From NCBI GenBank assembly GCA_963790025.1, contig CAWBMP010000005.1, forward strand, positions 160,001 to 224,000: a stretch of 64,000 bases of DNA. The letters run 5' to 3'. Shown piece by piece: positions 1-64,000 of the stretch. The notes under the pieces are model-generated. The model was not told where the DNA came from, made no database searches, and saw only the letters and a list, made by a program, of their open reading frames with translations. The translations under genes and the position numbers were made by a program. How positions within the stretch are numbered: position 1 is the stretch's first letter; every line of letters starts with the position of its first letter. Source of the stretch: Nitrospirota bacterium (GTDB lineage: Bacteria; Nitrospirota; Thermodesulfovibrionia; Thermodesulfovibrionales; Dissulfurispiraceae).

Positions 1-16
1 GATAATCCTGAATCGC

Positions 17-532
17 GTGATCGACAGGGAAGTCAGGCAAAATATTCTTGTTACCGAACGTGAGATAGACGCCTATCTTGCCGAGCATAAAGACGCTGTA
101 AAAGACAGCGAGGGGTTTGATATGAGCCAGATTGTGCTCAAGAAAACCGGTGATGACAAGCAACTGGAGCAAAAGGCCAAGGACATCTATAATAGGCTTA
201 AAGCCGGCGATAGCTTTGCAGATATTGCACGGCAATATTCGGATGACCCAACTGCGCGGAATGGCGGAGAAGTCGGTTTCGTGCGGCAATGTGATATGTC
301 AAAGGAATTTTTGGATATCTGTTCCGGCATTAAGGCCGGCGAAATAAGCGGGCCGATATGGAGAAGCGATGGTATATATATCATCAGGGTAAATGAAGCA
401 AAGGTATTCAAGACCACACAAGAAATACGGGAGGCGATACGGCAGAAGCTGCTCAATGAAAAATTCGATGCCGACTTGAAAAGCTGGTCAAGAGGATTGC
501 GCGAAAGATCGTACGTCGAATTAAAGATATAA
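17..532 (+). CDS. SurA/PpiC-type (parvulin) peptidyl-prolyl isomerase, probably 5'-truncated by the window edge
   Basis: Rotamase motifs 'SFADIARQYSDDPTARNGGEVGF' and 'GEISGPI'; SurA-like C-terminal helix. Confidence 0.85.
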   Translation: MIDREVRQNILVTEREIDAYLAEHKDAVKDSEGFDMSQIVLKKTGDDKQLEQKAKDIYNRLKAGDSFADIARQYSDDPTARNGGEVGFVRQCDMSKEFLDICSGIKAGEISGPIWRSDGIYIIRVNEAKVFKTTQEIREAIRQKLLNEKFDADLKSWSRGLRERSYVELKI

Positions 533-600
533 AAGGAAGGCAAAGGTAAAGGTATAGGTAGAGAGTAAGGCGTAAGTAAAGAAAAATCTTTACCTTTAGC
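533..600. repeat. Hexamer (AAGGTA-like) tandem repeat with a short inverted copy
   Basis: aaggcaaaggtaaaggtataggtagag...ctttacctttagc in the intergenic region. Confidence 0.55.
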
Positions 601-611
601 TGTATTTTATT

Positions 612-1385
612 TTGGAACAGAGAATTCAGAAGATACTGGCGCAAATGGGCATAGCCTCACGACGAAAGGCTGAGGAGCTTATTGCTGAAGGCAGGGTTAC
701 TGTCAACGGCAGGACGGCTGAAATAGGCATGAAGGCTGATTCTGTCAAGGACCACATCAAAGTCGATGGAAAACTCCTGACGCGGACTGAGCCGAAGGTA
801 TATCTGATTTTTAACAAACCCAAAGGTGTGGTGACGTCTCTTTTTGATCCCGAAGGCAGGCCTACGATAAAGGATTACCTGCAGCGCGTCAAATACCGCG
901 TGTTCCCTGTCGGGAGGCTGGATTATGATTCGGAAGGGCTGCTGCTTATAACTAATGACGGTGATTTTGCCCAGTCACTCCTGCATCCTTCTCATGAAGT
1001 ACCCAAGACGTATCTTGTGAAGATCAAGGGGCTGATCGAAGAGGAGCGCCTGGAAAAGCTCCGGCGTGGTGTGCGTCTCGAGGATGGGATGACGGCCCCT
1101 GCCAGGGTGAGAAGGATCAAGATGGGGAGGGCCTCGGAAAATAACCAGTGGCTCGAAATGACCATCCATGAGGGCAAAAAGCGGCAGGTGCGCAGGATGC
1201 TGGAGAAGGTCGGACATGACGTTGTAAAGCTCAAGAGAACAAGCATTAACGGTCTGAAACTGAGGGACCTGAAGCCGGGAGCATTCAGGCCGCTTGCACC
1301 GGAAGAATTGGTTATGATACAGAATGAAAGCAGCGGCCCGGCAGGAAAAGATAAAGTGAGCAGGAGGTTGCATGTTGAGAAATAA
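612..1385 (+). CDS. rluB: 23S rRNA pseudouridine synthase (RluB/RsuA family)
   Basis: N-terminal S4 domain '[21 protein letters not shown]'; catalytic '[18 protein letters not shown]'; TTG start. Confidence 0.9.
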
Positions 1386-3144
1386 ATGGTGCACCGCACT
1401 GAGTGCATCCGATATCGGTTCGCGCTGCACACTCGCCGGATGGGTCTTCAGGAGAAGGGACCACGGTGGCCTGATATTTGTCGATTTGCGTGACAGGAGC
1501 GGTATCGTTCAAGTTGTGTTCAGTCCTGATGTTTCCGGTGAGGTCCACTCACGTGCTCACGACCTCAGGGCTGAATTCGTCATATCGGTGACAGGCGAGG
1601 TGCGGAAAAGACCGGAAGGCACCGAAAATCCCGGTTTGCGCACAGGCATGATCGAACTGTATGCCGATGCCATCAAGGTGTTGAATGAAGCTGAAACTCT
1701 CCCGTTTCCAATGGAAGAAGCAGCTGAAGCATCAGAGTCATTGAGGCTGAAATACCGGTATCTCGACCTGAGGAGACCCGAACTGCAGCACAACCTTGTT
1801 GTGAGACACAAAACAGCAAAGGTCATAAGGGACTATCTGGATGAGCAGGGCTTTCTCGAGATAGAAACCCCGATGCTTACTAAATCCACACCCGAAGGAG
1901 CGCGGGACTATCTTGTGCCCAGCAGGCTCAACCAGGGACAGTTCTATGCATTGCCGCAATCGCCGCAGCTTTTCAAGCAGATACTCATGGTGTCGGGGCT
2001 CGAAAAATACTTCCAGATCGTCAAATGTTTCAGGGACGAGGACCTGAGGGCGGACCGGCAACCCGAATTTACGCAGGTTGATATAGAGATGTCCTTTATC
2101 GACATAGAGGACATTTTAACGCTTACTGAGGGCCTGCTTAAAACGCTGTTTCAGGAAGTGCTGCACAAAGACATTCGTTTGCCGTTTCAGCGCCTGAGTT
2201 TCACGGAATCGATGGAACGGTTTGGAAACGACAAGCCGGATCTGCGGTTCGGAATGGAACTCAGGGACATGGCAGACCTTGTCTCAAAAGGATCATTCAA
2301 AGTCTTTCTTGATGCCTTGGCGTCAAAAGGACGGGTCAAGGCAATTAACGGCAAGGGAATGGCTGGCATGACCCGGAAAGAAATCGACATGCTTACGGAA
2401 GAGGCCCAGTCTTTCGGCGCAAAGGGGCTTGCCTGGATAAAGGTCAAGAACGGCTTTGATTCTCCCATCGCTAAATTCTTTCCCGAAGAGGTGCTGCGCG
2501 GCATGGCCGAGAGGCTCGATGCAGCCGAAGGTGACCTAATGCTTTTTGTAGCCGATAAAGAAAAGGTCGTCCACGATGTGCTCAGCCGGATGAGGCTTGA
2601 GTTGGGGAAGCGTCTCGGCCTGATAAGAGAAGAATTCAACTTTGTATGGATAATTGATTTTCCCCTGCTGGAATGGGACGAAGACGAAAAACGTTTTGTC
2701 GCCATTCATCACCCCTTCACTTCGCCGGTGGACGATGATATCACGAAGCTCATTTCGACCGGTGGCAGTGGTCCTGAACTGCCTGCATCACTCAGGGCAA
2801 AGGCATATGATATTGTGCTGAACGGTTACGAGATCGGCGGCGGAAGCATCCGTATCCACAAGCGTGACGTGCAGAAAAAAATGTTTGAACTTCTCGGAAT
2901 TTCCAATGAAGAAGCACGGATGAAATTCGGCTTTCTCCTCGATGCCCTTGACTACGGGGCCCCTCCCCACGGCGGGATCGCGCTGGGGCTGGACAGACTG
3001 GTAATGCTGATGGTCGGAGCGTCTTCGATACGTGATGTAATAGCATTTCCTAAAACCCAGAAAGCTGTATGCCCCATGAGTGGCGCTCCTTCAACGGTCG
3101 AGAAAAAGCAGCTGAAGGAACTGTTTATAAAAGTGGACCTATAA
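1372..3144 (+). CDS. aspS: Aspartate--tRNA ligase
   Basis: '[15 protein letters not shown]', '[13 protein letters not shown]', '[16 protein letters not shown]', '[15 protein letters not shown]'. Confidence 0.98.
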
Positions 3145-3152
3145 GAGCCAGG

Positions 3153-3959
3153 CTAAAAAGAAGTAGGCAGTAAGCTCTTTTGTGCGTTACCTAACGCCGG
3201 ACTGAACGCGGGTATTTGACAGTCGTAGACAACTTTGTTGCGCCCCGATCTCTTGGCGGAATAGAGGGCGTCGTCGGCGCGCTCGATGGTGTCCATCGGG
3301 CTGTTATCAAGATCGGAAACCGTGGCAATGCCTATACTTATGGACAAACTTATTTCGAAGTTATTATAGGGAACCTTTTGCTCGGCGATACTGCAGCGTA
3401 GGCGGTCGAGCGGAAGTGCGGCCCGGCTGCTGCTCGTATCAGGGAGGAGGACCAGGAACTCCTCGCCGCCGTATCTTATAAGAATATCGCATTCCCGAAG
3501 CCCCGCCTTGAGTGTGGATGCAAGGTAAGTCAAAACTTTGTCGCCCGCCAGATGCCCATACGTGTCATTAATAGCTTTGAAGTGGTCGGCATCGACCATG
3601 GCAACTGAGAGAGTAGTACTACTTCTCTTTGCCCTGGCGAATTCCTCATTCAGGCGGATGAGGCCGGCACGGCGGTTGTAAACCTTAGTGAGTTCGTCAT
3701 AAAGATAATCATTTTGCAATGAGGCATAAGACGCGGTCAGGGTCGATTCTGTTTTCCGCACGAAATAGCCGTTTACGAACAATAGGTTAGCTGAACAGAG
3801 CATGAGCCCCCCCGATGCGGTCAATATTGCCACCTTCGATATTGCAAAGCCAAGGCATATCAGGACAACCGGGACGATAACGGCGAGAACAAGCATATTC
3901 AGGAGTATCATCCGGTTCAAGTATTTGGCAAGGTCATTTATTACCGATTTGAATCCCAT
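3153..3959 (-). CDS. Membrane-anchored diguanylate cyclase (2 TM + GGDEF)
   Basis: 'DELTKVYNRR', 'DADHFKAINDTYGHLAGD', RxxD I-site followed by 'RYGGEEF'. Confidence 0.93.
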   Translation of the reverse strand: MGFKSVINDLAKYLNRMILLNMLVLAVIVPVVLICLGFAISKVAILTASGGLMLCSANLLFVNGYFVRKTESTLTASYASLQNDYLYDELTKVYNRRAGLIRLNEEFARAKRSSTTLSVAMVDADHFKAINDTYGHLAGDKVLTYLASTLKAGLRECDILIRYGGEEFLVLLPDTSSSRAALPLDRLRCSIAEQKVPYNNFEISLSISIGIATVSDLDNSPMDTIERADDALYSAKRSGRNKVVYDCQIPAFSPALGNAQKSLLPTSF

Positions 3960-4007
3960 ATGCGACTTATTCTCCTATCAGGTTATCGCAGCTTTATAAT
4001 TAATTTA

Positions 4008-4024
4008 TGCAAAAATTATGCCTA
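4008..4024 (-). promoter_or_regulatory. Sigma-54 (-24/-12) promoter for the GGDEF gene
   Basis: Minus strand reads TAGGCATAATTTTTGCA, i.e. GG-N10-GC, about 50 bp upstream of the start codon. Confidence 0.65.
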
Positions 4025-4167
4025 ATTTTAAAAACATTCAAAAGCAAAGACGTATTTAACTGATTGGGCCATTGCTAGAGCAATTAGGCCTTAAAGCTCG
4101 ACATTTTTTTCCGCCCTGGCAAATATTTCCTATCAAGTCAGGGTCTACTCTAAAGTTTCTTTTTTAA

Positions 4168-4209
4168 AATCCGATAAATATGTCAAATTAATGACATAAT
4201 TATCGGATT
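4168..4209. promoter_or_regulatory. 18-bp inverted repeat with GTCA-N6-TGAC core; candidate enhancer-binding-protein site
   Basis: aatccgataaatatgtca-aattaa-tgacataattatcggatt; 17/18 complementary. Confidence 0.7.
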
Positions 4210-4291
4210 GCATAACGGTCCAGTGGCCCGAAAAATACGAATATCACATCACAAAGAGGCCATATTGCCTTGCGGGACACAAAAGGCAAAT

Positions 4292-4308
4292 CCGGCACGA
4301 CATTTGCT
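4292..4308 (+). promoter_or_regulatory. Sigma-54 (-24/-12) promoter for pilMNOPQ
   Basis: CCGGCACGACATTTGCT matches YTGGCAC-N5-TTGCW (GG-N10-GC). Confidence 0.75.
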
Positions 4309-4402
4309 AGTAATATGTAAGGTTAAATATGCCAATAGCAAATAGCGGCATTTACTATAGAATTGTATAATAGAGAAAAAAATAAAACCGTCAGGATGAT
4401 TG

Positions 4403-5461
4403 ATGTTCTTTAAAAAGAAACAACCAATAGGACTTGATATCGGTTCGGGCTATATAAAGGCAGTCCAACTCAGTGACACCAAAGAAGGGTATGAGCTCTC
4501 TTTTATGGGCATAATGCCGCTGGCCCATGAAATTATTATCGAAGGGACTATTGCCGATAAAAAGAGACTGAAAGCTGCCATAAAGGATCTTTTGAAAGGT
4601 GGTAGCGCCCGAGGCGGCAGTGCAATTATAGGCGTATCGGGACATTCGTCGGTTATCGTAAAGAAAATAGTGATACCATTGATGACCGCGGACGAATTTG
4701 CCATCTCTATAAAATATGAGGCGGAGCAATACATACCTTTTGATATTAACGATGTGAATATCGATTTTACGATTCTTGGTCCCAGACGGGATGAGGAGGG
4801 CCAGATGGATGTGCTCCTTGTTGCGGCCAAGAAGTCCGTAATCGCTGATTATCAAGAGGTGGTTGAGGGCGCCGGACTCGATCCCTTAATTCTGGATGTC
4901 GATGCTTTTGCCTTGAGCAATATGTATGAGCTGAATTACCAGGGTCTGGACAACAAGAATTTGGCGCTCGTCAATGTCGGGGCCAGCAAAACGAATATTA
5001 ATGTGTTGCTCGGGGGCCAGCCGGTTTTCACAAGAGACAGTGCTATGGGCAGCAACCTGCATAACGAGATGTTGCAGAGGATGCTCGATATCTCCCATGC
5101 GGATGCGGAGACGCTGAAGTTGGGAAGACCCGTCGCCGGCGTGTCGCCTGAACAGGCACAGTCTGCTCTTTTAAATGCTTCGGCTGAAATTTGCGCTGAA
5201 ATCGATCGGTCTTTTGAGTATTTCAGGAGCACCGCAGCCGAAGAAGAAGTGAGAGAAGTGGTCCTGAGCGGCGGTGCGGCCCTTATAAAGGGTTTCCCTG
5301 AAATGATGGCCGAGAAACTCGGTATGCGGGTGGAAGTGGCCGATCCCTTTAAGAAAATAATAATACCTGATAAGCTCAATCCCTCTTATATCAGGAAGAT
5401 TGCGCCCATTGCCGCTGTGTCGGTGGGGCTTGCGCTGAGGCGTGCCGGGGATGCTGGATGA
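4403..5461 (+). CDS. pilM: Type IV pilus assembly protein PilM
   Basis: Actin-like motifs 'IGLDIGSGYIKAVQL' and 'VVLSGGAA'; C-terminal 'AVSVGLALR'; first gene of an MNOPQ operon. Confidence 0.95.
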   Translation: MFFKKKQPIGLDIGSGYIKAVQLSDTKEGYELSFMGIMPLAHEIIIEGTIADKKRLKAAIKDLLKGGSARGGSAIIGVSGHSSVIVKKIVIPLMTADEFAISIKYEAEQYIPFDINDVNIDFTILGPRRDEEGQMDVLLVAAKKSVIADYQEVVEGAGLDPLILDVDAFALSNMYELNYQGLDNKNLALVNVGASKTNINVLLGGQPVFTRDSAMGSNLHNEMLQRMLDISHADAETLKLGRPVAGVSPEQAQSALLNASAEICAEIDRSFEYFRSTAAEEEVREVVLSGGAALIKGFPEMMAEKLGMRVEVADPFKKIIIPDKLNPSYIRKIAPIAAVSVGLALRRAGDAG

Positions 5462-5997
5462 TAAGAATTAATCTTTTAACGGAAAAAGGAAAAAGAAAAT
5501 TTAAAGGACCGGAAAACCTGGTCCGCGCCCTTGTCATAGTTAACCTGTCCGCATGGCTTATTGCCGGTGCGGTGATCGTGTGGCTGCATTTCAGGGTGGC
5601 ACAACTCGGTGACGAAACCTCGGCCAATAAAAAAGTCGTGGATACTCTTACAAAAAGGATCAACGAAACGAAAAAGTTTGAAAAACTGAATAAGGAACTC
5701 GGGGAGCAGAGCGAGCTGATAGAAACACTGCGTAAAAATCAATCGGTCCCTGTCAGGGTCCTCGATGAAGTGAGCATGCTTATTCCGGAAGGGGTGTGGC
5801 TCAATTCTCTTTTTTTTAAGGACGACGGCATCAACCTTGAAGGAAATGGGTTCTCAAATATTGATATCGTTGTCTTTATAGATAATTTGAAAAAGTCGCC
5901 GGACCTTTTGGATGTGTATCTGGATGAATCGAGGGAAGCAGAGATCGAGAAGGTCAAGGTATACAAGTTCAAGGCCCATTTCAAGGTGAAGGTATAG
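5458..5997 (+). CDS. pilN: Type IV pilus assembly protein PilN
   Basis: 'MIRINLL' PilM-binding motif, TM segment, coiled coil, 'IPEGVWL'. Confidence 0.93.
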   Translation: MIRINLLTEKGKRKFKGPENLVRALVIVNLSAWLIAGAVIVWLHFRVAQLGDETSANKKVVDTLTKRINETKKFEKLNKELGEQSELIETLRKNQSVPVRVLDEVSMLIPEGVWLNSLFFKDDGINLEGNGFSNIDIVVFIDNLKKSPDLLDVYLDESREAEIEKVKVYKFKAHFKVKV

Positions 5998-6005
5998 GGT
6001 TGGGC

Positions 6006-6647
6006 ATGGATATTAAAGCAGGCATAGACCAGATACATTCAAAGCTCGAAGCGGTTTCGCCGTCCCGGAAGAATATGCTGCTCATTATTCCTCCGTTACT
6101 GGTCATACTGCTGGCCGGTTATTTTTTTGGCATGCCTGCCTTTCACGAGAAGCGCATAATGGAAGAAGAGATCAGCAAACAGATGAGTGAAATCGGGACT
6201 CTCCAGAAGAAGTCGGCCAGACTTCCAGTACTGCAGGCTGAGAATCGGCGTCTTGAAGACAAACTGAAAGAATTGCAGTTTCAACTCCCCGTAGAGAAGG
6301 AGGTTTCAGGACTTTTGAGGCAGGTATCAGAACTTGGCGTGAAGTCGGGATTGCAGGTGGTCTCCTGGAAGCCGCGGGACAAGACCGTTCATGCCGGCAA
6401 CGAAGTCTATGATATTCCCGTTGACGTGGAAATGCGCGGGACGTATCATATGTTCAGGCAGTTTTTCAGCAACATAACAGGGCTTAACAGGATCGTCAAT
6501 ATAACCAATATCACAATGAAATTCGGGGACCAGAAGATGATCCCGCGAGGCGTCGCCGGGCTTAATGTGGGCTTTGTTGCAATAACGTATTCTTTAATAC
6601 CCGAAAGGGAAAAGAAGGAGTTACTGAAAAAGGGCCAAAAGAAATGA
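6006..6647 (+). CDS. pilO: Type IV pilus assembly protein PilO
   Basis: TM segment + coiled coil, 'LPVEKEVSGLL', 'GTYHMFRQFFSNITGLNRIVNI'; operon position. Confidence 0.92.
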   Translation: MDIKAGIDQIHSKLEAVSPSRKNMLLIIPPLLVILLAGYFFGMPAFHEKRIMEEEISKQMSEIGTLQKKSARLPVLQAENRRLEDKLKELQFQLPVEKEVSGLLRQVSELGVKSGLQVVSWKPRDKTVHAGNEVYDIPVDVEMRGTYHMFRQFFSNITGLNRIVNITNITMKFGDQKMIPRGVAGLNVGFVAITYSLIPEREKKELLKKGQKK

Positions 6648-7240
6648 AGAAACGGCTTCCATTAATACTTGCCGTCTCGGGTATATTGATTATTATTGCC
6701 GTCGCAGCTGTTGTGTATGAACTGCATTTTGGAGCACAGGCGGTTAAGGAGGCCGGAACTCCGCTACTGGGTCCGGTTGTTTCTCAGAGCAGGTCTTCGC
6801 CCCGGCCACAGAATACGCCGGGGCTGGAGAAGACGGGCCAGGCTATTCCTACGGGCACCCTGCAGGGGGTCAATGAAAAAACGGTCCCGTTTACTGCATA
6901 TGGCTATAATGCAAAAGACAGGAGGGACCCGTTTGCTACATTGATTCAGAAACCGGAAGGCGAGAGAAAGAAGGGGTCTGACCAGCTTCAGAATTATGAC
7001 GTTGCGGAATTGAAATTGACGGGAATTTTATGGAGCAATTCGGAATTTTATGCGGTGGTTTTAGCACCCGATGGTAAGAGTTATATCGTCGGTCAGGGAA
7101 GAAAGATCGGATTACATGGCGGAAACGTATATAAAATCACGAAGGACTCTGTTATCGTAAGAGAGTTGTTGAAGGATTACAGAGGAACCATTAAACCAAA
7201 AGATACTGATTTAAAGCTCCGCAGGGAGGAAGAGGCATGA
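6644..7240 (+). CDS. pilP: Type IV pilus assembly protein PilP
   Basis: 'RRDPF', 'LKLTGILW', 'APDGKSYIV..G.KIG..GG'; N-terminal TM segment with no lipobox Cys. Confidence 0.88.
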   Translation: MKKRLPLILAVSGILIIIAVAAVVYELHFGAQAVKEAGTPLLGPVVSQSRSSPRPQNTPGLEKTGQAIPTGTLQGVNEKTVPFTAYGYNAKDRRDPFATLIQKPEGERKKGSDQLQNYDVAELKLTGILWSNSEFYAVVLAPDGKSYIVGQGRKIGLHGGNVYKITKDSVIVRELLKDYRGTIKPKDTDLKLRREEEA

Positions 7241-9378
7241 AGATAAAGAACAGAAATCGTGCGGCTGCAGCGGGTTTTATTTTATCGCTTTCCATTGTGC
7301 TGGCGTCATTCTTGCCGTCTCCTGTATTAGGGAGCGCACTAAAACAGACTGAAATTATCGGCATTGAGATACTTGATAACGCCGTACAGATTAAAGCCGA
7401 TGCTCCGATAAAGTATAAGCTTTACAGGCCGGAGGACCCATTCAGGATTACGGTAGACATAGAAGACGCCCGTCTCGGAAAATTTCTGGACAGGATGTTT
7501 CCGGCCCGGGCCGGAATTACCGAAATTGAGCCCATTCAAATTTTGGAACCGGCTACCGTGGGGCGTTTTAACATACTGCTGCAGTCGCCCGCAACAATCA
7601 CGCCTGAAGTTAAGGACAATGTTCTTGTCCTCACAATAAAACCTGATGGAATGCTCACTGCAGGAACGGCCCCTGACAGTAAATCGCCTGATAACGGCAG
7701 GGCAGCCGGCCCCGTAGTCGGTCCGGCATACGGTAAAAGCGGCGACTCTGAAGAGACGGGTGCAGCTGCCGGGGAAATCGTTGAATTGCTCTTTAGTAAA
7801 ACTGACAATGGAGCGGCACTGGTCTTGAAAGGTGATGGCGAAATCCCGGACCCCAAGGTAATCGAACTCGGGAACAGGGTTATTATCGAAATCCCGGATA
7901 TTTTAATTAACGCCCCTCTGCCGCATAACATTGCCGCTCCGGTCAAAGCTATCAGTTATGACTACGGGAAAGACAATCTAAGGGTCATTATTGATATGAC
8001 GGACGGGGCGAAAGCTTCGGTGGAGGCGCTTGAAGACGAATTGGTTGTCGATATAGCCTCTAAAAGCATCGGTGACGGAAAGGGTGAAAAGTCGGGCACG
8101 GTTCAGCAGTCAGCTGCCCCAATGGTCTCTTTTGACGTTCAGGATGCCGATATTGTGACGATCATGCGGCTTTTAAGTGATGTGAGCGGATACAATATTG
8201 TTGTACATCCCGAGGTTAAGGGCAAGATCACTATGAAGCTTTTGAATGTGCCCTGGGACCAGGCGTTGGATCTGATCCTGAAGACCTTCCGCCTCGACAG
8301 GATTATCGAAGGTAATGTGATCAGGATTGCAACAATAAAGACATTTCAGGATGAGAAGAAGGCAGAGGCTGAAACGCAGGAACTGTTCGGTAAGACTGAA
8401 AGTGTAGAAACAAAGGTCTTTGAGGTGAACTATGCCAGTGTTGACAAAGTAAAGGATTCCATCGACAAGGCGAAGATACTTTCAGCCCGTGGTAATATCA
8501 GCACCGACATCAGGACACGCTCTATCATTGTGAATGACGTGTCCCATAGTCTCGAAGCAGTCCAGAAACTTATAGCGACTCTCGATAAGCCGACCCGGCA
8601 GGTACTTATAGAGGCAAGGATCGTCGATGTCTCAAAGAATTTCACTAATGAGCTCGGGGTCCAATGGAGCGGCTTCTGGAGTCCGACAGCAACAAAATCA
8701 GCTTTCGACTTGGTTGGTTCCAACCCTCCTACTGCAACTGCCGGATTGGATGGTACGCGAAATATTCTTCCCGGCTCCACTGCGGGCAGCCAGTATTTCC
8801 CTACACTCGTTAATCTCGGCACCAATGCTCCACCCTTCGGCGCTTTTACACTGGGATATCTGAACGCCAATCGGACGTTAGGGCTGGATCTGAGGCTGTC
8901 GGCGCTCGAATCCAACGGCAAGGGCAGGATCATTTCCAATCCCAAGATTATGACTGTGGACAATGAAAAGGCAGTGATCAAGCAGGGGCAAAGGATTCCC
9001 TATTCAACTGTTTCTCAATTCGGCACGCAGGTCCAGTTTATAGATGCCAGCCTTGATCTGATAGTTACACCCCAGGTCGGTCCGGACAAGGTCATCTTGC
9101 TGAATATTGAGGCCCACAATAATCAACCTAATTTCGCACAGCAGTCGCAGGGCCTTCCGACAATAAATACAAACGAGGCAACCACGCAGGTTCTGATAAA
9201 AAATGGAGAGACGGTCGTTATCGGCGGTGTTTTCAAACTGAATGAGACTGAAAGTGAAGACAGTGTCCCGGGCATTGCTAAAATACCCCTGCTGGGAAAT
9301 CTTTTCAAACATAATGCCAGTGCGTCGACTACTGAGGAACAGCTCATTTTCATTACGCCAAGAATCATAGAACAATGA
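7237..9378 (+). CDS. pilQ: Type IV pilus secretin PilQ
   Basis: Signal peptide, AMIN-like regions, 'LLNVPWDQALDLIL', 'QVLIEARIV', secretin C-terminus 'GETVVIGGV...IPLLGNLFK...LIFITPRII'. Confidence 0.96.
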   Translation: MKIKNRNRAAAAGFILSLSIVLASFLPSPVLGSALKQTEIIGIEILDNAVQIKADAPIKYKLYRPEDPFRITVDIEDARLGKFLDRMFPARAGITEIEPIQILEPATVGRFNILLQSPATITPEVKDNVLVLTIKPDGMLTAGTAPDSKSPDNGRAAGPVVGPAYGKSGDSEETGAAAGEIVELLFSKTDNGAALVLKGDGEIPDPKVIELGNRVIIEIPDILINAPLPHNIAAPVKAISYDYGKDNLRVIIDMTDGAKASVEALEDELVVDIASKSIGDGKGEKSGTVQQSAAPMVSFDVQDADIVTIMRLLSDVSGYNIVVHPEVKGKITMKLLNVPWDQALDLILKTFRLDRIIEGNVIRIATIKTFQDEKKAEAETQELFGKTESVETKVFEVNYASVDKVKDSIDKAKILSARGNISTDIRTRSIIVNDVSHSLEAVQKLIATLDKPTRQVLIEARIVDVSKNFTNELGVQWSGFWSPTATKSAFDLVGSNPPTATAGLDGTRNILPGSTAGSQYFPTLVNLGTNAPPFGAFTLGYLNANRTLGLDLRLSALESNGKGRIISNPKIMTVDNEKAVIKQGQRIPYSTVSQFGTQVQFIDASLDLIVTPQVGPDKVILLNIEAHNNQPNFAQQSQGLPTINTNEATTQVLIKNGETVVIGGVFKLNETESEDSVPGIAKIPLLGNLFKHNASASTTEEQLIFITPRIIEQ

Positions 9379-9379
9379 A

Positions 9380-9619
9380 TCACGTGTCCCAGGGGGAAAA
9401 TCCTTCCAGCAGCCTGACTCCCGCGAAGTAACAGCAGAGTTCGCTGTTGAGATCATTTATAAAGGAACGTTCCTTGCCGTCCTGAAAGAGGACCCTCACC
9501 AGGCAAAATCCGCCCGGCAAGTCAGAGTGTCTTTCCTCAATAACTTCCCCGCGCCCCCATGTTTTGTATCTGACATGTCTGACCTTGTCGCCCACTCTCA
9601 AATATAATCTGCACTTCAT
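9380..9619 (-). CDS. Small SH3/Tudor-like hypothetical protein (DUF3553-like), 79 aa
   Basis: 'LRVGDKVRH....WGRGEV' pattern; ATG at 9619 directly downstream of tonB. Confidence 0.65.
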   Translation of the reverse strand: MKCRLYLRVGDKVRHVRYKTWGRGEVIEERHSDLPGGFCLVRVLFQDGKERSFINDLNSELCCYFAGVRLLEGFSPWDT

Positions 9620-9641
9620 ATAATAATTATAACAAAGTGGT

Positions 9642-10517
9642 CTAGCGAATATATGTGCCCTGAAAGTAGTAAATGAAGCGGCCGGTAATGGTGAGCGAAC
9701 TCTCGTTCCAACTGTCGGGAAGCGGCCAGTAAGGATCCGCATCTCTTAAGGCCCTGATAGCTGCCTCGTCGAGGAAAGTATATCCGGAAGTGTGCACCAG
9801 TTCAACTGCGCCAAGTCTTCCGTCCTTTTTTATGGTGAATTTTATGTAGAGTTCACCGTTAATTCTTCTCTGCTCAGCTTCAGCAGGATACCTCCAGACT
9901 CCCTGGATCTTCTCCTTAAGGCGCTGCATATACCCGTAATACTTGTATTCTTTTGTATCGAAGGTAATGGCATTATCATTTTTTGACGTGCCTTCCCTGG
10001 TCGATCTGGCAAGGACCTCGGTATCGAAAAGTTTCTCCCGGGTTGTTCTGGCAGAAGGGAACTGCCGGCCGGTCTGAGAGGACCCTACGCCGCCGTTTCC
10101 CTTCATTGGTTGCTGTTCCGGCGCCAGGCCTTTCTGGTCAGGCTTCTGCTCGGGTTCCGAACTGCCCCGGGCCTGACTGTGTGCGGCATCGGGCGTTGCA
10201 GCTTTTTCAGAGGGAGCGGCAGGGCGTGCTTTCCTTGCGGGGGCTGAAGAAGAAGGTACAGCCGAGAACTCTTTCGGCGGCGGCAAATTCCTGGGAAGCT
10301 GCGGCATTCTGGAAAGTGGTGTTTCCTTTTGAGGCCGGGGCTTCCCGGATGGTGCTTTTTCCCTCATCTCTTCGGGAGTAATGATTGTTGCTATAAAAGG
10401 CGCAGTTTTCTTCTCCGGTTTGCTGGTTCGGATTATGATGATGGCCAGGAGGAGAATCATGAGATGAAATAATACGGAATAAACTAAATCTCTCTTCACA
10501 GTTCTATATTTTAACAC
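9642..10517 (-). CDS. TonB-family energy transducer
   Basis: N-terminal TM with 'SVLFH', Pro/Ala-rich linker, TonB_C 'WRYPAEA...KFTIKKDG...SGYTFLDEAAIRAL'. Confidence 0.88.
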   Translation of the reverse strand: MLKYRTVKRDLVYSVLFHLMILLLAIIIIRTSKPEKKTAPFIATIITPEEMREKAPSGKPRPQKETPLSRMPQLPRNLPPPKEFSAVPSSSAPARKARPAAPSEKAATPDAAHSQARGSSEPEQKPDQKGLAPEQQPMKGNGGVGSSQTGRQFPSARTTREKLFDTEVLARSTREGTSKNDNAITFDTKEYKYYGYMQRLKEKIQGVWRYPAEAEQRRINGELYIKFTIKKDGRLGAVELVHTSGYTFLDEAAIRALRDADPYWPLPDSWNESSLTITGRFIYYFQGTYIR

Positions 10518-10690
10518 AGCATATAAGACATGTTATAGCGTTTAACAGGAGCGTTACGGTCGACCAATGAAATGAAAAATTGTCATTGAGAATAATAATG
10601 AAGCAATTTTGTTTTTTTAAAAATTGCAGATTTTGCTTGAACTTTCTGAATCCAACAGGTAATATGTAAATCAAAACTAAGGAGGAGTAA

Positions 10691-10891
10691 ATGGCAATAA
10701 CAAAAAAGGCAACAGTAAAAAAAGCGGCAACTAAGAAACCGGTAACGAAGAAGGCTGCTGCAAAGAAAACGGCAGCCAAGAAAACTGCTGCTAAGAAGAC
10801 TGCGGTTAAGAAGACGGTAACCAAAAAGGTTGCAGCAAAAAAACCGGTCGCAAAGAAAGTTGTTGCAAAGAAGAAAGCCGCAAAGAAATAG
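10691..10891 (+). CDS. Histone H1-like Lys/Ala-rich small DNA-binding protein
   Basis: 66 aa of near-perfect xxxKK pentapeptides; strong SD (aaggaggag); third codon positions vary. Confidence 0.8.
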   Translation: MAITKKATVKKAATKKPVTKKAAAKKTAAKKTAAKKTAVKKTVTKKVAAKKPVAKKVVAKKKAAKK

Positions 10892-10905
10892 AACAAAAAG
10901 GTTAT

Positions 10906-10993
10906 TGCGTTCAGCGTACTGCGTTCAGCGTTCTGTGTCATAAGACCAAAACATATTTTTTTGACGCAGTACGCTGTACGCAGAACGCTGTAT
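10906..10993. repeat. Inverted arrays of the heptamer WGCGTWC forming a long hairpin
   Basis: tgcgttcagcgtactgcgttcagcgttctgtgtca ... tgacgcagtacgctgtacgcagaacgctgtat. Confidence 0.8.
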
Positions 10994-11035
10994 GGCCGCC
11001 TTGCCCTAACTTCCTTTCAGATGGTATCTTAAAGA

Positions 11036-13636
11036 GTGACCCTTTCTTTTTTCCAAAAGCCCAGCCGTTATATAAACAGCGAATACAATGCAATCAAGCC
11101 GTCGTCGGTCCCTGATAAAAAAAAATCAGCTGGCGCTGCCCGGATTGTATTGGCCTTCCCTGACACTTACGAAATCGGCATGTCGCATCTTGGATTGAAA
11201 ATACTTTATGAATGCATCAATAAACTGCCCTTTGCTTCTGCAGAGCGGTGCTTTGCTCCCTGGCCTGACCTCGAAGCGCATATGAAGAGTTCGGCACTGC
11301 CGCTTTCGGCACTCGAATCGCATGCGCCGATCAGGGAATTTGACGCAGTGGGATTCAGTCTGCAGTATGAGTTGTCCTATACAACCGTCTTGAATATGCT
11401 TGCCCTCGGAGGAATCCCGCTGCGTACTGCAGAGAGAATGGATGCAAAAGGGCCTATGCCGCTGGTCGTTGCAGGGGGGCCGTGCACTGTTAACCCGGCG
11501 CCGATGAGCCCGTTTATCGATGCATTTCTCATTGGTGACGGAGAGCACGCTGCAGTTGAGCTTGCCAATATACTGCACCTCTGGAAAGTTGAAGGCGATG
11601 GAAGGCGGGAGACTTTATTACGGGGGATAGCGGACCTCGCTGGATTTTATGTGCCGCTTGTGCACGGCGCTGGTCAGAGGATACGGAGACAAATTGTCGA
11701 GGATCTGGATGCTGCGGCATATCCGGTAAGGCCGATAGTTCCTTATACCTCGATTGTGCACGACAGGATCAATATAGAGGTCTCGCGGGGATGTCCAATG
11801 GGATGCAGATTTTGCCAGGCGGGGATTATTTACCGGCCTTTAAGGGAGAGGAGCCCGGAGACAGTATTAAGGATTGCTGCGGAAGCGCTGGGCAGCACAG
11901 GATATGATGAGGTGTCTCTTACGTCTTTAAGTGCTGGGGACTATACCTGCCTGCTGCCGGTAATAAGGGAATTCAATAGAAAGTTCAGTTGCTCCAGGAT
12001 TGCGCTGTCCCTGCCTTCTTTGACGGTCAAGGCGATTGACCGGGCTGTTCTGAGAGAAATACGTTCGGTGAGAAAAACCGGCTTTACTATTGCCCCGGAA
12101 GCTGCTACAGACCGCCTGCGGAGTGTTATCAACAAAGATTTCACCGAAGAAGATTATGAACTTGCCCTGAAAAAGCTGTTCGAAGAGGGATGGCTTAATC
12201 TCAAACTGTACTTTATGGCAGGGCTTCCTACTGAGCGGGATGAAGATATAGAAGCAATAGAGAAAATGGCATCCGCCGCACTGAAGATCGCTAAAAAAAA
12301 CACAGGCAAATTTGTGAACCTCAGTATTACCGTTTCACCCTTTGTGCCAAAAGCACACACTCCTTTCCAGTGGTGTGGACAGGTCAGTCTCGATGAGATG
12401 CGAAGGAAGTTGCACTATCTGAGAGAATCCCTGAGCAGAAAAAAATTCAAGTATAAGGGACATGATGAACGGATGAGTTTTTTGGAAGCGGTATTTGCGC
12501 GTGGGGACAATAACTTGTCTCAGTTGATTGAGAAAGCCTGGGAGTCCGGCTGCCGGCTCGATGGCTGGACTGAACATTTCAATTTTCGGGCCTGGTCGGA
12601 AGCGATGGACAAAACAGGCATTGATGGCCCGGCCTGCTCTGAAAGGAGTTTTGGCAGAGATGAGAGGCTCCCGTGGGACATTATAGACATTGGGGTGAAG
12701 AAGGATTTTCTATACAGGGAATATGAGCGCGCACTATCTGAAGAGAAGACGCCGGGCTGCGGAGAAAGCTGTATGCACTGTGGCTTGCGGTGTCCCGGTG
12801 GAAAGGAAAACCATGAAGTTGAGACCCCGCATTCTTTTTCTGAAGTTTCCCCGCTTCTCAGATTCAAAGACTCCATACTTCCCAAAGTTAAGGTCAGGGT
12901 GCAATTCACCAAGATGGGCAGACTCCGTTATCTCTCACATCTTGAATTAATGACTGCAGTACTTCGGGGTTTGAGACGGGCTGGGGTCAGATTTGATTTT
13001 TCAAAAGGATTCCATCCCGCCCCACGGGTTGCTTTCGGTCCATCCCTCAGTGTCGGTGTTGCCGGAGAACGGGAGTATTTTGATATGGAGGTTTTCAGTC
13101 CTTTTGATATAGAATTTTATCAGGGAGAGATGAACAGGTCCATGCCTGAAGATATCCGGGTAAACAAAATGAAAATTATCGAGGTCAATGGGCTTTCCCT
13201 CAATAGTTTTATAGTACGTTATGAATATATTATCAGAGGGTTGAAAATTGAGAACCTGAAAGACGAAAGGGCCGGGGCATTCATGAGGGAATCCCGCGCT
13301 GCATCCTGCAGGACATTCGGCAGCTTTGGAGATTGCCGGGAAAGTCCCGCTCTTGTCGTCCTCAGAGACGGTAAGGAAGTCGATATAACCCACTGCATTG
13401 AAGAAGTGGCAATAATCGGGGTCCCCGCCAGAAGTGGGGACGTGGAAGCCAAAAATCCGGAGATTTATGGGGGTGGCGTGGGAAGGGACATCAGGCTTGT
13501 ACTGAAGGACCAGGACACAGTCAAGGCAAGGCTCGGAGAAGCGGTAGAAGCGCTTTTCGGCCTGAACTTCAGAGAAACGGACATCACGCGGACAGCGCTT
13601 TACGGTTGGACAAACGGATGGGTAGAGCCATTATAA
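11036..13636 (+). CDS. B12-binding radical SAM protein (TIGR03960-type) fused to a DUF2344/TIGR03936-type domain
   Basis: 'LAFPDTYEIGMSHLG'; CxxxCxxC 'RGCPMGCRFC'; C-terminal 'RYLSHLELM...FSKGFHPAP'; lies upstream of rng as is typical. Confidence 0.9.
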   Translation: MTLSFFQKPSRYINSEYNAIKPSSVPDKKKSAGAARIVLAFPDTYEIGMSHLGLKILYECINKLPFASAERCFAPWPDLEAHMKSSALPLSALESHAPIREFDAVGFSLQYELSYTTVLNMLALGGIPLRTAERMDAKGPMPLVVAGGPCTVNPAPMSPFIDAFLIGDGEHAAVELANILHLWKVEGDGRRETLLRGIADLAGFYVPLVHGAGQRIRRQIVEDLDAAAYPVRPIVPYTSIVHDRINIEVSRGCPMGCRFCQAGIIYRPLRERSPETVLRIAAEALGSTGYDEVSLTSLSAGDYTCLLPVIREFNRKFSCSRIALSLPSLTVKAIDRAVLREIRSVRKTGFTIAPEAATDRLRSVINKDFTEEDYELALKKLFEEGWLNLKLYFMAGLPTERDEDIEAIEKMASAALKIAKKNTGKFVNLSITVSPFVPKAHTPFQWCGQVSLDEMRRKLHYLRESLSRKKFKYKGHDERMSFLEAVFARGDNNLSQLIEKAWESGCRLDGWTEHFNFRAWSEAMDKTGIDGPACSERSFGRDERLPWDIIDIGVKKDFLYREYERALSEEKTPGCGESCMHCGLRCPGGKENHEVETPHSFSEVSPLLRFKDSILPKVKVRVQFTKMGRLRYLSHLELMTAVLRGLRRAGVRFDFSKGFHPAPRVAFGPSLSVGVAGEREYFDMEVFSPFDIEFYQGEMNRSMPEDIRVNKMKIIEVNGLSLNSFIVRYEYIIRGLKIENLKDERAGAFMRESRAASCRTFGSFGDCRESPALVVLRDGKEVDITHCIEEVAIIGVPARSGDVEAKNPEIYGGGVGRDIRLVLKDQDTVKARLGEAVEALFGLNFRETDITRTALYGWTNGWVEPL

Positions 13637-13646
13637 AAGGAACAAT

Positions 13647-15152
13647 ATGACATCTGAACTGGTCATTAATGTTACGAGAGAAGAAAGCAGGGTCGCCCTC
13701 CTCGAGGGGGGGCAGGTTGTCGAGCAGTATATAGAAAGGAAGAGGGACACAAGCCTTGTAGGAAACATATACAAAGGAAAGGTCCTGAAGATATTGCCCG
13801 GCATGCAGTCGTCATTTATTGATATAGGTCTTGAGAAGGCCGCTTTTCTCTATGTTGCCGACATAATGAGGGAGATGGAAGATTATTACGCTGCATTTCT
13901 CGACAACGTGGAGGACCGGGAGTTATATGCAAGAAATGAGTGCAAAGAGGAATCTCTGTCTATAGAAGAACTGATTCAGGAAGGGCAGGAACTCCTGGTG
14001 CAGGTGTCAAAAGACCCGATTGGAACAAAAGGAGCGCGTGTCACTTCGTATGTAACTCTTCCGGGCAGATATGTGGTGCTCATGCCCAATGTGGAACACG
14101 TCGGCATATCACGGCGTATCGAGGATGAAGAGGCGAGGGCAACGCTGAAAAACATCGCGGCTGAGCTTAAACCCAAAGGGTTCGGTTTGATCATGAGGAC
14201 TGCATGTGAGGATGCAACAATTGATGAAATCAGACACGATCTCGAATTTTTACTGCTGTTATGGGACAGCATACAAAAAAAGAAGGACAAGGTTTCCGCC
14301 CCGAACCTTCTGTACAGTGATCTTGACCTGGTATTCAGAAGTGTTCGGGATTTCATGAGCCATAATGTGGAAAGACTGGTCATAGACTCTACTGATGAAT
14401 ACGACCGTTTGAAGGAATTTGCCAAAACCTATTTCCCCCGGCTTATTGATAGAATCGAGCTCTATGAGGGCAGGGAGCCGATGTTCGACGCCTTCGGGAT
14501 AGAACTTGATATTTCAAGGGCGCTCGGCAGGAGGGTATGGCTCAAATCAGGGGGCTATATCGTCATTGACCAGACAGAGGCAATGACTGTTATCGATGTT
14601 AATACCGGTAAGTTCGTGGGGAAAGAAAACCTTGAAGATACTATTTTGAAAACTAACCTTGAGGCGGTCAAGGAAATAGCGTACCAGGTGAGGCTGAGGA
14701 ACCTCGGAGGCATCATTATTACCGATTTCATCGATATGGAAAAGTTGGAAAACAGGGAAAAGGTTTTTAAGGCCTTTGTGGACGCGATGAAAAAGGACAG
14801 GGCGAAAAATACTATTTACAATATTTCGGAGCTCGGCATCATACAAATGACGAGAAAGCGGGTCCGTGAAAGTCTCGGACGCGTGCTGTGCGAACAGTGC
14901 CCCTACTGTGAGGGGAGGGGATTCGTCAAATCGGCGCGTACGGTCACGTATGAGATATTCAGGAAGGTGAGAAAAATGAATCTGGCCCGCGGAACAATGG
15001 CCTTGATCAAAGCTAATCCCGCTGTAGCCGAACTGCTTTCCTATGAAGAGCGGCAGGGCCTGGAGGAAATTGAAGGCGCCTATGGCATCCAGCTAATAAT
15101 AAAAGAGGAAATACGGTTTCATCAGGAGAATTACGAAATTACAATACTGTAA
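13647..15152 (+). CDS. rng: Ribonuclease G (Rne/Rng family)
   Basis: 'VGNIYKGKV..ILPGMQSSFIDIG', 'TEAMTVIDVNTGKF', 'RLRNLGGIIITDFIDM', CPYC Zn link; 501 aa with no long C-terminal tail. Confidence 0.95.
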   Translation: MTSELVINVTREESRVALLEGGQVVEQYIERKRDTSLVGNIYKGKVLKILPGMQSSFIDIGLEKAAFLYVADIMREMEDYYAAFLDNVEDRELYARNECKEESLSIEELIQEGQELLVQVSKDPIGTKGARVTSYVTLPGRYVVLMPNVEHVGISRRIEDEEARATLKNIAAELKPKGFGLIMRTACEDATIDEIRHDLEFLLLLWDSIQKKKDKVSAPNLLYSDLDLVFRSVRDFMSHNVERLVIDSTDEYDRLKEFAKTYFPRLIDRIELYEGREPMFDAFGIELDISRALGRRVWLKSGGYIVIDQTEAMTVIDVNTGKFVGKENLEDTILKTNLEAVKEIAYQVRLRNLGGIIITDFIDMEKLENREKVFKAFVDAMKKDRAKNTIYNISELGIIQMTRKRVRESLGRVLCEQCPYCEGRGFVKSARTVTYEIFRKVRKMNLARGTMALIKANPAVAELLSYEERQGLEEIEGAYGIQLIIKEEIRFHQENYEITIL

Positions 15153-15156
15153 AACA

Positions 15157-15220
15157 GGCTATGGGCGATAGGCCATAGGCGATAGGTTAAACATGGCCCA
15201 TTGCCCATGGCCCATCGCCT
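15157..15220. repeat. Inverted arrays of the heptamer ATRGGCS forming a hairpin
   Basis: aggctatgggcgataggccataggcgatagg ... gcccattgcccatggcccatcgcct. Confidence 0.75.
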
Positions 15221-15230
15221 GGTTTTATTT

Positions 15231-16013
15231 ATGAAATATCAAAAACTTTTGTCCATCCTTCATGATATCGAATCAGCAGTACTTGCTTTCTCGGGCGGTG
15301 TTGACAGCACCTTTCTGCTTAAGGCGTTGAAGGAGTCGGGCATACGCACGCTTGCGGTGACCGCATATTCTGAAACCATGCCTGCAGCCGAGCTCGAAAG
15401 CGCTGTTACCCTGGCAAAAATTGTTGATGTTACGCATAGAGTGATCATGACCGATGAGATGTCCAATCCGGATTTTATACGCAATCCCAGAGACCGGTGC
15501 TTTTATTGCAAGGACGAACTCTTTTCAAGACTGGCCGCCATTGCCCGCGCTGAAGAATACCGGTTTGTGATTGACGGCAGCAATAAGGACGACCTTGCGG
15601 ACTGGCGGCCGGGCAGTCAGGCTGCGGCAAGGCATGGAGTGAGGAGCCCCCTTTTGGAAGCGGGATTATCAAAGGATGAAATACGGGCGTTGTCCAGGAA
15701 AATGGGGCTGCCGACATGGTCCAAACCTGCATCGCCCTGCCTCTCGTCGAGGTTTCCTTACGGGATTCAGATTACTAAGGATGGGCTTAAAAGGGTGGAG
15801 CACGCCGAGGCATTCCTTAAAGGACTTGGGTTCGGGGACCTCAGAGTCAGGAGCCACAATGATATGGCAAGGATAGAGGTTGATCCGGGAGAATTGTCCA
15901 GGTTCTTTGACAGCGAGATGAGGGAGTCCGTAGTTAAGGAGCTTAAAAAACTCGGGTTTAAGTATGTGAGTATCGATCTTGAGGGTTTCAGGAGCGGGAA
16001 GCTTAATGAATAG
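15231..16013 (+). CDS. larE: ATP-dependent sulfur transferase LarE (PP-loop)
   Basis: 'AFSGGVDS', 'NPRDRCFYCK', 'DWRPG', 'KPASPCLSSRFPYG', 'DLEGFRSG'. Confidence 0.92.
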   Translation: MKYQKLLSILHDIESAVLAFSGGVDSTFLLKALKESGIRTLAVTAYSETMPAAELESAVTLAKIVDVTHRVIMTDEMSNPDFIRNPRDRCFYCKDELFSRLAAIARAEEYRFVIDGSNKDDLADWRPGSQAAARHGVRSPLLEAGLSKDEIRALSRKMGLPTWSKPASPCLSSRFPYGIQITKDGLKRVEHAEAFLKGLGFGDLRVRSHNDMARIEVDPGELSRFFDSEMRESVVKELKKLGFKYVSIDLEGFRSGKLNE

Positions 16014-17226
16014 TGTCACCAGGCCTTCAAAATTCAGTTCAGAGACAGTTTCAGCCCTGGACCATTGCGTGCGTTGCGGCGGTTGCAAGGCACTGTGCCC
16101 GACATACGATGAGGATGTCACCGAGGGTATGAGTGCGCGGGGGCGTGTTCTCCTGCTCAAAAAATTTATAGAGGGTGAACTCGGGCCATCGGAGATACTT
16201 GACAAAAGAATCTTTAGCTGCATGCTTTGCGGCGCTTGCAATGCGCTTTGTCCTCTCGGGATAAGGATTACCGATGCTATATATGAAGGAAGGAAGAACC
16301 TGAGGACATTAGTCAATAAGAGAAGATTTCTCGGCATTGCTGCCAGGCTCGCTTTCAAACGGGCCTCCACAGGTTTTAAGGCGCTGAAAATGCTTGAGGG
16401 CATAGGGGAAATACTGCCGCTTCAAAGACTGCCGTATTTCAGAGTGCTGCATGAAATGGGCATAAATATTTCCGGCCCTGTGCTCAGGGACGGCATGTCT
16501 CTTTTCAAGGCGGCCAGGCCTAAAGGAAGGATTGCAGTTTTTGCGGGTTGCACCGTAAATTTTCTCTACCCGCATATAGGTGGTTCGCTCATAAGGATTT
16601 TGAATGGGATGAACTATGATGTTGTGCTGCCGAAGGGGGAAGTCTGCTGCGGGGCGCCGCTGCTCGGTCTGGGGTTTGAGGAGGACGCAGCCGAACTTGC
16701 GTACAGAAATATGGAGGTATTTAAAAAAATGAGCGTGGAAGCCGTCATCGGTCTTTGTCCGACCTGCGTTTATTTTATCAGGGATGAATACAAAAGGCTG
16801 GTTGGCGACTGCGTTGACAATGCACTGGAGGTGACCCAGTTCTTCAGTAACACGCCGCCTGAAATAAAAAGGGACATGGGTGACACTTTAATGCGTACGG
16901 CATACCACGATCCCTGTCACGCATTTTACAGTCTGCACGTGCATGCCGAGCCGAGGGCCATTCTGAAGTCGCTGGGAGTCGACCCCATCGCTTCTGAAAA
17001 GGGATGCTGTGGCTTTGCCGGTACATTTAGAGTATTATATCCGGATATGTCCAAAACTATTCTCGATAAGAGGATTGAGGGGTATAAGGAGGCTGATATG
17101 ATAGTCACCTCCTGCCCGAATTGTATTCTTCAGATCAGAAGCAGTATAAAGGGCCGTCACATAAGACACATTGTAGAACTCATAGATGAGGCGGTACAAG
17201 GAGGAAAGAAATGCAGAGAAAAATAA
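16006..17226 (+). CDS. GlcF-like (Fe-S)-binding oxidoreductase subunit with two CCG domains
   Basis: Two CxxCxxCxxxCP ferredoxin motifs; 'EVCCGAP', 'YHDPCH', 'GCCGFAG', 'TSCPNC'. Confidence 0.88.
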   Translation: MNSVTRPSKFSSETVSALDHCVRCGGCKALCPTYDEDVTEGMSARGRVLLLKKFIEGELGPSEILDKRIFSCMLCGACNALCPLGIRITDAIYEGRKNLRTLVNKRRFLGIAARLAFKRASTGFKALKMLEGIGEILPLQRLPYFRVLHEMGINISGPVLRDGMSLFKAARPKGRIAVFAGCTVNFLYPHIGGSLIRILNGMNYDVVLPKGEVCCGAPLLGLGFEEDAAELAYRNMEVFKKMSVEAVIGLCPTCVYFIRDEYKRLVGDCVDNALEVTQFFSNTPPEIKRDMGDTLMRTAYHDPCHAFYSLHVHAEPRAILKSLGVDPIASEKGCCGFAGTFRVLYPDMSKTILDKRIEGYKEADMIVTSCPNCILQIRSSIKGRHIRHIVELIDEAVQGGKKCREK

Positions 17227-17963
17227 AAGATCAGCGGTTGGAAATCATTACACCGCAGGATACGGAAAATGATGATAGGCCGAAAAAAATGCGTCTGCAG
17301 AAGAGGACGAGTTGTATACGATGCGGCAAGTGTTGTACGGATTCGAGCCCTTCGTTGCTGAAAGAGGACCTGGCCCTTTTCACCTCAGGCGTTCTTTCCT
17401 ATGACAACACATATACCATAAGGCAGGGAGAGTTGGTGCGCTCTCACGGGGATGGACATATATATGAATCCTTCACGGAACTTATCAAGATACGCAGTAA
17501 AGGAGAGGGCCCTGTTTGCATTTTTTACGGCGAGGATGAGGGATGCGGCATTTACGAGAACAGGCCGTCCCAATGCAGGCAATACGAATGCTGGCGGCAG
17601 GTTGACCTTTATGGAGGGCTTGAGAAGAATTCTCTTGTTAGGAAGGAACTGTTTAATGATGTCGATGTGCTCCTGGATATTATTGGAAAACATGAAGAAA
17701 AGTGCTCATACGAGAAGCTTCACGGAGCATTTGAACGTGTTGCACAGAGGGACGAAAATGCTGTTGAAGAGATTATGGATATGCTTCAGTACGACACATA
17801 TCTGCGCCCCTTTCTTAATGAGAAGTTCAATGTTCCGGACGATGCCATGGACCTGCTGCTGGGCAGGCCGTTGGTGGAGGCGGTGAATGAATTCGGTTTC
17901 AGGGTGGTCAGGGAAGGCGATGATTATATTTTGTTGCCGCTAGAGAAGGCAGAGGAACAATAG
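17211..17963 (+). CDS. YkgJ-family cysteine-cluster (CxxCxxCC) protein
   Basis: 'CIRCGKCC' and 'CIFY....GCGIYENRPSQCRQYEC'. Confidence 0.85.
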   Translation: MQRKIKDQRLEIITPQDTENDDRPKKMRLQKRTSCIRCGKCCTDSSPSLLKEDLALFTSGVLSYDNTYTIRQGELVRSHGDGHIYESFTELIKIRSKGEGPVCIFYGEDEGCGIYENRPSQCRQYECWRQVDLYGGLEKNSLVRKELFNDVDVLLDIIGKHEEKCSYEKLHGAFERVAQRDENAVEEIMDMLQYDTYLRPFLNEKFNVPDDAMDLLLGRPLVEAVNEFGFRVVREGDDYILLPLEKAEEQ

Positions 17964-17978
17964 GGAGAAAGGTGACCG

Positions 17979-18203
17979 GTGGCGACTGAAGAATGGGTGG
18001 AGGTGCTGCTTACGTTCGATCCCCTTGAGGCGGAGATGGTTAAGGACATTTTGGAGAGTGGCGGAATTCCGGTCGCGGTGCGGTCTTCAAAAGTGGGCCC
18101 TTATCCGGTCAACATCGGCAGGATGGGCGAGATCAGGCTTCTGGTGCCGCAGGCCGACAGGGCACTGGCGGAGAAAGTGATCAAAGGAGACGAAGACTAC
18201 TAA
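17979..18203 (+). CDS. DUF2007 / putative signal-transducing small protein
   Basis: 'EAEMVKDILESGGIP' and 'GEIRLLVP..D...A'; GTG start after aggtga. Confidence 0.75.
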   Translation: MATEEWVEVLLTFDPLEAEMVKDILESGGIPVAVRSSKVGPYPVNIGRMGEIRLLVPQADRALAEKVIKGDEDY

Positions 18204-19702
18204 AGCCCGGGCCTTCTTATCTTCTCCAGCGCTAAAAACGCCTCCCTGTGTTCATGAGGATAGTTTTCTGCGGTAAATACCTTAAGTGCCTCTTTATACG
18301 CCTGGGCCGCGCTGCTCATGTTACTCTTTTTGTCCTTGTATTTCGAGAGACTCCTGTATGCATTGCCTAGGTTGTACTGTATTGCAGCGAAAATGGCCGG
18401 ATCATTGACGGATGTTTGTACCGTGAGGGCCTCATTATAGGCTTGTATACATTTTTCGAGGATTTTCTCCTCACCCTCGTTTTCATAAAGCATAAGATAG
18501 GTATCTCCCAGCCTGCGCTGCACAGCGGCATATACGGCAGGGTCCTTCTCGGCTGTGTATATTTTCCCGGCGTTAGCGTAAGCGGAGCCTGCCTTGCGCA
18601 GGTTGTCAACTTTGTCGCTCAACCTGGAAAGCTCGCTGTAGACATCGCCAAGGCTGTCTTGTATTTCGGCATACACAAGGGGATGCTTCTTGCTTGTGTA
18701 TATTTTAAGCGCCTGATTATAAGCATTGATTGAATTACCAAGGATTTCCGGTTCGTGTTGTATCCTGGAGAGTAAGGCATAGGCCCTGCCGATGTTTTCC
18801 TGGGCCACACCAAATTCGGCGGGATATTTTTCGATAGTGTATACCCTGAGGGCATTCGAGAATGAATTGATGGCCATGACCAGATTGTCTTTCTGCTTGT
18901 GGATTTCTGTATATGTCATATAAATAGCGCCCAGGTTATTTTGAACTTGCGCATAATTTAAGGGATAGGTCTCGATTGTGTAAATTTTCAATGATTCATC
19001 GAATGCAGCTATTGCCCTGGGCATGTTGCTTTCCTTATTGCCGGATTCGGCAAGGGCCTTATATGAAGACCCCAGTTTGTATTGTGCTGAAGCGTAATCG
19101 AGAGGCTGAGTATCGGGCGTATGCAGCCCGATAACTTCGTTGAATGCGCGAACAGCCTTGCCGAGAAATTCTTCTTTCTTATGGAGTTCCGATATTTTCA
19201 GGTATGAATCGCCCAGGCTCGTCTGAATCGCGATATACACGGCAGGCTGTTTTTGGCGATCTATATACGGCAATGCCTCTTCGTATGCCTGGGTTGCCTT
19301 AATCAGGTTTTCAAGCGTATTGCGTGTCAGGGCGATTGCACGATAGCAATCCCCTTCGTTTTGCTTGATGTGACCAAACATCTCAGACTTAAGCTGTTTG
19401 GGCATATTAAGCAAAAGTTCATTATATATCGTGAGAGCTTCCATGGTCATTTTTTCATGCATCATCATATCCGCTGTTTCAAGACGTTTCAATATTCTGT
19501 TCCTGTATGCCTTCTGCTTCCGGTAATCCGAGTAGAGATACACTATTATGATAAGAGAGCCGGCGACAGCGGCCCCTATCATTCCGCCTAATAAGCCATT
19601 AATCCACCGCTGGGGGTCAATTGACATAAGATCAGAAAGCATAACGGGACAGTTCATTATGCGTTTGGCAACGGTATATTGTTTCAAGCCCGCGCACCGC
19701 AA
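18200..19702 (-). CDS. Membrane-anchored TPR-repeat protein (true start may be ATG 19627)
   Basis: About nine ~47-aa repeats of the 'P..YA..Q.NLG..Y..L...AI.A..EAL..YT' type after one TM segment. Confidence 0.85.
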   Translation of the reverse strand: MRCAGLKQYTVAKRIMNCPVMLSDLMSIDPQRWINGLLGGMIGAAVAGSLIIIVYLYSDYRKQKAYRNRILKRLETADMMMHEKMTMEALTIYNELLLNMPKQLKSEMFGHIKQNEGDCYRAIALTRNTLENLIKATQAYEEALPYIDRQKQPAVYIAIQTSLGDSYLKISELHKKEEFLGKAVRAFNEVIGLHTPDTQPLDYASAQYKLGSSYKALAESGNKESNMPRAIAAFDESLKIYTIETYPLNYAQVQNNLGAIYMTYTEIHKQKDNLVMAINSFSNALRVYTIEKYPAEFGVAQENIGRAYALLSRIQHEPEILGNSINAYNQALKIYTSKKHPLVYAEIQDSLGDVYSELSRLSDKVDNLRKAGSAYANAGKIYTAEKDPAVYAAVQRRLGDTYLMLYENEGEEKILEKCIQAYNEALTVQTSVNDPAIFAAIQYNLGNAYRSLSKYKDKKSNMSSAAQAYKEALKVFTAENYPHEHREAFLALEKIRRPGL

Positions 19703-19848
19703 TCCTCCATCCTATAAGCATTTTGTTACTCTATATACTATACTCTATATCGGCTGATTTGCAATTTGAATTGGTTAAACCCAAGTTGGGCGATACTTGG
19801 GTTATAATAATCCAATATGGAGTACAGGAATCCCGGATATGGCCGGAA

Positions 19849-20622
19849 ATGAACCCAATCGATATTTATAAGAAACTTCCAAAGACCAACTGCGGCGACT
19901 GTGTGCAAAAAGCCTGCATGCCTTTTGCCTTTGCACTGCTGAAGGGAGATGCGGACCTTTCGGACTGCACAGGGTTAACGGAAGAAGAAAAAGGCGAGAT
20001 GGCGGCCGTGGTCAGGAAAACCGATTGGCGTGAAGATTTGATTGCAAACCTGAAAGACGAAATAACGAAAATTCGATTTCATGAGGTCTCCGATAATCTC
20101 GGGGCCGAATTCAGAGACGGACATCTCTTTATCAGGTGTTTCGGGAGAGACGTCATAGTCGGTCCCTATGGAGAGATGCAGACGCAGAGCGGCCTTACTC
20201 CGTGGATGAGAATGCTTGTGCTTTTTTACATCAGGAATGGCGGCACGCAGGGCCTTTCCGGCAAATGGGTCTTGCACAGCGAACTGATGGGCGGGTTGAT
20301 GAAATACAAGGCCTTTAAAAGAGAGTGTGAAGGGCCGTTAAAGGAGCTGCTTGACAAGCATTTCAAGAAAGTCTCATTCCGGCTGGATGCTTATGGAGCT
20401 GAACACCCCGGGGGATTCGCGACTCAAAACGCCTGGTTAGTATATGTCTTTCCCAGACTGCCGGTCCTTTTTCTTTATTGGCCTGCTGATGATGAATTTG
20501 AATCGCAAGTCACTATACGCTTCGACTCCACAGCAGACAAATGCTTTGATGTGGAGCAGCTGATTTTCCTGGTAGAAGAAATAGTTAGAGACATGGAAAC
20601 GGCTATTGGAAACACCTTCTAA
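19849..20622 (+). CDS. N-terminal Fe-S domain + DUF3786 protein
   Basis: 'LPKTNCGDC...CMPFA......C' Fe-S motif; C-terminal 'FPRLPVLFLYWPADDEF...IRFD'. Confidence 0.82.
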   Translation: MNPIDIYKKLPKTNCGDCVQKACMPFAFALLKGDADLSDCTGLTEEEKGEMAAVVRKTDWREDLIANLKDEITKIRFHEVSDNLGAEFRDGHLFIRCFGRDVIVGPYGEMQTQSGLTPWMRMLVLFYIRNGGTQGLSGKWVLHSELMGGLMKYKAFKRECEGPLKELLDKHFKKVSFRLDAYGAEHPGGFATQNAWLVYVFPRLPVLFLYWPADDEFESQVTIRFDSTADKCFDVEQLIFLVEEIVRDMETAIGNTF

Positions 20623-21806
20623 TGAAAGAGGTCATGTTCTGTCAGACCGTACAATTGTCTGACATATGCGCTTATTGTCTCAGGCAGGTACCTTCCCCAA
20701 AGCTTGATTGGCACGCGGCCAATATCGACCGAGGAACTGAATCCAACTTCGAACAGGGATTCAACAAGAAACTCCACGTTCTTTGGTAAATAGCCCTTGT
20801 AGCGTTTATTTTCTCTCTGGGCGATTATCCTTTCCTCATGAATACTGTTGCCTAGTTCCGATTCGAACATGTCAGGGAATGTCGAGAGTATCAGCTCTAT
20901 GTTTATCTTCGGCTCTGCATCAGCGAGGAAGGGTTCCAGTCCCTTTTTCAGGTCATCTTCCGGGATTCCGCGGTCCAGGTATTGTTCCCAACTCCGACCG
21001 TCCCTGTATTTTTGACAGACATGTCCGGCATCCCATGTTGTCTCAAGTACCAGGTTGGTGGCCTGATAATTGCCGCTGAATTCTTCCCGTTCGATAACGG
21101 TGATGTCAGGAGTATGCGCCAGGGTCTGTTCCAGTTGTTGCAGTTCGTCCTTGCCGGCCACGATTTTTATCGCCCCAACGTCTTGTATCGCCATGGCGTT
21201 CTTGTCGAACGTTATTCTGCCGTCTTTAAAGCTCCAGGCGATGAATTCCTCGGCATGGATAAATTCTTTTACCATTTCTTCTGCAGGTGTGACCAATCCA
21301 TGGAGAGGGACCCCTGACTGTTTCGCCCTTTCCCCGGCCATCTCCTGGGCCAGTCCAAGTACTTTTTCAAATATCCACTCGGCGATTCTTCGGTTCGCTT
21401 TTTCAGCGATCCTTTTAGGGCGCTTAATTCTGAACAATCCGAGCAGATGGTCCTGTTCATCAAGACACATCACTCCATTTATGGGAGCTTCGCGATAATA
21501 GTAATCGGGGTTTTCCCTATACCGGCTCGCAAGCTCGGCCACCCTTGGAGTTGCATCCCTGTCATCACGGCATATAAGATCGCGAAATTCTCCCTTGAAG
21601 CGAATATTCTTCTGACGGATGGGTTTCTGATAAATCATGCGCAACAGGCGTTTGGCCATAGTCTCCAGGGTTTGACCGATGACGAAGCCGTCACAGATCA
21701 GTATTTCGGAGAGGGCCCGAACGTCGCCCGGTTCAGGGTACCCGCATAACCAGCGCTCGGCGATCTTGAACAAAAATTGCCTGTGTATAAATGAAGTAAG
21801 ATACAC
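20619..21806 (-). CDS. Hypothetical protein with a divergent RelA/SpoT-like nucleotidyltransferase motif series
   Basis: 395-aa ORF; motifs RIKRPKRIAEK, QDVGAIKIV, GNYQATNL, IELILST occur in synthetase order. Confidence 0.6.
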   Translation of the reverse strand: MYLTSFIHRQFLFKIAERWLCGYPEPGDVRALSEILICDGFVIGQTLETMAKRLLRMIYQKPIRQKNIRFKGEFRDLICRDDRDATPRVAELASRYRENPDYYYREAPINGVMCLDEQDHLLGLFRIKRPKRIAEKANRRIAEWIFEKVLGLAQEMAGERAKQSGVPLHGLVTPAEEMVKEFIHAEEFIAWSFKDGRITFDKNAMAIQDVGAIKIVAGKDELQQLEQTLAHTPDITVIEREEFSGNYQATNLVLETTWDAGHVCQKYRDGRSWEQYLDRGIPEDDLKKGLEPFLADAEPKINIELILSTFPDMFESELGNSIHEERIIAQRENKRYKGYLPKNVEFLVESLFEVGFSSSVDIGRVPIKLWGRYLPETISAYVRQLYGLTEHDLFH

Positions 21807-21893
21807 TTTTTTGTAATTCCCTTTCCCGAAACAAAGAGTCTAATTCAAGCTGGATTATAACAGATTTGGGGTGGCACTGTTATAATATGACTG

Positions 21894-22697
21894 ATGAATA
21901 TGTTCATCATTGATAACGAATTTCTCATACGGCTTGGCTGTTTCCTGGCAGTTTTTTGTTCCATGAGTGTTTGGGAGATGGCGGCCCCCAAGCGTATGCT
22001 GACCGTGTCTAAAAGACTTAGATGGATGAACAACCTTATGATAACCTTTCTTAATTCCATTGCCGTTAGGTTGATCTTCCCAGCCGCAGCTATTGGGATA
22101 GTCAGTATGAGTAACTCTGCGGGATGGGGGATTTTTAACGTCTTACCGGTGCCTGCCTTGCCTGCCGGTCTTCTCTCGCTGGTGCTTCTCGACCTCGCAA
22201 TATATTCCCAGCACGCATTGTTTCATAAGGTGACCTTTTTTTGGCGTGTTCACAGGATGCACCATACGGACTTGGATATTGACGTTACAACGGGGGCCAG
22301 ATTTCATACCATAGAGATATTGCTTTCGATGGGCATAAAGATTGCCGTAATTGTCTTTCTCGGCAGTCCAGTGTGGTCTGTTCTGGCCTTTGAGGTCCTG
22401 CTCAACGCCACTTCCATGTTCAATCACAGCAATATCAGCATACCTGTCAATATCGACTCAATTTTGAGAAAAATAGTAGTGACTCCTGATATGCACAGGG
22501 TCCATCACTCCATTGTAATCCAGGAAACAAACAGTAACTTCGGTTTCAATTTTCCATGGTGGGACAGGCTTTTTGGAACTTATCGAGACCAGCCGCTGGC
22601 AGGGCATATGGCGATGGTTATAGGTTTGACGAACTTCAGGGATGCCAAATATCTGACTTTGCCATGGATGCTTGTTGTTCCCTTTCTTGGAATGTGA
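21894..22697 (+). CDS. Sterol desaturase / fatty acid hydroxylase family protein
   Basis: His boxes HALFH, HRMHH, HRVHH; 'NSNFGFNFPWWDRLFGTY'. Confidence 0.92.
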   Translation: MNMFIIDNEFLIRLGCFLAVFCSMSVWEMAAPKRMLTVSKRLRWMNNLMITFLNSIAVRLIFPAAAIGIVSMSNSAGWGIFNVLPVPALPAGLLSLVLLDLAIYSQHALFHKVTFFWRVHRMHHTDLDIDVTTGARFHTIEILLSMGIKIAVIVFLGSPVWSVLAFEVLLNATSMFNHSNISIPVNIDSILRKIVVTPDMHRVHHSIVIQETNSNFGFNFPWWDRLFGTYRDQPLAGHMAMVIGLTNFRDAKYLTLPWMLVVPFLGM

Positions 22698-22711
22698 AAG
22701 TGACGGTGCTG

Positions 22712-22795
22712 AAAGCTAAGAGCTGAGAGTTTAGAGGCCGGAGCTAAAAATAAGTAAGCTATTCTTTCGCTCTTGGCTCTTGACTCTCAGCTCTT
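22712..22795. repeat. Inverted arrays of an AGAGCT-like heptamer forming a hairpin between convergent genes
   Basis: aaagctaagagctgagagtttagagg ... gctcttggctcttgactctcagctctt. Confidence 0.7.
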
Positions 22796-22823
22796 ATTAA
22801 AACACCGCTCGCCATGCGTACAG

Positions 22824-23378
22824 TTAATACCCGGGAGTTGGCCGCGGAGTCGGGTAGAGCGGCGGTTCGGAGCGGAGATCAGGAGGCGGAGGCGGAGGCA
22901 TCGTTCTCCGCATACTAGGAGCCGGGGCCGCTACTCCGGGGACCTGGTTCCCCTTGGCATACATGCACTGCATATAAGCGTTATCGTACCTGCGCTGCGC
23001 ATCCCTGCCATACGCTTCACCAGAACTTGCGCCTGCGGCTGTTCCGACAAGAAGTCCACTGCCGGCGCCGATGGCCGCTCCAGTGCCGGCATTACCCGAT
23101 GCTGCGCCGATTGCTGCACCGAGGCCTGCTCCTATGAGCGTACCCGCGACGGCCCCTGCGGCAGTATTACTATTGGCCGTTTCCTGAGGAGACTTGCCGA
23201 TCTGCTGTGCCGCCCACTGCTTACACATTACGTCATCAACCTGAAATTGATCAAAGGACTTTCCAGTGCCTGGCAGCACCATTACGCTTGGACCCGTTGG
23301 AACGGTCGCACATCCGACCAGCGTGAGCATCACCAGCCACACCAGAGATGAAAAGATGTTGTTTCTGCGTTTAATCAT
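22824..23378 (-). CDS. Glycine-zipper (YMGG-like) lipoprotein
   Basis: Lipobox LVGC; 'GAVAGTLIGAGLGAAIG'; 'QRRYDNAYMQCMYAKGNQVP'. Confidence 0.85.
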   Translation of the reverse strand: MIKRRNNIFSSLVWLVMLTLVGCATVPTGPSVMVLPGTGKSFDQFQVDDVMCKQWAAQQIGKSPQETANSNTAAGAVAGTLIGAGLGAAIGAASGNAGTGAAIGAGSGLLVGTAAGASSGEAYGRDAQRRYDNAYMQCMYAKGNQVPGVAAPAPSMRRTMPPPPPPDLRSEPPLYPTPRPTPGY

Positions 23379-23382
23379 ATTA

Positions 23383-23805
23383 TCACCGCCTTTCGTCCTG
23401 TCGTCCCGTAGGAGGCATACCCTGCATCCCTTCGTCAGGTGGGGCCGAAGGTGGTATGACCTTCTTCCAGCCGCCAGGACACTGTTTTATGTATGGATAG
23501 TAGCCTTCTGGCTTCGTGCAGAAATACCAGTAGTTCTGTTCCTCCGGTTGCGGGGCAGGCTGCACATATACCGGGGGTTGCTGTTGGATAACCACGGGCG
23601 GGGCCGGATAGTACGGATCATAATAATACGGGTATGGCGTAGGCCCCCACCACGGACCCCATCCCGGACCCCAGCCCCATCCCGGACCAATCCAGACTCC
23701 CCCTCTAAAAACGAATCTCTCGTGTGCATATCCTGGCACAGTAGTGGCTAAGAGAAGTGTGAAGATAGAAAGAGTAAGGACGAGAAGAATAACAATCTTT
23801 TTCAT
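23383..23805 (-). CDS. Secreted Pro/Tyr/Gly-rich protein
   Basis: Signal peptide, GPGWGW repeats, 'YWYFC....GYYPYIKQCPGGW'; SD ggagg. Confidence 0.8.
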   Translation of the reverse strand: MKKIVILLVLTLSIFTLLLATTVPGYAHERFVFRGGVWIGPGWGWGPGWGPWWGPTPYPYYYDPYYPAPPVVIQQQPPVYVQPAPQPEEQNYWYFCTKPEGYYPYIKQCPGGWKKVIPPSAPPDEGMQGMPPTGRQDERR

Positions 23806-23968
23806 TTCCAGCCTCCTTTCCGTTAACCTGGCTGCATTCTCATTTCTGCGTGAACGCATTTAAATTTATGCCCCTTTACTAGTATTGTAGTCGAAAAAGC
23901 CATTCGGAAGGTTACAATAAAATCGTCGCGGTAAATTTCCAATTGATATAATGAGTTGTAAGAGACCC

Positions 23969-25948
23969 CTAAGAGATAGTCCTGTCCTTGCCCAGGCTCT
24001 TTGCCTTGTAGAGGGCATTGTCCGCGCATCTGATGATCTCTTCTTTCGTGGGGCCGCATTCAGGATATGTCGCTATGCCGCTGGATACAGTCAAACGTTT
24101 TTTGGGACATCTTTTCCATGCCGGTTTGATATTGCTTTTGATGTTTTCCCTGATCCTTTCCGAAACGCTGAGAGCCTCCGCCTCTGAAGTCTGGGGCATT
24201 ATGATCGTAAACTCCTCTCCGCCGAACCTGGCGAGGATATCATGGGATCTTATCGCGGCGGTCATGATGTATGCTACCTCTTTCAGTATGCCGTCTCCGG
24301 CTATGTGACCCTCTGTGTCGTTGAAAAGCTTGAAGTCGTCGATGTCCATGATCGCAAGTGAAAGAATAAGATTATATCTCTTGGCCCTCAGATATTCCTC
24401 TTCGAGCCGTATGTCGAAGTATCTCCTGTTAAAAAGGCCTGTGAGCGAATCGGTCATCGATAATTTCTTCATTTCCTCCAGCGAGTCGTGGTAGATGCCG
24501 AGTTTTAGAAGGGCCGATGCCTGCAGTATAAAAGGGGACAGCATGGAAACGTCAGTTTGCGCAAAAGATATTCCTGACCGTTTATCACTCAGGTTCAGGA
24601 CCCCGATAATCTCGTCGGCCACCTTCAACGGCATACTCAGCGACGATGAAGTCTTATAATGAGACCGGGGGGTGTTCCCATAATTCTTCAAATCCTTCTC
24701 ACCGGTAATCAGCACAGGCAGACCTTGCTCATATACTTTTCCGGAAATGCCTTCGCCTCGCCGCACCCTCACGTTTTCCATAAGAGCCATGTTGATTCCC
24801 CTGGCCGACTGGACCTCCAGCATACCGTTGCCGTCCGACATCATCAGGGAACATTTTTCGGCGTCGGCCAGGGACGATGCTTCGCTCACAATGCCTTCGT
24901 AAAGGAGTCGGGGTTCCCGATAAAGTGAATAAAGAGAGGACGCATGTATCGAATGCACATTTAACCAGCCGGATGCCGCTTCCAACTCTTCTTTTTTCCT
25001 TCTTATCCTGCAAAGATAAGCTGCGAGTCTGCATAAATCTGTTATGGATTTGCAGGTTTCATCGTCGAGCGATGAGTTGAAGATGGCCAAAATACCAAGC
25101 AGGCCGGCATCAGAGGTGAAAGGGAACATAGTCAGCAGATTTATATCTTCCGGAAATCCGGCCTGCAAAAGTTCATGGCTGTCAAACGCCAAAACAGAAG
25201 TTTCCGCAACTTTAGCTATCAATCTATTGTCGTCTGAAATCCTCAGGTCCTGGATCAATCGTTTTTTTCTGCCTTCGAGGACCTCGGGAAGATATTCACC
25301 ATCTTTCTTGACCAGAATTGTTGCAGTGTCTATTTCGAACAGAAAAATAATGGCATCAATCACAATCTGGTAAATGTTGTGCACCGAATAATCGGAATCT
25401 ATATCGGACATGATGCTTATTATCGTCTTTGCTTGCCGATAACGTTTATTCAGGTTTTGATTCTTGGATTCTGAAGTTATCAGGGTTTGAAGGACAGACC
25501 TGACATTTTCCAAAACAGGTATAATCTCCTCATATGAATAAATGGGGATATCTTTAAGCCATTCCTCTTCAGTTCTTTCCGCTACTCCCAGGGCCTGACC
25601 GCGACTGCTGAAGTAGAATCTTTTGAAATCCTCCGCTGATGCATAGAACCCTTCAGCGAGGACTATCATAGCCTGTCCTTCGCAATGCAGAGGGATGAAT
25701 GCATGATGCTGACCCGTAAGGCCTTCAACAAAGAAAGGTTGATATCTTTCAAGGGCGATTTTAAGCTGTCCGACAATGAACTCTTCATAAAGCTCCTGAA
25801 TTTTGCTGTCGGACTTGATGATGGATAAGAGTCTGTCATGGTTCGACGACGACACAATCGAACGCTGTTTGTCGTCGTAAAGGGTACAGTGCATTTTTGT
25901 CAGACCTGAAAGGGCGTCGAGCGCTTTTTTTAACGAATAATCAAACAT
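23969..25948 (-). CDS. Sensor diguanylate cyclase (PocR-like N-terminus, GAF, GAF, GGDEF)
   Basis: GAF 'GEGISGKV...MPLKVADEIIGVLNL'; 'DSLTGLFNRR'; RxxD followed by 'RFGGEEF'; PocR call tentative. Confidence 0.9.
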   Translation of the reverse strand: MFDYSLKKALDALSGLTKMHCTLYDDKQRSIVSSSNHDRLLSIIKSDSKIQELYEEFIVGQLKIALERYQPFFVEGLTGQHHAFIPLHCEGQAMIVLAEGFYASAEDFKRFYFSSRGQALGVAERTEEEWLKDIPIYSYEEIIPVLENVRSVLQTLITSESKNQNLNKRYRQAKTIISIMSDIDSDYSVHNIYQIVIDAIIFLFEIDTATILVKKDGEYLPEVLEGRKKRLIQDLRISDDNRLIAKVAETSVLAFDSHELLQAGFPEDINLLTMFPFTSDAGLLGILAIFNSSLDDETCKSITDLCRLAAYLCRIRRKKEELEAASGWLNVHSIHASSLYSLYREPRLLYEGIVSEASSLADAEKCSLMMSDGNGMLEVQSARGINMALMENVRVRRGEGISGKVYEQGLPVLITGEKDLKNYGNTPRSHYKTSSSLSMPLKVADEIIGVLNLSDKRSGISFAQTDVSMLSPFILQASALLKLGIYHDSLEEMKKLSMTDSLTGLFNRRYFDIRLEEEYLRAKRYNLILSLAIMDIDDFKLFNDTEGHIAGDGILKEVAYIMTAAIRSHDILARFGGEEFTIIMPQTSEAEALSVSERIRENIKSNIKPAWKRCPKKRLTVSSGIATYPECGPTKEEIIRCADNALYKAKSLGKDRTIS

Positions 25949-26120
25949 AGTATTCTGCGCTTACGCTGTCAGGATAGGAAAAGTGCTGCATAATAAAGAT
26001 CAAACCCCCGTACAAACCCTGTTACAGTCAAGCTAAATTATACATAAAATCAAAATGGAAATGCATATATAATTTCGTTATCGACTTCATTAACATTGAA
26101 AACAGCGTGGACCCATGGAA

Positions 26121-26276
26121 CTTGTTGATTTTTAAGAGATTCAGGACCTTTGTAAGTTCATAGAGCTTGAAGAGTATTTTCATAAGCTCCTTAGGAAAAA
26201 GGTCGACCTCATTGACAAGCAGGGGATTCGCCCGGAACTTAAAGACCGCATTCTCAAAGAAGTCGTCTACATATGA
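26121..26276 (+). pseudogene. C-terminal remnant of an MNT (minimal nucleotidyltransferase) antitoxin with an in-frame stop
   Basis: Translates LVDF*EIQDLCKFIELEEYFHKLLRKKVDLIDKQGIRPELKDRILKEVVYI*. Confidence 0.7.
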
Positions 26277-26338
26277 CACTGGATTACAGCCTGTACGTAA
26301 AAGACATTCTTGGGCCGATCCTTAGCACGCCCTTGTGA
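26273..26338 (+). pseudogene. N-terminal stub of a DUF86/HepT HEPN toxin
   Basis: ATGA overlap with the MNT remnant; MTLDYSLYVKDIL resembles the 'MKRDYxLYxxDIL' start, then truncated. Confidence 0.6.
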
Positions 26339-26341
26339 AAC

Positions 26342-26360
26342 TATACGCCACTGACGTATA
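26342..26360. promoter_or_regulatory. Palindromic TA operator overlapping the -10 box
   Basis: TATACGcCAcTGaCGTATA lies between TTGTGA (26333) and TATAAT (26357). Confidence 0.7.
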
Positions 26361-26368
26361 ATGGTTAT

Positions 26369-26567
26369 ATGGTAATTATAGAGACCCCGATATTCACAAA
26401 AAGGCTACAGGGCATTTTTACTGACGAGGAATACAGGACTTTGCAAATCGACTTGATTGGCAGGCCAAATGCAGGAGCAATAATACCTCGTAGCGGAGGA
26501 CTGAGAAAGCTTCAAGGATGAGCAACTTAAACAATTAAAAAGGATTGTTGAAGGAGAATACAAATGA
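26369..26567 (+). pseudogene. HigB-2/RelE-like toxin with an internal deletion and frameshift
   Basis: MVIIETPIFTK...GAIIPRSGGLRKL joins out of frame to the C-terminal KDEQLKQLKRIVEGEYK; central GxRVIY segment absent. Confidence 0.8.
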
Positions 26568-26875
26568 AAAAAGAGCTGTTTGATGAGCTTTTGGAAAGCG
26601 TAAAGCAAGGGGCGGCAATTGTAAAAGGGACTTTAAAGCCTTCTCGCACATTCAAATTCCCCGAATCGGAGGTCCGGAAAATAAGAAATCAATACGGCCT
26701 GTCTCAAGATAAGTTTGCTGCTCTCATGGGAATAAGCGTTGCTACGCTTCGCAACTGGGAACAAGGACGCAGGAAACCGGAAGGCCCGGCAAGGATACTT
26801 CTAAGCGTTGCTTCAAAGCACCCGGATGCCTTGCTCGACGTTGTCCATAAGAGGAGAACGAGGAAGACAGCATGA
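26564..26875 (+). CDS. HigA-2/NadS-like HTH antitoxin
   Basis: 'LFDELLESVKQ'; Xre HTH 'LSQDKFAALMGISVATLRNWEQGRRKPEGPA'. Confidence 0.9.
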   Translation: MKKELFDELLESVKQGAAIVKGTLKPSRTFKFPESEVRKIRNQYGLSQDKFAALMGISVATLRNWEQGRRKPEGPARILLSVASKHPDALLDVVHKRRTRKTA

Positions 26876-27061
26876 GTACATATTGCAGCGATTTTGACGA
26901 TTTTCTCAGGTGATAGGATATACTTGCCCTGGCTCAGGCTGTTGAAAAACTTACTCCAGAATCGGGCTTAAGAATTGACACCTACTGCTTCGCCATAATA
27001 CACTTGCGGATTTCGGTTAATAACATACATCTTGGAGGTACAGTTCAACCCTGAAAACTAA

Positions 27062-27898
27062 TCAGGAGGATTGATTGATAAGTCGAACTACCTGTCTATG
27101 GCCTGGGATCTCGATCTTCTTCTCCTGAAAGCTTTCAAGCAGTGACTGATAGACCTCGGTCTGCGCCACAAAAAAATCATCGACGCTCACCCAGGGTTGG
27201 ATAGATAAGGTGATGAATGAATCACCCAGGGATGCAATCCCGAAACCGGGAACAGGCTCTTTGAGTATACGAGGGTTCTCTTTCAATACATTGTCGACCA
27301 ACGAACGGGCAAGGTTAAGGTCTGTGCCATAGGCTACGCCAACAGACAGATCAAGCTGCCGGATCTTGCCGTAATTATGCAGTATCTCTCCTACGATTTT
27401 GCGGTTAGGCACGATTACACGAGAATTATCCGCATGTAGCAAGGTGGTAGAAAATAGTGCAATATCAGTCACCTGTCCGTATACCCTGAGCACCTCAATG
27501 TATTCGCCAACAGTGAATGGTTTTGTGAAAATGATGGTTAATCCAGCAACGAGATTGCCGAGCAGCCCCTGCATTGCAAGACTCGCTCCGACACCTGCTA
27601 CCCCGATCCCTGCTATAAGCGGTGTAATCTGTATCCCCATCTGGCCAAGCGCCATGATTCCAATAAAGGCAATGATAAGGAGTTTAATCACCCTTACGAT
27701 GAGAGTGCTGACCGGCTCGTCAAATGCCTTTTTTCTCAGCCAGCGCTCCACGATATTACCGATCCACCGGGCAATAAGCACACCAATCCCCATAAGGACA
27801 ATGGCGGTGAGAATTTGAATACCGTGCTCCACAAAATAGAGAATTATCTTCTCCGCTACGTCCGGTGATTTCAGGCCTGATGCTGATTGATTTGTCAT
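27062..27898 (-). CDS. mscS: Small-conductance mechanosensitive channel
   Basis: 3 TM segments, 'AGIGVAGVGASLAMQGLLGNLVAG', 'KPFTVGEYI', 'IVPN', 'VGVAYGTD'. Confidence 0.92.
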   Translation of the reverse strand: MTNQSASGLKSPDVAEKIILYFVEHGIQILTAIVLMGIGVLIARWIGNIVERWLRKKAFDEPVSTLIVRVIKLLIIAFIGIMALGQMGIQITPLIAGIGVAGVGASLAMQGLLGNLVAGLTIIFTKPFTVGEYIEVLRVYGQVTDIALFSTTLLHADNSRVIVPNRKIVGEILHNYGKIRQLDLSVGVAYGTDLNLARSLVDNVLKENPRILKEPVPGFGIASLGDSFITLSIQPWVSVDDFFVAQTEVYQSLLESFQEKKIEIPGHRQVVRLINQSS

Positions 27899-28099
27899 GG
27901 TTCTCCGCCTCTCGAAAAAAGAATAGCATAGGAGGGTTGAATTTACAACACAACAATTTTTGCTTGTCAATTTTTGTTGTCAAAAAACTTTAGGGCAGTT
28001 ACCTGATGATCCGTTTTTAAATTGACAAACATAGAGGTATATGGTATCAATTTAGTGAACATTCAGCCAATAAGGAAATTAAAATAAAAGGGGTAAGAT

Positions 28100-28555
28100 A
28101 TGTTAAAAGAGTTCAAAGAATTTGCCCTGCGCGGCAATGTAGTTGATATGGCTGTTGGAATTATTATCGGTGCATCTTTTAGTACAATTGTCACTTCGCT
28201 GGTATCCGATATTCTTATGCCCCCCATAGGTATTCTCATAGGTAATGTTGATTTTTCGAGCTTCTTTATTGTTCTCAAAGAAGGTAAGATTCTTGGCCCT
28301 TATGTTTCACCTTCTGCAGCGAAGGCAGCCGGGGCGGTTACGATCAACTATGGTATGTTCGTGAATACTATTATCAGCTTTTTAATCGTGGCCTTTGCAG
28401 TCTTTCTTCTGGTTCGCAGTATCAACAAGCTCAAAAGACAGGAACAAGCTTCACCAGCAGTTATAAGAACTAAGGAATGCCCCTATTGCCTGTCTGTTAT
28501 CCCTATTAAGGCCATTCGTTGTGCTCAATGTACCTCTGAGCTGAAGGAATCATGA
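28100..28555 (+). CDS. mscL: Large-conductance mechanosensitive channel with a C-terminal Zn-ribbon-like tail
   Basis: '[24 protein letters not shown]'; 'CPYC...[11 protein letters not shown]'. Confidence 0.96.
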
Positions 28556-28612
28556 AATTATTGAGATGATGAGAAGAGACCTGTGAATAGTTTTTTTGTT
28601 AAGGAGAAAAAT

Positions 28613-29332
28613 ATGAAAAAGCCGGTCTATTTTATTATTGTGGCAGTTATTTTATGTACATCGACTCTAACGCATGCGGGGTTCTTTGATGACGTAATGA
28701 AAGGTGTTGGCACTTCATCTAAAGGTATATCTGATGACAGCACGATAGCCTCAGGGCTTAAGGAAGCCTTATCTATAGGGACACAAAAAGCAGTAAATAA
28801 CGTTTCGCAGGTAAATGGATATTTCGGCAATCAGCTAATCAAAATTCTCATGCCTGACAAAATTCAGCAAGTCGCAGGAGTTCTAAGAAAGGCTGGCTAC
28901 CAGAAAGAGGTTGATGATTTTGTGCTCAGCATGAATCGGGCAGCAGAAAAGGCAGCGCCCCAGGCGACGTCCTTCTTTGTTGATGCAATAAAAGAAATGA
29001 CCTTTGATGATGCAAAAGGTATTCTTAACGGGGGGGACACTGCTGCAACAGATTTCTTCAAGAAAAAAACGAATGATAAGATTTATAACGCATTCAAACC
29101 CATTATTTCATCGAGCATGGATGAAGTCGGCGTAACACATTCATACAAAGCGATGATGGGAAAATATGAATCTATTCCTTTCATGAGCAAAGAATCGGTG
29201 GACCTCGACCACTATGTAACAACCAAAGCCATGGATGGTCTTTTTTCCATGGTTGGCCAGGAGGAAAAGAAGATCAGAACTGATCCGTCAGCGCGGGTGA
29301 CGGACTTATTGAAAAGCGTGTTCGGGAAATAG
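28613..29332 (+). CDS. DUF4197 secreted protein
   Basis: '[11 protein letters not shown]', 'SMNRAAEKA', '[22 protein letters not shown]'. Confidence 0.9.
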
Positions 29333-29469
29333 CTGCAAGCCCTTCTTAAAGAGACTGGACTTTCAGCAAGTCTTCATTCCAACTGGTAGCGCAGAAATGA
29401 GGATTTGCAGAATAGTTCATTAATTTACGGATAGTGTATAATGCAAATAATTCCATGCGGAGGTGCGTT

Positions 29470-32400
29470 ATGCCACTAACTCAGAACGTCCTTCAATTCA
29501 TCAAGACCCGTCGTGCCAAAATCATCGGTATTGTCGCCCTGGTTTTTTTCATCATTTTTTCGATCACCGGATTCTTCATCGTACCGCCATATGTGAAGTC
29601 AATTGCCCTGGACAAGCTGAGCAGGCAGCTCGGCCGGCCGGTCGCCATACAGTCGCTGAGTCTCAATCCATACACTCTATCGGTCACAATCAATGGACTT
29701 GTCGTTAAAGAGCCTGACCTGAAGCAGACATTTTTCTCGGTAGACAGCCTATATGTGAATGCAGCGATCATGTCTTTATTTAGAGGCGGTCCTGTCCTCA
29801 AAGAGATAAGAGTTGAAAAGCCGTACCTTCACGTTGTGCGCACGGCTGCGAACACCTATAACTTTTCGGATATCATTGAACGTTCCAAAAAAACTGCAAG
29901 TACTGCGGGTCCTTCAAAACCCGCCGTGTTTTCACTTAACAATATCCGCGTTGTTGACGGCAGCGTGGATTTCATAGACGAGCCGGTCGGAAAGGTGCAC
30001 ACGGTCCGCTCCCTTTCCTTCGCCATCCCGTTCGTATCGGACATGCCCGGCGATGTGAACATATTTGTAAAACCCATGTTCAAGGCGAATGTGAACGGAT
30101 CCGAGTTCGCTTTTGGAGGCGATACAAAACCTTTTTCAAACTCTGTTGAAACATCGGTAAATGTACAGCTGAAAGACCTGGACATACCTTTTTACATGGC
30201 GTATCTGCCTGTCAAGCCCAGGGCGATTGTAAGCTCGGGCCGTCTCGACATCAAGATGGCAATCTCCTTTCACAAGCATAAGGACCGTTCCACTGCGCTC
30301 ACGGTTTCCGGTGATGTGCTGCTGAAGAAGCTGGCTGTTACTGATTTGAGGAAGAGGCCTGTGGTCAGTTTCGATGCTCTTAACGTGTCTATAGCCTCGG
30401 CCGAACCTTTTGAGAAACGTATATCATTTTCGAACATCATACTGGAGTCGCCCAACCTCACCCTGGCTCGCGATCGTAGTGGAGCTTTGTCGATTTTCAG
30501 TCTTATGCCCGGTCATTCAGGACCTGTCCGTAAGGTCCGCGCCCCTGAAACGTCAGATGCTGCTGTTCCCGCAGCATCTGTGGAGGCTGGGAACATCGAG
30601 GTGCGAAAGGGAGTTATTAAGTTCAGTGATGCAGGAGCTGCAAAGCCTTTTGCCACCACTCTGAGTGATATTGAAGTCAAAGTTGCGCACTTCAGCACCC
30701 TAAAAGACAAACGGGCTGCATTTTCCGCCTCCCTGGTGACTGAGGCAGGGGAGACAGTAAAGGCGGATGGCGACATAGGCATGACACCGATTTTCTATGA
30801 GGGTAAACTCTCCGTTAATTCTGTTTTACTGAAAAAATACATGCCTTATCTTGCAAAGCAGGTCCTCTTTGACATTACGGATGGAAAGCTTGACCTGGCG
30901 GCCAATGTCAGTTATCAGGCACGTGGCGAGAAACCGGTGATGCGCCTTTCCGCACTCGAGACTTCTCTAAGGAATCTTCGTGCTGTGAAACGGGGAGAGA
31001 AGGAAGATTTCCTCAAAGTTGCTGCGTTTTCGATCAGAGATACGTTGATTGACCTCACTGAACGGAAGGTCGATATCGGCATTATGTCCACGGAAAAGGG
31101 TTTTTTCTTAATACGGAAGAATAAGGACGGGTCTCTGAATCTGGCAAACCTGATGCCTCCTGCGCCAGCCCCTCCGGTGAAGTCAGCGCCCTGGACAGTC
31201 ATGGTCCGCTCTCTTAACGCCGGGAACTATATGGGCAGGGTGGAGGACCTGAGCCCTGCAGAACCCGTCAGTCTTGATATAGACAGGATCGCTGTCAAAG
31301 GCAAGGGGCTCTCAACAGCAAAGAAGACCAGGGGGACGATCTCCCTTGCCTGCCGTGTTGCCAAAAAGGGTACGGTAGCGGCATCAGGGACTGTTTTACT
31401 GGAACCGCTTAATACGGCACTATCCATAAACATCAAAAACCTGCCCATAGCCCCTATGCAACCTTACGTTGCAGAAAAGGTCAAAGTGCTCTTTACCGGC
31501 GGCGCCATCAATGCAACGGGAAAAGTCACGGTTGGGATGACTGCAAAAGAGGGACTAAAAGCGGCTTATAAGGGCAAGGTATGGATAAACAACTTCACTA
31601 CGGCTGATGCCTTGAATTCGGAGGACCTGCTCAAATGGGACAGTCTGTACATGGGCGAAATGGACGTGCGCTATTCGCCGCTTTTTGTCGACATCAATGA
31701 GATATCACTTACAAATTTTTACTCCCGCATTATAGTCAACGCGGACCGCACGATCAACCTGAAGGAGGTCTTCAATATTGCACAGCCGCAGCAGCAACCC
31801 GTTCCGCAGGAACGGACGGAGCAGTCAACTGTACAGCCCGCTGCTTCAGAGCAAAAACCTGCAAAACAGAAGACGATCAAAATATCCAGGATCACGCTGC
31901 AGGGCGGAACGGTTGACTTCACTGACAAGTCCATAAAGCCGGCTTTTAACAGCAAGCTCTCAGAGATAGGCGGACGCGTCTCAGGGCTCTCGTCTGAAGA
32001 AAACAAATTCGGCGAGATCGACCTCAGGGGGAAGTACGATGGATACGCGCCACTCGATATCACAGGCAAGGTCAACCCACTTCGCGACGATCTGTATGTG
32101 GATGTCAAGTTTGACTTCAGGGACATGGACCTCGCGCATGTCAGCCCATATTCGGCCCGTTATGCCGGGTACACAATCCAGGAGGGAAAACTTTCCTTCC
32201 GGCTCGAATACCTTATTGTGAAGAACAAGCTGGACTCGAAGAACAGCATATTTATGGACCAGTTCACCTTCGGAGAGCGTGTTGAAAGCCCGCAGGCTAC
32301 AAAGCTCCCGGTCAGGCTCGCTGTTGCGCTGCTGAAGGACCGCAACGGCAAAATCAATCTGGACATTCCTGTAAGCGGCAACATACATGACCCCAAATTC

Positions 32401-33066
32401 AGCATCGGAGGCGTTATCTGGCAGGTCATAAAGAATCTCCTTGTGAAAGCCGTGACATCACCGTTCGCCTTGCTGGGTGCTATTTTCGGGGGCGATGGCG
32501 AGCAGTTGAGCTATGTCGAATTTGATCCTGGTATTTCAACACTCGCTGATTCATCTCAAAAGAAGCTCGATAACGTTGTTAAGGCACTATATGAACGGCC
32601 AAATCTCAAGATGGACATTGTTGGCCATGTCGATTCTGAAAAAGACCGGGAGGGGCTTAAACAATATCTTTTGATGCGTAAGGTAAAGGCACAGAAGCTC
32701 AAATATCTCGCCAAAAAGGGAATGGAGGTCCCATCTCTCGATGCAGTTACAGTAACGGACAAGGAGTATCCGGATTACCTGAAACGCGCGTACAGTGAAG
32801 AGAAGTTTCCCAAGCCCCGCAACTTTATAGGTATCGCCAAAAGCCTGCCTGTGCCGGAGATGCAGAAGCTCATGCTGACCAATACGAAAATAACCGAAGA
32901 AGACCTGAAGGCGCTTGCTTCGCAACGTGCCATGGCTGTCAAAGATTACATTTTGAAATCGAAAAAGGTCGAGCCGGGGCGTATCTTTTTCGTGGAGCCC
33001 AAATCCCTTGAGCCGGAGAAGAAGGAGCAGGTAAAAAATAGCCGCGTGGACCTGGTGCTGAAATGA
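29470..33066 (+). CDS. DUF748 (AsmA-like) envelope protein with an OmpA-like C-terminal region
   Basis: N-terminal TM, repeated beta-rich units, 'SLNPYTLS', 'LPVRLAVALLKDRNGKINLDIPVSG', 'LKALASQRA..VK'. Confidence 0.85.
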   Translation: MPLTQNVLQFIKTRRAKIIGIVALVFFIIFSITGFFIVPPYVKSIALDKLSRQLGRPVAIQSLSLNPYTLSVTINGLVVKEPDLKQTFFSVDSLYVNAAIMSLFRGGPVLKEIRVEKPYLHVVRTAANTYNFSDIIERSKKTASTAGPSKPAVFSLNNIRVVDGSVDFIDEPVGKVHTVRSLSFAIPFVSDMPGDVNIFVKPMFKANVNGSEFAFGGDTKPFSNSVETSVNVQLKDLDIPFYMAYLPVKPRAIVSSGRLDIKMAISFHKHKDRSTALTVSGDVLLKKLAVTDLRKRPVVSFDALNVSIASAEPFEKRISFSNIILESPNLTLARDRSGALSIFSLMPGHSGPVRKVRAPETSDAAVPAASVEAGNIEVRKGVIKFSDAGAAKPFATTLSDIEVKVAHFSTLKDKRAAFSASLVTEAGETVKADGDIGMTPIFYEGKLSVNSVLLKKYMPYLAKQVLFDITDGKLDLAANVSYQARGEKPVMRLSALETSLRNLRAVKRGEKEDFLKVAAFSIRDTLIDLTERKVDIGIMSTEKGFFLIRKNKDGSLNLANLMPPAPAPPVKSAPWTVMVRSLNAGNYMGRVEDLSPAEPVSLDIDRIAVKGKGLSTAKKTRGTISLACRVAKKGTVAASGTVLLEPLNTALSINIKNLPIAPMQPYVAEKVKVLFTGGAINATGKVTVGMTAKEGLKAAYKGKVWINNFTTADALNSEDLLKWDSLYMGEMDVRYSPLFVDINEISLTNFYSRIIVNADRTINLKEVFNIAQPQQQPVPQERTEQSTVQPAASEQKPAKQKTIKISRITLQGGTVDFTDKSIKPAFNSKLSEIGGRVSGLSSEENKFGEIDLRGKYDGYAPLDITGKVNPLRDDLYVDVKFDFRDMDLAHVSPYSARYAGYTIQEGKLSFRLEYLIVKNKLDSKNSIFMDQFTFGERVESPQATKLPVRLAVALLKDRNGKINLDIPVSGNIHDPKFSIGGVIWQVIKNLLVKAVTSPFALLGAIFGGDGEQLSYVEFDPGISTLADSSQKKLDNVVKALYERPNLKMDIVGHVDSEKDREGLKQYLLMRKVKAQKLKYLAKKGMEVPSLDAVTVTDKEYPDYLKRAYSEEKFPKPRNFIGIAKSLPVPEMQKLMLTNTKITEEDLKALASQRAMAVKDYILKSKKVEPGRIFFVEPKSLEPEKKEQVKNSRVDLVLK

Positions 33067-33191
33067 TTCCTTCACCACTCTTGTTCGCTATTCTCATGAA
33101 GATACGATGCTGTCAATAAGCATAGGTGGCTATTAATTCTTTATTAATGCCATACTAACCATAGAAAGTTCAGAGGTTTTTTAACTAGGAG

Positions 33192-33230
33192 ATGGCCACG
33201 GGGACTTTTAGCTCTGTGGCTATTTTATTT
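33192..33230 (+). terminator. Rho-independent terminator-like hairpin
   Basis: atggccacggg/tctgtggctat 11-bp stem followed by tttattttt. Confidence 0.5.
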
Positions 33231-33321
33231 TGGATTACAGTGAATTCTGATTGTAGTTAACCAGTAAGGAACTGAGTGTCCCCTGTGCCAAGCAGGGACA
33301 CTCTCCTTCAAGGAAGGGGAC

Positions 33322-33696
33322 ATGAGCAGAAGTGAAAAGGATGACGAACAGATGGAAAGAAGGCAGAGAAAGAGTTATGCAAGTCTTCTGTCTGAACGCT
33401 ATCCGGACATTTCTTCCATTGTTGTTTCCATGGATTATTATCAGCGGAATACCGGGCTGGTTCTAATAAAGCGCACTGTCAACTTCTTCCCCAGCAGTGC
33501 CGCCTACTTTCTCATGGAATGCGTGAGACACGATTGCACTGACGGCGGTTATAATCTTGAGCCTGTTATTGCGAATATGGCGCGGGACCACATCGAATCA
33601 GGGGATGGAGAACTGGTCTGTACCGGGGACAATCTCTTAAATCCCTCAGGCCATGCCCGGATCAATTACACGATTGCTATTCACTATAGCAATTAA
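33322..33696 (+). CDS. Hypothetical protein, Cys-containing (possible metal site)
   Basis: 124 aa with SD; 'EC...DC.DGGYNL' and 'GELVC'. Confidence 0.7.
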   Translation: MSRSEKDDEQMERRQRKSYASLLSERYPDISSIVVSMDYYQRNTGLVLIKRTVNFFPSSAAYFLMECVRHDCTDGGYNLEPVIANMARDHIESGDGELVCTGDNLLNPSGHARINYTIAIHYSN

Positions 33697-33825
33697 CAGC
33701 CCCGGGGGATAACACGGCATATTAGCTGTTTGTATTTGCAGGACCATCTTGCATACGGAGTACTGGCGACCTGGCGGTGTGATCGCGGGGAAAAGCCGAG
33801 GGTCAACGAAACAAGGAGGAGCGCA

Positions 33826-33939
33826 ATGGGAGACAAAGGCGGCAAGAAGGATAAGGAAAAGGGGCAGAAACAGAACGCCGAAAAACATAAGAAAGAGTCA
33901 CAAAGAAAGCTGGACAAACAACCGGAAAAGAAATCTTGA
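33826..33939 (+). CDS. 37-aa Lys-rich small protein
   Basis: Strong SD aaggagga 5 nt before ATG; MGDKGGKKDKEKGQKQ... Confidence 0.7.
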   Translation: MGDKGGKKDKEKGQKQNAEKHKKESQRKLDKQPEKKS

Positions 33940-33952
33940 CGGAACTACCTAC

Positions 33953-34180
33953 ATGAAAAAAACAAATCCCAAACATGAGATTTTCGCAAAGCTGCAAGAA
34001 ATTGTGAGTTCAAAAGAAGGCCTTTGGTGGAAGATGAGGGATCTTGCCAAAACTCACGACTACCTTATCATTTCCGACGACTACGGGAAGATTCTCAAGA
34101 AACTTGACTTGCTGGAAGCGGACTTGGGACCGACACAAGAGATTGCAGCACTGCGGTCAGCAATCGCAGGGCAAGCTTAG
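33953..34180 (+). CDS. Hypothetical protein, 75 aa
   Basis: ATG 13 nt after the previous stop; protein-like helical composition. Confidence 0.5.
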   Translation: MKKTNPKHEIFAKLQEIVSSKEGLWWKMRDLAKTHDYLIISDDYGKILKKLDLLEADLGPTQEIAALRSAIAGQA

Positions 34181-34302
34181 ACTCAGTTACATTAGAAGGG
34201 CATTGCTTATGCCGGAGTGTAAGCATGCCCTATCAAAGTGAGGAGTCTCCGAGTAATAAAAGACTATTTGTTTTCAGAAAGAAGGAGACCTCAAACTTGA
34301 AG

Positions 34303-37300
34303 ATGCCCAACAAGACCATACTCGGAAGCCTGCCGTATTTGCGCGCAAGCCTCCGCGAAACAGACCTGGCACAAAAGTGCGCCGTCTGCGAGCCTCCGCT
34401 GCGGTCAGAATTATTCAGCAGCGATCAGATGGAGCAGCATGGCAAGACCCTCGCCGGCCTGCACAAATTGAGCCCGGGATATCCTCCTGATCAGCTCCTG
34501 ACACGCCTGGCCGACAATGAAGGCATACTGACCGGAACCCGTCGCCTGCTGATGGAGGCGGTCACAACTGATCGCCGGATTACGCCCGCAGGCGACTGGT
34601 TGCTCGATAACTTTTATCTGATCGAAGAACAGATACGCATGGCCAGGAGACATCTGCCGAAGGGGTACAGCCGGGAGCTTCCCCGGTTGAAGGGCGGCCT
34701 TTCGGCCGGACTTCCGCGCGTGTACGATATAGCTCTGGAGACGATCTCACACAGCGATGGCAGGATAGATCCGGGAAGTCTCAGCAGGTTTGTTGCAGCC
34801 TACCAGACAGTCACCGTCCTGAAGTTGGGAGAATTGTGGGCCATCCCTATTATGCTGCGGCTCGCGTTGATCGAGAATCTCCGACGCGTTGGGGCACGGA
34901 TCGCTGCCGACAGGCTCGACCGGAACCAGGCTGATTATTGGGCGGACCGGATTAGCGAGATCGCCGGGAAGGACCCTAAGAGCCTGATATTGGTCATCGC
35001 GGACATGGCGCGGTCAGAGCCGCTGCTGAAGAGCGCGTTCGTTGCGGAATTCGCCCGCCGGCTTCAGGGCCAGGGCCCTGCCCTGGCAATGCCGCTCACC
35101 TGGATTGAACAGCGACTCTCCGAAAGCAGTCTGACGATTGACCATTTGGTCCAGTCGGAGAACCAACAACAAGCAGCTGATCAGGTCTCGATGAGCAACA
35201 GCATCGGCAGCCTTCGTTTCCTTGGCACGATGGACTGGCGGGAGTTTGTCGAGACGATGAGCGAGGTAGAACAGACTCTGCGTGAAGACTCCGGCGGTAC
35301 GTACGCCGCAATGGACTTCTCTACTCGTGATCGTTACCGCCACGTGGTGGAGAAAATAGCGAAGAGTGGCCGGCTCTCGGAAGGCGAAGTGGCAGCCGCT
35401 GCGGTCAGGCTTGCTCAAGGGAACATGGCCGATAAGAACGGCACTCGCGGCAGAGATGATCGCGATACCCACGTGGGATATTATCTGATCGACAAGGGAT
35501 TGCCGCAGCTTGAAGAGCTGGCGAATGTGCGCTCGTCTGTCTCCGGCTTCCTTCGGAAAGTTAGTTCCAGGTTCCCTTTGCCCCTCTATCTGGGCGCCAT
35601 CATGCTCATGACGGTTATTGTCACCGGGGGGTTACTGACAAAGGCGCATAGTGACGGCTTACACAATTCTCTGATCGTTATAACCGGTATCCTCTCATTG
35701 CTGTGTACAAGTCAGCTGGCGGTTGCAGTGGTGAACTGGCTTGCGACCTTGCTGACAATTCCTCAGCAACTCCCGCGAATGGATTTTTCAAAAGGGATTC
35801 CACCTGAATCGCGGACTCTCACAATTGTCCCGACCATGCTCACAAGCGCCGAAGGTATAGAGGACCTGATAGAAGCGCTGGAAGTCAGGTTCCTGGCAAA
35901 TCGCGACGAAAACCTGCACTTCGGTCTTCTGACTGATTTTCAGGATGCGGCAGAGGAAACACTGCCGGAAGATGTCCCGCTATTACTGCTGCTCCGGCAG
36001 AGAATTGAAGCCCTCAATGAAAAGTACGAGAATGCAAAAGGAGATACCTTCTTTCTTTTTCACCGTCCGCGCCGATGGAACGCCCGGGAGCGGGTTTGGA
36101 TGGGCTACGAGCGCAAGCGCGGTAAGCTGTCGGCCTTGAATGCCCTGTTGCGCCCCACGGAAAATGGTGGGACACATGATCTATCGGATAATCGTTTTTC
36201 GCTCGTCGTCGGCAATACTGCGGTGTTGTTAAACGTAAAATACGTGATCACCATTGACACAGACACTCAACTTCCTCGCGATTCGGCGCGGCAGCTTGTA
36301 GGCGCCATGGCGCACCCGCTGAATCGTGCGCACTACGACGAAGGCGAACAGCGCGTTGTTGCGGGGTACGGCATCCTTCAGCCGCGAGTAGCGGTGAGTC
36401 TGCCAGGCACAAACCGCTCACGATATGCACGCATGTACGGAAGTGATCCCGGCATTGACCCATACACACGTGCTGTTTCGGACGTCTACCAGGACATCTT
36501 CCTGGAAGGTTCCTTTATCGGCAAGGGGATCTATGATGTAGACGCATTCGAACGGGCGCTGGGCGGACGTTTACCCGAGAACCGGATTCTCAGCCATGAT
36601 CTTATCGAGGGCTGTTACGCACGCTCCGGGCTGTTGAGTGATGTAATGGTTTACGAGGAGTATCCGTGCCGCTACAGCGCGGACGTTAGCCGCAGGCACA
36701 GGTGGATTCGCGGGGACTGGCAGCTTGTGCGCTGGCTGCTGCCGTTTATCCCTGGTCACGGGCCCGGCCCCGACGGACAGCGCCGGAAGAATCCTCTCTC
36801 CCCGCTGTCCCGATGGAAGCTTTTCGACAACCTTCGGCGCAGTCTCGTCCCTTCTGCATTGACACTTCTATTGCTGTTGGGTTGGACGGTCTTGTCGTCG
36901 CCATGGTTCTGGACCTTGTCGGTGATCGGGATCATTTTTATTCCTTTTTTGATATCCTCTGTCCTGGACCTGCTTAAAAAACCGGATGGTGTGCTATTCG
37001 GGCAGCATCTCACAGCCGTGGGGCATTCCACGGTCCGTCGTTTTGTTCAGGTTGTGTTTACGCTTGCTTGTCTTCCGTACGAGGCATTTTTCAGTTTGGA
37101 TGCTATTGAGCGTACGGCCTGGAGAATGCTTATCACGCACAAGCGCCTTCTCGAATGGAATCCGTCAGGCGGTCCGGACCGAAATTATTCCCGTATGGGT
37201 GGTCTCGCCGGCGTTTGCCGGACAATGTGGTCCGCTCCCTTTCTTGCCGTCTCAGCAATAGTTTATCTGGCACTTTCTAACCCCGCTGCCCTGACAGCGG

Positions 37301-40300
37301 CTGCGCCCATACTGCTTTTCTGGTTTGCATCACCCTTTATTGCGTGGCGTGTCAGCCTGCCGCTTGCCCGCAGTGAAGCAAGACTGAGACCCGACCAGAT
37401 CGTTTTTCTACAAAAGCTTTCCCGAAAGACCTGGGCCTTCTTCGAGACCTTGGTAGGCCCCGAAGAGCATTGGCTGCCGCCGGATAACTATCAGGAGCAC
37501 CCTGCCGCTGTTGTTGCTCACCGCACGTCTCCGACTAACATGGGACTTGCGCTTCTGGCGAATTTATCCGCCCATGACTTTGGCTACATTTCTATGCTGC
37601 AACTCGTCGAACGCACGACGAATGCACTCTCCACGATGGAAGCGCTGGAGCGCTACCGGGGCCACTTTTACAACTGGTACGACACGCGGTCTCTGAAGCC
37701 GCTGCCGCCCAAATACGTTTCGACCGTGGACAGCGGGAACCTTGCAGCCCATCTGCTTACATTGCGACAGGGCCTGCTCACGCTTCCCGACCAGGCGCTA
37801 CTGGGCCCGCGAGTGTTTATCGGGCTCCGCGACACACTATGGGTACTCCTAGACAGCGCGGCCGGAACACGGTATGAAGGAGACATCACTGCATCGTTCG
37901 CTCAACTGCAGAACGAGCTTGAATCCGCGTGCAATGTCCAACCAACTGCGCTCCCGGCTGTGAGGCTCCATCTTGATCAACTCGCAAAGCTCGCAGAAGA
38001 GGCGCTTTCCGGGATCGATAGTTTGGGTGTCGGTCCGGAGAATCTGCCGGAGAATCTGATAGTCTGGTGGGCACGCGCGCTTGCCGGTCAATGCCGGGCC
38101 GCACTCGATGAACTGACGCTGCTCGCCGCTTCCACGGTCCGCGACATTGATGAGATGCCGACCTTGCGAGAACTGGCAAACACTGGAAGCGATGTCGCCG
38201 CTGAGAGGATTACGGCTATTGAAAAGCTCGTTTTGCAATCCGGTGAACTCAGCCGCATGCAGTATGACTTCCTGTTCGACAGGGCGAGTCATTTGCTATC
38301 CATCGGGTACAACGTCGACGGCCGCAGGCTGGACACGAGTTACTATGACCTGCTGGCTTCGGAAGCGAGACTCTGCAGTTTCGTAGCAATCGCCCAGGGA
38401 CAATTGCCGCAGGAGAGCTGGTTTGCCCTTGGGCGCTTGCTTACTAACGTCGGTGGAGAGCCGATCCTCGTTTCCTGGAGCGGTTCTATGTTCGAATACC
38501 TCATGCCGCTCCTGGTAATGCCGACGTATGAACGTACGCTGCTCGACGAGACCTGCAGGGCTTCTGTGGCCAGGCAGATCGAATATGGGAGAAAACGCGG
38601 TGTACCCTGGGGCATTTCGGAATCCGGCTACAACACGATCGATGCTCAGCTCAACTACCAGTACCGCGCCTTCGGCGTACCCGGCCTGGGACTTAAACGC
38701 GGGCTCGCGGACGATCTGGTAATTGCGCCCTATGCCTCGGCTCTTGCCCTGATGGTAATGCCCGAGGAGGCGTGCGTCAATCTGCAGCGGCTCGCTGAGG
38801 AAGGATATGAGGGAAAATTCGGCTTCTATGAAGCGATCGATTACACTCCCTCGCGTTTGCCGCTCAGGCAATCGAGTGCCGTGGTCCGGTCATTTATGGC
38901 CCATCATGTGGGCATGAGCTTTCTTTCCCTGACCTATCTGCTTTTGGACCGTCCCATGCAGAAACGATTCGAGTCGGATCCCTTGTTTCAGGCAACCACG
39001 CTTTTGCTCCAGGAGCGTGTGCCAAGTGCCACGGGATTCTATTCGCAGACCGCCGACCTCTCCGAATCACATGCGGTTCCAACTGGCGCCAAGACCTCCG
39101 TGCGCTCTTTCAGCAGCCCGGACACGCCCTTTCCCCAGGTGCATTTGCTGTCGAACGGCAGATACCACGTGATGATCACGAACGCCGGCGGCGGGTACAG
39201 CCGATGGAAGGACATCGCGGTCACACGCTGGCGTGAAGACAGTACCCGCGACAACTGGGGCGCGTTTTGTTATATCCGTGAGGTAGCAAGCGGGGAGTTC
39301 TGGTCAGCCGCATTTCAGCCTACTCTTAAACACTCTAAGAATTATGAGGCGATTTTTTCGGAAGGCCGCGCCGAGTTTCGCCGCCGGGACCACGACTTTG
39401 ACACGCACACCGAGATCGCTGTTTCTCCCGAGGATGATATTGAGCTGCGTCGGATTAAGATCACCAACCGCGGCCGGACCCGCAGAGAGATCGAAATCAC
39501 AAGTTACGCGGAGGTTGTCCTTGCTTCGCCTGCTGCAGACATTCTTCATCCTGCGTTCAGCAATCTTTTCGTTCGGACGGAGATCATCGATCACAGGAAA
39601 GCGATCCTCTGCACCCGCCGCCCCCGGTCACTCGACGAGCACTCCCCATGGATGTTTAATCTGATGGCTGTCCACGGCGCGGAAACCGGCGAAGTTTCTT
39701 ATGAGACCGACCGCTTGCGGTTTATCGGCCGCGGAAACACCGTTGCCGACCCACAAGCGATGACCGGGTCTGCTGCACTCTCGGGCGCTGAGGGTTCAAT
39801 GCTCGATCCGATCGTTGCTATACGGTATCGCGTGACCCTTGATCCGGAAGAATCGGCAACAATAAACGTTGTCACCGGCATCGGTGAAAGCCGCGACATC
39901 TGTATGGGTCTTGTAGAGAAATACCAGGACCGGTATCTCTCAGACCGCGTTTTCGAACTCGCATGGACGCACAGCCAGGTGCTCCTGCGGCAGATCAACG
40001 CCACGGAAGCCGATGCGCAACTCTATGGACGTCTCGCCTGCGCAGTAATCTACGCCAATTCTTCGCTGCGCGCCGACCCGGGCGTCATCATCAGAAACCG
40101 CCGCGGGCAATCGGGTCTTTGGGGTTACTCCATTTCCGGTGACCTCCCTATAGTGCTGTTGCAGATCGCAGATCCGGCCAACATAGGCCTGGTAGGCCAG
40201 CTCGTACAGGCCCACGCATACTGGCGCCTCAAGGGACTGGTGGTGGACCTTGTGATCTGGAACGAAGATCACGCCGGTTACCGGCAGCTTTTGCAAGATC

Positions 40301-42990
40301 AGATCATGGGACTAATTGCCGCAGGCGTCGAAGCGACCGTGACAGAACGACCGGGCGGCATCTTTGTGAGACCTGCAGACCAGATATCGGGTGAGGACCG
40401 TATCCTGTTCCAAACGGTCAGTCGCGCTGTCATTACCGACAGCCTTGGCCCGCTTGATGACCAGATCGACCGTCGCAGCATTGCGCCGTTGATAGTGCCG
40501 CGACTTGTGCCGACCCGGAGCCGCCGCGCGGAAATATCGACTGGATCGGCAATGCCTCGCACCGATCTTCTGTTCTTTAACGGCCATGGAGGATTCACCC
40601 CCGATGGCCGCGAGTATATAATAACTACGGCGCACGGACAGGTGACACCGGCGCCGTGGGTAAATGTGATTGCCAACCCATACTTCGGGACAGTGATTTC
40701 CGAAAGCGGAGGTGCTTACACCTGGAGCGAGAATGCCCATGAGTTCCGTCTCACCCCTTGGCAAAACGACCCGGTAAGCGATTCCGGCGGAGAAGCTTTT
40801 TACCTTCGAGATGAAGAGAGCGGTCTTTTCTGGTCCCCTTCGCCGCTGCCGTGCCGGGGGGCGGCGCATTACGTCACCCGCCACGGATTCGGCTATAGTG
40901 TCTTCGAACATACTGAGGACGGGATCAGGTCAGAGATGTGGGTCTACGTGGCAATGGATGCACCGGTCAAGTTAACGGTATTGAAGGTGAGAAACGAATC
41001 GGGCCGGTCCCACCGACTCTCAGCCACCGGGTACGTGGAATGGGTGCTTGGAGATTTGCGGACGAATACAGCGATGCATGTGAGCACCGAAATTGACCCC
41101 AAGACCGGAGCTCTTTTCGGGCGAAACCCATACAACACGGAGTTCGCCGACCGGACCGCGTTCTTCGACGTGGATGACGGGACCCGGACCGTGAGCGGCG
41201 ACCGGACAGACTTCCTTGGACGTAACGGCACACTTCGGAGCCCGGAGGCGATGACCCGCACGCGGCTTTCAGGCAGGGTGGGGGCTGCCTTGGACCCCTG
41301 TGCCGCTATACAGGTTCCCTTCGATTTGGCCGATGGGCAAGAGCGTGAGATTGTTTTTAGGCTTGGCGTAGGGAGAGACTCATCTGACACCGGCCAACTG
41401 GTACGCCGCTTCCGGGGGTCTGCAGTGGCGCGCGATGTTCTCGAAACAGTATGGCAGTACTGGAACCACACCCTCGGCGCAGTGCAGGTGGAAACACCGG
41501 ACCAGTCCGTCAATGTGCTGGCCAATGGCTGGCTTTTATACCAAACTCTGGCATGTCGTCTTTGGGCCCGGAACGGATACTACCAGCCCGGCGGAGCCTT
41601 CGGCTTCCGCGACCAGTTGCAGGACGTGATGGCGCTTATACACTCTGAACCGCGGCTTGTGCGCGAACACCTGCTCCTCTGCGCGGCCCATCAGTTCACA
41701 GAGGGAGATGTCCAGCATTGGTGGCATCCCCCATCAGGGCGCGGCGTGCGTACACATTGTTCGGACGACTTTCTCTGGTTGCCGCTGGCTGCGTGCCGCT
41801 ACGTTCTGAATACCGGAGACACGGGCGTGTTGGATGAAACTGTCCGCTTCATCACGGGTCGCCCGGTAAACATGGACGAGGACTCGTATTACGATCTTCC
41901 CCACTCGTCCGAAGAAACAGCAAGTTTGTACGATCACTGTGTGCGGGCCATTCTAAGAGGCCTCACCCGTGGCGAACACGGTTTGCCGCTCATCGGCTCG
42001 GGTGATTGGAACGACGGAATGAACATGGTGGGCGAACACGGTAAGGGTGAAAGCGTCTGGCTGGGCTTCTTCCTCCATAAAGTGCTTGTAGAATTCTGTG
42101 AGGTTGCGCGTCTGCACGGCGATCTGTCCTTCGTCAAACGTTGTCTGGAGGAAGCCGCTCAACTGCGCAGGAATATCGAAGAAAATGGCTGGGATGGCGA
42201 GTGGTATCTGCGCGCTTTCTTTGACGACGGTTCTTCACTGGGTTCGGCAAGCAATCCCGAATGTCGGCTTGATTCCATAGCGCAAAGTTGGTCTGTTCTC
42301 TCAGGCGCCGGGGATGCCGGACGCTCAACAATGGCAATGGAAGCTGTGGACAGGCTTCTCGTTCGAAGGGAACATGGCCTGGTCCAACTCCTGGACCCGC
42401 CGTTCGACAAATCGGACCTGAATCCCGGCTATATAAAGGGATACGTCCCTGGTGTAAGGGAGAATGGAGGGCAATACACGCACGCGGCGGTTTGGGCGGC
42501 GATGGCATTCGCTGCGTTAGGCGATTGCAGTCGCGCGTGGGAACTGCTGGCAATGATCAACCCTGTAAACCATGCGAGATCTCAGGGGGAAATCACAAAG
42601 TACAAAGTAGAACCGTATGTTGTCGCTGCCGATGTATATGCGGTCTCTCCGCATACCGGACGCGGTGGATGGACATGGTACACGGGATCGGCAGGCTGGA
42701 TGTACACGCTTATCCTTGAATCACTTCTCGGATTGAGGCTTGAAGGAGACAAACTGTGTTTCGCGCCGTGTCTGCCCGGGGATTGGGAGTCGTTCAAGGT
42801 ACATTACCGGTACAGGGAAACTGTCTACCACATCACCGTACGCAAATCTTGCGACGGCAGCGTGGCGAGTGTCACCGTTGATGGCGTTGAGCAACGTGCT
42901 AATGCTATTCCACTTCTTGACGACCATGCGGAGCATTCGGTCGAGGTGAGAATACCCGCCCTGGGGCAAAGAGGAGAGAATGAAACTTAA
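34303..42990 (+). CDS. ndvB: Cyclic beta-1,2-glucan synthase (Cgs/NdvB/ChvB type) with a C-terminal GH94 phosphorylase; start uncertain (34225/34297/34303)
   Basis: 'WLLDNFYLIEEQ', 'ERKRGKL', 'SHDLIEG', 'RRHRWIRGDWQ', 'SWSGSMFEYLMP'; GH94 'GFRDQLQD', 'GDWNDGMN', 'ENGGQYTH'. Confidence 0.95.
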   Translation: MPNKTILGSLPYLRASLRETDLAQKCAVCEPPLRSELFSSDQMEQHGKTLAGLHKLSPGYPPDQLLTRLADNEGILTGTRRLLMEAVTTDRRITPAGDWLLDNFYLIEEQIRMARRHLPKGYSRELPRLKGGLSAGLPRVYDIALETISHSDGRIDPGSLSRFVAAYQTVTVLKLGELWAIPIMLRLALIENLRRVGARIAADRLDRNQADYWADRISEIAGKDPKSLILVIADMARSEPLLKSAFVAEFARRLQGQGPALAMPLTWIEQRLSESSLTIDHLVQSENQQQAADQVSMSNSIGSLRFLGTMDWREFVETMSEVEQTLREDSGGTYAAMDFSTRDRYRHVVEKIAKSGRLSEGEVAAAAVRLAQGNMADKNGTRGRDDRDTHVGYYLIDKGLPQLEELANVRSSVSGFLRKVSSRFPLPLYLGAIMLMTVIVTGGLLTKAHSDGLHNSLIVITGILSLLCTSQLAVAVVNWLATLLTIPQQLPRMDFSKGIPPESRTLTIVPTMLTSAEGIEDLIEALEVRFLANRDENLHFGLLTDFQDAAEETLPEDVPLLLLLRQRIEALNEKYENAKGDTFFLFHRPRRWNARERVWMGYERKRGKLSALNALLRPTENGGTHDLSDNRFSLVVGNTAVLLNVKYVITIDTDTQLPRDSARQLVGAMAHPLNRAHYDEGEQRVVAGYGILQPRVAVSLPGTNRSRYARMYGSDPGIDPYTRAVSDVYQDIFLEGSFIGKGIYDVDAFERALGGRLPENRILSHDLIEGCYARSGLLSDVMVYEEYPCRYSADVSRRHRWIRGDWQLVRWLLPFIPGHGPGPDGQRRKNPLSPLSRWKLFDNLRRSLVPSALTLLLLLGWTVLSSPWFWTLSVIGIIFIPFLISSVLDLLKKPDGVLFGQHLTAVGHSTVRRFVQVVFTLACLPYEAFFSLDAIERTAWRMLITHKRLLEWNPSGGPDRNYSRMGGLAGVCRTMWSAPFLAVSAIVYLALSNPAALTAAAPILLFWFASPFIAWRVSLPLARSEARLRPDQIVFLQKLSRKTWAFFETLVGPEEHWLPPDNYQEHPAAVVAHRTSPTNMGLALLANLSAHDFGYISMLQLVERTTNALSTMEALERYRGHFYNWYDTRSLKPLPPKYVSTVDSGNLAAHLLTLRQGLLTLPDQALLGPRVFIGLRDTLWVLLDSAAGTRYEGDITASFAQLQNELESACNVQPTALPAVRLHLDQLAKLAEEALSGIDSLGVGPENLPENLIVWWARALAGQCRAALDELTLLAASTVRDIDEMPTLRELANTGSDVAAERITAIEKLVLQSGELSRMQYDFLFDRASHLLSIGYNVDGRRLDTSYYDLLASEARLCSFVAIAQGQLPQESWFALGRLLTNVGGEPILVSWSGSMFEYLMPLLVMPTYERTLLDETCRASVARQIEYGRKRGVPWGISESGYNTIDAQLNYQYRAFGVPGLGLKRGLADDLVIAPYASALALMVMPEEACVNLQRLAEEGYEGKFGFYEAIDYTPSRLPLRQSSAVVRSFMAHHVGMSFLSLTYLLLDRPMQKRFESDPLFQATTLLLQERVPSATGFYSQTADLSESHAVPTGAKTSVRSFSSPDTPFPQVHLLSNGRYHVMITNAGGGYSRWKDIAVTRWREDSTRDNWGAFCYIREVASGEFWSAAFQPTLKHSKNYEAIFSEGRAEFRRRDHDFDTHTEIAVSPEDDIELRRIKITNRGRTRREIEITSYAEVVLASPAADILHPAFSNLFVRTEIIDHRKAILCTRRPRSLDEHSPWMFNLMAVHGAETGEVSYETDRLRFIGRGNTVADPQAMTGSAALSGAEGSMLDPIVAIRYRVTLDPEESATINVVTGIGESRDICMGLVEKYQDRYLSDRVFELAWTHSQVLLRQINATEADAQLYGRLACAVIYANSSLRADPGVIIRNRRGQSGLWGYSISGDLPIVLLQIADPANIGLVGQLVQAHAYWRLKGLVVDLVIWNEDHAGYRQLLQDQIMGLIAAGVEATVTERPGGIFVRPADQISGEDRILFQTVSRAVITDSLGPLDDQIDRRSIAPLIVPRLVPTRSRRAEISTGSAMPRTDLLFFNGHGGFTPDGREYIITTAHGQVTPAPWVNVIANPYFGTVISESGGAYTWSENAHEFRLTPWQNDPVSDSGGEAFYLRDEESGLFWSPSPLPCRGAAHYVTRHGFGYSVFEHTEDGIRSEMWVYVAMDAPVKLTVLKVRNESGRSHRLSATGYVEWVLGDLRTNTAMHVSTEIDPKTGALFGRNPYNTEFADRTAFFDVDDGTRTVSGDRTDFLGRNGTLRSPEAMTRTRLSGRVGAALDPCAAIQVPFDLADGQEREIVFRLGVGRDSSDTGQLVRRFRGSAVARDVLETVWQYWNHTLGAVQVETPDQSVNVLANGWLLYQTLACRLWARNGYYQPGGAFGFRDQLQDVMALIHSEPRLVREHLLLCAAHQFTEGDVQHWWHPPSGRGVRTHCSDDFLWLPLAACRYVLNTGDTGVLDETVRFITGRPVNMDEDSYYDLPHSSEETASLYDHCVRAILRGLTRGEHGLPLIGSGDWNDGMNMVGEHGKGESVWLGFFLHKVLVEFCEVARLHGDLSFVKRCLEEAAQLRRNIEENGWDGEWYLRAFFDDGSSLGSASNPECRLDSIAQSWSVLSGAGDAGRSTMAMEAVDRLLVRREHGLVQLLDPPFDKSDLNPGYIKGYVPGVRENGGQYTHAAVWAAMAFAALGDCSRAWELLAMINPVNHARSQGEITKYKVEPYVVAADVYAVSPHTGRGGWTWYTGSAGWMYTLILESLLGLRLEGDKLCFAPCLPGDWESFKVHYRYRETVYHITVRKSCDGSVASVTVDGVEQRANAIPLLDDHAEHSVEVRIPALGQRGENET

Positions 42991-43393
42991 TCGTACCTTA
43001 GAAAAGGACTTTAACAGTTTCTTTCGGAACTGAACACCTCCGGCGAAATATCCGCGGTGAGGAGTGCTTGGTGAACCCTCATAGAAGATGATCGTACGCG
43101 GTCTGTCAAATCGAGTAATGGCAACTATAGCTAAATATTGCTCTATATTTTTTTGCAGAAGTTTAACCTATCCTCTTTGCTCCGTTGTTGTCGCCGCGTC
43201 TATAAAAACCTCTTATAAACAATAAACGAACTGAATAACTCTGTTCTGGAATTGTTAGCCTGTTCAAGCGGTAAAAAAATTGGGGGGGGAATTCTGAAAC
43301 AAAACGGGTTGACTTTTGTCATATGTTATTTTATCAGGAAGTAATCTCCTTCGCCATAAATATCCCCCTCTCCGTCGCAGAGGCGCGACTTCT

Positions 43394-44281
43394 TCATGTC
43401 TCAAAACCTGATAGTTTCTCCTCAGTCAATTCGTCGGTCTTGCGCTCAAGTTCTGCAATAACCTGAGCACCTAATAGAAGGATCAACGCTACAGCTTCTA
43501 CACTGAGAAGGGCAACCACTACCGTGGCGATAGAACCATAAATTAGATTTACCAAAGATAAGACTGCGTAATACCAGACCAGTATGCGCCGGGTGATCTC
43601 CCATAAAATCGTCGCGGTTATCCCGCCGATTAGTGCGTGACGAAAGGTGATACGTACGACAGGCATCACCAAATATATGGAAGTGAGCATGAGCATCTCA
43701 CCAAGTAGCCCTAATATATATAGCACGACCCTGGAAGTGCCTTCAAGACTCAAACTCCATCCAAACAGCAGCAATTCCCTCTTGTCAAGTATCTCTAATG
43801 CTCCCGCAATAAACGATACCAGCACTATACCCAGACCCATTAACAGGATATACACATAAGGAATAATTGCGGAAATGAAAAAGTTGCGGCGCTGAATCCT
43901 GACACGTTGAAAAAAAATCACGGACATAGCGTTTTCAAGCATCGAAAAGGATAACGAGCTGAAAAACAACATGCCAAGGAAACCTATAATCCCAATCACC
44001 TTGCGATGCTCAAGAAATACCCGCACCTGTTCAGTCAAAGTTGCTGCATAGCCGGGTATCACCATTTCCAGATACGTTGATAAGGTGTTAAACAACTGGT
44101 TCTCTCCTATGAAATGCGACAGCACAATGAGGGCGAGGATTGACATGGGCACAATTGACAAGAGGGTATAATAAGCTACAGCGCCGGATAACAGCAGCCC
44201 CTGATTACGTTTAAAGCCACGCAATACCCTCAGCAGGAAGCTGAAGAGCCGACCCATTGCATTTTGTTGTTTGTTTATCAT
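43394..44281 (-). CDS. YihY/virulence factor BrkB family membrane protein
   Basis: 'SGAVAYYTLLSIVP', 'IYGSIAT', 'LLGAQV'; multiple TM segments. Confidence 0.88.
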   Translation of the reverse strand: MINKQQNAMGRLFSFLLRVLRGFKRNQGLLLSGAVAYYTLLSIVPMSILALIVLSHFIGENQLFNTLSTYLEMVIPGYAATLTEQVRVFLEHRKVIGIIGFLGMLFFSSLSFSMLENAMSVIFFQRVRIQRRNFFISAIIPYVYILLMGLGIVLVSFIAGALEILDKRELLLFGWSLSLEGTSRVVLYILGLLGEMLMLTSIYLVMPVVRITFRHALIGGITATILWEITRRILVWYYAVLSLVNLIYGSIATVVVALLSVEAVALILLLGAQVIAELERKTDELTEEKLSGFET

Positions 44282-44461
44282 GGAATGAGAACTTGCACAA
44301 CCACTAAAAATTATTATGCTTTTTACAATAATCCTATCATGGCTCAGGATAAAAAAGAACAGTCACAGGGTAATGACAAGTCAAATTATCATGAAATTAT
44401 CATACCTGTTACGGAAGAGAAATCTGCAAAAGTTGTAAGTTGTTGAAAAGAAGTTGGAATC

Positions 44462-44506
44462 TGGTGCCCTCTACAAGATTCGAACTTGCGGCCCCAGGTT
44501 TAGGAA
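44462..44506 (-). repeat. Displaced 3' half of tRNA-Arg(CCT): distal att site
   Basis: tggtgccctctacaagattcgaacttgcggccccaggtttaggaa; 43/45 identical to 60458-60502. Confidence 0.92.
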
Positions 44507-44984
44507 GTCAAAATAGCACATTTTTGCAGATGGGCGTCTGGTAAGGGTTTGGGCATAACTTATTAAATTGCAAGGCGGTTTTGGGTTGACGTATTTTCCA
44601 TGTATTACCATATTTTCTGTCCTTTCAGTGGCATTCTGCTACAATTTTGCTACAGTTAGCTATTATAGCGCGTTTTAGCCTTGAGAGCGTGATTTAAACA
44701 ATTTTTATAACTGGGCCTTCTACCTACGAAATTGGCCTTTTAGCTTAACTTTCAAAGAGTTTGAACGTTATATCCTTTACGGTATTTTCTATCCTTTCAT
44801 GTGCTTTAGGATATTTTTGGTTACATTTTGGCTACAGTCAGACTCTTATTCGAGGCCGGATATCTCACAGAACCCAACGCTCCGGCGCGGCTCGATAATT
44901 ATCAAGGTTTCAAACGATAACTGTTGCTGCGATACGGCTTTCAACTCGCATACTGTGAAATCAGGGCAGTCCTAGCCATAAGTC

Positions 44985-45488
44985 TTAGTCGCTCGTCAAG
45001 TCATGTCCCGGCCAGAGCGCGGTGAGGGCAAGGGCCACCGCAATTCTCAGCGAGACCTCGACGAAGCGGTGAACTGCGATGAGCTGTGGCGCTTTTCCTC
45101 GCACGACGAGCATGACAATTGTGAGCGTGATGCCTGCGAATCTATAGGCACTCTGGTCAAGGCGTAAAATGGCGCAGATCAGCCCGAGCACAAAGATCGC
45201 CGCACCGAATACAATAATCCCCGGATCAAAATAGCTCACCATTAGCCCTCCCAGCGCAGCACCCAGTGCTGTGCCGATAAAGCGCTGCTTCGAAACTGGC
45301 CATGCGGCCCCTAGCGTTGACTGCATTACAGTGAGCGTCGCAATCGCCGCCCAGTACGACTCCGGCATGGTCAATAACTGCGCTATGGTTAAAGACGCTG
45401 TCGCTCCAACGGCTGTGCGGGCCGAGTGCAGCAGCCAGCCGTTTTTCCATAACAAGGAAAACCAATTCGTTGGATTTAGCCTCGCCAT
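44985..45488 (-). CDS. FUSC / aromatic acid exporter family membrane protein
   Basis: 'ESYWAAIATLTVMQSTLG...QRFIGTALGA'; 'HRFVEVS'; SD aaggag. Confidence 0.85.
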   Translation of the reverse strand: MARLNPTNWFSLLWKNGWLLHSARTAVGATASLTIAQLLTMPESYWAAIATLTVMQSTLGAAWPVSKQRFIGTALGAALGGLMVSYFDPGIIVFGAAIFVLGLICAILRLDQSAYRFAGITLTIVMLVVRGKAPQLIAVHRFVEVSLRIAVALALTALWPGHDLTSD

Positions 45489-45799
45489 ACATTCTCCTTT
45501 GAACAGCCCAGTTACTTTCATTAGAACTCATACTATGGAGAATTATAGCAGGATTTGAAAATGCGGACTAATCATAAAAAGGGTCTCTTGTTACCTGTGA
45601 GATGAAACCTAGAATCAACGGGCATTGCACCTTAACTATGAATTATCGGTTTCCGAATAAAGATATTACTCATTCGAGATTCGATGGCCACTCTTTTTAA
45701 CGTTTTAAAAAAACATTCAGGAATTCCGACGCGACTTGCTCACAGAAGTCGAAAGTGCGCCGGACTTTACGAAATGTGACAGTTTTTAGCGGAAATCGA

Positions 45800-45854
45800 G
45801 GCTATCGGACAGCTGTCAGCGTGTTCTCGCGTCCGCTGGAGCGGCTTGTTCGGC
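45800..45854 (-). repeat. Degenerate attC-like site
   Basis: Minus strand: GCCGAAC-aagcc-GCTCCAGC...GCTGACAG...GATAGCC. Confidence 0.55.
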
Positions 45855-46442
45855 GGAACCATGTCCTACTGGAGCCTGCAAAAGCTGTAGCCTTGTTGCC
45901 CGTTGCAGGAACTCGCTGGTAAGCCGCTCCAAGAAGACTGAGCACTTCCAATTTAGCTCCTCAACCTGCTTCCTGGCGGCAGGACAAACTTCAGACGATG
46001 TTTTCGCATCTTGCACGGCACGATGTACCGAGACGAACTTGTAGTGAAGACTCTTGGGGTGGTCCCCGGCATTATCGTCGCGATAATCAAGGAAGAGGTT
46101 GGCCTGATTTTCATTGACCAACAGGCGGATTTTGTTTCGATTGCGCCAGAAGCTTGAATTCCACTCAACTACTGATATGAAATACTGCTTTTCGCACTTG
46201 AGCACCTTCTCCTCGTGACCTTCCTCAATTGCCTGCAGATATCTCTGAAGCAGAAAGAAGCGCTTTCCGATTTGTCCTGAGAGTGCGTCAAGGAACGCAA
46301 CTCCCTCGTCATACCGCGCCTTATAGAGCGAATGTTCCGTCTAGAATTTCCAGGAACGCTTCTTGAGAAAGAAACCCAAGACACCGCCAAGTACTGTGGT
46401 GAGAAAAAAACCGAGAATCAACAGTAATGTTTTTTCAGCCAT
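45816..46442 (-). pseudogene. 208-codon membrane-anchored hypothetical gene interrupted by an in-frame TAG (46341-46343)
   Basis: MAEKTLLLILGFFLTTVLGGVLGFFLKKRSWKF*TEHSLYKARYDEG... continues in frame into ORF 45816..46205. Confidence 0.75.
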
Positions 46443-46465
46443 ACTCCAGCTTCCTCTGCTCCGCC

Positions 46466-46563
46466 TTCGAACGCAATGCTTGACCTGCCTTGTGGACACA
46501 ACCGGAATGGGCTTCGCAATTCGCAGTTAGCTCCTCAAGGTCAGGTTAATGCGACGTTTCGAC
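46466..46563 (-). repeat. Degenerate attC-like site
   Basis: Minus strand: GTCGAAAC...GCATTAACCTGACCTTGAGGA...TCCACAAGGCAGGTCAAGC-attgc-GTTCGAA, 23 nt before an ATG. Confidence 0.6.
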
Positions 46564-46611
46564 TTTTTTAAATATTTCTTCCTCAACTATTCTTGTGGCT
46601 TCGAGGATATA

Positions 46612-46665
46612 AAATAGGGACATCAACCATTTTTGTGACACTAAAATTGATCGCTGTCCCTATTT
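46612..46665. repeat. REP-like inverted doublet (GGGACA class)
   Basis: AAATAGGGACA...TGTCCCTATTT perfect 11-bp ends with partial internal pairing. Confidence 0.7.
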
Positions 46666-46672
46666 ATTGTAA

Positions 46673-47260
46673 TTACTTATTCATATTCAATAGGTCCTTA
46701 ATTCTTCCTTCCAGAAAACTCGGTTCTGGAAAAAGAGCCGTTGAATATAGCCAGTCCTTGCGTTTCCCAACTTGCAGAAGACCCGCCGTTGGCTTGTATT
46801 CTCTAGCATGGACGACGTCAATAGATTCTATAGGCTGCACCCATTGAACGATTCTACCGGATGTCCTTGTTCTCTCGTCGTCCAAAACACAAAAGAGACT
46901 TCGTGTGCTCGCAACCAACCAAGTGCGCTGTTTTGCAGTAGAGAAAATCAAAACCTGTCCCACAAAGGTCTCACCATTAGAAAGAAGTCCCAGCGAGCTA
47001 ATGACGTTCCTGATACCTTCTTCAGTCAAGAAGCCGCCGGGACCTATGATTTCAAGTTCCTTCTTGACTTCATTTGGAGCATCAATGGGTTCAGAAGCAG
47101 GCCGCTGAAACTCGGCCTCGGTGTCACCAATCTTAAGTTTAGCCAATCTCTCTATCAGACTGGAGATCTGGTTTCTAAACAGGTAAAGTCCAATGAGAAC
47201 CACCGATGGCCACAAAAGAGCCTTTATGAGATCAAGCCAGAGTTCGAGAGGTGATTTCAT
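46673..47260 (-). CDS. Hypothetical protein: N-terminal 'WP' membrane anchor + possible PH-like domain
   Basis: 'LLWPSVVLIGLYLFRNQISSLIERLAKLKIG..EAEF'; beta-rich 'QRTWLVASTRSLFCVLDD'. Confidence 0.75.
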   Translation of the reverse strand: MKSPLELWLDLIKALLWPSVVLIGLYLFRNQISSLIERLAKLKIGDTEAEFQRPASEPIDAPNEVKKELEIIGPGGFLTEEGIRNVISSLGLLSNGETFVGQVLIFSTAKQRTWLVASTRSLFCVLDDERTRTSGRIVQWVQPIESIDVVHAREYKPTAGLLQVGKRKDWLYSTALFPEPSFLEGRIKDLLNMNK

Positions 47261-47271
47261 CTTTCCCCTTG

Positions 47272-47346
47272 CGTTGACAATACTATTTGCTGGTTTCTCG
47301 CTATTTTACAGAAAGCCGCAAGCTTTGACAAGTATCGTTGTTAGCC
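47272..47346 (-). repeat. Degenerate attC-like imperfect palindrome
   Basis: Minus strand: GGCTAAC...TTGCGGCTTTCT...AGAAACCAGCAA...GTCAACG, 11 nt before an ATG. Confidence 0.4.
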
Positions 47347-47380
47347 TCCCGTTGCCTCTATAAATGCACACGGAGAAGAA

Positions 47381-50300
47381 TCATTTCTTCCTCGTGCGTC
47401 TCCGCCGCACCGGAGAACCTCCCTGCATAATAGAGCGATTATCTATCTCATTTAAAGCATCGCTAACTCCATATGCTTCAATATCCAATAATGTCTCAAA
47501 CAATTCCAATCCCTGTAATCTGTGTGTGCCGCCCAGTCTCTGCAATGTCAGCGCTATGTTAATAATTTCAGGAGCAGCAATCGCAAAAGAAGTACTCAAA
47601 TTGTTGAGTTCCGATCTTTTTTGCTCAATCAATATTTTGGAAATATCGTATATACGGTCGGGTTCTAAAGGTAATAAATCTCGAAGACGCTCAACGATAA
47701 AGGTATCAGGAGCATACTGAAAAGATCTTGGATGTTGTATTAAACAATCTAGAAACTTTCTTGTAAGGTCGTCAGGAACTATATGGTCTATGATACGAAA
47801 AATATCCATTATTGCTCTATCAATTTTATCGTCATTATCTTTAATTAGTTCGCATAACATACCTGTTGCGATCTTCTTGTAAGTCAATTCAGACCACAAA
47901 CGGGACACAGTATAAGCAAGTCCTAAGCGCATATGTTGAACTTTAACTTGGTCTTGATCTGGATAATCCCTCTGCATTATTCTATGAATTTCGTAGCCAA
48001 CATCCTCATTTTCAGGGTGCCAAGCATAGTAGAGCATCGATATTTCAGCATAAGCCTGAGGGCCTTTAACCCACTCGCCGTCGCGCAACGAAAATAACCA
48101 TTTCATAAAAACATCAGTGGGAATCCAAGCTTGAATCTGTGTAAGCAAAATAGCCCCTTGATTACTGCTAATCAATCGAGGATAGCTACTAAACAGATTC
48201 TCTAAGAAAGTGATTGCCCTAGAATGCTCACAATTGGAAAGATACTGCAAGAAGTGAAGCATAGCATGCCATACTTCCACGGCATCGTTGCGAGAGAGGT
48301 GTGACTCTAAAACTTCTATCCACCGATCTGCAGCTATTGGTTTTCGGAAGAGTAATGCTTTAGTGAGTGCCTCCAGTATAGTAAAGCTACCTTGAGGCAC
48401 AACAAAAAAGCTCTGATGTCCCCACAAGATACTCCGATCTACTTTCTCTTCTTTCTCTTCTTTCTCTTCTTTCGTGTGATTAGTTGAACTGTACTTATGT
48501 GGCTCTACTGCTTGAGTTAACCATTCATTCAATATGTTGCAAATATAATCAGGCAAGCCAATACTGTCTTTAACTCTTACCGATAAGGCATGGGCGGCGG
48601 CGGCGCGGAATTCAAGCGTCTTAAATCCCCGCTTATTTAATTCGACAACTAAAGTAAATAGTTCTTTGTCAGGTAGTTCTGAAATGGACAATCCCTCAAG
48701 TGCCATCCCCGTGGGTCTCTCTTGTAAACCCGGTTTGAAGTGACCTAATATAGGGATAGCTCTCTGAGGGTGCGATTTAGCAAAGTCCGAAAAAGCTCTC
48801 GATGCTTGTATGCTCCCGCCTAGTGAAAGGTCCTTCGGATGATCCCAATTCGTGCTATCTACAAACTTTTCGAATAGCTTTACAATGTCTTCATCTTTAG
48901 CCTTTGCCATTTGCTCCGCAGACATCGGGCTTTCAATCGTATGAAATCCAGTAAAAACTATTTCCTTTTCTGACAATTTGGGGAACGCTCTTTCTTCCTC
49001 CTCAACAAGGCGCTTTGTTTTGTCGCTCATCAGGTCTCTTGGAATGGCGTGTAAGACTTTCAGTCGACGCTGTCGATTATACTTAAATGTATCAGCCCGC
49101 CTCTGACCACTGTCACCCTCTTCATTAGGGAAACAGTCCCATTTGAGGATTGCATCTTCTAGCTTTGAGAGGTCCTGCTGAGAAAGAAGGGGGGCCAGTT
49201 TTGAAATCAAACGTTTACTATCTTTGTGCTGATCATCATAGCTACCTAAAGCAAATCTTCTTCCGTCAGACATGATAAACTTGAAAACAACTTGAGGAAA
49301 GTTTTCAATTAATTTTTCTAATCCCTTTGACAAGAGTCTTTGGACAAGAGATATATTAGATTTCTCCCATTTGTTCAAGAAGCTTATGAAAGCAACCGCA
49401 TCGGTTTGAGCAAATGTTTCAATAGCAATTTTGAAGGAAGTCATAAACGGATATCTATCAGGTTCTCCATCCTTCAAGTCCTCAGATAAGATTGAAATGT
49501 GATGGTAAGTGCCCTTGACCGACGAATCACCGAAATCTCTTTCAAGCATCTCTACAAGCCATGGCCAAACAACATCAAGATAGACTTTTGGGGCTGCTTC
49601 TGCTATAGCCGGAAGATTGTACCACTCGTCAAAGCTATCTAAAGCCTTCTGATGTTTTATCCCGGGCAAACTTTGCTCAGAACTAGCTATGCTTTGTGCC
49701 AATCCATATCGTACAACAATCGGCGCTAGTTCAGGAGACGCAGCTGAAATTATACTTGCCAGGTCGCAAACTGCCCAGGAAGCAAATTTGGTTCTATGTA
49801 AAATAGTGCAAATTACTTCTATTGCTTTAGCATCCCATTGGGATAACTCCTGAAACGTCGCCCATGTTAACGGGTCCTTTTCCTTATCACGTAGCCAATA
49901 GCGCTCAATTAGCTTAAATACGCCATCGCTGTCAAATCGCCATGCCTTTTGAAGGATGAATATGGCATGCTTTGCACGTTCTGTTTCTTCAGACATTATT
50001 TGAGGAAGATAAGTGTTCTTTACTCGCTCGAACCATCCGGGGCTCCCTGACATAAAATAAAGAACCTTGCGTCTAAACTCAGGCTTTTCCAAAAGTGGGA
50101 GTAGTTTTCCCGCCTCATAATCGTCAGGTTTCTGTAGTTGGCTCAAGAATTCTATTAGTAATAGCCTAATGTGTAATCGGAGACTTTCGTCTGTCCAAAG
50201 ACGATCAAGCTCCTTTTTGTATGTCACTTCGTGTGCAACACGCAAATAATGTAGGCCACTCCATAGTTGCGGTCTCACAAATAATGCGCTCTGTCTCGCC

Positions 50301-52402
50301 ACAACATAATTTGATAAACTCTCAATCTCTTTCGCAAATGCCCTTGCTCTGGCAAAGTCGAAGATGGTTTGATGACTAAAAGCTATTCTTATTCCAGAGT
50401 TATCGGATATCAGTATTCCTTCAGAGATAAGGTTCTCAAGGCTCTTCATATGGGCATCAAAAGCCGATATGGGCAACCAGAGTGTTTCTTCTTCCCCCAT
50501 TTTTGAAGCTATCCGTTCAACCAACTCTGCTCGGCCTTCAATTCCATCAGGATTTAAAAGTTTGATCTTCCATAATTCTTCAAGTAGAGCATGATACGTG
50601 AGAAGATCTTTAGTTACTGCAAAAGAGGGGGCAATCTTCAAAAATATTTTGATATGGAGCGGTGTCTTGAGTAGCTCCTTAAAATTAGGATTCCAAGAGG
50701 ATGAATCAATTCCCATGTCTTTCAATACTTGTGCCACGTCATCCCATTGAGGGAGTTCAAGTGTCACAGTATCGGCCTTAATGCTTCTCAGGCGGGCATC
50801 ATGGTTATATTCAAATGTCCTGCAAGAGGACAAAACATGAACGTTTGGTTTATCCGAAAGTCGCTTTATGAAATCAAGCATTATATTTAGGCGTTCAGTT
50901 CTTAGATCCACCAAGTCACCGAGAGCATCTAGCTGGTCCAATAAAACAACCACCTTCTCATGTCTGGATAATCTCTCTACGCACGCTACAAGATTATCGG
51001 GCAAGCCTAAATCTTTTGATAGCTGCTCCAATGAATTCACAGATACATTGAGAAGATCCGCTTTTATGGCAAGGACAGTAATTCCTTTGTCTTCGAGAGT
51101 CTTGCCTAATTTGGCCAACAATGACGACTTTCCACTTCCTGGAGCACCCAATAATATAATTGTATTGCTGTCCTGAGTTTCAAATGCTGTCATTAGCCGC
51201 CTTATTTCAGGCCTATCTATCCAACGATCAACTCCTACAGTAACATGCCAAGATAACAGGTCAATGGATGTTCTCTTAAGTGCAGCCCTTATCTCGTCTA
51301 AAGAGATGTATTCTGATTCCAAATGAACAAATGTGATTGGAAACTCTTTCAATAGCGTGAGCTTATTGGAATCAAACAAAGACTTGATACGCTCGAATCC
51401 ATTCAGTGAACTTTGCGCGAAGATGACAAGACTACCTTTCTCGATGCGATAAATACTTAAAGATGAATCCCCCGACAACTCCCTAAGGTTCGCTTCCATC
51501 TGTAGCAGTAAAGTCTTATCAGGCATTTCTGAGGTCGTTTCGACACCTAAAACAAATCTAAGGGTATCTCTCTCGTCACGCGTCTCCACTCCTGCATGTA
51601 AACTTAAAGATGCTTCGCTGACAACAAGCTTGGCTAACATCTCAAAGGCAAAGGCACTAGCATGAAGTGCGGCGGTCTCATGATATCCATCACCTTTTTC
51701 GTCAACCAGATCCGAGATGCCACGTATAATTATCGTTTCTTTACCACTGCGGTGTGCGGCATCATGCACACCGAACCCTTCCATATCAACAGCAAGGGCA
51801 TCACCATAATTCTGCTTTATGAAAACATATACTTCAGATTTTGAGTCCGCTATTACCTTCTCTCCCGAAGCTATAGCTCCAACAAGAGCTCTTGGATTTC
51901 GTTCAGGTAGTTTAGAGATTCTCTTTAACCAATCCTCTTTTCTTGCCGCTGCACGAGCTCTTTGTTCCAGTCTATAAGCGGCTCTATAGGCACTGGGACG
52001 TGGTCTTAACTCCTTCTCAGCCTTGCCGAACTCATAGCCATATACCTTTGTTGCAGCGATCACATCTGCGATTTCAACGTCCTTTATCCCTCCTGCAATG
52101 CCAACAAAGAATACGAATCTGGGGTTAAAATAATCGATTGCGCGTTCTGTTTCTAAAGCTGCGGTTTCATTACCAGGCCCTGTTTCAATAACGGCAACAT
52201 TCCAAAATTGACCATCAGAGCGAAAAATACCACACTCATACACAGCGCCTTTGGGATGGACCCTTTCCAGTAAATCAGTGAGATGACTAGTGACAGCTGT
52301 AAATTCGATGGGAAGAGCAGTAACGATTACAACCCATGGAAGATCGTTAATATTATGAGGATTTACGTTGGTTTGCTGCATTGACAGAGGATCCATATTC
52401 AT
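47381..52402 (-). CDS. Avs-like antiviral STAND NTPase with an N-terminal PNP/MTA-SAH nucleosidase effector and a TRADD-N-like insert
   Basis: PNP motifs VTALPIEF, FVGIAGG, IASGEKVI, AVDMEG, IRGISD; Walker A GAPGSGKS; Walker B VVLLDQLD; 'FSHQTIFDF'; long helical C-terminus. Confidence 0.85.
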   Translation of the reverse strand: MNMDPLSMQQTNVNPHNINDLPWVVIVTALPIEFTAVTSHLTDLLERVHPKGAVYECGIFRSDGQFWNVAVIETGPGNETAALETERAIDYFNPRFVFFVGIAGGIKDVEIADVIAATKVYGYEFGKAEKELRPRPSAYRAAYRLEQRARAAARKEDWLKRISKLPERNPRALVGAIASGEKVIADSKSEVYVFIKQNYGDALAVDMEGFGVHDAAHRSGKETIIIRGISDLVDEKGDGYHETAALHASAFAFEMLAKLVVSEASLSLHAGVETRDERDTLRFVLGVETTSEMPDKTLLLQMEANLRELSGDSSLSIYRIEKGSLVIFAQSSLNGFERIKSLFDSNKLTLLKEFPITFVHLESEYISLDEIRAALKRTSIDLLSWHVTVGVDRWIDRPEIRRLMTAFETQDSNTIILLGAPGSGKSSLLAKLGKTLEDKGITVLAIKADLLNVSVNSLEQLSKDLGLPDNLVACVERLSRHEKVVVLLDQLDALGDLVDLRTERLNIMLDFIKRLSDKPNVHVLSSCRTFEYNHDARLRSIKADTVTLELPQWDDVAQVLKDMGIDSSSWNPNFKELLKTPLHIKIFLKIAPSFAVTKDLLTYHALLEELWKIKLLNPDGIEGRAELVERIASKMGEEETLWLPISAFDAHMKSLENLISEGILISDNSGIRIAFSHQTIFDFARARAFAKEIESLSNYVVARQSALFVRPQLWSGLHYLRVAHEVTYKKELDRLWTDESLRLHIRLLLIEFLSQLQKPDDYEAGKLLPLLEKPEFRRKVLYFMSGSPGWFERVKNTYLPQIMSEETERAKHAIFILQKAWRFDSDGVFKLIERYWLRDKEKDPLTWATFQELSQWDAKAIEVICTILHRTKFASWAVCDLASIISAASPELAPIVVRYGLAQSIASSEQSLPGIKHQKALDSFDEWYNLPAIAEAAPKVYLDVVWPWLVEMLERDFGDSSVKGTYHHISILSEDLKDGEPDRYPFMTSFKIAIETFAQTDAVAFISFLNKWEKSNISLVQRLLSKGLEKLIENFPQVVFKFIMSDGRRFALGSYDDQHKDSKRLISKLAPLLSQQDLSKLEDAILKWDCFPNEEGDSGQRRADTFKYNRQRRLKVLHAIPRDLMSDKTKRLVEEEERAFPKLSEKEIVFTGFHTIESPMSAEQMAKAKDEDIVKLFEKFVDSTNWDHPKDLSLGGSIQASRAFSDFAKSHPQRAIPILGHFKPGLQERPTGMALEGLSISELPDKELFTLVVELNKRGFKTLEFRAAAAHALSVRVKDSIGLPDYICNILNEWLTQAVEPHKYSSTNHTKEEKEEKEEKVDRSILWGHQSFFVVPQGSFTILEALTKALLFRKPIAADRWIEVLESHLSRNDAVEVWHAMLHFLQYLSNCEHSRAITFLENLFSSYPRLISSNQGAILLTQIQAWIPTDVFMKWLFSLRDGEWVKGPQAYAEISMLYYAWHPENEDVGYEIHRIMQRDYPDQDQVKVQHMRLGLAYTVSRLWSELTYKKIATGMLCELIKDNDDKIDRAIMDIFRIIDHIVPDDLTRKFLDCLIQHPRSFQYAPDTFIVERLRDLLPLEPDRIYDISKILIEQKRSELNNLSTSFAIAAPEIINIALTLQRLGGTHRLQGLELFETLLDIEAYGVSDALNEIDNRSIMQGGSPVRRRRTRKK

Positions 52403-52776
52403 TAAAATAATGACACATACGTGTATATTGCTCCGCTGCTCAGATTTGTGTCAACTTAAAAATCACTTAGCAAACGAGTGTAAGGTAAGCAAGGACGATG
52501 TTGACTCCGTTAACTTAAACAAACTGATAGAAGCTTGATAGTGCGTGCTATAAATGCCATCGCCTGCGGTTATTTTCGGTAATCCTCACACATTTCAACT
52601 TTCCGAAAGTGCGAAGTATCAGGTGCACACTATAACCGCAACAAAAAAGTACCCTCTCATTTAGGAGGAAGCACCTGATGGTGGCTGATGTCATCACGCC
52701 AGTTGTCGTGTTACGCCCCGTTGACTATTCTGAGGGATGCAGTAGAATAAGAGTAGGTCTTATCAAGGAGGACATC

Positions 52777-52899
52777 ATGAGCAAAGAAAACAAGCAAAAG
52801 CCAAATTCGAAGAAAAAACCTCAGCACACCCTGAAAGAAAAAAGACAAGCAAAAAGAGAAAAGGCTGAAGGTAAGCCCTTCCAAATGATGCCCAGTTGA
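52777..52899 (+). CDS. 40-aa Lys-rich small protein
   Basis: SD aaggagg; MSKENKQKPNSKKKPQHTLKEKRQAKREK. Confidence 0.7.
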   Translation: MSKENKQKPNSKKKPQHTLKEKRQAKREKAEGKPFQMMPS

Positions 52900-53110
52900 A
52901 CTTACAATGGGCCGGTCTATCCCCGTTCCCTAGACCCGCCCGTGTTTTTCCCTTATGCTGGCACGTTCTCGGAGCGACTGTCGGTTTGTAATGTAAAACC
53001 GCAAAAGTTGCGTACTGCGAAATCTGTCTAGTAGAAGGTGTTCATGACAGAATGAGCACCTCTTAGGAATCCTGTTAATTAGTAGGCACAAGATAAAAGG
53101 GGGATTTAAC

Positions 53111-53554
53111 ATGGGTAAAACAAAATGGCAAATGTTAATGATGCTTCTGGTTATTGTATTGATCAGCGGATGTTCAACTATGAGTGACGTTGCGGTTTCC
53201 AAAGATTCAGGAACGAGTGCTGTTTATCCTGTGTCAGCCGACCAGGCTTGGGATATTGCAAAGGCTGTTTTTCGTTGGGAAGGTGCAGATGCTATAGAAG
53301 AACATCAGAAAGATGGTTATATGCTCACAAGCAGTGGAATGAACATGGTTTCGTGGGGTGCTGTAATGGGAGCATGGATAGATCCCATTGATAAGGACAA
53401 AACAAAAGTGACTGTCGTTACAAAACGTAGACTCTCTATGAATGTTGCAACTACACTAACAGAAGCCACATTTCAGAAGCGATTTGTGCAGGCGGTTGAC
53501 ATTGTGAAAGCCGGGAAACCCTTACCCATAAAAGCTCCTGAATTAAATGAATAG
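53111..53554 (+). CDS. Hypothetical lipoprotein
   Basis: Lipobox ISGC; 147 aa; SD ggggga. Confidence 0.8.
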   Translation: MGKTKWQMLMMLLVIVLISGCSTMSDVAVSKDSGTSAVYPVSADQAWDIAKAVFRWEGADAIEEHQKDGYMLTSSGMNMVSWGAVMGAWIDPIDKDKTKVTVVTKRRLSMNVATTLTEATFQKRFVQAVDIVKAGKPLPIKAPELNE

Positions 53555-53670
53555 ATAAAATTCCTAAGATAGCGTTAGGGAATCGCTATACAAAGTAATC
53601 TGTAAGGAAAGGAAAAAATAATGTAATCAGGAAATGGGTCATAAATAGAATTGAGCTGCAACTGCAACCA

Positions 53671-53733
53671 TAAAACAAACAACGGCCGCATGATGCCTTG
53701 GGCGACTTGACACCGGCAGAATACATGGAGCAA
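53671..53733 (+). pseudogene. IS3-family transposase C-terminal fragment
   Basis: Translates *NKQRPHDALGDLTPAEYME, matching the YNxxRPHxxLGxxTPxEY motif. Confidence 0.65.
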
Positions 53734-53837
53734 AATGACAAGAAAACAGTTCAACAAGGCAATCCAGCCTGGTGGGAACTGATAGAACCAGAACACCTGT
53801 GAAATGAAGGATAGCTTGAATATATGGGTGAGTAAAC

Positions 53838-54083
53838 TTGTTTAGTGCATTAATTGCTCTTTTCAGCTTGGTAATCATGTGCATTGGGTATTTCTACAAC
53901 GTCCATTTAGGAATCTGTCATGAACGATTGGAAATGTGTAAGGATCGCCTTACGGAAATAAGAACGTTACAGGATAATGATTTCAAGCAGTTTATATTTA
54001 TTGTTCGAGGTAGTGAAAAGGAGCGAGAGTTTGTAGAGCAGTATAGTAATTTTTTGAAAAGGCAGTTGAAATCCAAAAAATGA
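53838..54083 (+). CDS. Hypothetical small membrane protein or gene fragment
   Basis: Hydrophobic N-terminus; TTG start with weak SD. Confidence 0.35.
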   Translation: MFSALIALFSLVIMCIGYFYNVHLGICHERLEMCKDRLTEIRTLQDNDFKQFIFIVRGSEKEREFVEQYSNFLKRQLKSKK

Positions 54084-54127
54084 AAGAGGCCGTATAGCTC
54101 GGAAACACACATAAAGGAGGATTAATT

Positions 54128-54547
54128 ATGAGGAAGATGAGTTTTGTTATGTTAATAACTCTCTTATGCGTTTCTCTGGCATCCTGTTCTAAGGCTGAAA
54201 AGCTGACGGACGTCAAAGTTCAGATTGATTCCCCTCAACAGAATGCAGAAGTTGTTCTTCAAGAAATCGTAAAAGGCAAAGTATCAAATCCAAAAGCCAC
54301 GGTCTACGTATTAGTTCATCCTTTATTGACACATATATGGTGGGTCCAGCGTATGCCCTCTCCGCCTAATCAAGATGGCACTTGGCAGACGGTTTGCTAT
54401 TTTGGGACTGAGAATAAAGGGGTCGGTGAATCATTTGAAGTCGTAGCTATCGTAACAAATAAGAAACTGGAAGAAGGACAAACTCTTACTGAATTGCCAA
54501 AAGAATCAGTGCGAACTGATATAACAACCGTCAGGCGAATAAAGTAA
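54128..54547 (+). CDS. Hypothetical lipoprotein with an Ig-like beta domain
   Basis: SD aaggagg; lipobox LASC; 'VYVLVHP....WWVQ...DGTW....YFG....FEVVAIV'. Confidence 0.8.
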   Translation: MRKMSFVMLITLLCVSLASCSKAEKLTDVKVQIDSPQQNAEVVLQEIVKGKVSNPKATVYVLVHPLLTHIWWVQRMPSPPNQDGTWQTVCYFGTENKGVGESFEVVAIVTNKKLEEGQTLTELPKESVRTDITTVRRIK

Positions 54548-54578
54548 TGTCGGCTCCTGGGCTGATGGGGAGTTATCG

Positions 54579-55235
54579 ATGAGGAAACTTATCGGAGCAG
54601 TTTCTGTTGCTCAGGCATTTCTATCATATTTCGTAGGCCGATTTTTAGACAGGCTTATTGCTGGACCTTCAAGGGAAATTGTGCAGCCCAATATGGTGAT
54701 TGTGGTTGACCGGCCTGGAAAAGAGTGGGATATTATTGTCTACTATCTTGTTGTGGCGATCGCTGTATTGGTTCTTTCGTGGTATTTCCAGATAAAGGCA
54801 ATTAAAGGAACCGGTCAGTCAGAAACAGGTGTTAAGGCTACTTGTTTTCGAGTGCTGATTGGCCTGCTAATCTTCATTGTAATTACTGCTTTGGCCCTTT
54901 CACTGAGCAAAAGATTCTTGGTTGCTGAAGTATCAAGCATAATGGATGTCAGCGGTCACCTGAGTGATCGGAGGCTCAAGGGATATTTGTTTGTCAGACC
55001 AGTTAATTCTCAGCATTGCTGGCTCCAGGAGCCTATTCCCCTTATGCCTGATCAGGGCGGCAAGTGGAACGCAAGCGTATTTTTTGGTGGACCAAGTGGT
55101 CAGCAATTTGAAATCATTGCAATAGCCTCGGAGACACCCCTGCATCCACTTCCCTTCAGCGCCCCTGGAAGCTACGACTGTAGGCAAATCACGAGTGATG
55201 CAGGCCGGTTTGTTCGGTTAGTAAGGTTGAAATAA
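54579..55235 (+). CDS. Hypothetical membrane protein with a C-terminal domain paralogous to the upstream lipoprotein
   Basis: 2-3 TM segments, then 'YLFVRP....WLQ...GGKW....FFG...FEIIAIA'. Confidence 0.75.
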   Translation: MRKLIGAVSVAQAFLSYFVGRFLDRLIAGPSREIVQPNMVIVVDRPGKEWDIIVYYLVVAIAVLVLSWYFQIKAIKGTGQSETGVKATCFRVLIGLLIFIVITALALSLSKRFLVAEVSSIMDVSGHLSDRRLKGYLFVRPVNSQHCWLQEPIPLMPDQGGKWNASVFFGGPSGQQFEIIAIASETPLHPLPFSAPGSYDCRQITSDAGRFVRLVRLK

Positions 55236-55686
55236 GAAAGCAGGAGTGCTGTCAAGAAAAGAGTAGCTAAAAAGGGACAGGCTACTTTATTAGGGTTGGC
55301 TGATGGCAATATATTAATTGATGAATTTGCAACTGCTGATTATGAGAGTCAGGTCATAGTCTTAAAAAGTGCGACAAGTGGTATGGAAATATCGAAGCTT
55401 GACTAAAAATTCTTTGGGAAGTATTAAGATTATATGAAAAAAAGTCCACTATGCTTGACTTTGCAGCTCCAACGGATAATATGGGATATATACCATAATT
55501 ATGAACCTTCAGGAATAGTATTATAGAATTTTCCAGATGGGCCTTCTGGCATAAATATAATCGGCAAATAAACCGGCAAAATAGTTTCGCTTAATTTCCT
55601 CTATCTTGATAATTTTATCAATTTTATATATAGTTACCATATAAAATAAGCGGCAAATAAATCGGCAAATGATAGGTCAGGTAACT

Positions 55687-56898
55687 ATGCAAACTCAGAA
55701 AATGACACCTTTATATCCCGAAAAAGCGGAGGAGCTTACTGATCTTGCTCTGGCTGTAATCCAAAAATCAGCAGCCCTTGGTAGCCGGCAACATCCAGTT
55801 ACTCTACATTCACTGCATGAATTCCTTCGGGTCATTAACAGCTATTATTCTAATTTAATAGAGGGTCATAACATGCATCCTTATGATATTGTGCGTGCGA
55901 TGCAAAAACAGTACGATACAGAACCGGCAAAACGTGATCTCCAGATGGAGAGCGTTGCTCATATTACCGTTCAAAGGGATATGGAAGGAAGATTGCAGCA
56001 AGAGCCTGAACTCAATATTGCTGGCCGAGAATTCCTCTGTTATGTGCACAGGGAATTCTATCGACAACTGCCGGATACGTTCAGAATCGTGAAAAATCCA
56101 GAGACGAGGCGTAAGAGCCGTGTCATTCCTGGTGAGTTGCGTAAGGAGACAGTTAAAGTAGGGCGCCATGTGCCGCCAGGAAGCGATACCCTGGATGCAT
56201 ATCTTGATCTGTTTGGTAGGTCTTACGCACCTGACCGTCATCATGGTGCGGCAAAGCTGGTTGCAGCTGCCGCCGCACATCATCGTCTCATGTGGATTCA
56301 CCCTTTCCTTGACGGAAACGGACGCGTGGCCCGGTTATTCACTGAGGCATATTTTCGACGCATTCCGGTTCTCGGCTACAGCCTCTGGTCAGTAAGCCGA
56401 GGGCTTGCGCGCAGAAATGTTGATTATAAGGCGGCCCTTAGCTGGGCGGACGCGGCACGGCGAAATGACCTTGACGGCAGGGGAACCCTATCGAATGAAG
56501 GACTGTTACGGTTTTGTCGGTTTTTTCTTGAAGTCTGCCTTGACCAGGTAGAATACATGGATAAACTTCTGAAGCTTGAAGAACTCGCGCAGAGAATCAG
56601 GTCCTATATTGACCTTCGGAACAGGGGGGTAATCCATAGCCCATCAGGGGAAAAAAAGTTGCTCCGGATCGAGTCGCTCAGAATGCTCCAGGAAGTCCTG
56701 ATACAAGGTGTTTTAACGAGGGGCGATGTTATTCAGGCCTCAGGCCTCAAGGAACGCACGGGACGAAATATACTGGGGCTGCTTCTTGAAGAGGGCTTGC
56801 TGGTTTCGGATTCTCCCAAGGGAGAGGTCAGGCTGGGATTTCCCATCCATGCAGCTGGATGGTTCTTCCCGGATCTGTATCCGACTTTAACAAATTAG
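55687..56898 (+). CDS. Fic-domain protein (class II, N-terminal inhibitory motif, C-terminal wHTH)
   Basis: HPFLDGNGRVAR Fic motif; 'SNLIEG' (S/T)xxxE(G/N) motif. Confidence 0.93.
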   Translation: MQTQKMTPLYPEKAEELTDLALAVIQKSAALGSRQHPVTLHSLHEFLRVINSYYSNLIEGHNMHPYDIVRAMQKQYDTEPAKRDLQMESVAHITVQRDMEGRLQQEPELNIAGREFLCYVHREFYRQLPDTFRIVKNPETRRKSRVIPGELRKETVKVGRHVPPGSDTLDAYLDLFGRSYAPDRHHGAAKLVAAAAAHHRLMWIHPFLDGNGRVARLFTEAYFRRIPVLGYSLWSVSRGLARRNVDYKAALSWADAARRNDLDGRGTLSNEGLLRFCRFFLEVCLDQVEYMDKLLKLEELAQRIRSYIDLRNRGVIHSPSGEKKLLRIESLRMLQEVLIQGVLTRGDVIQASGLKERTGRNILGLLLEEGLLVSDSPKGEVRLGFPIHAAGWFFPDLYPTLTN

Positions 56899-57176
56899 CC
56901 ATCAAATGAAATGCACCAGTGAATAAGTTGGTTGGACATATGGCAACGTCTCTTGGACCCCGACACTCAGGATAACAACAGTATCAAACTACATTTCGGT
57001 AAATCCCTTTTTCTCACTCTCAGGTAGACGCTAACAAAAGTCACGCCATCGTTACCCTCTGTCATGCCTTTTAAGCCTGCAATTGTTTATATATCCGCAA
57101 TATGACAGTTGAAGAAATAAAGGAGCAAGATGTTCAAGCGGTTGCAGTGTAAGTTCTTGATATTTTGTAAGAAACT

Positions 57177-57224
57177 TGGTGCCCCCTGCAAGATTCGAAC
57201 TTGCGGCCCCAGGTTTAAGAAACC
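57177..57224 (-). repeat. Displaced 3' half of tRNA-Arg(CCT): internal att junction
   Basis: 47/48 identical to 60458-60505; IHF consensus sites on both sides (57150-57162, 57285-57297). Confidence 0.93.
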
Positions 57225-57481
57225 ATTATGGCGCTCAAATCAACTCTTTGAAATATTCGTTTTTATTGCCAGAATGTTTAAAATAATCAAGGAGTTATAT
57301 TTTCAGATGAGTTCCTTTGAATTCCTATCAGTTCTTGTCAGTTCACATGAATTCATGAAATAATATTACAGTTATATGACAGTTCTTGGGAGTTTGTCTC
57401 TTGCTTTCCGCCCCTCCTATTGCGAATACAACATCAAAACGGTAAACTAAAACTACGGATATTGAAGTTGGAGGTGCTGGG

Positions 57482-57661
57482 ATGGAAACTTTAAAACAGG
57501 AAGCTATTAAGGCTCTTACGAAATTACCTGATACGGCAAATATTGATGACATAATGTACGAGCTTTATGTTATCGACAAGGTTAAAAAGGGCAGGGAGGC
57601 TGTAGAGCGTGGCGAATCCGTTTCCATCGAAGAGCTGAGAAGAGAAATGCAGACGTGGTAA
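57482..57661 (+). CDS. Antitoxin of a RelE/ParE module (59 aa; not in the ORF track)
   Basis: SD ggaggt; METLKQEAIKALTKLPDTANIDDIMYELYVIDKVKKGREAVERGESVSIEELKREMQTW; overlaps the toxin start. Confidence 0.85.
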   Translation: METLKQEAIKALTKLPDTANIDDIMYELYVIDKVKKGREAVERGESVSIEELRREMQTW

Positions 57662-57960
57662 AGTGGTCAAAGCCTGCTGGGTTTGACTTGAAACAGATTC
57701 ACGACTACATTGCAAGAGATTCAAAATTCTACGCTCAAAAAGTCTCTCTGGAGATCATCGAAAAATCTGAAAAGTTAAATCTATTCCCTGAACTGGGCAG
57801 AATTGTCCCTGAGATAGGAGACCCGAGCATTCGGGAATTGCTCATTTATTCATATCGGCTCGTTTATGAGGTGTTTCCAGATAAGGTTGAAGTCGTCGCC
57901 CTGATCCACAGTAAGCGCAATTTTATAAAAGATTTATTGAATGAACAGAGGAATGAGTAA
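57655..57960 (+). CDS. RelE/ParE-family toxin
   Basis: 'VKWSKPAGFDLKQIHDYIARDS', 'FPELGRIVPE', 'RELLIYSYRLVY', 'IHSKR'. Confidence 0.9.
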   Translation: MVKWSKPAGFDLKQIHDYIARDSKFYAQKVSLEIIEKSEKLNLFPELGRIVPEIGDPSIRELLIYSYRLVYEVFPDKVEVVALIHSKRNFIKDLLNEQRNE

Positions 57961-57980
57961 GATTGATTAGGCACTTCTTT

Positions 57981-58196
57981 TTAGGTGCCTTTTTTATTAG
58001 CATTCTTCTTTCTGTGCAGTTTTGCTGCCTTGCTGATTTCTTCAATGTTTCCCTCCGGCAGTATAGTTTTCCGCCATTTCGTGTAATCAAATTTCTCGCG
58101 GCCTATTAATGCAATATACCTTTCGGCCTCAACAGCGCCCATCGCTTTTATAAGGGCCTTTGTCCCTTCCACCTTTATTTCAGTATCAGTTTTCAT
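57981..58196 (-). CDS. Small antitoxin-like protein (type usually paired with a PIN toxin)
   Basis: 'G.KALIKAMGAVEAERYIALI.RE.FDYTKWR'. Confidence 0.7.
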   Translation of the reverse strand: MKTDTEIKVEGTKALIKAMGAVEAERYIALIGREKFDYTKWRKTILPEGNIEEISKAAKLHRKKNANKKGT

Positions 58197-58239
58197 TTGT
58201 TCTCCAGAGTGCTTATAAACTCAATCGAATTTATTGCTT

Positions 58240-59094
58240 TTATTTTATCAAAAACCCTTCTTTCAATTTTGTTACGTGCCGAAGAATCAAATCAAACTTG
58301 TCACGAAATCCACGAACCTTAACCATATCTATAACTAATCTGTAGCGGGATTCGTCCCCAGTCTCAGCGGCTAAAATTTCCCTAATTGTTCCCGCTGTTT
58401 TTGGGTCGCTTATTTTCGCCATATCCTTCCCGAGTAGCTTTATCCCGGCCAACTGGTTGTCGAAGCCCTCATTCTCCAGTAGCGAGATTTCCTCTCCATA
58501 GAGTCTGGTTTCATTGTCCGCATCTCCGTAGTTATGCATTATAAATAACAAATCCTCAGCATCTTTCGGACGCTCAGGATATCGATCTTTCCAAGAGATA
58601 ATCTTCATAAGTGCCAATCCCCGTAGCGTTGGGATTTTAACGACTAACTCAGGTTCCGAGTTTAATCTGACATATACAGAATATCTATAGGCCTCATCAA
58701 ACCCAAGCATGTTCATGAATATCTCATGCTCTGGAGGCCAGCTAATCTTCTTATCTTTATCAGCAATAGGGCCGAACGGGACAATATCAACGGGGATGCC
58801 ATTGAAGAGAAATCTTTGCTTTTCCTGTGTTACGGAAAACTGCCCTGTTGCAAGCAGCGCTTTTGATAATGCTTCGAACTGATCCCAGTTTGCGATCTCA
58901 ACGCCGAGGTCAATATCACGGGTCGCACGAATAGTTCTTATGCCATAGCAGTAATCGAGAATAAAATCCCTTGCTGCAGCTCCGACCAAAAAAAAAGGAA
59001 TACCCAGGGAGTCGGCAGCCCACTTTACAAGAGAAATGACATCCAGATATGCAGATTCAATCTTCCCTGATAAGTCGAATGATATATTGTTCAT
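58240..59094 (-). CDS. AbiEii/AbiGii-type nucleotidyltransferase toxin (type IV TA)
   Basis: 'FFLVGAAARD', 'RATRDIDL', 'VDIVPFG', 'K...W.DR....KDAEDL'. Confidence 0.9.
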   Translation of the reverse strand: MNNISFDLSGKIESAYLDVISLVKWAADSLGIPFFLVGAAARDFILDYCYGIRTIRATRDIDLGVEIANWDQFEALSKALLATGQFSVTQEKQRFLFNGIPVDIVPFGPIADKDKKISWPPEHEIFMNMLGFDEAYRYSVYVRLNSEPELVVKIPTLRGLALMKIISWKDRYPERPKDAEDLLFIMHNYGDADNETRLYGEEISLLENEGFDNQLAGIKLLGKDMAKISDPKTAGTIREILAAETGDESRYRLVIDMVKVRGFRDKFDLILRHVTKLKEGFLIK

Positions 59095-60091
59095 AGATAA
59101 TCTTTGCTGTTTCAATGTTTCTCTGATTGCCTGTTGCTAGAAGATCGGCATAAACAAGCACAGGATTTACTGTGCCTTCGGGTCGGTCTTCTTTAAAGGC
59201 CCCCCAGAACCTTTGAAGGATTTCCACGTCACCTTCGGCGTCTTTTCTAAGCCTGTTTTCAGCCAGGAATTCATTTAAGTAGCGAGGATCAGTATAAATA
59301 GTGATAATTTGGGGTTTAAGATATTTTGTGAACTTTGCCGCAGCAATTTCACCACCCCATTGGGCATTGTCAGGATTCAGATTTATTTTCTGCATTTGAT
59401 CTAATTGCTCCTGTATTGCCTTGAAACGGCCGAATAGAAGCTTCGGCCTCAATCTTTCCGGATATTCCGTTACCCAGCGCTGTAAGAGTTCATCCTTGCG
59501 GGTCAATTTTAAACCCCTTTTCCCCATATCGAGCAGGTAGCCCAATTCTTTTAATTCTCTCATTATCCAGCCAACTGTTCCGAGGGCTACAGTTGCTTTT
59601 GCGGCAATATCGCGGTATGGCTCTTTTTCGAGGGCTGGATTACACAGAAAGGCATAAAGTACCTGGAGTCCCGTAGGTTTGAAAGCGCGCCCGATTTGGG
59701 GAGGTCTCACGATATCCGGAATCCTATTCCCTTTCACAAAAATATACAAGGGAGGTTGGTTCACGTATGCGTTTCCGGCAGCGTCGATGAATTGTATCCC
59801 TTCCTGTTTTAAGCGGTCCGCCATCCGCTCATTGATATATCCTGCAACTAAGAGGTAGGGATGGTGAACCTCTTTTGTACGCACATGGGCAAGCATTCCC
59901 ACGTGTGCCTCAGTAATATTAATCTTCACGTCAGCAGCAAACAGTAACTTTTTCCCTGGAATATCTATTTGCAGCAGGAAATCAGTGTTCTCTCTTAGCT
60001 GAGGTTGCTGTCCGGCTATTTTGGTTCCCACTTTGAGCGCAACATTCTCTTTGAATGCATGGAGTGCATTCTCAAGAATTGCTTTTTCCAT
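59057..60091 (-). CDS. AbiEi-type antitoxin / transcriptional regulator (type IV TA)
   Basis: 'FIDAAGNAY', HTH 'YRDIAAKATVALGTV', 'WGGEIAA', 'PVLVYADLL...RN.E.A'; overlaps the toxin. Confidence 0.88.
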   Translation of the reverse strand: MEKAILENALHAFKENVALKVGTKIAGQQPQLRENTDFLLQIDIPGKKLLFAADVKINITEAHVGMLAHVRTKEVHHPYLLVAGYINERMADRLKQEGIQFIDAAGNAYVNQPPLYIFVKGNRIPDIVRPPQIGRAFKPTGLQVLYAFLCNPALEKEPYRDIAAKATVALGTVGWIMRELKELGYLLDMGKRGLKLTRKDELLQRWVTEYPERLRPKLLFGRFKAIQEQLDQMQKINLNPDNAQWGGEIAAAKFTKYLKPQIITIYTDPRYLNEFLAENRLRKDAEGDVEILQRFWGAFKEDRPEGTVNPVLVYADLLATGNQRNIETAKIIYEQYIIRLIRED

Positions 60092-60114
60092 GTGGACGTT
60101 TTTATGCATAATGT

Positions 60115-60235
60115 TGTTCACTTTCTAATATAGTTCATTTATAGTGAACATAGCAAAAAAGTGAACGCAATGTCAAGCTTGGTGTTCATTATCACGATTA
60201 GTTCAATAATAGTGAACATTTACAAAATATGAACA
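60115..60235 (-). promoter_or_regulatory. AbiE promoter with two nested-palindrome operators
   Basis: GTTCA at 60116/60133 with TGAAC at 60145/60162; same geometry at 60184/60201/60213/60230; TTGACA (minus strand) at 60171-60176. Confidence 0.8.
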
Positions 60236-60249
60236 ACTTTATTATTTGT

Positions 60250-60392
60250 CACGGTTTGAGGCTGTCCGGGGTATCTCTTGCTACGGTTCAGCTATGGATG
60301 GGTCATTCATCCATAGAGACAACTATAAAACATTATGGTCATTTAGTGAAATCTTTCAGAAAGGAGGAAATCAGGAAGATTGAGGGGAGGAT
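60250..60392 (+). pseudogene. Tyrosine integrase C-terminal fragment
   Basis: 'SGVSLATVQLWMGHSSIETTIKHYGHL' matches box II (LGHxxxxxTxxY). Confidence 0.82.
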
Positions 60393-60457
60393 GGACACCT
60401 GTATGGACACCTTGCTTAAACCGACTCTGAAGAAAGCTCGTAACTTATTGAAAGATT

Positions 60458-60534
60458 TGGTGCCCCCTGCAAGATTCGAACTTGCGGCCCCAGGTTTAGG
60501 AAACCTGTGCTCTATCCTACTGAGCTAAGGGGGC
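60458..60534 (-). tRNA. tRNA-Arg(CCT)
   Basis: GCCCCCTTAGCTCAGTAGGATAGAGCACAGGTTTCCTAAACCTGGGGCCGCAAGTTCGAATCTTGCAGGGGGCACCA folds as a full cloverleaf with CCA end. Confidence 0.97.
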
Positions 60535-60741
60535 TCCTTTAAAATCAATGAGTTACAAGGTTAGGCAACATATTTTAACATAAATTGTCACTAAATCGTC
60601 ACTAAATATTCATTAGAAGACCTGTGCTCTTTCCGCCTGAGCTAAGGGTTGAACCTTAAAAATCAACAACTTGCAACCTGCTGCATTTTATTTTGCCATA
60701 GACCGTCACTAATTCGTCACAAAAAAACCTGTGCTCTATCC
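60501..60741. repeat. Tandem ~110-120-bp units: tRNA 5' half + IHF site + GTCACTAA repeat pair
   Basis: 5'-half copies at 60620-60648 (26/29) and 60725-60741 (17/17); IHF sites 60543-55 and 60661-73; repeat pairs 60586-607 and 60704-725. Confidence 0.85.
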
Positions 60742-60857
60742 GAATGTAAATATGCCTGCAACAAAAAGCAATTGCCAAACTAATAGTGCCTTATGTAATA
60801 TCTTTACCGGTGCAGAACAGCATCTTTACATGCTAAAATAGCGCAGGAGGTTTTACT

Positions 60858-61130
60858 ATGGCGACTACGTTGAAGATGGACAAAGGTGACGCATTGATTG
60901 TGAAGGAGAGTCTTGAGCTTGACAGGAATATCATGAAACTTAGCCTTCTGGAATACAGTAAGAAACTGAAGGACTTTGAAAAAAAGCACAAGATGACCAC
61001 CAAAGCGTTCTTGCAGAAATTCAACTCCGGCACATTGGGAGACGATGGCGAATGGTTTGATTGGCTCTTCGCATCTAAAGCTTGTGAACATGTCAAAGAC
61101 AGGTTGCATAGAATAGCTGCAATAGTCTGA
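60858..61130 (+). CDS. Putative antitoxin
   Basis: SD aggagg; 'LKDFEKKHKMTT..F...F.SG.LGDD..WFDW' pattern; translationally coupled to the next gene. Confidence 0.75.
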   Translation: MATTLKMDKGDALIVKESLELDRNIMKLSLLEYSKKLKDFEKKHKMTTKAFLQKFNSGTLGDDGEWFDWLFASKACEHVKDRLHRIAAIV

Positions 61131-61510
61131 TGATACAGTCTTACTTCAACAGGGTCCGCAACAAGCTCAAAGAAATTTCTCCCCTTATACAAGCCGACAC
61201 TTCAAGCTTTGAGATGGTCTCCGCCGACATGGGCATGCTGAGAGGCAGGATATCCTTTATAGACGGTTCTGTGCTGGATTTCAGAGAGTTGTTGTCAACA
61301 AACGAACACGATTACCGATTCCATTGGATGGATGTCTCGAATAAACTGTTAGTCCGCTGGGACACTGCGCCCCATTATAAAAAATTCGAAAACTTCCCGT
61401 ACCACAGACATCTATCAAGAGGCGTTTCCAGTTCTGAAGAAATGGATTTTATAGCCGTGCTGGACTATATAAAACAGGAAATTGTTTTTAAACGCCTCGG
61501 ACATAAGTAA
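61130..61510 (+). CDS. DUF6516 / TumE-like toxin
   Basis: 'FIDGSVL...E', 'YRFHW', 'RWDTAPH......FPYHRH'. Confidence 0.75.
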   Translation: MIQSYFNRVRNKLKEISPLIQADTSSFEMVSADMGMLRGRISFIDGSVLDFRELLSTNEHDYRFHWMDVSNKLLVRWDTAPHYKKFENFPYHRHLSRGVSSSEEMDFIAVLDYIKQEIVFKRLGHK

Positions 61511-61546
61511 CGCAGCAGCCGGGTGATGTCAGGTTAAATAGACAAC

Positions 61547-61620
61547 TGTCACTAAATCGTCACTAAAACTCAGCTAATAAATGATAACTACTGATAACTT
61601 CTGATAAATACCGATAACTA
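61547..61620. repeat. att-arm-like module: GTCACTAA pair + four 10-bp tandem repeats
   Basis: tgtcactaaat-cgtcactaaaa; atgataacta ctgataactt ctgataaata ccgataacta. Confidence 0.8.
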
Positions 61621-61720
61621 TTTTTCAGGCACAACTCATTCAACTGCAAATAGTAATGTGGTTTACAACATGTGTAGTGGTCTATAATTCTAATAGACCT
61701 GTGTTTTTTGGAAAAAACTT

Positions 61721-62215
61721 ATGAAAGTAATTCAGAGATGTCTCAATAAAGAAATTGTATTTGCCGCGTTGCTGATCTGCTATATGATTATGGCTGCGGC
61801 CGTATGTGCTGCAGATGGTGACGGTATAGTCGGCGTCTGGAACAACGAGGAACGGGACTCCAGGATAGAAATATTCAAATGCGGCAACAAGTATTGCGGA
61901 AAGGTTGTCTGGATGGATGAGCCTGTCTATACGGACAAAGATACGGATGGCAGACCTGGAGAGCCGAGAGTGGACACAAAAAATCCCGATCCGGCGCTCA
62001 GGTCCCGACCGGTACAGGGATTGCAAATCCTCTACGGGTTTACTTTTGCCGGAGGAAACCGCTGGACAGGAGGAAAGGTTTATGATCCCAAGAGCGGCAA
62101 TACTTACAGCGGCAATATGACGCTTGTCACACGTAATCAGCTCCACTTAAGGGGGTATGTAGGCATTTCGTTGTTCGGACGTACTGCTACATGGACGAGG
62201 GCAGGGGGCGAATAG
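61721..62215 (+). CDS. DUF2147 secreted protein
   Basis: 'D.KNPDPALRSRP..GLQIL', 'GKVYDPKSGNTY', 'LRGYVGISLFGRT.TWTR'. Confidence 0.92.
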   Translation: MKVIQRCLNKEIVFAALLICYMIMAAAVCAADGDGIVGVWNNEERDSRIEIFKCGNKYCGKVVWMDEPVYTDKDTDGRPGEPRVDTKNPDPALRSRPVQGLQILYGFTFAGGNRWTGGKVYDPKSGNTYSGNMTLVTRNQLHLRGYVGISLFGRTATWTRAGGE

Positions 62216-62241
62216 TCGGATCGGCGATGGGCCGGGGCCAC

Positions 62242-62883
62242 TCAAGGCAGCACTAGGCCGAATGCCTCCAGGGCTGTGCGCGTGGATTCATATCCGGCGT
62301 GATGAATGCCGTGTATATCAAGGGACTGGGCAACTTCTACAAAAATGGCACGATCGTCTATATAGACCACTTTTGACGGGGGTACTCTCGCAATGTCCAA
62401 AGCCATGCGGTATATATCCACATCCGGTTTTCTGTAATGCACGAAACAGGATGAGAGAAAGATATCGATGAACGTGTCAAGTTCGAATTTGTTGATACGG
62501 TGTATGGTAAGTTCCCTCCCCTCGTTGCTGATAGCAGCTATTTTAAGATTGTAGTGTGTTTTCAACCTGCGTATAAAATCCATCATTTCGGTAAAAGGTT
62601 TGGATTCCCCGAACATGAACGCAGTGAACTCGTTTCTTGTAAAGGTCCGCTCTTTATAGAAGACAACCTGGTATAAATAGTCGTACAGGCTCAGCTTTCC
62701 TTCCTCATAAGTGCCGTAAGTCAGGTGGTGGCGCTCGTTCATTTCTTCATAATCCAGACCGAAAGTCTTTGCAGCTTTCTTGCGTAATACCCGGTCCCAA
62801 CCGTTATTGAGCAGCACCCCGCCTATATCGAGGAATAAAGTTGTTATGGGTGAAGATCGTGTCACGCTTCTAATGTAACACAT
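62242..62883 (-). CDS. HAD-family phosphatase
   Basis: 'LFLDIGGVL', 'ISN', 'RKPDVDIY', 'YIDDR'. Confidence 0.9.
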   Translation of the reverse strand: MCYIRSVTRSSPITTLFLDIGGVLLNNGWDRVLRKKAAKTFGLDYEEMNERHHLTYGTYEEGKLSLYDYLYQVVFYKERTFTRNEFTAFMFGESKPFTEMMDFIRRLKTHYNLKIAAISNEGRELTIHRINKFELDTFIDIFLSSCFVHYRKPDVDIYRMALDIARVPPSKVVYIDDRAIFVEVAQSLDIHGIHHAGYESTRTALEAFGLVLP

Positions 62884-63001
62884 TAAAAGGAAATGTTAAA
62901 GCCCGGTATTTACGGATTGGAGTACTTGGTTGCCCATCTCATTAAAATGTGGTAAGCTTTTTAAGTTAATAATTTCGTCACTGCCGAGGTGAAAGAACTG
63001 C

Positions 63002-63544
63002 ATGGAGCAGAGTAGTCAAATTCCGGAAGAAGGGCCGGCAGAAGCAACCCGCAGGCGTTTTCTCAAATGGCTGATCGGTGTTCTTGCAGCTGTAAATACT
63101 ATGATAGCTGGTATCCCCTTTTTACGCTCATTGATCGGGCAACCTTCGGCTGCGGCACAAAAAAACGAATGGTTGAAGGTGGCCGCTATCGACTCACTGC
63201 CTATTGGTCAGCCGGTAGACAAACGGTTCCTGGCTGAAACCAGAGAGGCGTACCTTCATAATACAGTTTTGCGTTCGGTCTGGGTTATCAGGCATTCTCC
63301 TGAGAACATAACGGTTTTTTCTCCGATGTGCACCCACTTGGGTTGTCACTATTTATGGAACGGGCAGGCAGAAAGGTTCGAATGCCCCTGTCATGCCAGC
63401 GTGTTTGCTCTTGACGGCAGCGTGCTCGGCGGTCCGGCGCCGCGCCCCCTCGATACCCTGAAGACAAAGATTGAAAACGGGGAGCTGCTTGTGATGTGGG
63501 AGGACTTCAAACCAGGGGTTCCCGTAAAAATTCCGGTATTATGA
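63002..63544 (+). CDS. Rieske [2Fe-2S] protein of a cytochrome bc complex
   Basis: Tat motif TRRRFL, TM segment, CTHLGC and CPCH boxes, GPAPRPL. Confidence 0.95.
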   Translation: MEQSSQIPEEGPAEATRRRFLKWLIGVLAAVNTMIAGIPFLRSLIGQPSAAAQKNEWLKVAAIDSLPIGQPVDKRFLAETREAYLHNTVLRSVWVIRHSPENITVFSPMCTHLGCHYLWNGQAERFECPCHASVFALDGSVLGGPAPRPLDTLKTKIENGELLVMWEDFKPGVPVKIPVL

Positions 63545-63563
63545 GCATTAGGAGGAGCAATTC

Positions 63564-64000
63564 GTGATATCACGCGCGATCGGATGGATTAACCAGTGGA
63601 TCAATGAACGGTGGCCTCTCTCCAGTGTGATGCGCCTGACACTCGATGAAGAAATACCGGGCGGCTCCCGTTTTATCTACACCGAAGGCAGCGCCATTTT
63701 TCTTCTCTTTACTCTTCAGGCAGTGACAGGCATCATGCAGATATTTTTCTACGTTCCGACTGTAGACCATGCATACGATAGTCTAAGCTATTTGCGGACC
63801 GAAGTCCCCTTCGGATGGCTGATACACGGCATCCATTACTGGGGCGCCAATCTCATGATTGTGGCTGTGTCCCTGCATATGACGCGTGTTTTCATCTGGG
63901 GAGCTTACAAGAAACCGCGCGAGTTAGTCTGGCTTGCGGGAGTGCTGCTCCTGATTATCACCATGGGATTCAGTTTTACCGGCTCGCCGCTGACCTGGGA
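63564..64000 (+). CDS. Cytochrome b (N-terminal part, runs off the window)
   Basis: SD aggagg + GTG; 'FYVPTVDHAYDS', 'FGWLIHGIHYWGANLM', 'LHMTRVFIWGAYKKPRELVW..G'. Confidence 0.93.
   Translation, partial: MISRAIGWINQWINERWPLSSVMRLTLDEEIPGGSRFIYTEGSAIFLLFTLQAVTGIMQIFFYVPTVDHAYDSLSYLRTEVPFGWLIHGIHYWGANLMIVAVSLHMTRVFIWGAYKKPRELVWLAGVLLLIITMGFSFTGSPLTW

Follow-up and report, generated by a model that had tools for sequence, protein, structure and literature searches.

A PNP–TRADD-N–STAND gene in a Nitrospirota defense island, a predicted ATP-destroying NLR-like immune sensor

The open reading frame at 47381..52402 on the minus strand of the window (the whole 64,000-nucleotide stretch of Nitrospirota DNA analyzed here) encodes a real NLR-like bacterial immune protein with five parts: an N-terminal PNP domain, a TRADD-N-like module, a linker, a STAND NTPase and a long C-terminal constant region. 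Chance is ruled out as the source of the frame, the PNP domain, the insert that follows it, the Walker motifs, the C-terminal region and the features of the surrounding island. We hold with moderate confidence that the gene specifies a single-polypeptide, NLR-like abortive-infection sensor belonging to the family described by Kaur et al. (2021).

The gene and earlier descriptions of its architecture

The frame opens with an ATG and encodes 1673 aa, as an earlier, sequence-only reading of this DNA had it. Its real start is perhaps at nt 52381 (M8), since the database copy of the protein (P0002, 1666 aa) begins there and the alignments of the nearest homologues also begin at M8.

That reading had implied that a PNP/TRADD-N/STAND protein would be new. 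It is not: computational surveys have already catalogued the architecture. Kaur et al. (2021) set out both this architecture and a cis-switch model for TRADD-N (sections 9 and 12; supplementary file 3), and Rousset et al. (2023) describe N-terminal PNP domains in Avs/NLR-like proteins. Compared by way of the table in Kaur et al. (2021), their PNP-TRADD-N proteins and the window protein have the same domain order, a similar length and the TRADD-like_N family in common. The gene falls into an existing category, as a clean and intact member in which every catalytic and switch motif is in place. Literature searches returned no experiments on this or any PNP-TRADD-N-STAND protein, and no bench tests of TRADD-N domains or PNP-NLR fusions in any bacterial NLR.

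A nucleosidase effector

The effector, a PNP/MTAN-type nucleosidase domain, spans aa 24-262 (51617..52333, minus strand), as placed by Pfam, PADLOC and MTAN and MtnN alignments, close to the interval of about 51630-52340 first proposed for it. The Pfam family PNP_UDP_1 matches aa 24-243 (E 1.1e-24), and the domain combines that fold with an intact set of catalytic Glu and Asp residues: E33, M207-E208 and S230-D231 align with the catalytic E12, M173-E174 and S196-D197 of E. coli MtnN, and E33, M207, E208, R227 and D231 are without variation across 34 PNP domains of the family. The description of the protein as an NLR-like STAND protein with an intact N-terminal PNP effector is thus borne out by Pfam, by the MtnN alignment and by the family comparison.

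By pairwise scores, the domain is nearer an immune PNP linked to CBASS than the housekeeping enzyme: 88 bits and 35% identity to a PNP-SAVED protein from a Nostoc plasmid, where a CBASS cyclase adjoins, vs. 46.6 bits and 24% identity to E. coli MtnN. Profile models rank the two classes equally, at 73.5 bits (E 2.9e-21) for the PADLOC CBASS “Effector PN-superfamily” model and 74 bits for the NCBIfam MTAN model.

The output of the domain is probably the destruction of ATP, which would kill infected cells. The PNP domains of Cap17 and DtcC are ATP nucleosidases, and all immune PNP domains assayed in the same preprint (Cap17, DtcC, fungal NLRN and sponge DDAN) freed adenine from ATP or dATP (Rousset et al., 2023). 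The window domain resembles those of Cap17 (CBASS) and DtcC (Detocs) in its PNP fold, in its immune context and in its match to the CBASS PN-effector model, and has a conserved catalytic Asp in common with DtcC (D231 here; D353, the mutated site, in DtcC). Cap17 and DtcC, however, belong to multi-gene systems in which a cyclic nucleotide or phosphotransfer switches them on, whereas the window PNP, whose activity is predicted, has its own STAND switch in the same chain, joined to it by the TRADD-N module. The equal scores of the two profile models would also suit an enzyme with another nucleotide as its target, as would the statement of Kibby et al. (preprint) that PNPase is among the NAD+-targeting domains and is predicted to yield NAD+ or other nucleotide derivatives. 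That the effector works by NAD+ degradation or by a nucleotide-derived signal, rather than by depletion of ATP/dATP, nevertheless seems to us rather unlikely, given the uniform outcome of the published assays and a sequence closer to that of a CBASS PNP effector than to that of MtnN.

The TRADD-N-like module

The insert behind the PNP domain, put at about 85 aa and at about 51317-51568 in the sequence-only reading, is a real, discrete module of 80 aa (aa 281-360; 51323..51562, minus strand), recognized from the Pfam family PF20694, from an AF2 model, from a profile search and from its absence in the five closest relatives (P0003-P0007), which have a short linker alone at this position. It is present in one copy, between the variable effector, here PNP, and the conserved linker-STAND backbone. 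The linker helix (aa 361-384; 51251..51322, minus strand) has a conserved A-S-x-x-L-L motif, which is kept also in relatives without the module.

Transitive profile homology places the insert in PF20694, the bacterial TRADD-like_N family. Its direct score is 15.6 bits within the whole protein and 21.6 bits (E 1.9e-4) for the isolated stretch, slightly under the Pfam gathering cut-off of 23.7 bits. Among 26 aligned inserts of the family, 14 match PF20694, the best at 8e-10; the three closest to the window insert (32-39% identity) include those of P0009 and P0043, both with a precomputed PF20694 assignment. A profile made from the insert and its relatives retrieved 785 cluster representatives at E<=1e-3; when the 120 proteins of 150-900 aa among the 150 matches listed were scanned, 90 contained PF20694 (best 1e-23). 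The partner domains in the profile matches (pentapeptide, CHAT, ECF-sigma, TIR, PNP and EAD1) are as published for TRADD-N.

The AF2 model of the insert (pLDDT 89.9) has the order beta-alpha-beta-beta-alpha-beta (E-H-E-E-H-E), followed by the linker helix, and fits the RRM-like alpha+beta fold, which has two layers and a sheet of four strands. The signature of the family is a “uS” motif, a tiny residue followed by Ser, in the turn between beta2 and beta3 (Kaur et al., 2021). In the window insert the motif is present as G323-S324, in the beta2-beta3 turn between model strands E37-42 and E46-52; the Gly is invariant and the Ser at least 90% conserved in the 26 family inserts, and both are invariant in the 120 proteins retrieved by the profile.

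The proposal that the insert is TRADD-N-like therefore stands, by profile homology, fold and the G-S turn, for the bacterial PF20694 family; it does not extend to solved vertebrate TRADD. The sequence profile of the insert found no TRADD chain among PDB sequences at E<=10, its two matches being TM0844 (E 0.0078, weak and at chance level) and 4ak9_A (E 1). Foldseek returned no PDB match to the insert model at E<=1e-3, and the 50 matches listed were generic ferredoxin-like folds, with human TRADD (1F3V) absent among them. Since neither search found TRADD, the tie to vertebrate TRADD-N rests on Kaur et al. (2021). Co-folding of the PNP part (aa 1-262) with the module (aa 280-363) for docking in cis scored 0.00, in a run without controls that weighs neither way.

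Distribution of the module in the family

The family keeps its backbone of NTPase and C-terminus while effectors are swapped: 77 of 120 rows have PNP, and the other 43 have TIR, SEFIR, Mrr_cat, SIR2_2, CHAT or others. TRADD-N is found in 46 of the 77 PNP rows and in 0 of the 43 with TIR, SIR2, Mrr, CHAT, SEFIR and the like, and the backbone tree calls for six or more gains or losses of it. In the tree the window protein groups with five TRADD-N-free PNP-STAND proteins (SH-aLRT 98), inside a mixed clade of varying effectors. These closest relatives are 56% identical to it in the core and lack exactly the TRADD-N module. They and the window protein thus make a natural pair with and without TRADD-N, and the module is not structurally obligatory and is dispensable for the backbone. 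The homologue set also includes a 43-row clade of PNP-TRADD-N proteins of 1715-1812 aa; the window protein lies outside it, and its identity to two members of this clade (P0038 and P0085) is 29-30% over the C-terminus and 41-42% over the NTPase. A search of genome contigs with aa 1-720 found 15 loci, mostly cyanobacterial and all with the PNP domain only (frames of 273-985 aa); no TRADD-like domain was found in them by HMM.

One tentative reading of this distribution, which we regard as possible rather than probable, is that, in this STAND family, TRADD-N serves specifically with PNP effectors, as a safety catch that can be removed.

The STAND NTPase

The layout is of the Avs type, with an N-terminal effector, a STAND domain with intact Walker motifs and a long C-terminal region. 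The NTPase (NBD-HD-WHD; aa 385-720; 50243..51250, minus strand) was delimited from Pfam, AF2 and Foldseek and carries both of the motifs noticed at the outset, Walker A as GAPGSGKS (aa 419-426; 51125-51148, minus strand) and Walker B as VVVLLDQLD (aa 484-492; 50927-50953, minus strand). In Pfam, AAA_16 scores 33.7 bits, with nSTAND3, nSTAND1 and NACHT under their cut-offs. The best Foldseek match to the AF2 model (pLDDT 88.4) is Avs4 (8dgf_A; E 6.7e-12, TMq 0.42), with animal NLRPs next and NLRC4, NOD2 and ORC/Cdc6 also among the top matches; TMq is 0.57-0.73 against the animal NLRs (NLRP9, NLRP3, NLRC4 and NOD2), with NLRP9 at 0.73.

The first guess was that the protein is nearest to Avs2. 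We rejected that identity on the PADLOC Avs2 score of 21.5 bits (E 9.9e-6), which is weak, on the Avs4 and PDC-M54A matches and on the Foldseek result. The NCBIfam Avs4 model matches aa 408-668 at 31 bits (E 3.8e-8) against a cut-off of 1500, and other Avs models are absent among the best 25 of the 41 NCBIfam families at E<=1; among 10 relatives, three match NCBIfam Avs4 (about 30 bits) and one matches PADLOC Avs4 (29.7 bits). In PADLOC the NTPase is matched best by the candidate family PDC-M54A, at 63 bits, with aa 411-691 aligned to positions 316-611 of 1621 in the profile; the match is confined to the NTPase part and recurs, at 45-67 bits, in all 10 further family members tested; a literature search for PDC-M54 found no paper. 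The STAND domain, expected to group with Avs1-5, thus falls outside the Avs models, though Avs4 is its best solved structural neighbor.

Avs4 (AVAST type 4; EcAvs4, 8DGF) has the tripartite effector-STAND-sensor plan and a length of about 1600 aa in common with the window protein, it is the sole Avs model with an NCBIfam match among those shown as well as the top Foldseek match, and Mrr_cat effectors occur in the window protein's family. It differs in that the match, at 31 vs. 1500 bits, is confined to the NTPase, with none over the sensor; the trigger of Avs4, the phage portal, is not to be assumed for the window protein. The tripartite logic is common also to animal NLRs and the NACHT clade, but membership of that clade was rejected: according to Kibby et al. 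(preprint), Walker B is followed in NACHT proteins by the signature D[GAS]hDE, whereas the window protein has D489-Q-L-D492-A at this position, D-Q-L-D-A is invariant in 35 family sequences, and the Pfam NACHT model scores 18.9 bits against a cut-off of 26.7.

The C-terminal constant region

The C-terminal constant region, the presumed sensor (aa 721-1673; 47384..50242, minus strand), is defined by conservation across the family. Each of the 11 family members compared, irrespective of its effector, is 29-50% identical to it over some 950-1000 aa, and a SEFIR protein from a Nostoc plasmid matches the window protein over aa 362-1656. A Pfam scan of aa 721-1673 found no family; the corresponding region of the family is labelled “wHTH+TPRs” in Kaur et al. 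(2021). Of the helical C-terminus of about 1000 aa proposed from the sequence, the long conserved region stands, and helicity is seen, in the AF2 model of the NTPase, for aa 721-760 only. The region includes a KEEKEEKEEK run at aa 1311-1320. Protein Atlas searches with this region and with a neighboring 195-aa protein (see below) gave unnamed clusters only for both; a HEAT label on 10% of one of these clusters is a lead, no more.

Genomic setting

The gene lies inside a 12.7-kb island (44.5-57.2 kb), delimited by direct repeats (family D1, without strand) of the 3' part of a tRNA-Arg(CCT), the integration target, at 60458..60534 on the minus strand. The repeated part is the 3' ~45 nt of the tRNA. 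The left boundary is at 44462..44517; the right boundary, at 57177..57232, is also the left boundary of a second, adjoining island. With these repeats on both sides, the early suggestion of a tRNA-integrated island is upheld. The GC content of the island is 0.41-0.46, compared with 0.55-0.59 for the gene on its left, which encodes a cyclic glucan synthase; the scanned ORFs included no integrase. Both islands are bounded by tRNA-Arg fragments, and with a SoFic-like Fic gene in the gene's own island and ParE and AbiEii/AbiEi in the adjoining one, the setting is a defense island.

An ORF for a membrane-anchored protein of 195 aa (46673-47260) follows 121 nt downstream on the same strand, with a GGGGA ribosome-binding site. 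This ORF could encode a partner that the TRADD-N-like module, as an adaptor, recruits in trans; an unlinked host or phage protein is another candidate for this role. Human TRADD-N binds the MATH domain of TRAF2 through the conserved Ser (Kaur et al., 2021), and in the table of that paper a SLATT or SIR2 gene follows some family members. In most rows of that table, however, the gene stands alone, and MATH domains are absent from bacteria according to the same paper. No second TRADD-N-like domain was found in the window, and the 195-aa ORF, which matches no family in Pfam or PADLOC, has a promoter-like site of its own, in a scan of 46.4-53.2 kb whose counts were not above those of shuffled sequence (15 vs. 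12.7 promoters, 6 vs. 5.3 terminators). Recruitment in trans therefore appears to us an improbable role for the module.

We give very little credence to a protein with no immune role that is on the island by chance, whether a STAND-type signaling regulator or an enzyme of nucleoside salvage fitted with a regulatory tail: transcription regulators do exist among STAND NTPases (Kaur et al., 2021), but a single backbone that exchanges PNP, TIR, SIR2, Mrr, CHAT and SEFIR effectors is the hallmark of a conflict system, the gene's surroundings are a defense island, and a Pfam scan of the protein found no DNA-binding output domain.

Proposed mechanism and significance

For the preferred reading, an abortive-infection sensor in a single polypeptide, the following sequence of events may be envisaged. 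The C-terminal constant region of about 950 aa would sense an infection cue; the STAND NTPase would then bind ATP and oligomerize, by structural likeness to Avs4 and animal NLRs. Oligomerization would gather the N-terminal PNP domains and turn them on, and these, to judge from homology and the intact catalytic set, would cut the N-glycosidic bond of ATP and dATP as Cap17 and DtcC do, starving phage and cell. The TRADD-N-like module, at the junction of a swappable effector and a constant backbone, would most likely act in cis, forming a bridge, or a safety catch, that keeps PNP off until the NTPase switches, following the model of Kaur et al. (2021). For the backbone itself it would be optional, as the closest relatives suggest.

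Because its motifs are intact and it has close relatives that lack TRADD-N alone, the gene is a convenient starting point for questions of TRADD-N function and of ATP depletion by PNP-NLR proteins. If the safety-catch reading is true, the family would give a first direct experimental handle on bacterial TRADD-N function, and TRADD-N might, for instance, govern the threshold at which an ATP-destroying effector is activated, or be the target of a phage anti-defense protein. Cell-death signaling in prokaryotes and in animals is predicted to be linked through bacterial TRADD-N domains and PNP-NLR fusions.

The NLR gene and its PNP domain

The NLR gene (47381..52402, minus strand) is uninterrupted over 1673 codons, as a sequence-only reading had proposed; that reading had also placed the PNP domain and the insert behind it correctly to within a few bases, and the Walker A and B motifs that it described are found as GAPGSGKS (aa 419-426) and VVVLLDQLD (aa 484-492). 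A protein-database search with the window protein gave 318 relatives at E<=1e-3 (8000 candidates scored), the best non-self matches to aa 1-720 being about 50% identical. Candidate ATG start codons lie at nt 52402, 52396 and 52381 (minus strand; the third is M8), with no clear Shine-Dalgarno sequence before any of them. Because the database copy begins at M8, from which the closest relatives also align, the start may be nt 52381 instead of 52402. Within the C-terminal region, KEEKEEKEEK (aa 1311-1320) corresponds to a 9-nt tandem repeat (48438-48473); the stretch might form a loop that is flexible or variable in length.

Pfam PNP_UDP_1 matches aa 24-243 (E 1.1e-24), and the PNP domain aligns to 38 PDB sequences of solved MTA/SAH nucleosidases at E<=1e-3. 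The domain had appeared intact on first reading, and so it is: in the alignment, E33, M207-E208 and S230-D231 occupy the places of E. coli MtnN E12, M173-E174 and S196-D197, and these residues and R227 are invariant across 34 family PNP domains. In pairwise sequence comparison immune PNP domains stand nearer to it than MtnN does: identity is 48.6% to a 643-aa PNP protein of an Acaryochloris plasmid and 35% (88 bits) to a PNP-SAVED protein of a Nostoc plasmid, vs 24% (46.6 bits) to MtnN itself. At the Nostoc locus (NZ_CP026684.1; L018, 2516-5142) the gene for a CBASS oligonucleotide cyclase comes immediately after the PNP-SAVED gene; the locus is a cyanobacterial-plasmid CBASS that has PNP as its effector.

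The PADLOC CBASS “Effector PN-superfamily” model matches the window PNP domain at E 2.9e-21. According to the Rousset et al. 2023 preprint, the PNP domains of Cap17 and DtcC convert ATP/dATP to adenine together with (deoxy)ribose-5'-triphosphate, and a PNP domain is found N-terminally in diverse Avs/NLR-like proteins. Given this activity and the likeness to CBASS effectors, ATP depletion is by analogy the most likely output.

The TRADD-N-like insert

When window aa 260-400 were compared by BLAST with the 120 listed relatives, the five closest proteins (P0003-P0007; 1595-1597 aa, NTPase core 54-56% identical to that of the window protein) matched only from aa 362 on; in a multiple alignment a short linker takes, in these five, the exact place of a module of about 85 aa that the window protein and two other relatives, P0008 and P0009, have. 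Alignment A1, of window aa 280-384 and 25 homologous stretches, shows a turn with an invariant G and a nearly invariant S; the AlphaFold2 model made from it is confident (pLDDT 89.9), with the predicted order strand-helix-strand-strand-helix-strand, then a long linker helix.

Pfam TRADD-like_N (PF20694) matches the window stretch just below its 23.7-bit cut-off (21.6 bits, E 1.9e-4) and 14 of the 26 A1 stretches (best 8e-10); precomputed matches exist for P0009 and P0043, two of the three nearest relatives of the window insert. In a transitive test, the A1 profile was searched against 1.84 billion cluster representatives, 785 of which matched at E<=1e-3, 81 of them at E<=1e-10. Among the 150 matches listed of the 785, Pfam was run on the 120 proteins of 150-900 aa, leaving aside 18 long proteins and a few more. 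PF20694 was present in 90/120 (best 1e-23), the turn G and S were invariant in all 120, and partner domains included pentapeptide repeats, CHAT, ECF-sigma regions, TIR, PNP, EAD1 and STAND. Kaur et al. (2021) give the same partners and the “uS” motif for bacterial TRADD-N; since the proteins found by the profile carry these as well as PF20694, the insert belongs to the bacterial TRADD-like_N family. That part of the earlier TRADD-N-like assignment stands. To vertebrate TRADD these tests give no direct link, the insert profile finding no TRADD chain among PDB sequences and Foldseek no PDB match to the insert model at E<=1e-3. The 50 that Foldseek lists are of a generic ferredoxin-like kind: subtilisin propeptide, PII-like SbtB, CcmK.

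The NTPase and its relation to Avs and NACHT proteins

Over aa ~395-540 the window protein matches P-loop/STAND models of Pfam, AAA_16 above its own cut-off and nSTAND3, nSTAND1, nSTAND5 and NACHT below theirs. Folded from a 35-row alignment (aa 385-760, pLDDT 88.4), the NTPase has as its first Foldseek match in the PDB portal-bound Avs4 (8dgf_A, E 6.7e-12, TMq 0.42), followed by NLRP2/14/9 (7wbu, TMq 0.73), NLRC4, NOD2, NLRP1/3 and ORC/Cdc6; EfAvs5 ranks 38th, and Avs3 is absent among the 50 matches listed. However, the NCBIfam Avs4 model, whose cut-off is 1500 bits, reaches only 31 bits and covers just aa 408-668; in 3 of 10 further family members it scores about 30 bits. The best PADLOC match is PDC-M54A, an uncharacterised candidate, with 63 bits (45-67 bits in all ten further members); the Avs2 model scores 21.5 bits, and the suggestion that the protein is nearest to Avs2 is unsupported. 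The NACHT signature, D[GAS]hDE in the Kibby et al. preprint, is replaced in this family by an invariant D-Q-L-D-A, and with Pfam NACHT below cut-off, NACHT membership was rejected. The window protein is therefore Avs/NLR-like in its presumed working but, by the tests run, outside Avs1-5 and NACHT.

A dispensable module on a constant backbone

All 120 rows of the family set (the window protein and 119 relatives) share the NTPase, and the C-terminal region of about 950 aa is 29-50% identical to that of the window protein in 11/11 relatives compared. The N-termini vary: PNP in 77 rows, and TIR, SEFIR, Mrr_cat, SIR2_2, CHAT or others in 43; a SEFIR protein of a Nostoc plasmid matches the window protein over aa 362-1656. 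An insert HMM found the module in 46/120 rows, all PNP-linked (in P0043 the N-terminus is truncated, and the P0010 match is weak), and in 0/43 rows with non-PNP effectors (Fisher p 1e-12, the rows being related and the test thus not independent).

The NTPase cores of the 120 rows were placed in a maximum-likelihood tree (quick mode), where one 43-row clade (SH-aLRT 98) takes in 40 of the TRADD-N proteins. The window protein lies outside this clade, as sister (98) to five TRADD-less PNP proteins and with the module-bearing P0008 and P0009 near; the simplest reading is loss of the module in the TRADD-less sister lineage. The starred branches force at least six gains or losses; whichever their direction, the backbone can do without the module.

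Genomic context

The 3' ~45 nt of tRNA-Arg(CCT) (60458-60534) stand twice more in direct orientation, at 57177-57232 and 44462-44517, each of these repeats having 1-2 mismatches within its first 45 nt. The three copies bound a tandem pair of islands (44.5-57.2 kb and 57.2-60.5 kb); the tRNA-integrated island proposed around the NLR gene is thus real. Among the scanned ORFs no integrase was seen, so the islands look like old, decayed integrations. The larger island contains the NLR gene, three small lipoprotein-like ORFs, a SoFic-like Fic-domain gene (55669-56898, plus strand; PADLOC SoFic E 1.4e-27) and an ORF for a 195-aa membrane-anchored protein (46673-47260, minus). This last ORF follows the NLR gene on its strand after 121 nt, has GGGGA as its ribosome-binding site and encodes a hydrophobic helix at the N-terminus; Pfam and PADLOC assign it to no family, and its Atlas match is one unnamed bacterial cluster (score 0.97). 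The second island carries a ParE toxin (57655-57960, plus) and an overlapping AbiEii/AbiEi pair (58240-59115 and 59057-60121, minus).

Beyond the tRNA lies a TumE-like toxin (61130-61510, plus; PADLOC PDC-M44B 5.9e-18). Partial copies of the tRNA 5' half occur just past its 5' end (60613-60661, 60725-60746), as do four copies of a ~24-nt repeat containing GTCACTAAA (within 60583-60746 and 61544-61567). Outside the islands the window carries ordinary chromosomal genes (AspRS, PilM/secretin, RNase G), including a GH94 cyclic beta-1,2-glucan-synthase-like gene (34225-42990, plus; 2921 aa), whose GC of 0.55-0.59 is well over the 0.41-0.51 of the remaining window.

Proposed working and place among known architectures

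Most likely, the NLR gene encodes an abortive-infection receptor made of a single chain, in which the constant C-terminal region would sense a cue, the STAND module would oligomerise, as its structural neighbours suggest, and the PNP domains would be switched on to cleave ATP/dATP, as in Rousset et al.; the TRADD-N module, at the junction of variable and constant parts, would be a putative latch in cis, following the model of Kaur et al. Another possibility is that the module acts through a partner in trans. A second is that the PNP domain uses a substrate other than ATP/dATP. A non-immune role would be the third alternative to the receptor favored here.

The PNP-TRADD-N-STAND architecture, unfamiliar to the sequence-only reading, is not new: Kaur et al. 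already list it in their Figure 3-source data 1, along with a split form and two further architectures of PNPase+TRADD-N. Our search of the literature on TRADD-N, PNPase, ATP nucleosidase and bacterial STAND yielded no experimental study of a protein of this kind; the architecture is therefore known computationally, and the window protein is a further example. New here are its position outside the main PNP-TRADD-N clade and its natural TRADD-less sisters.
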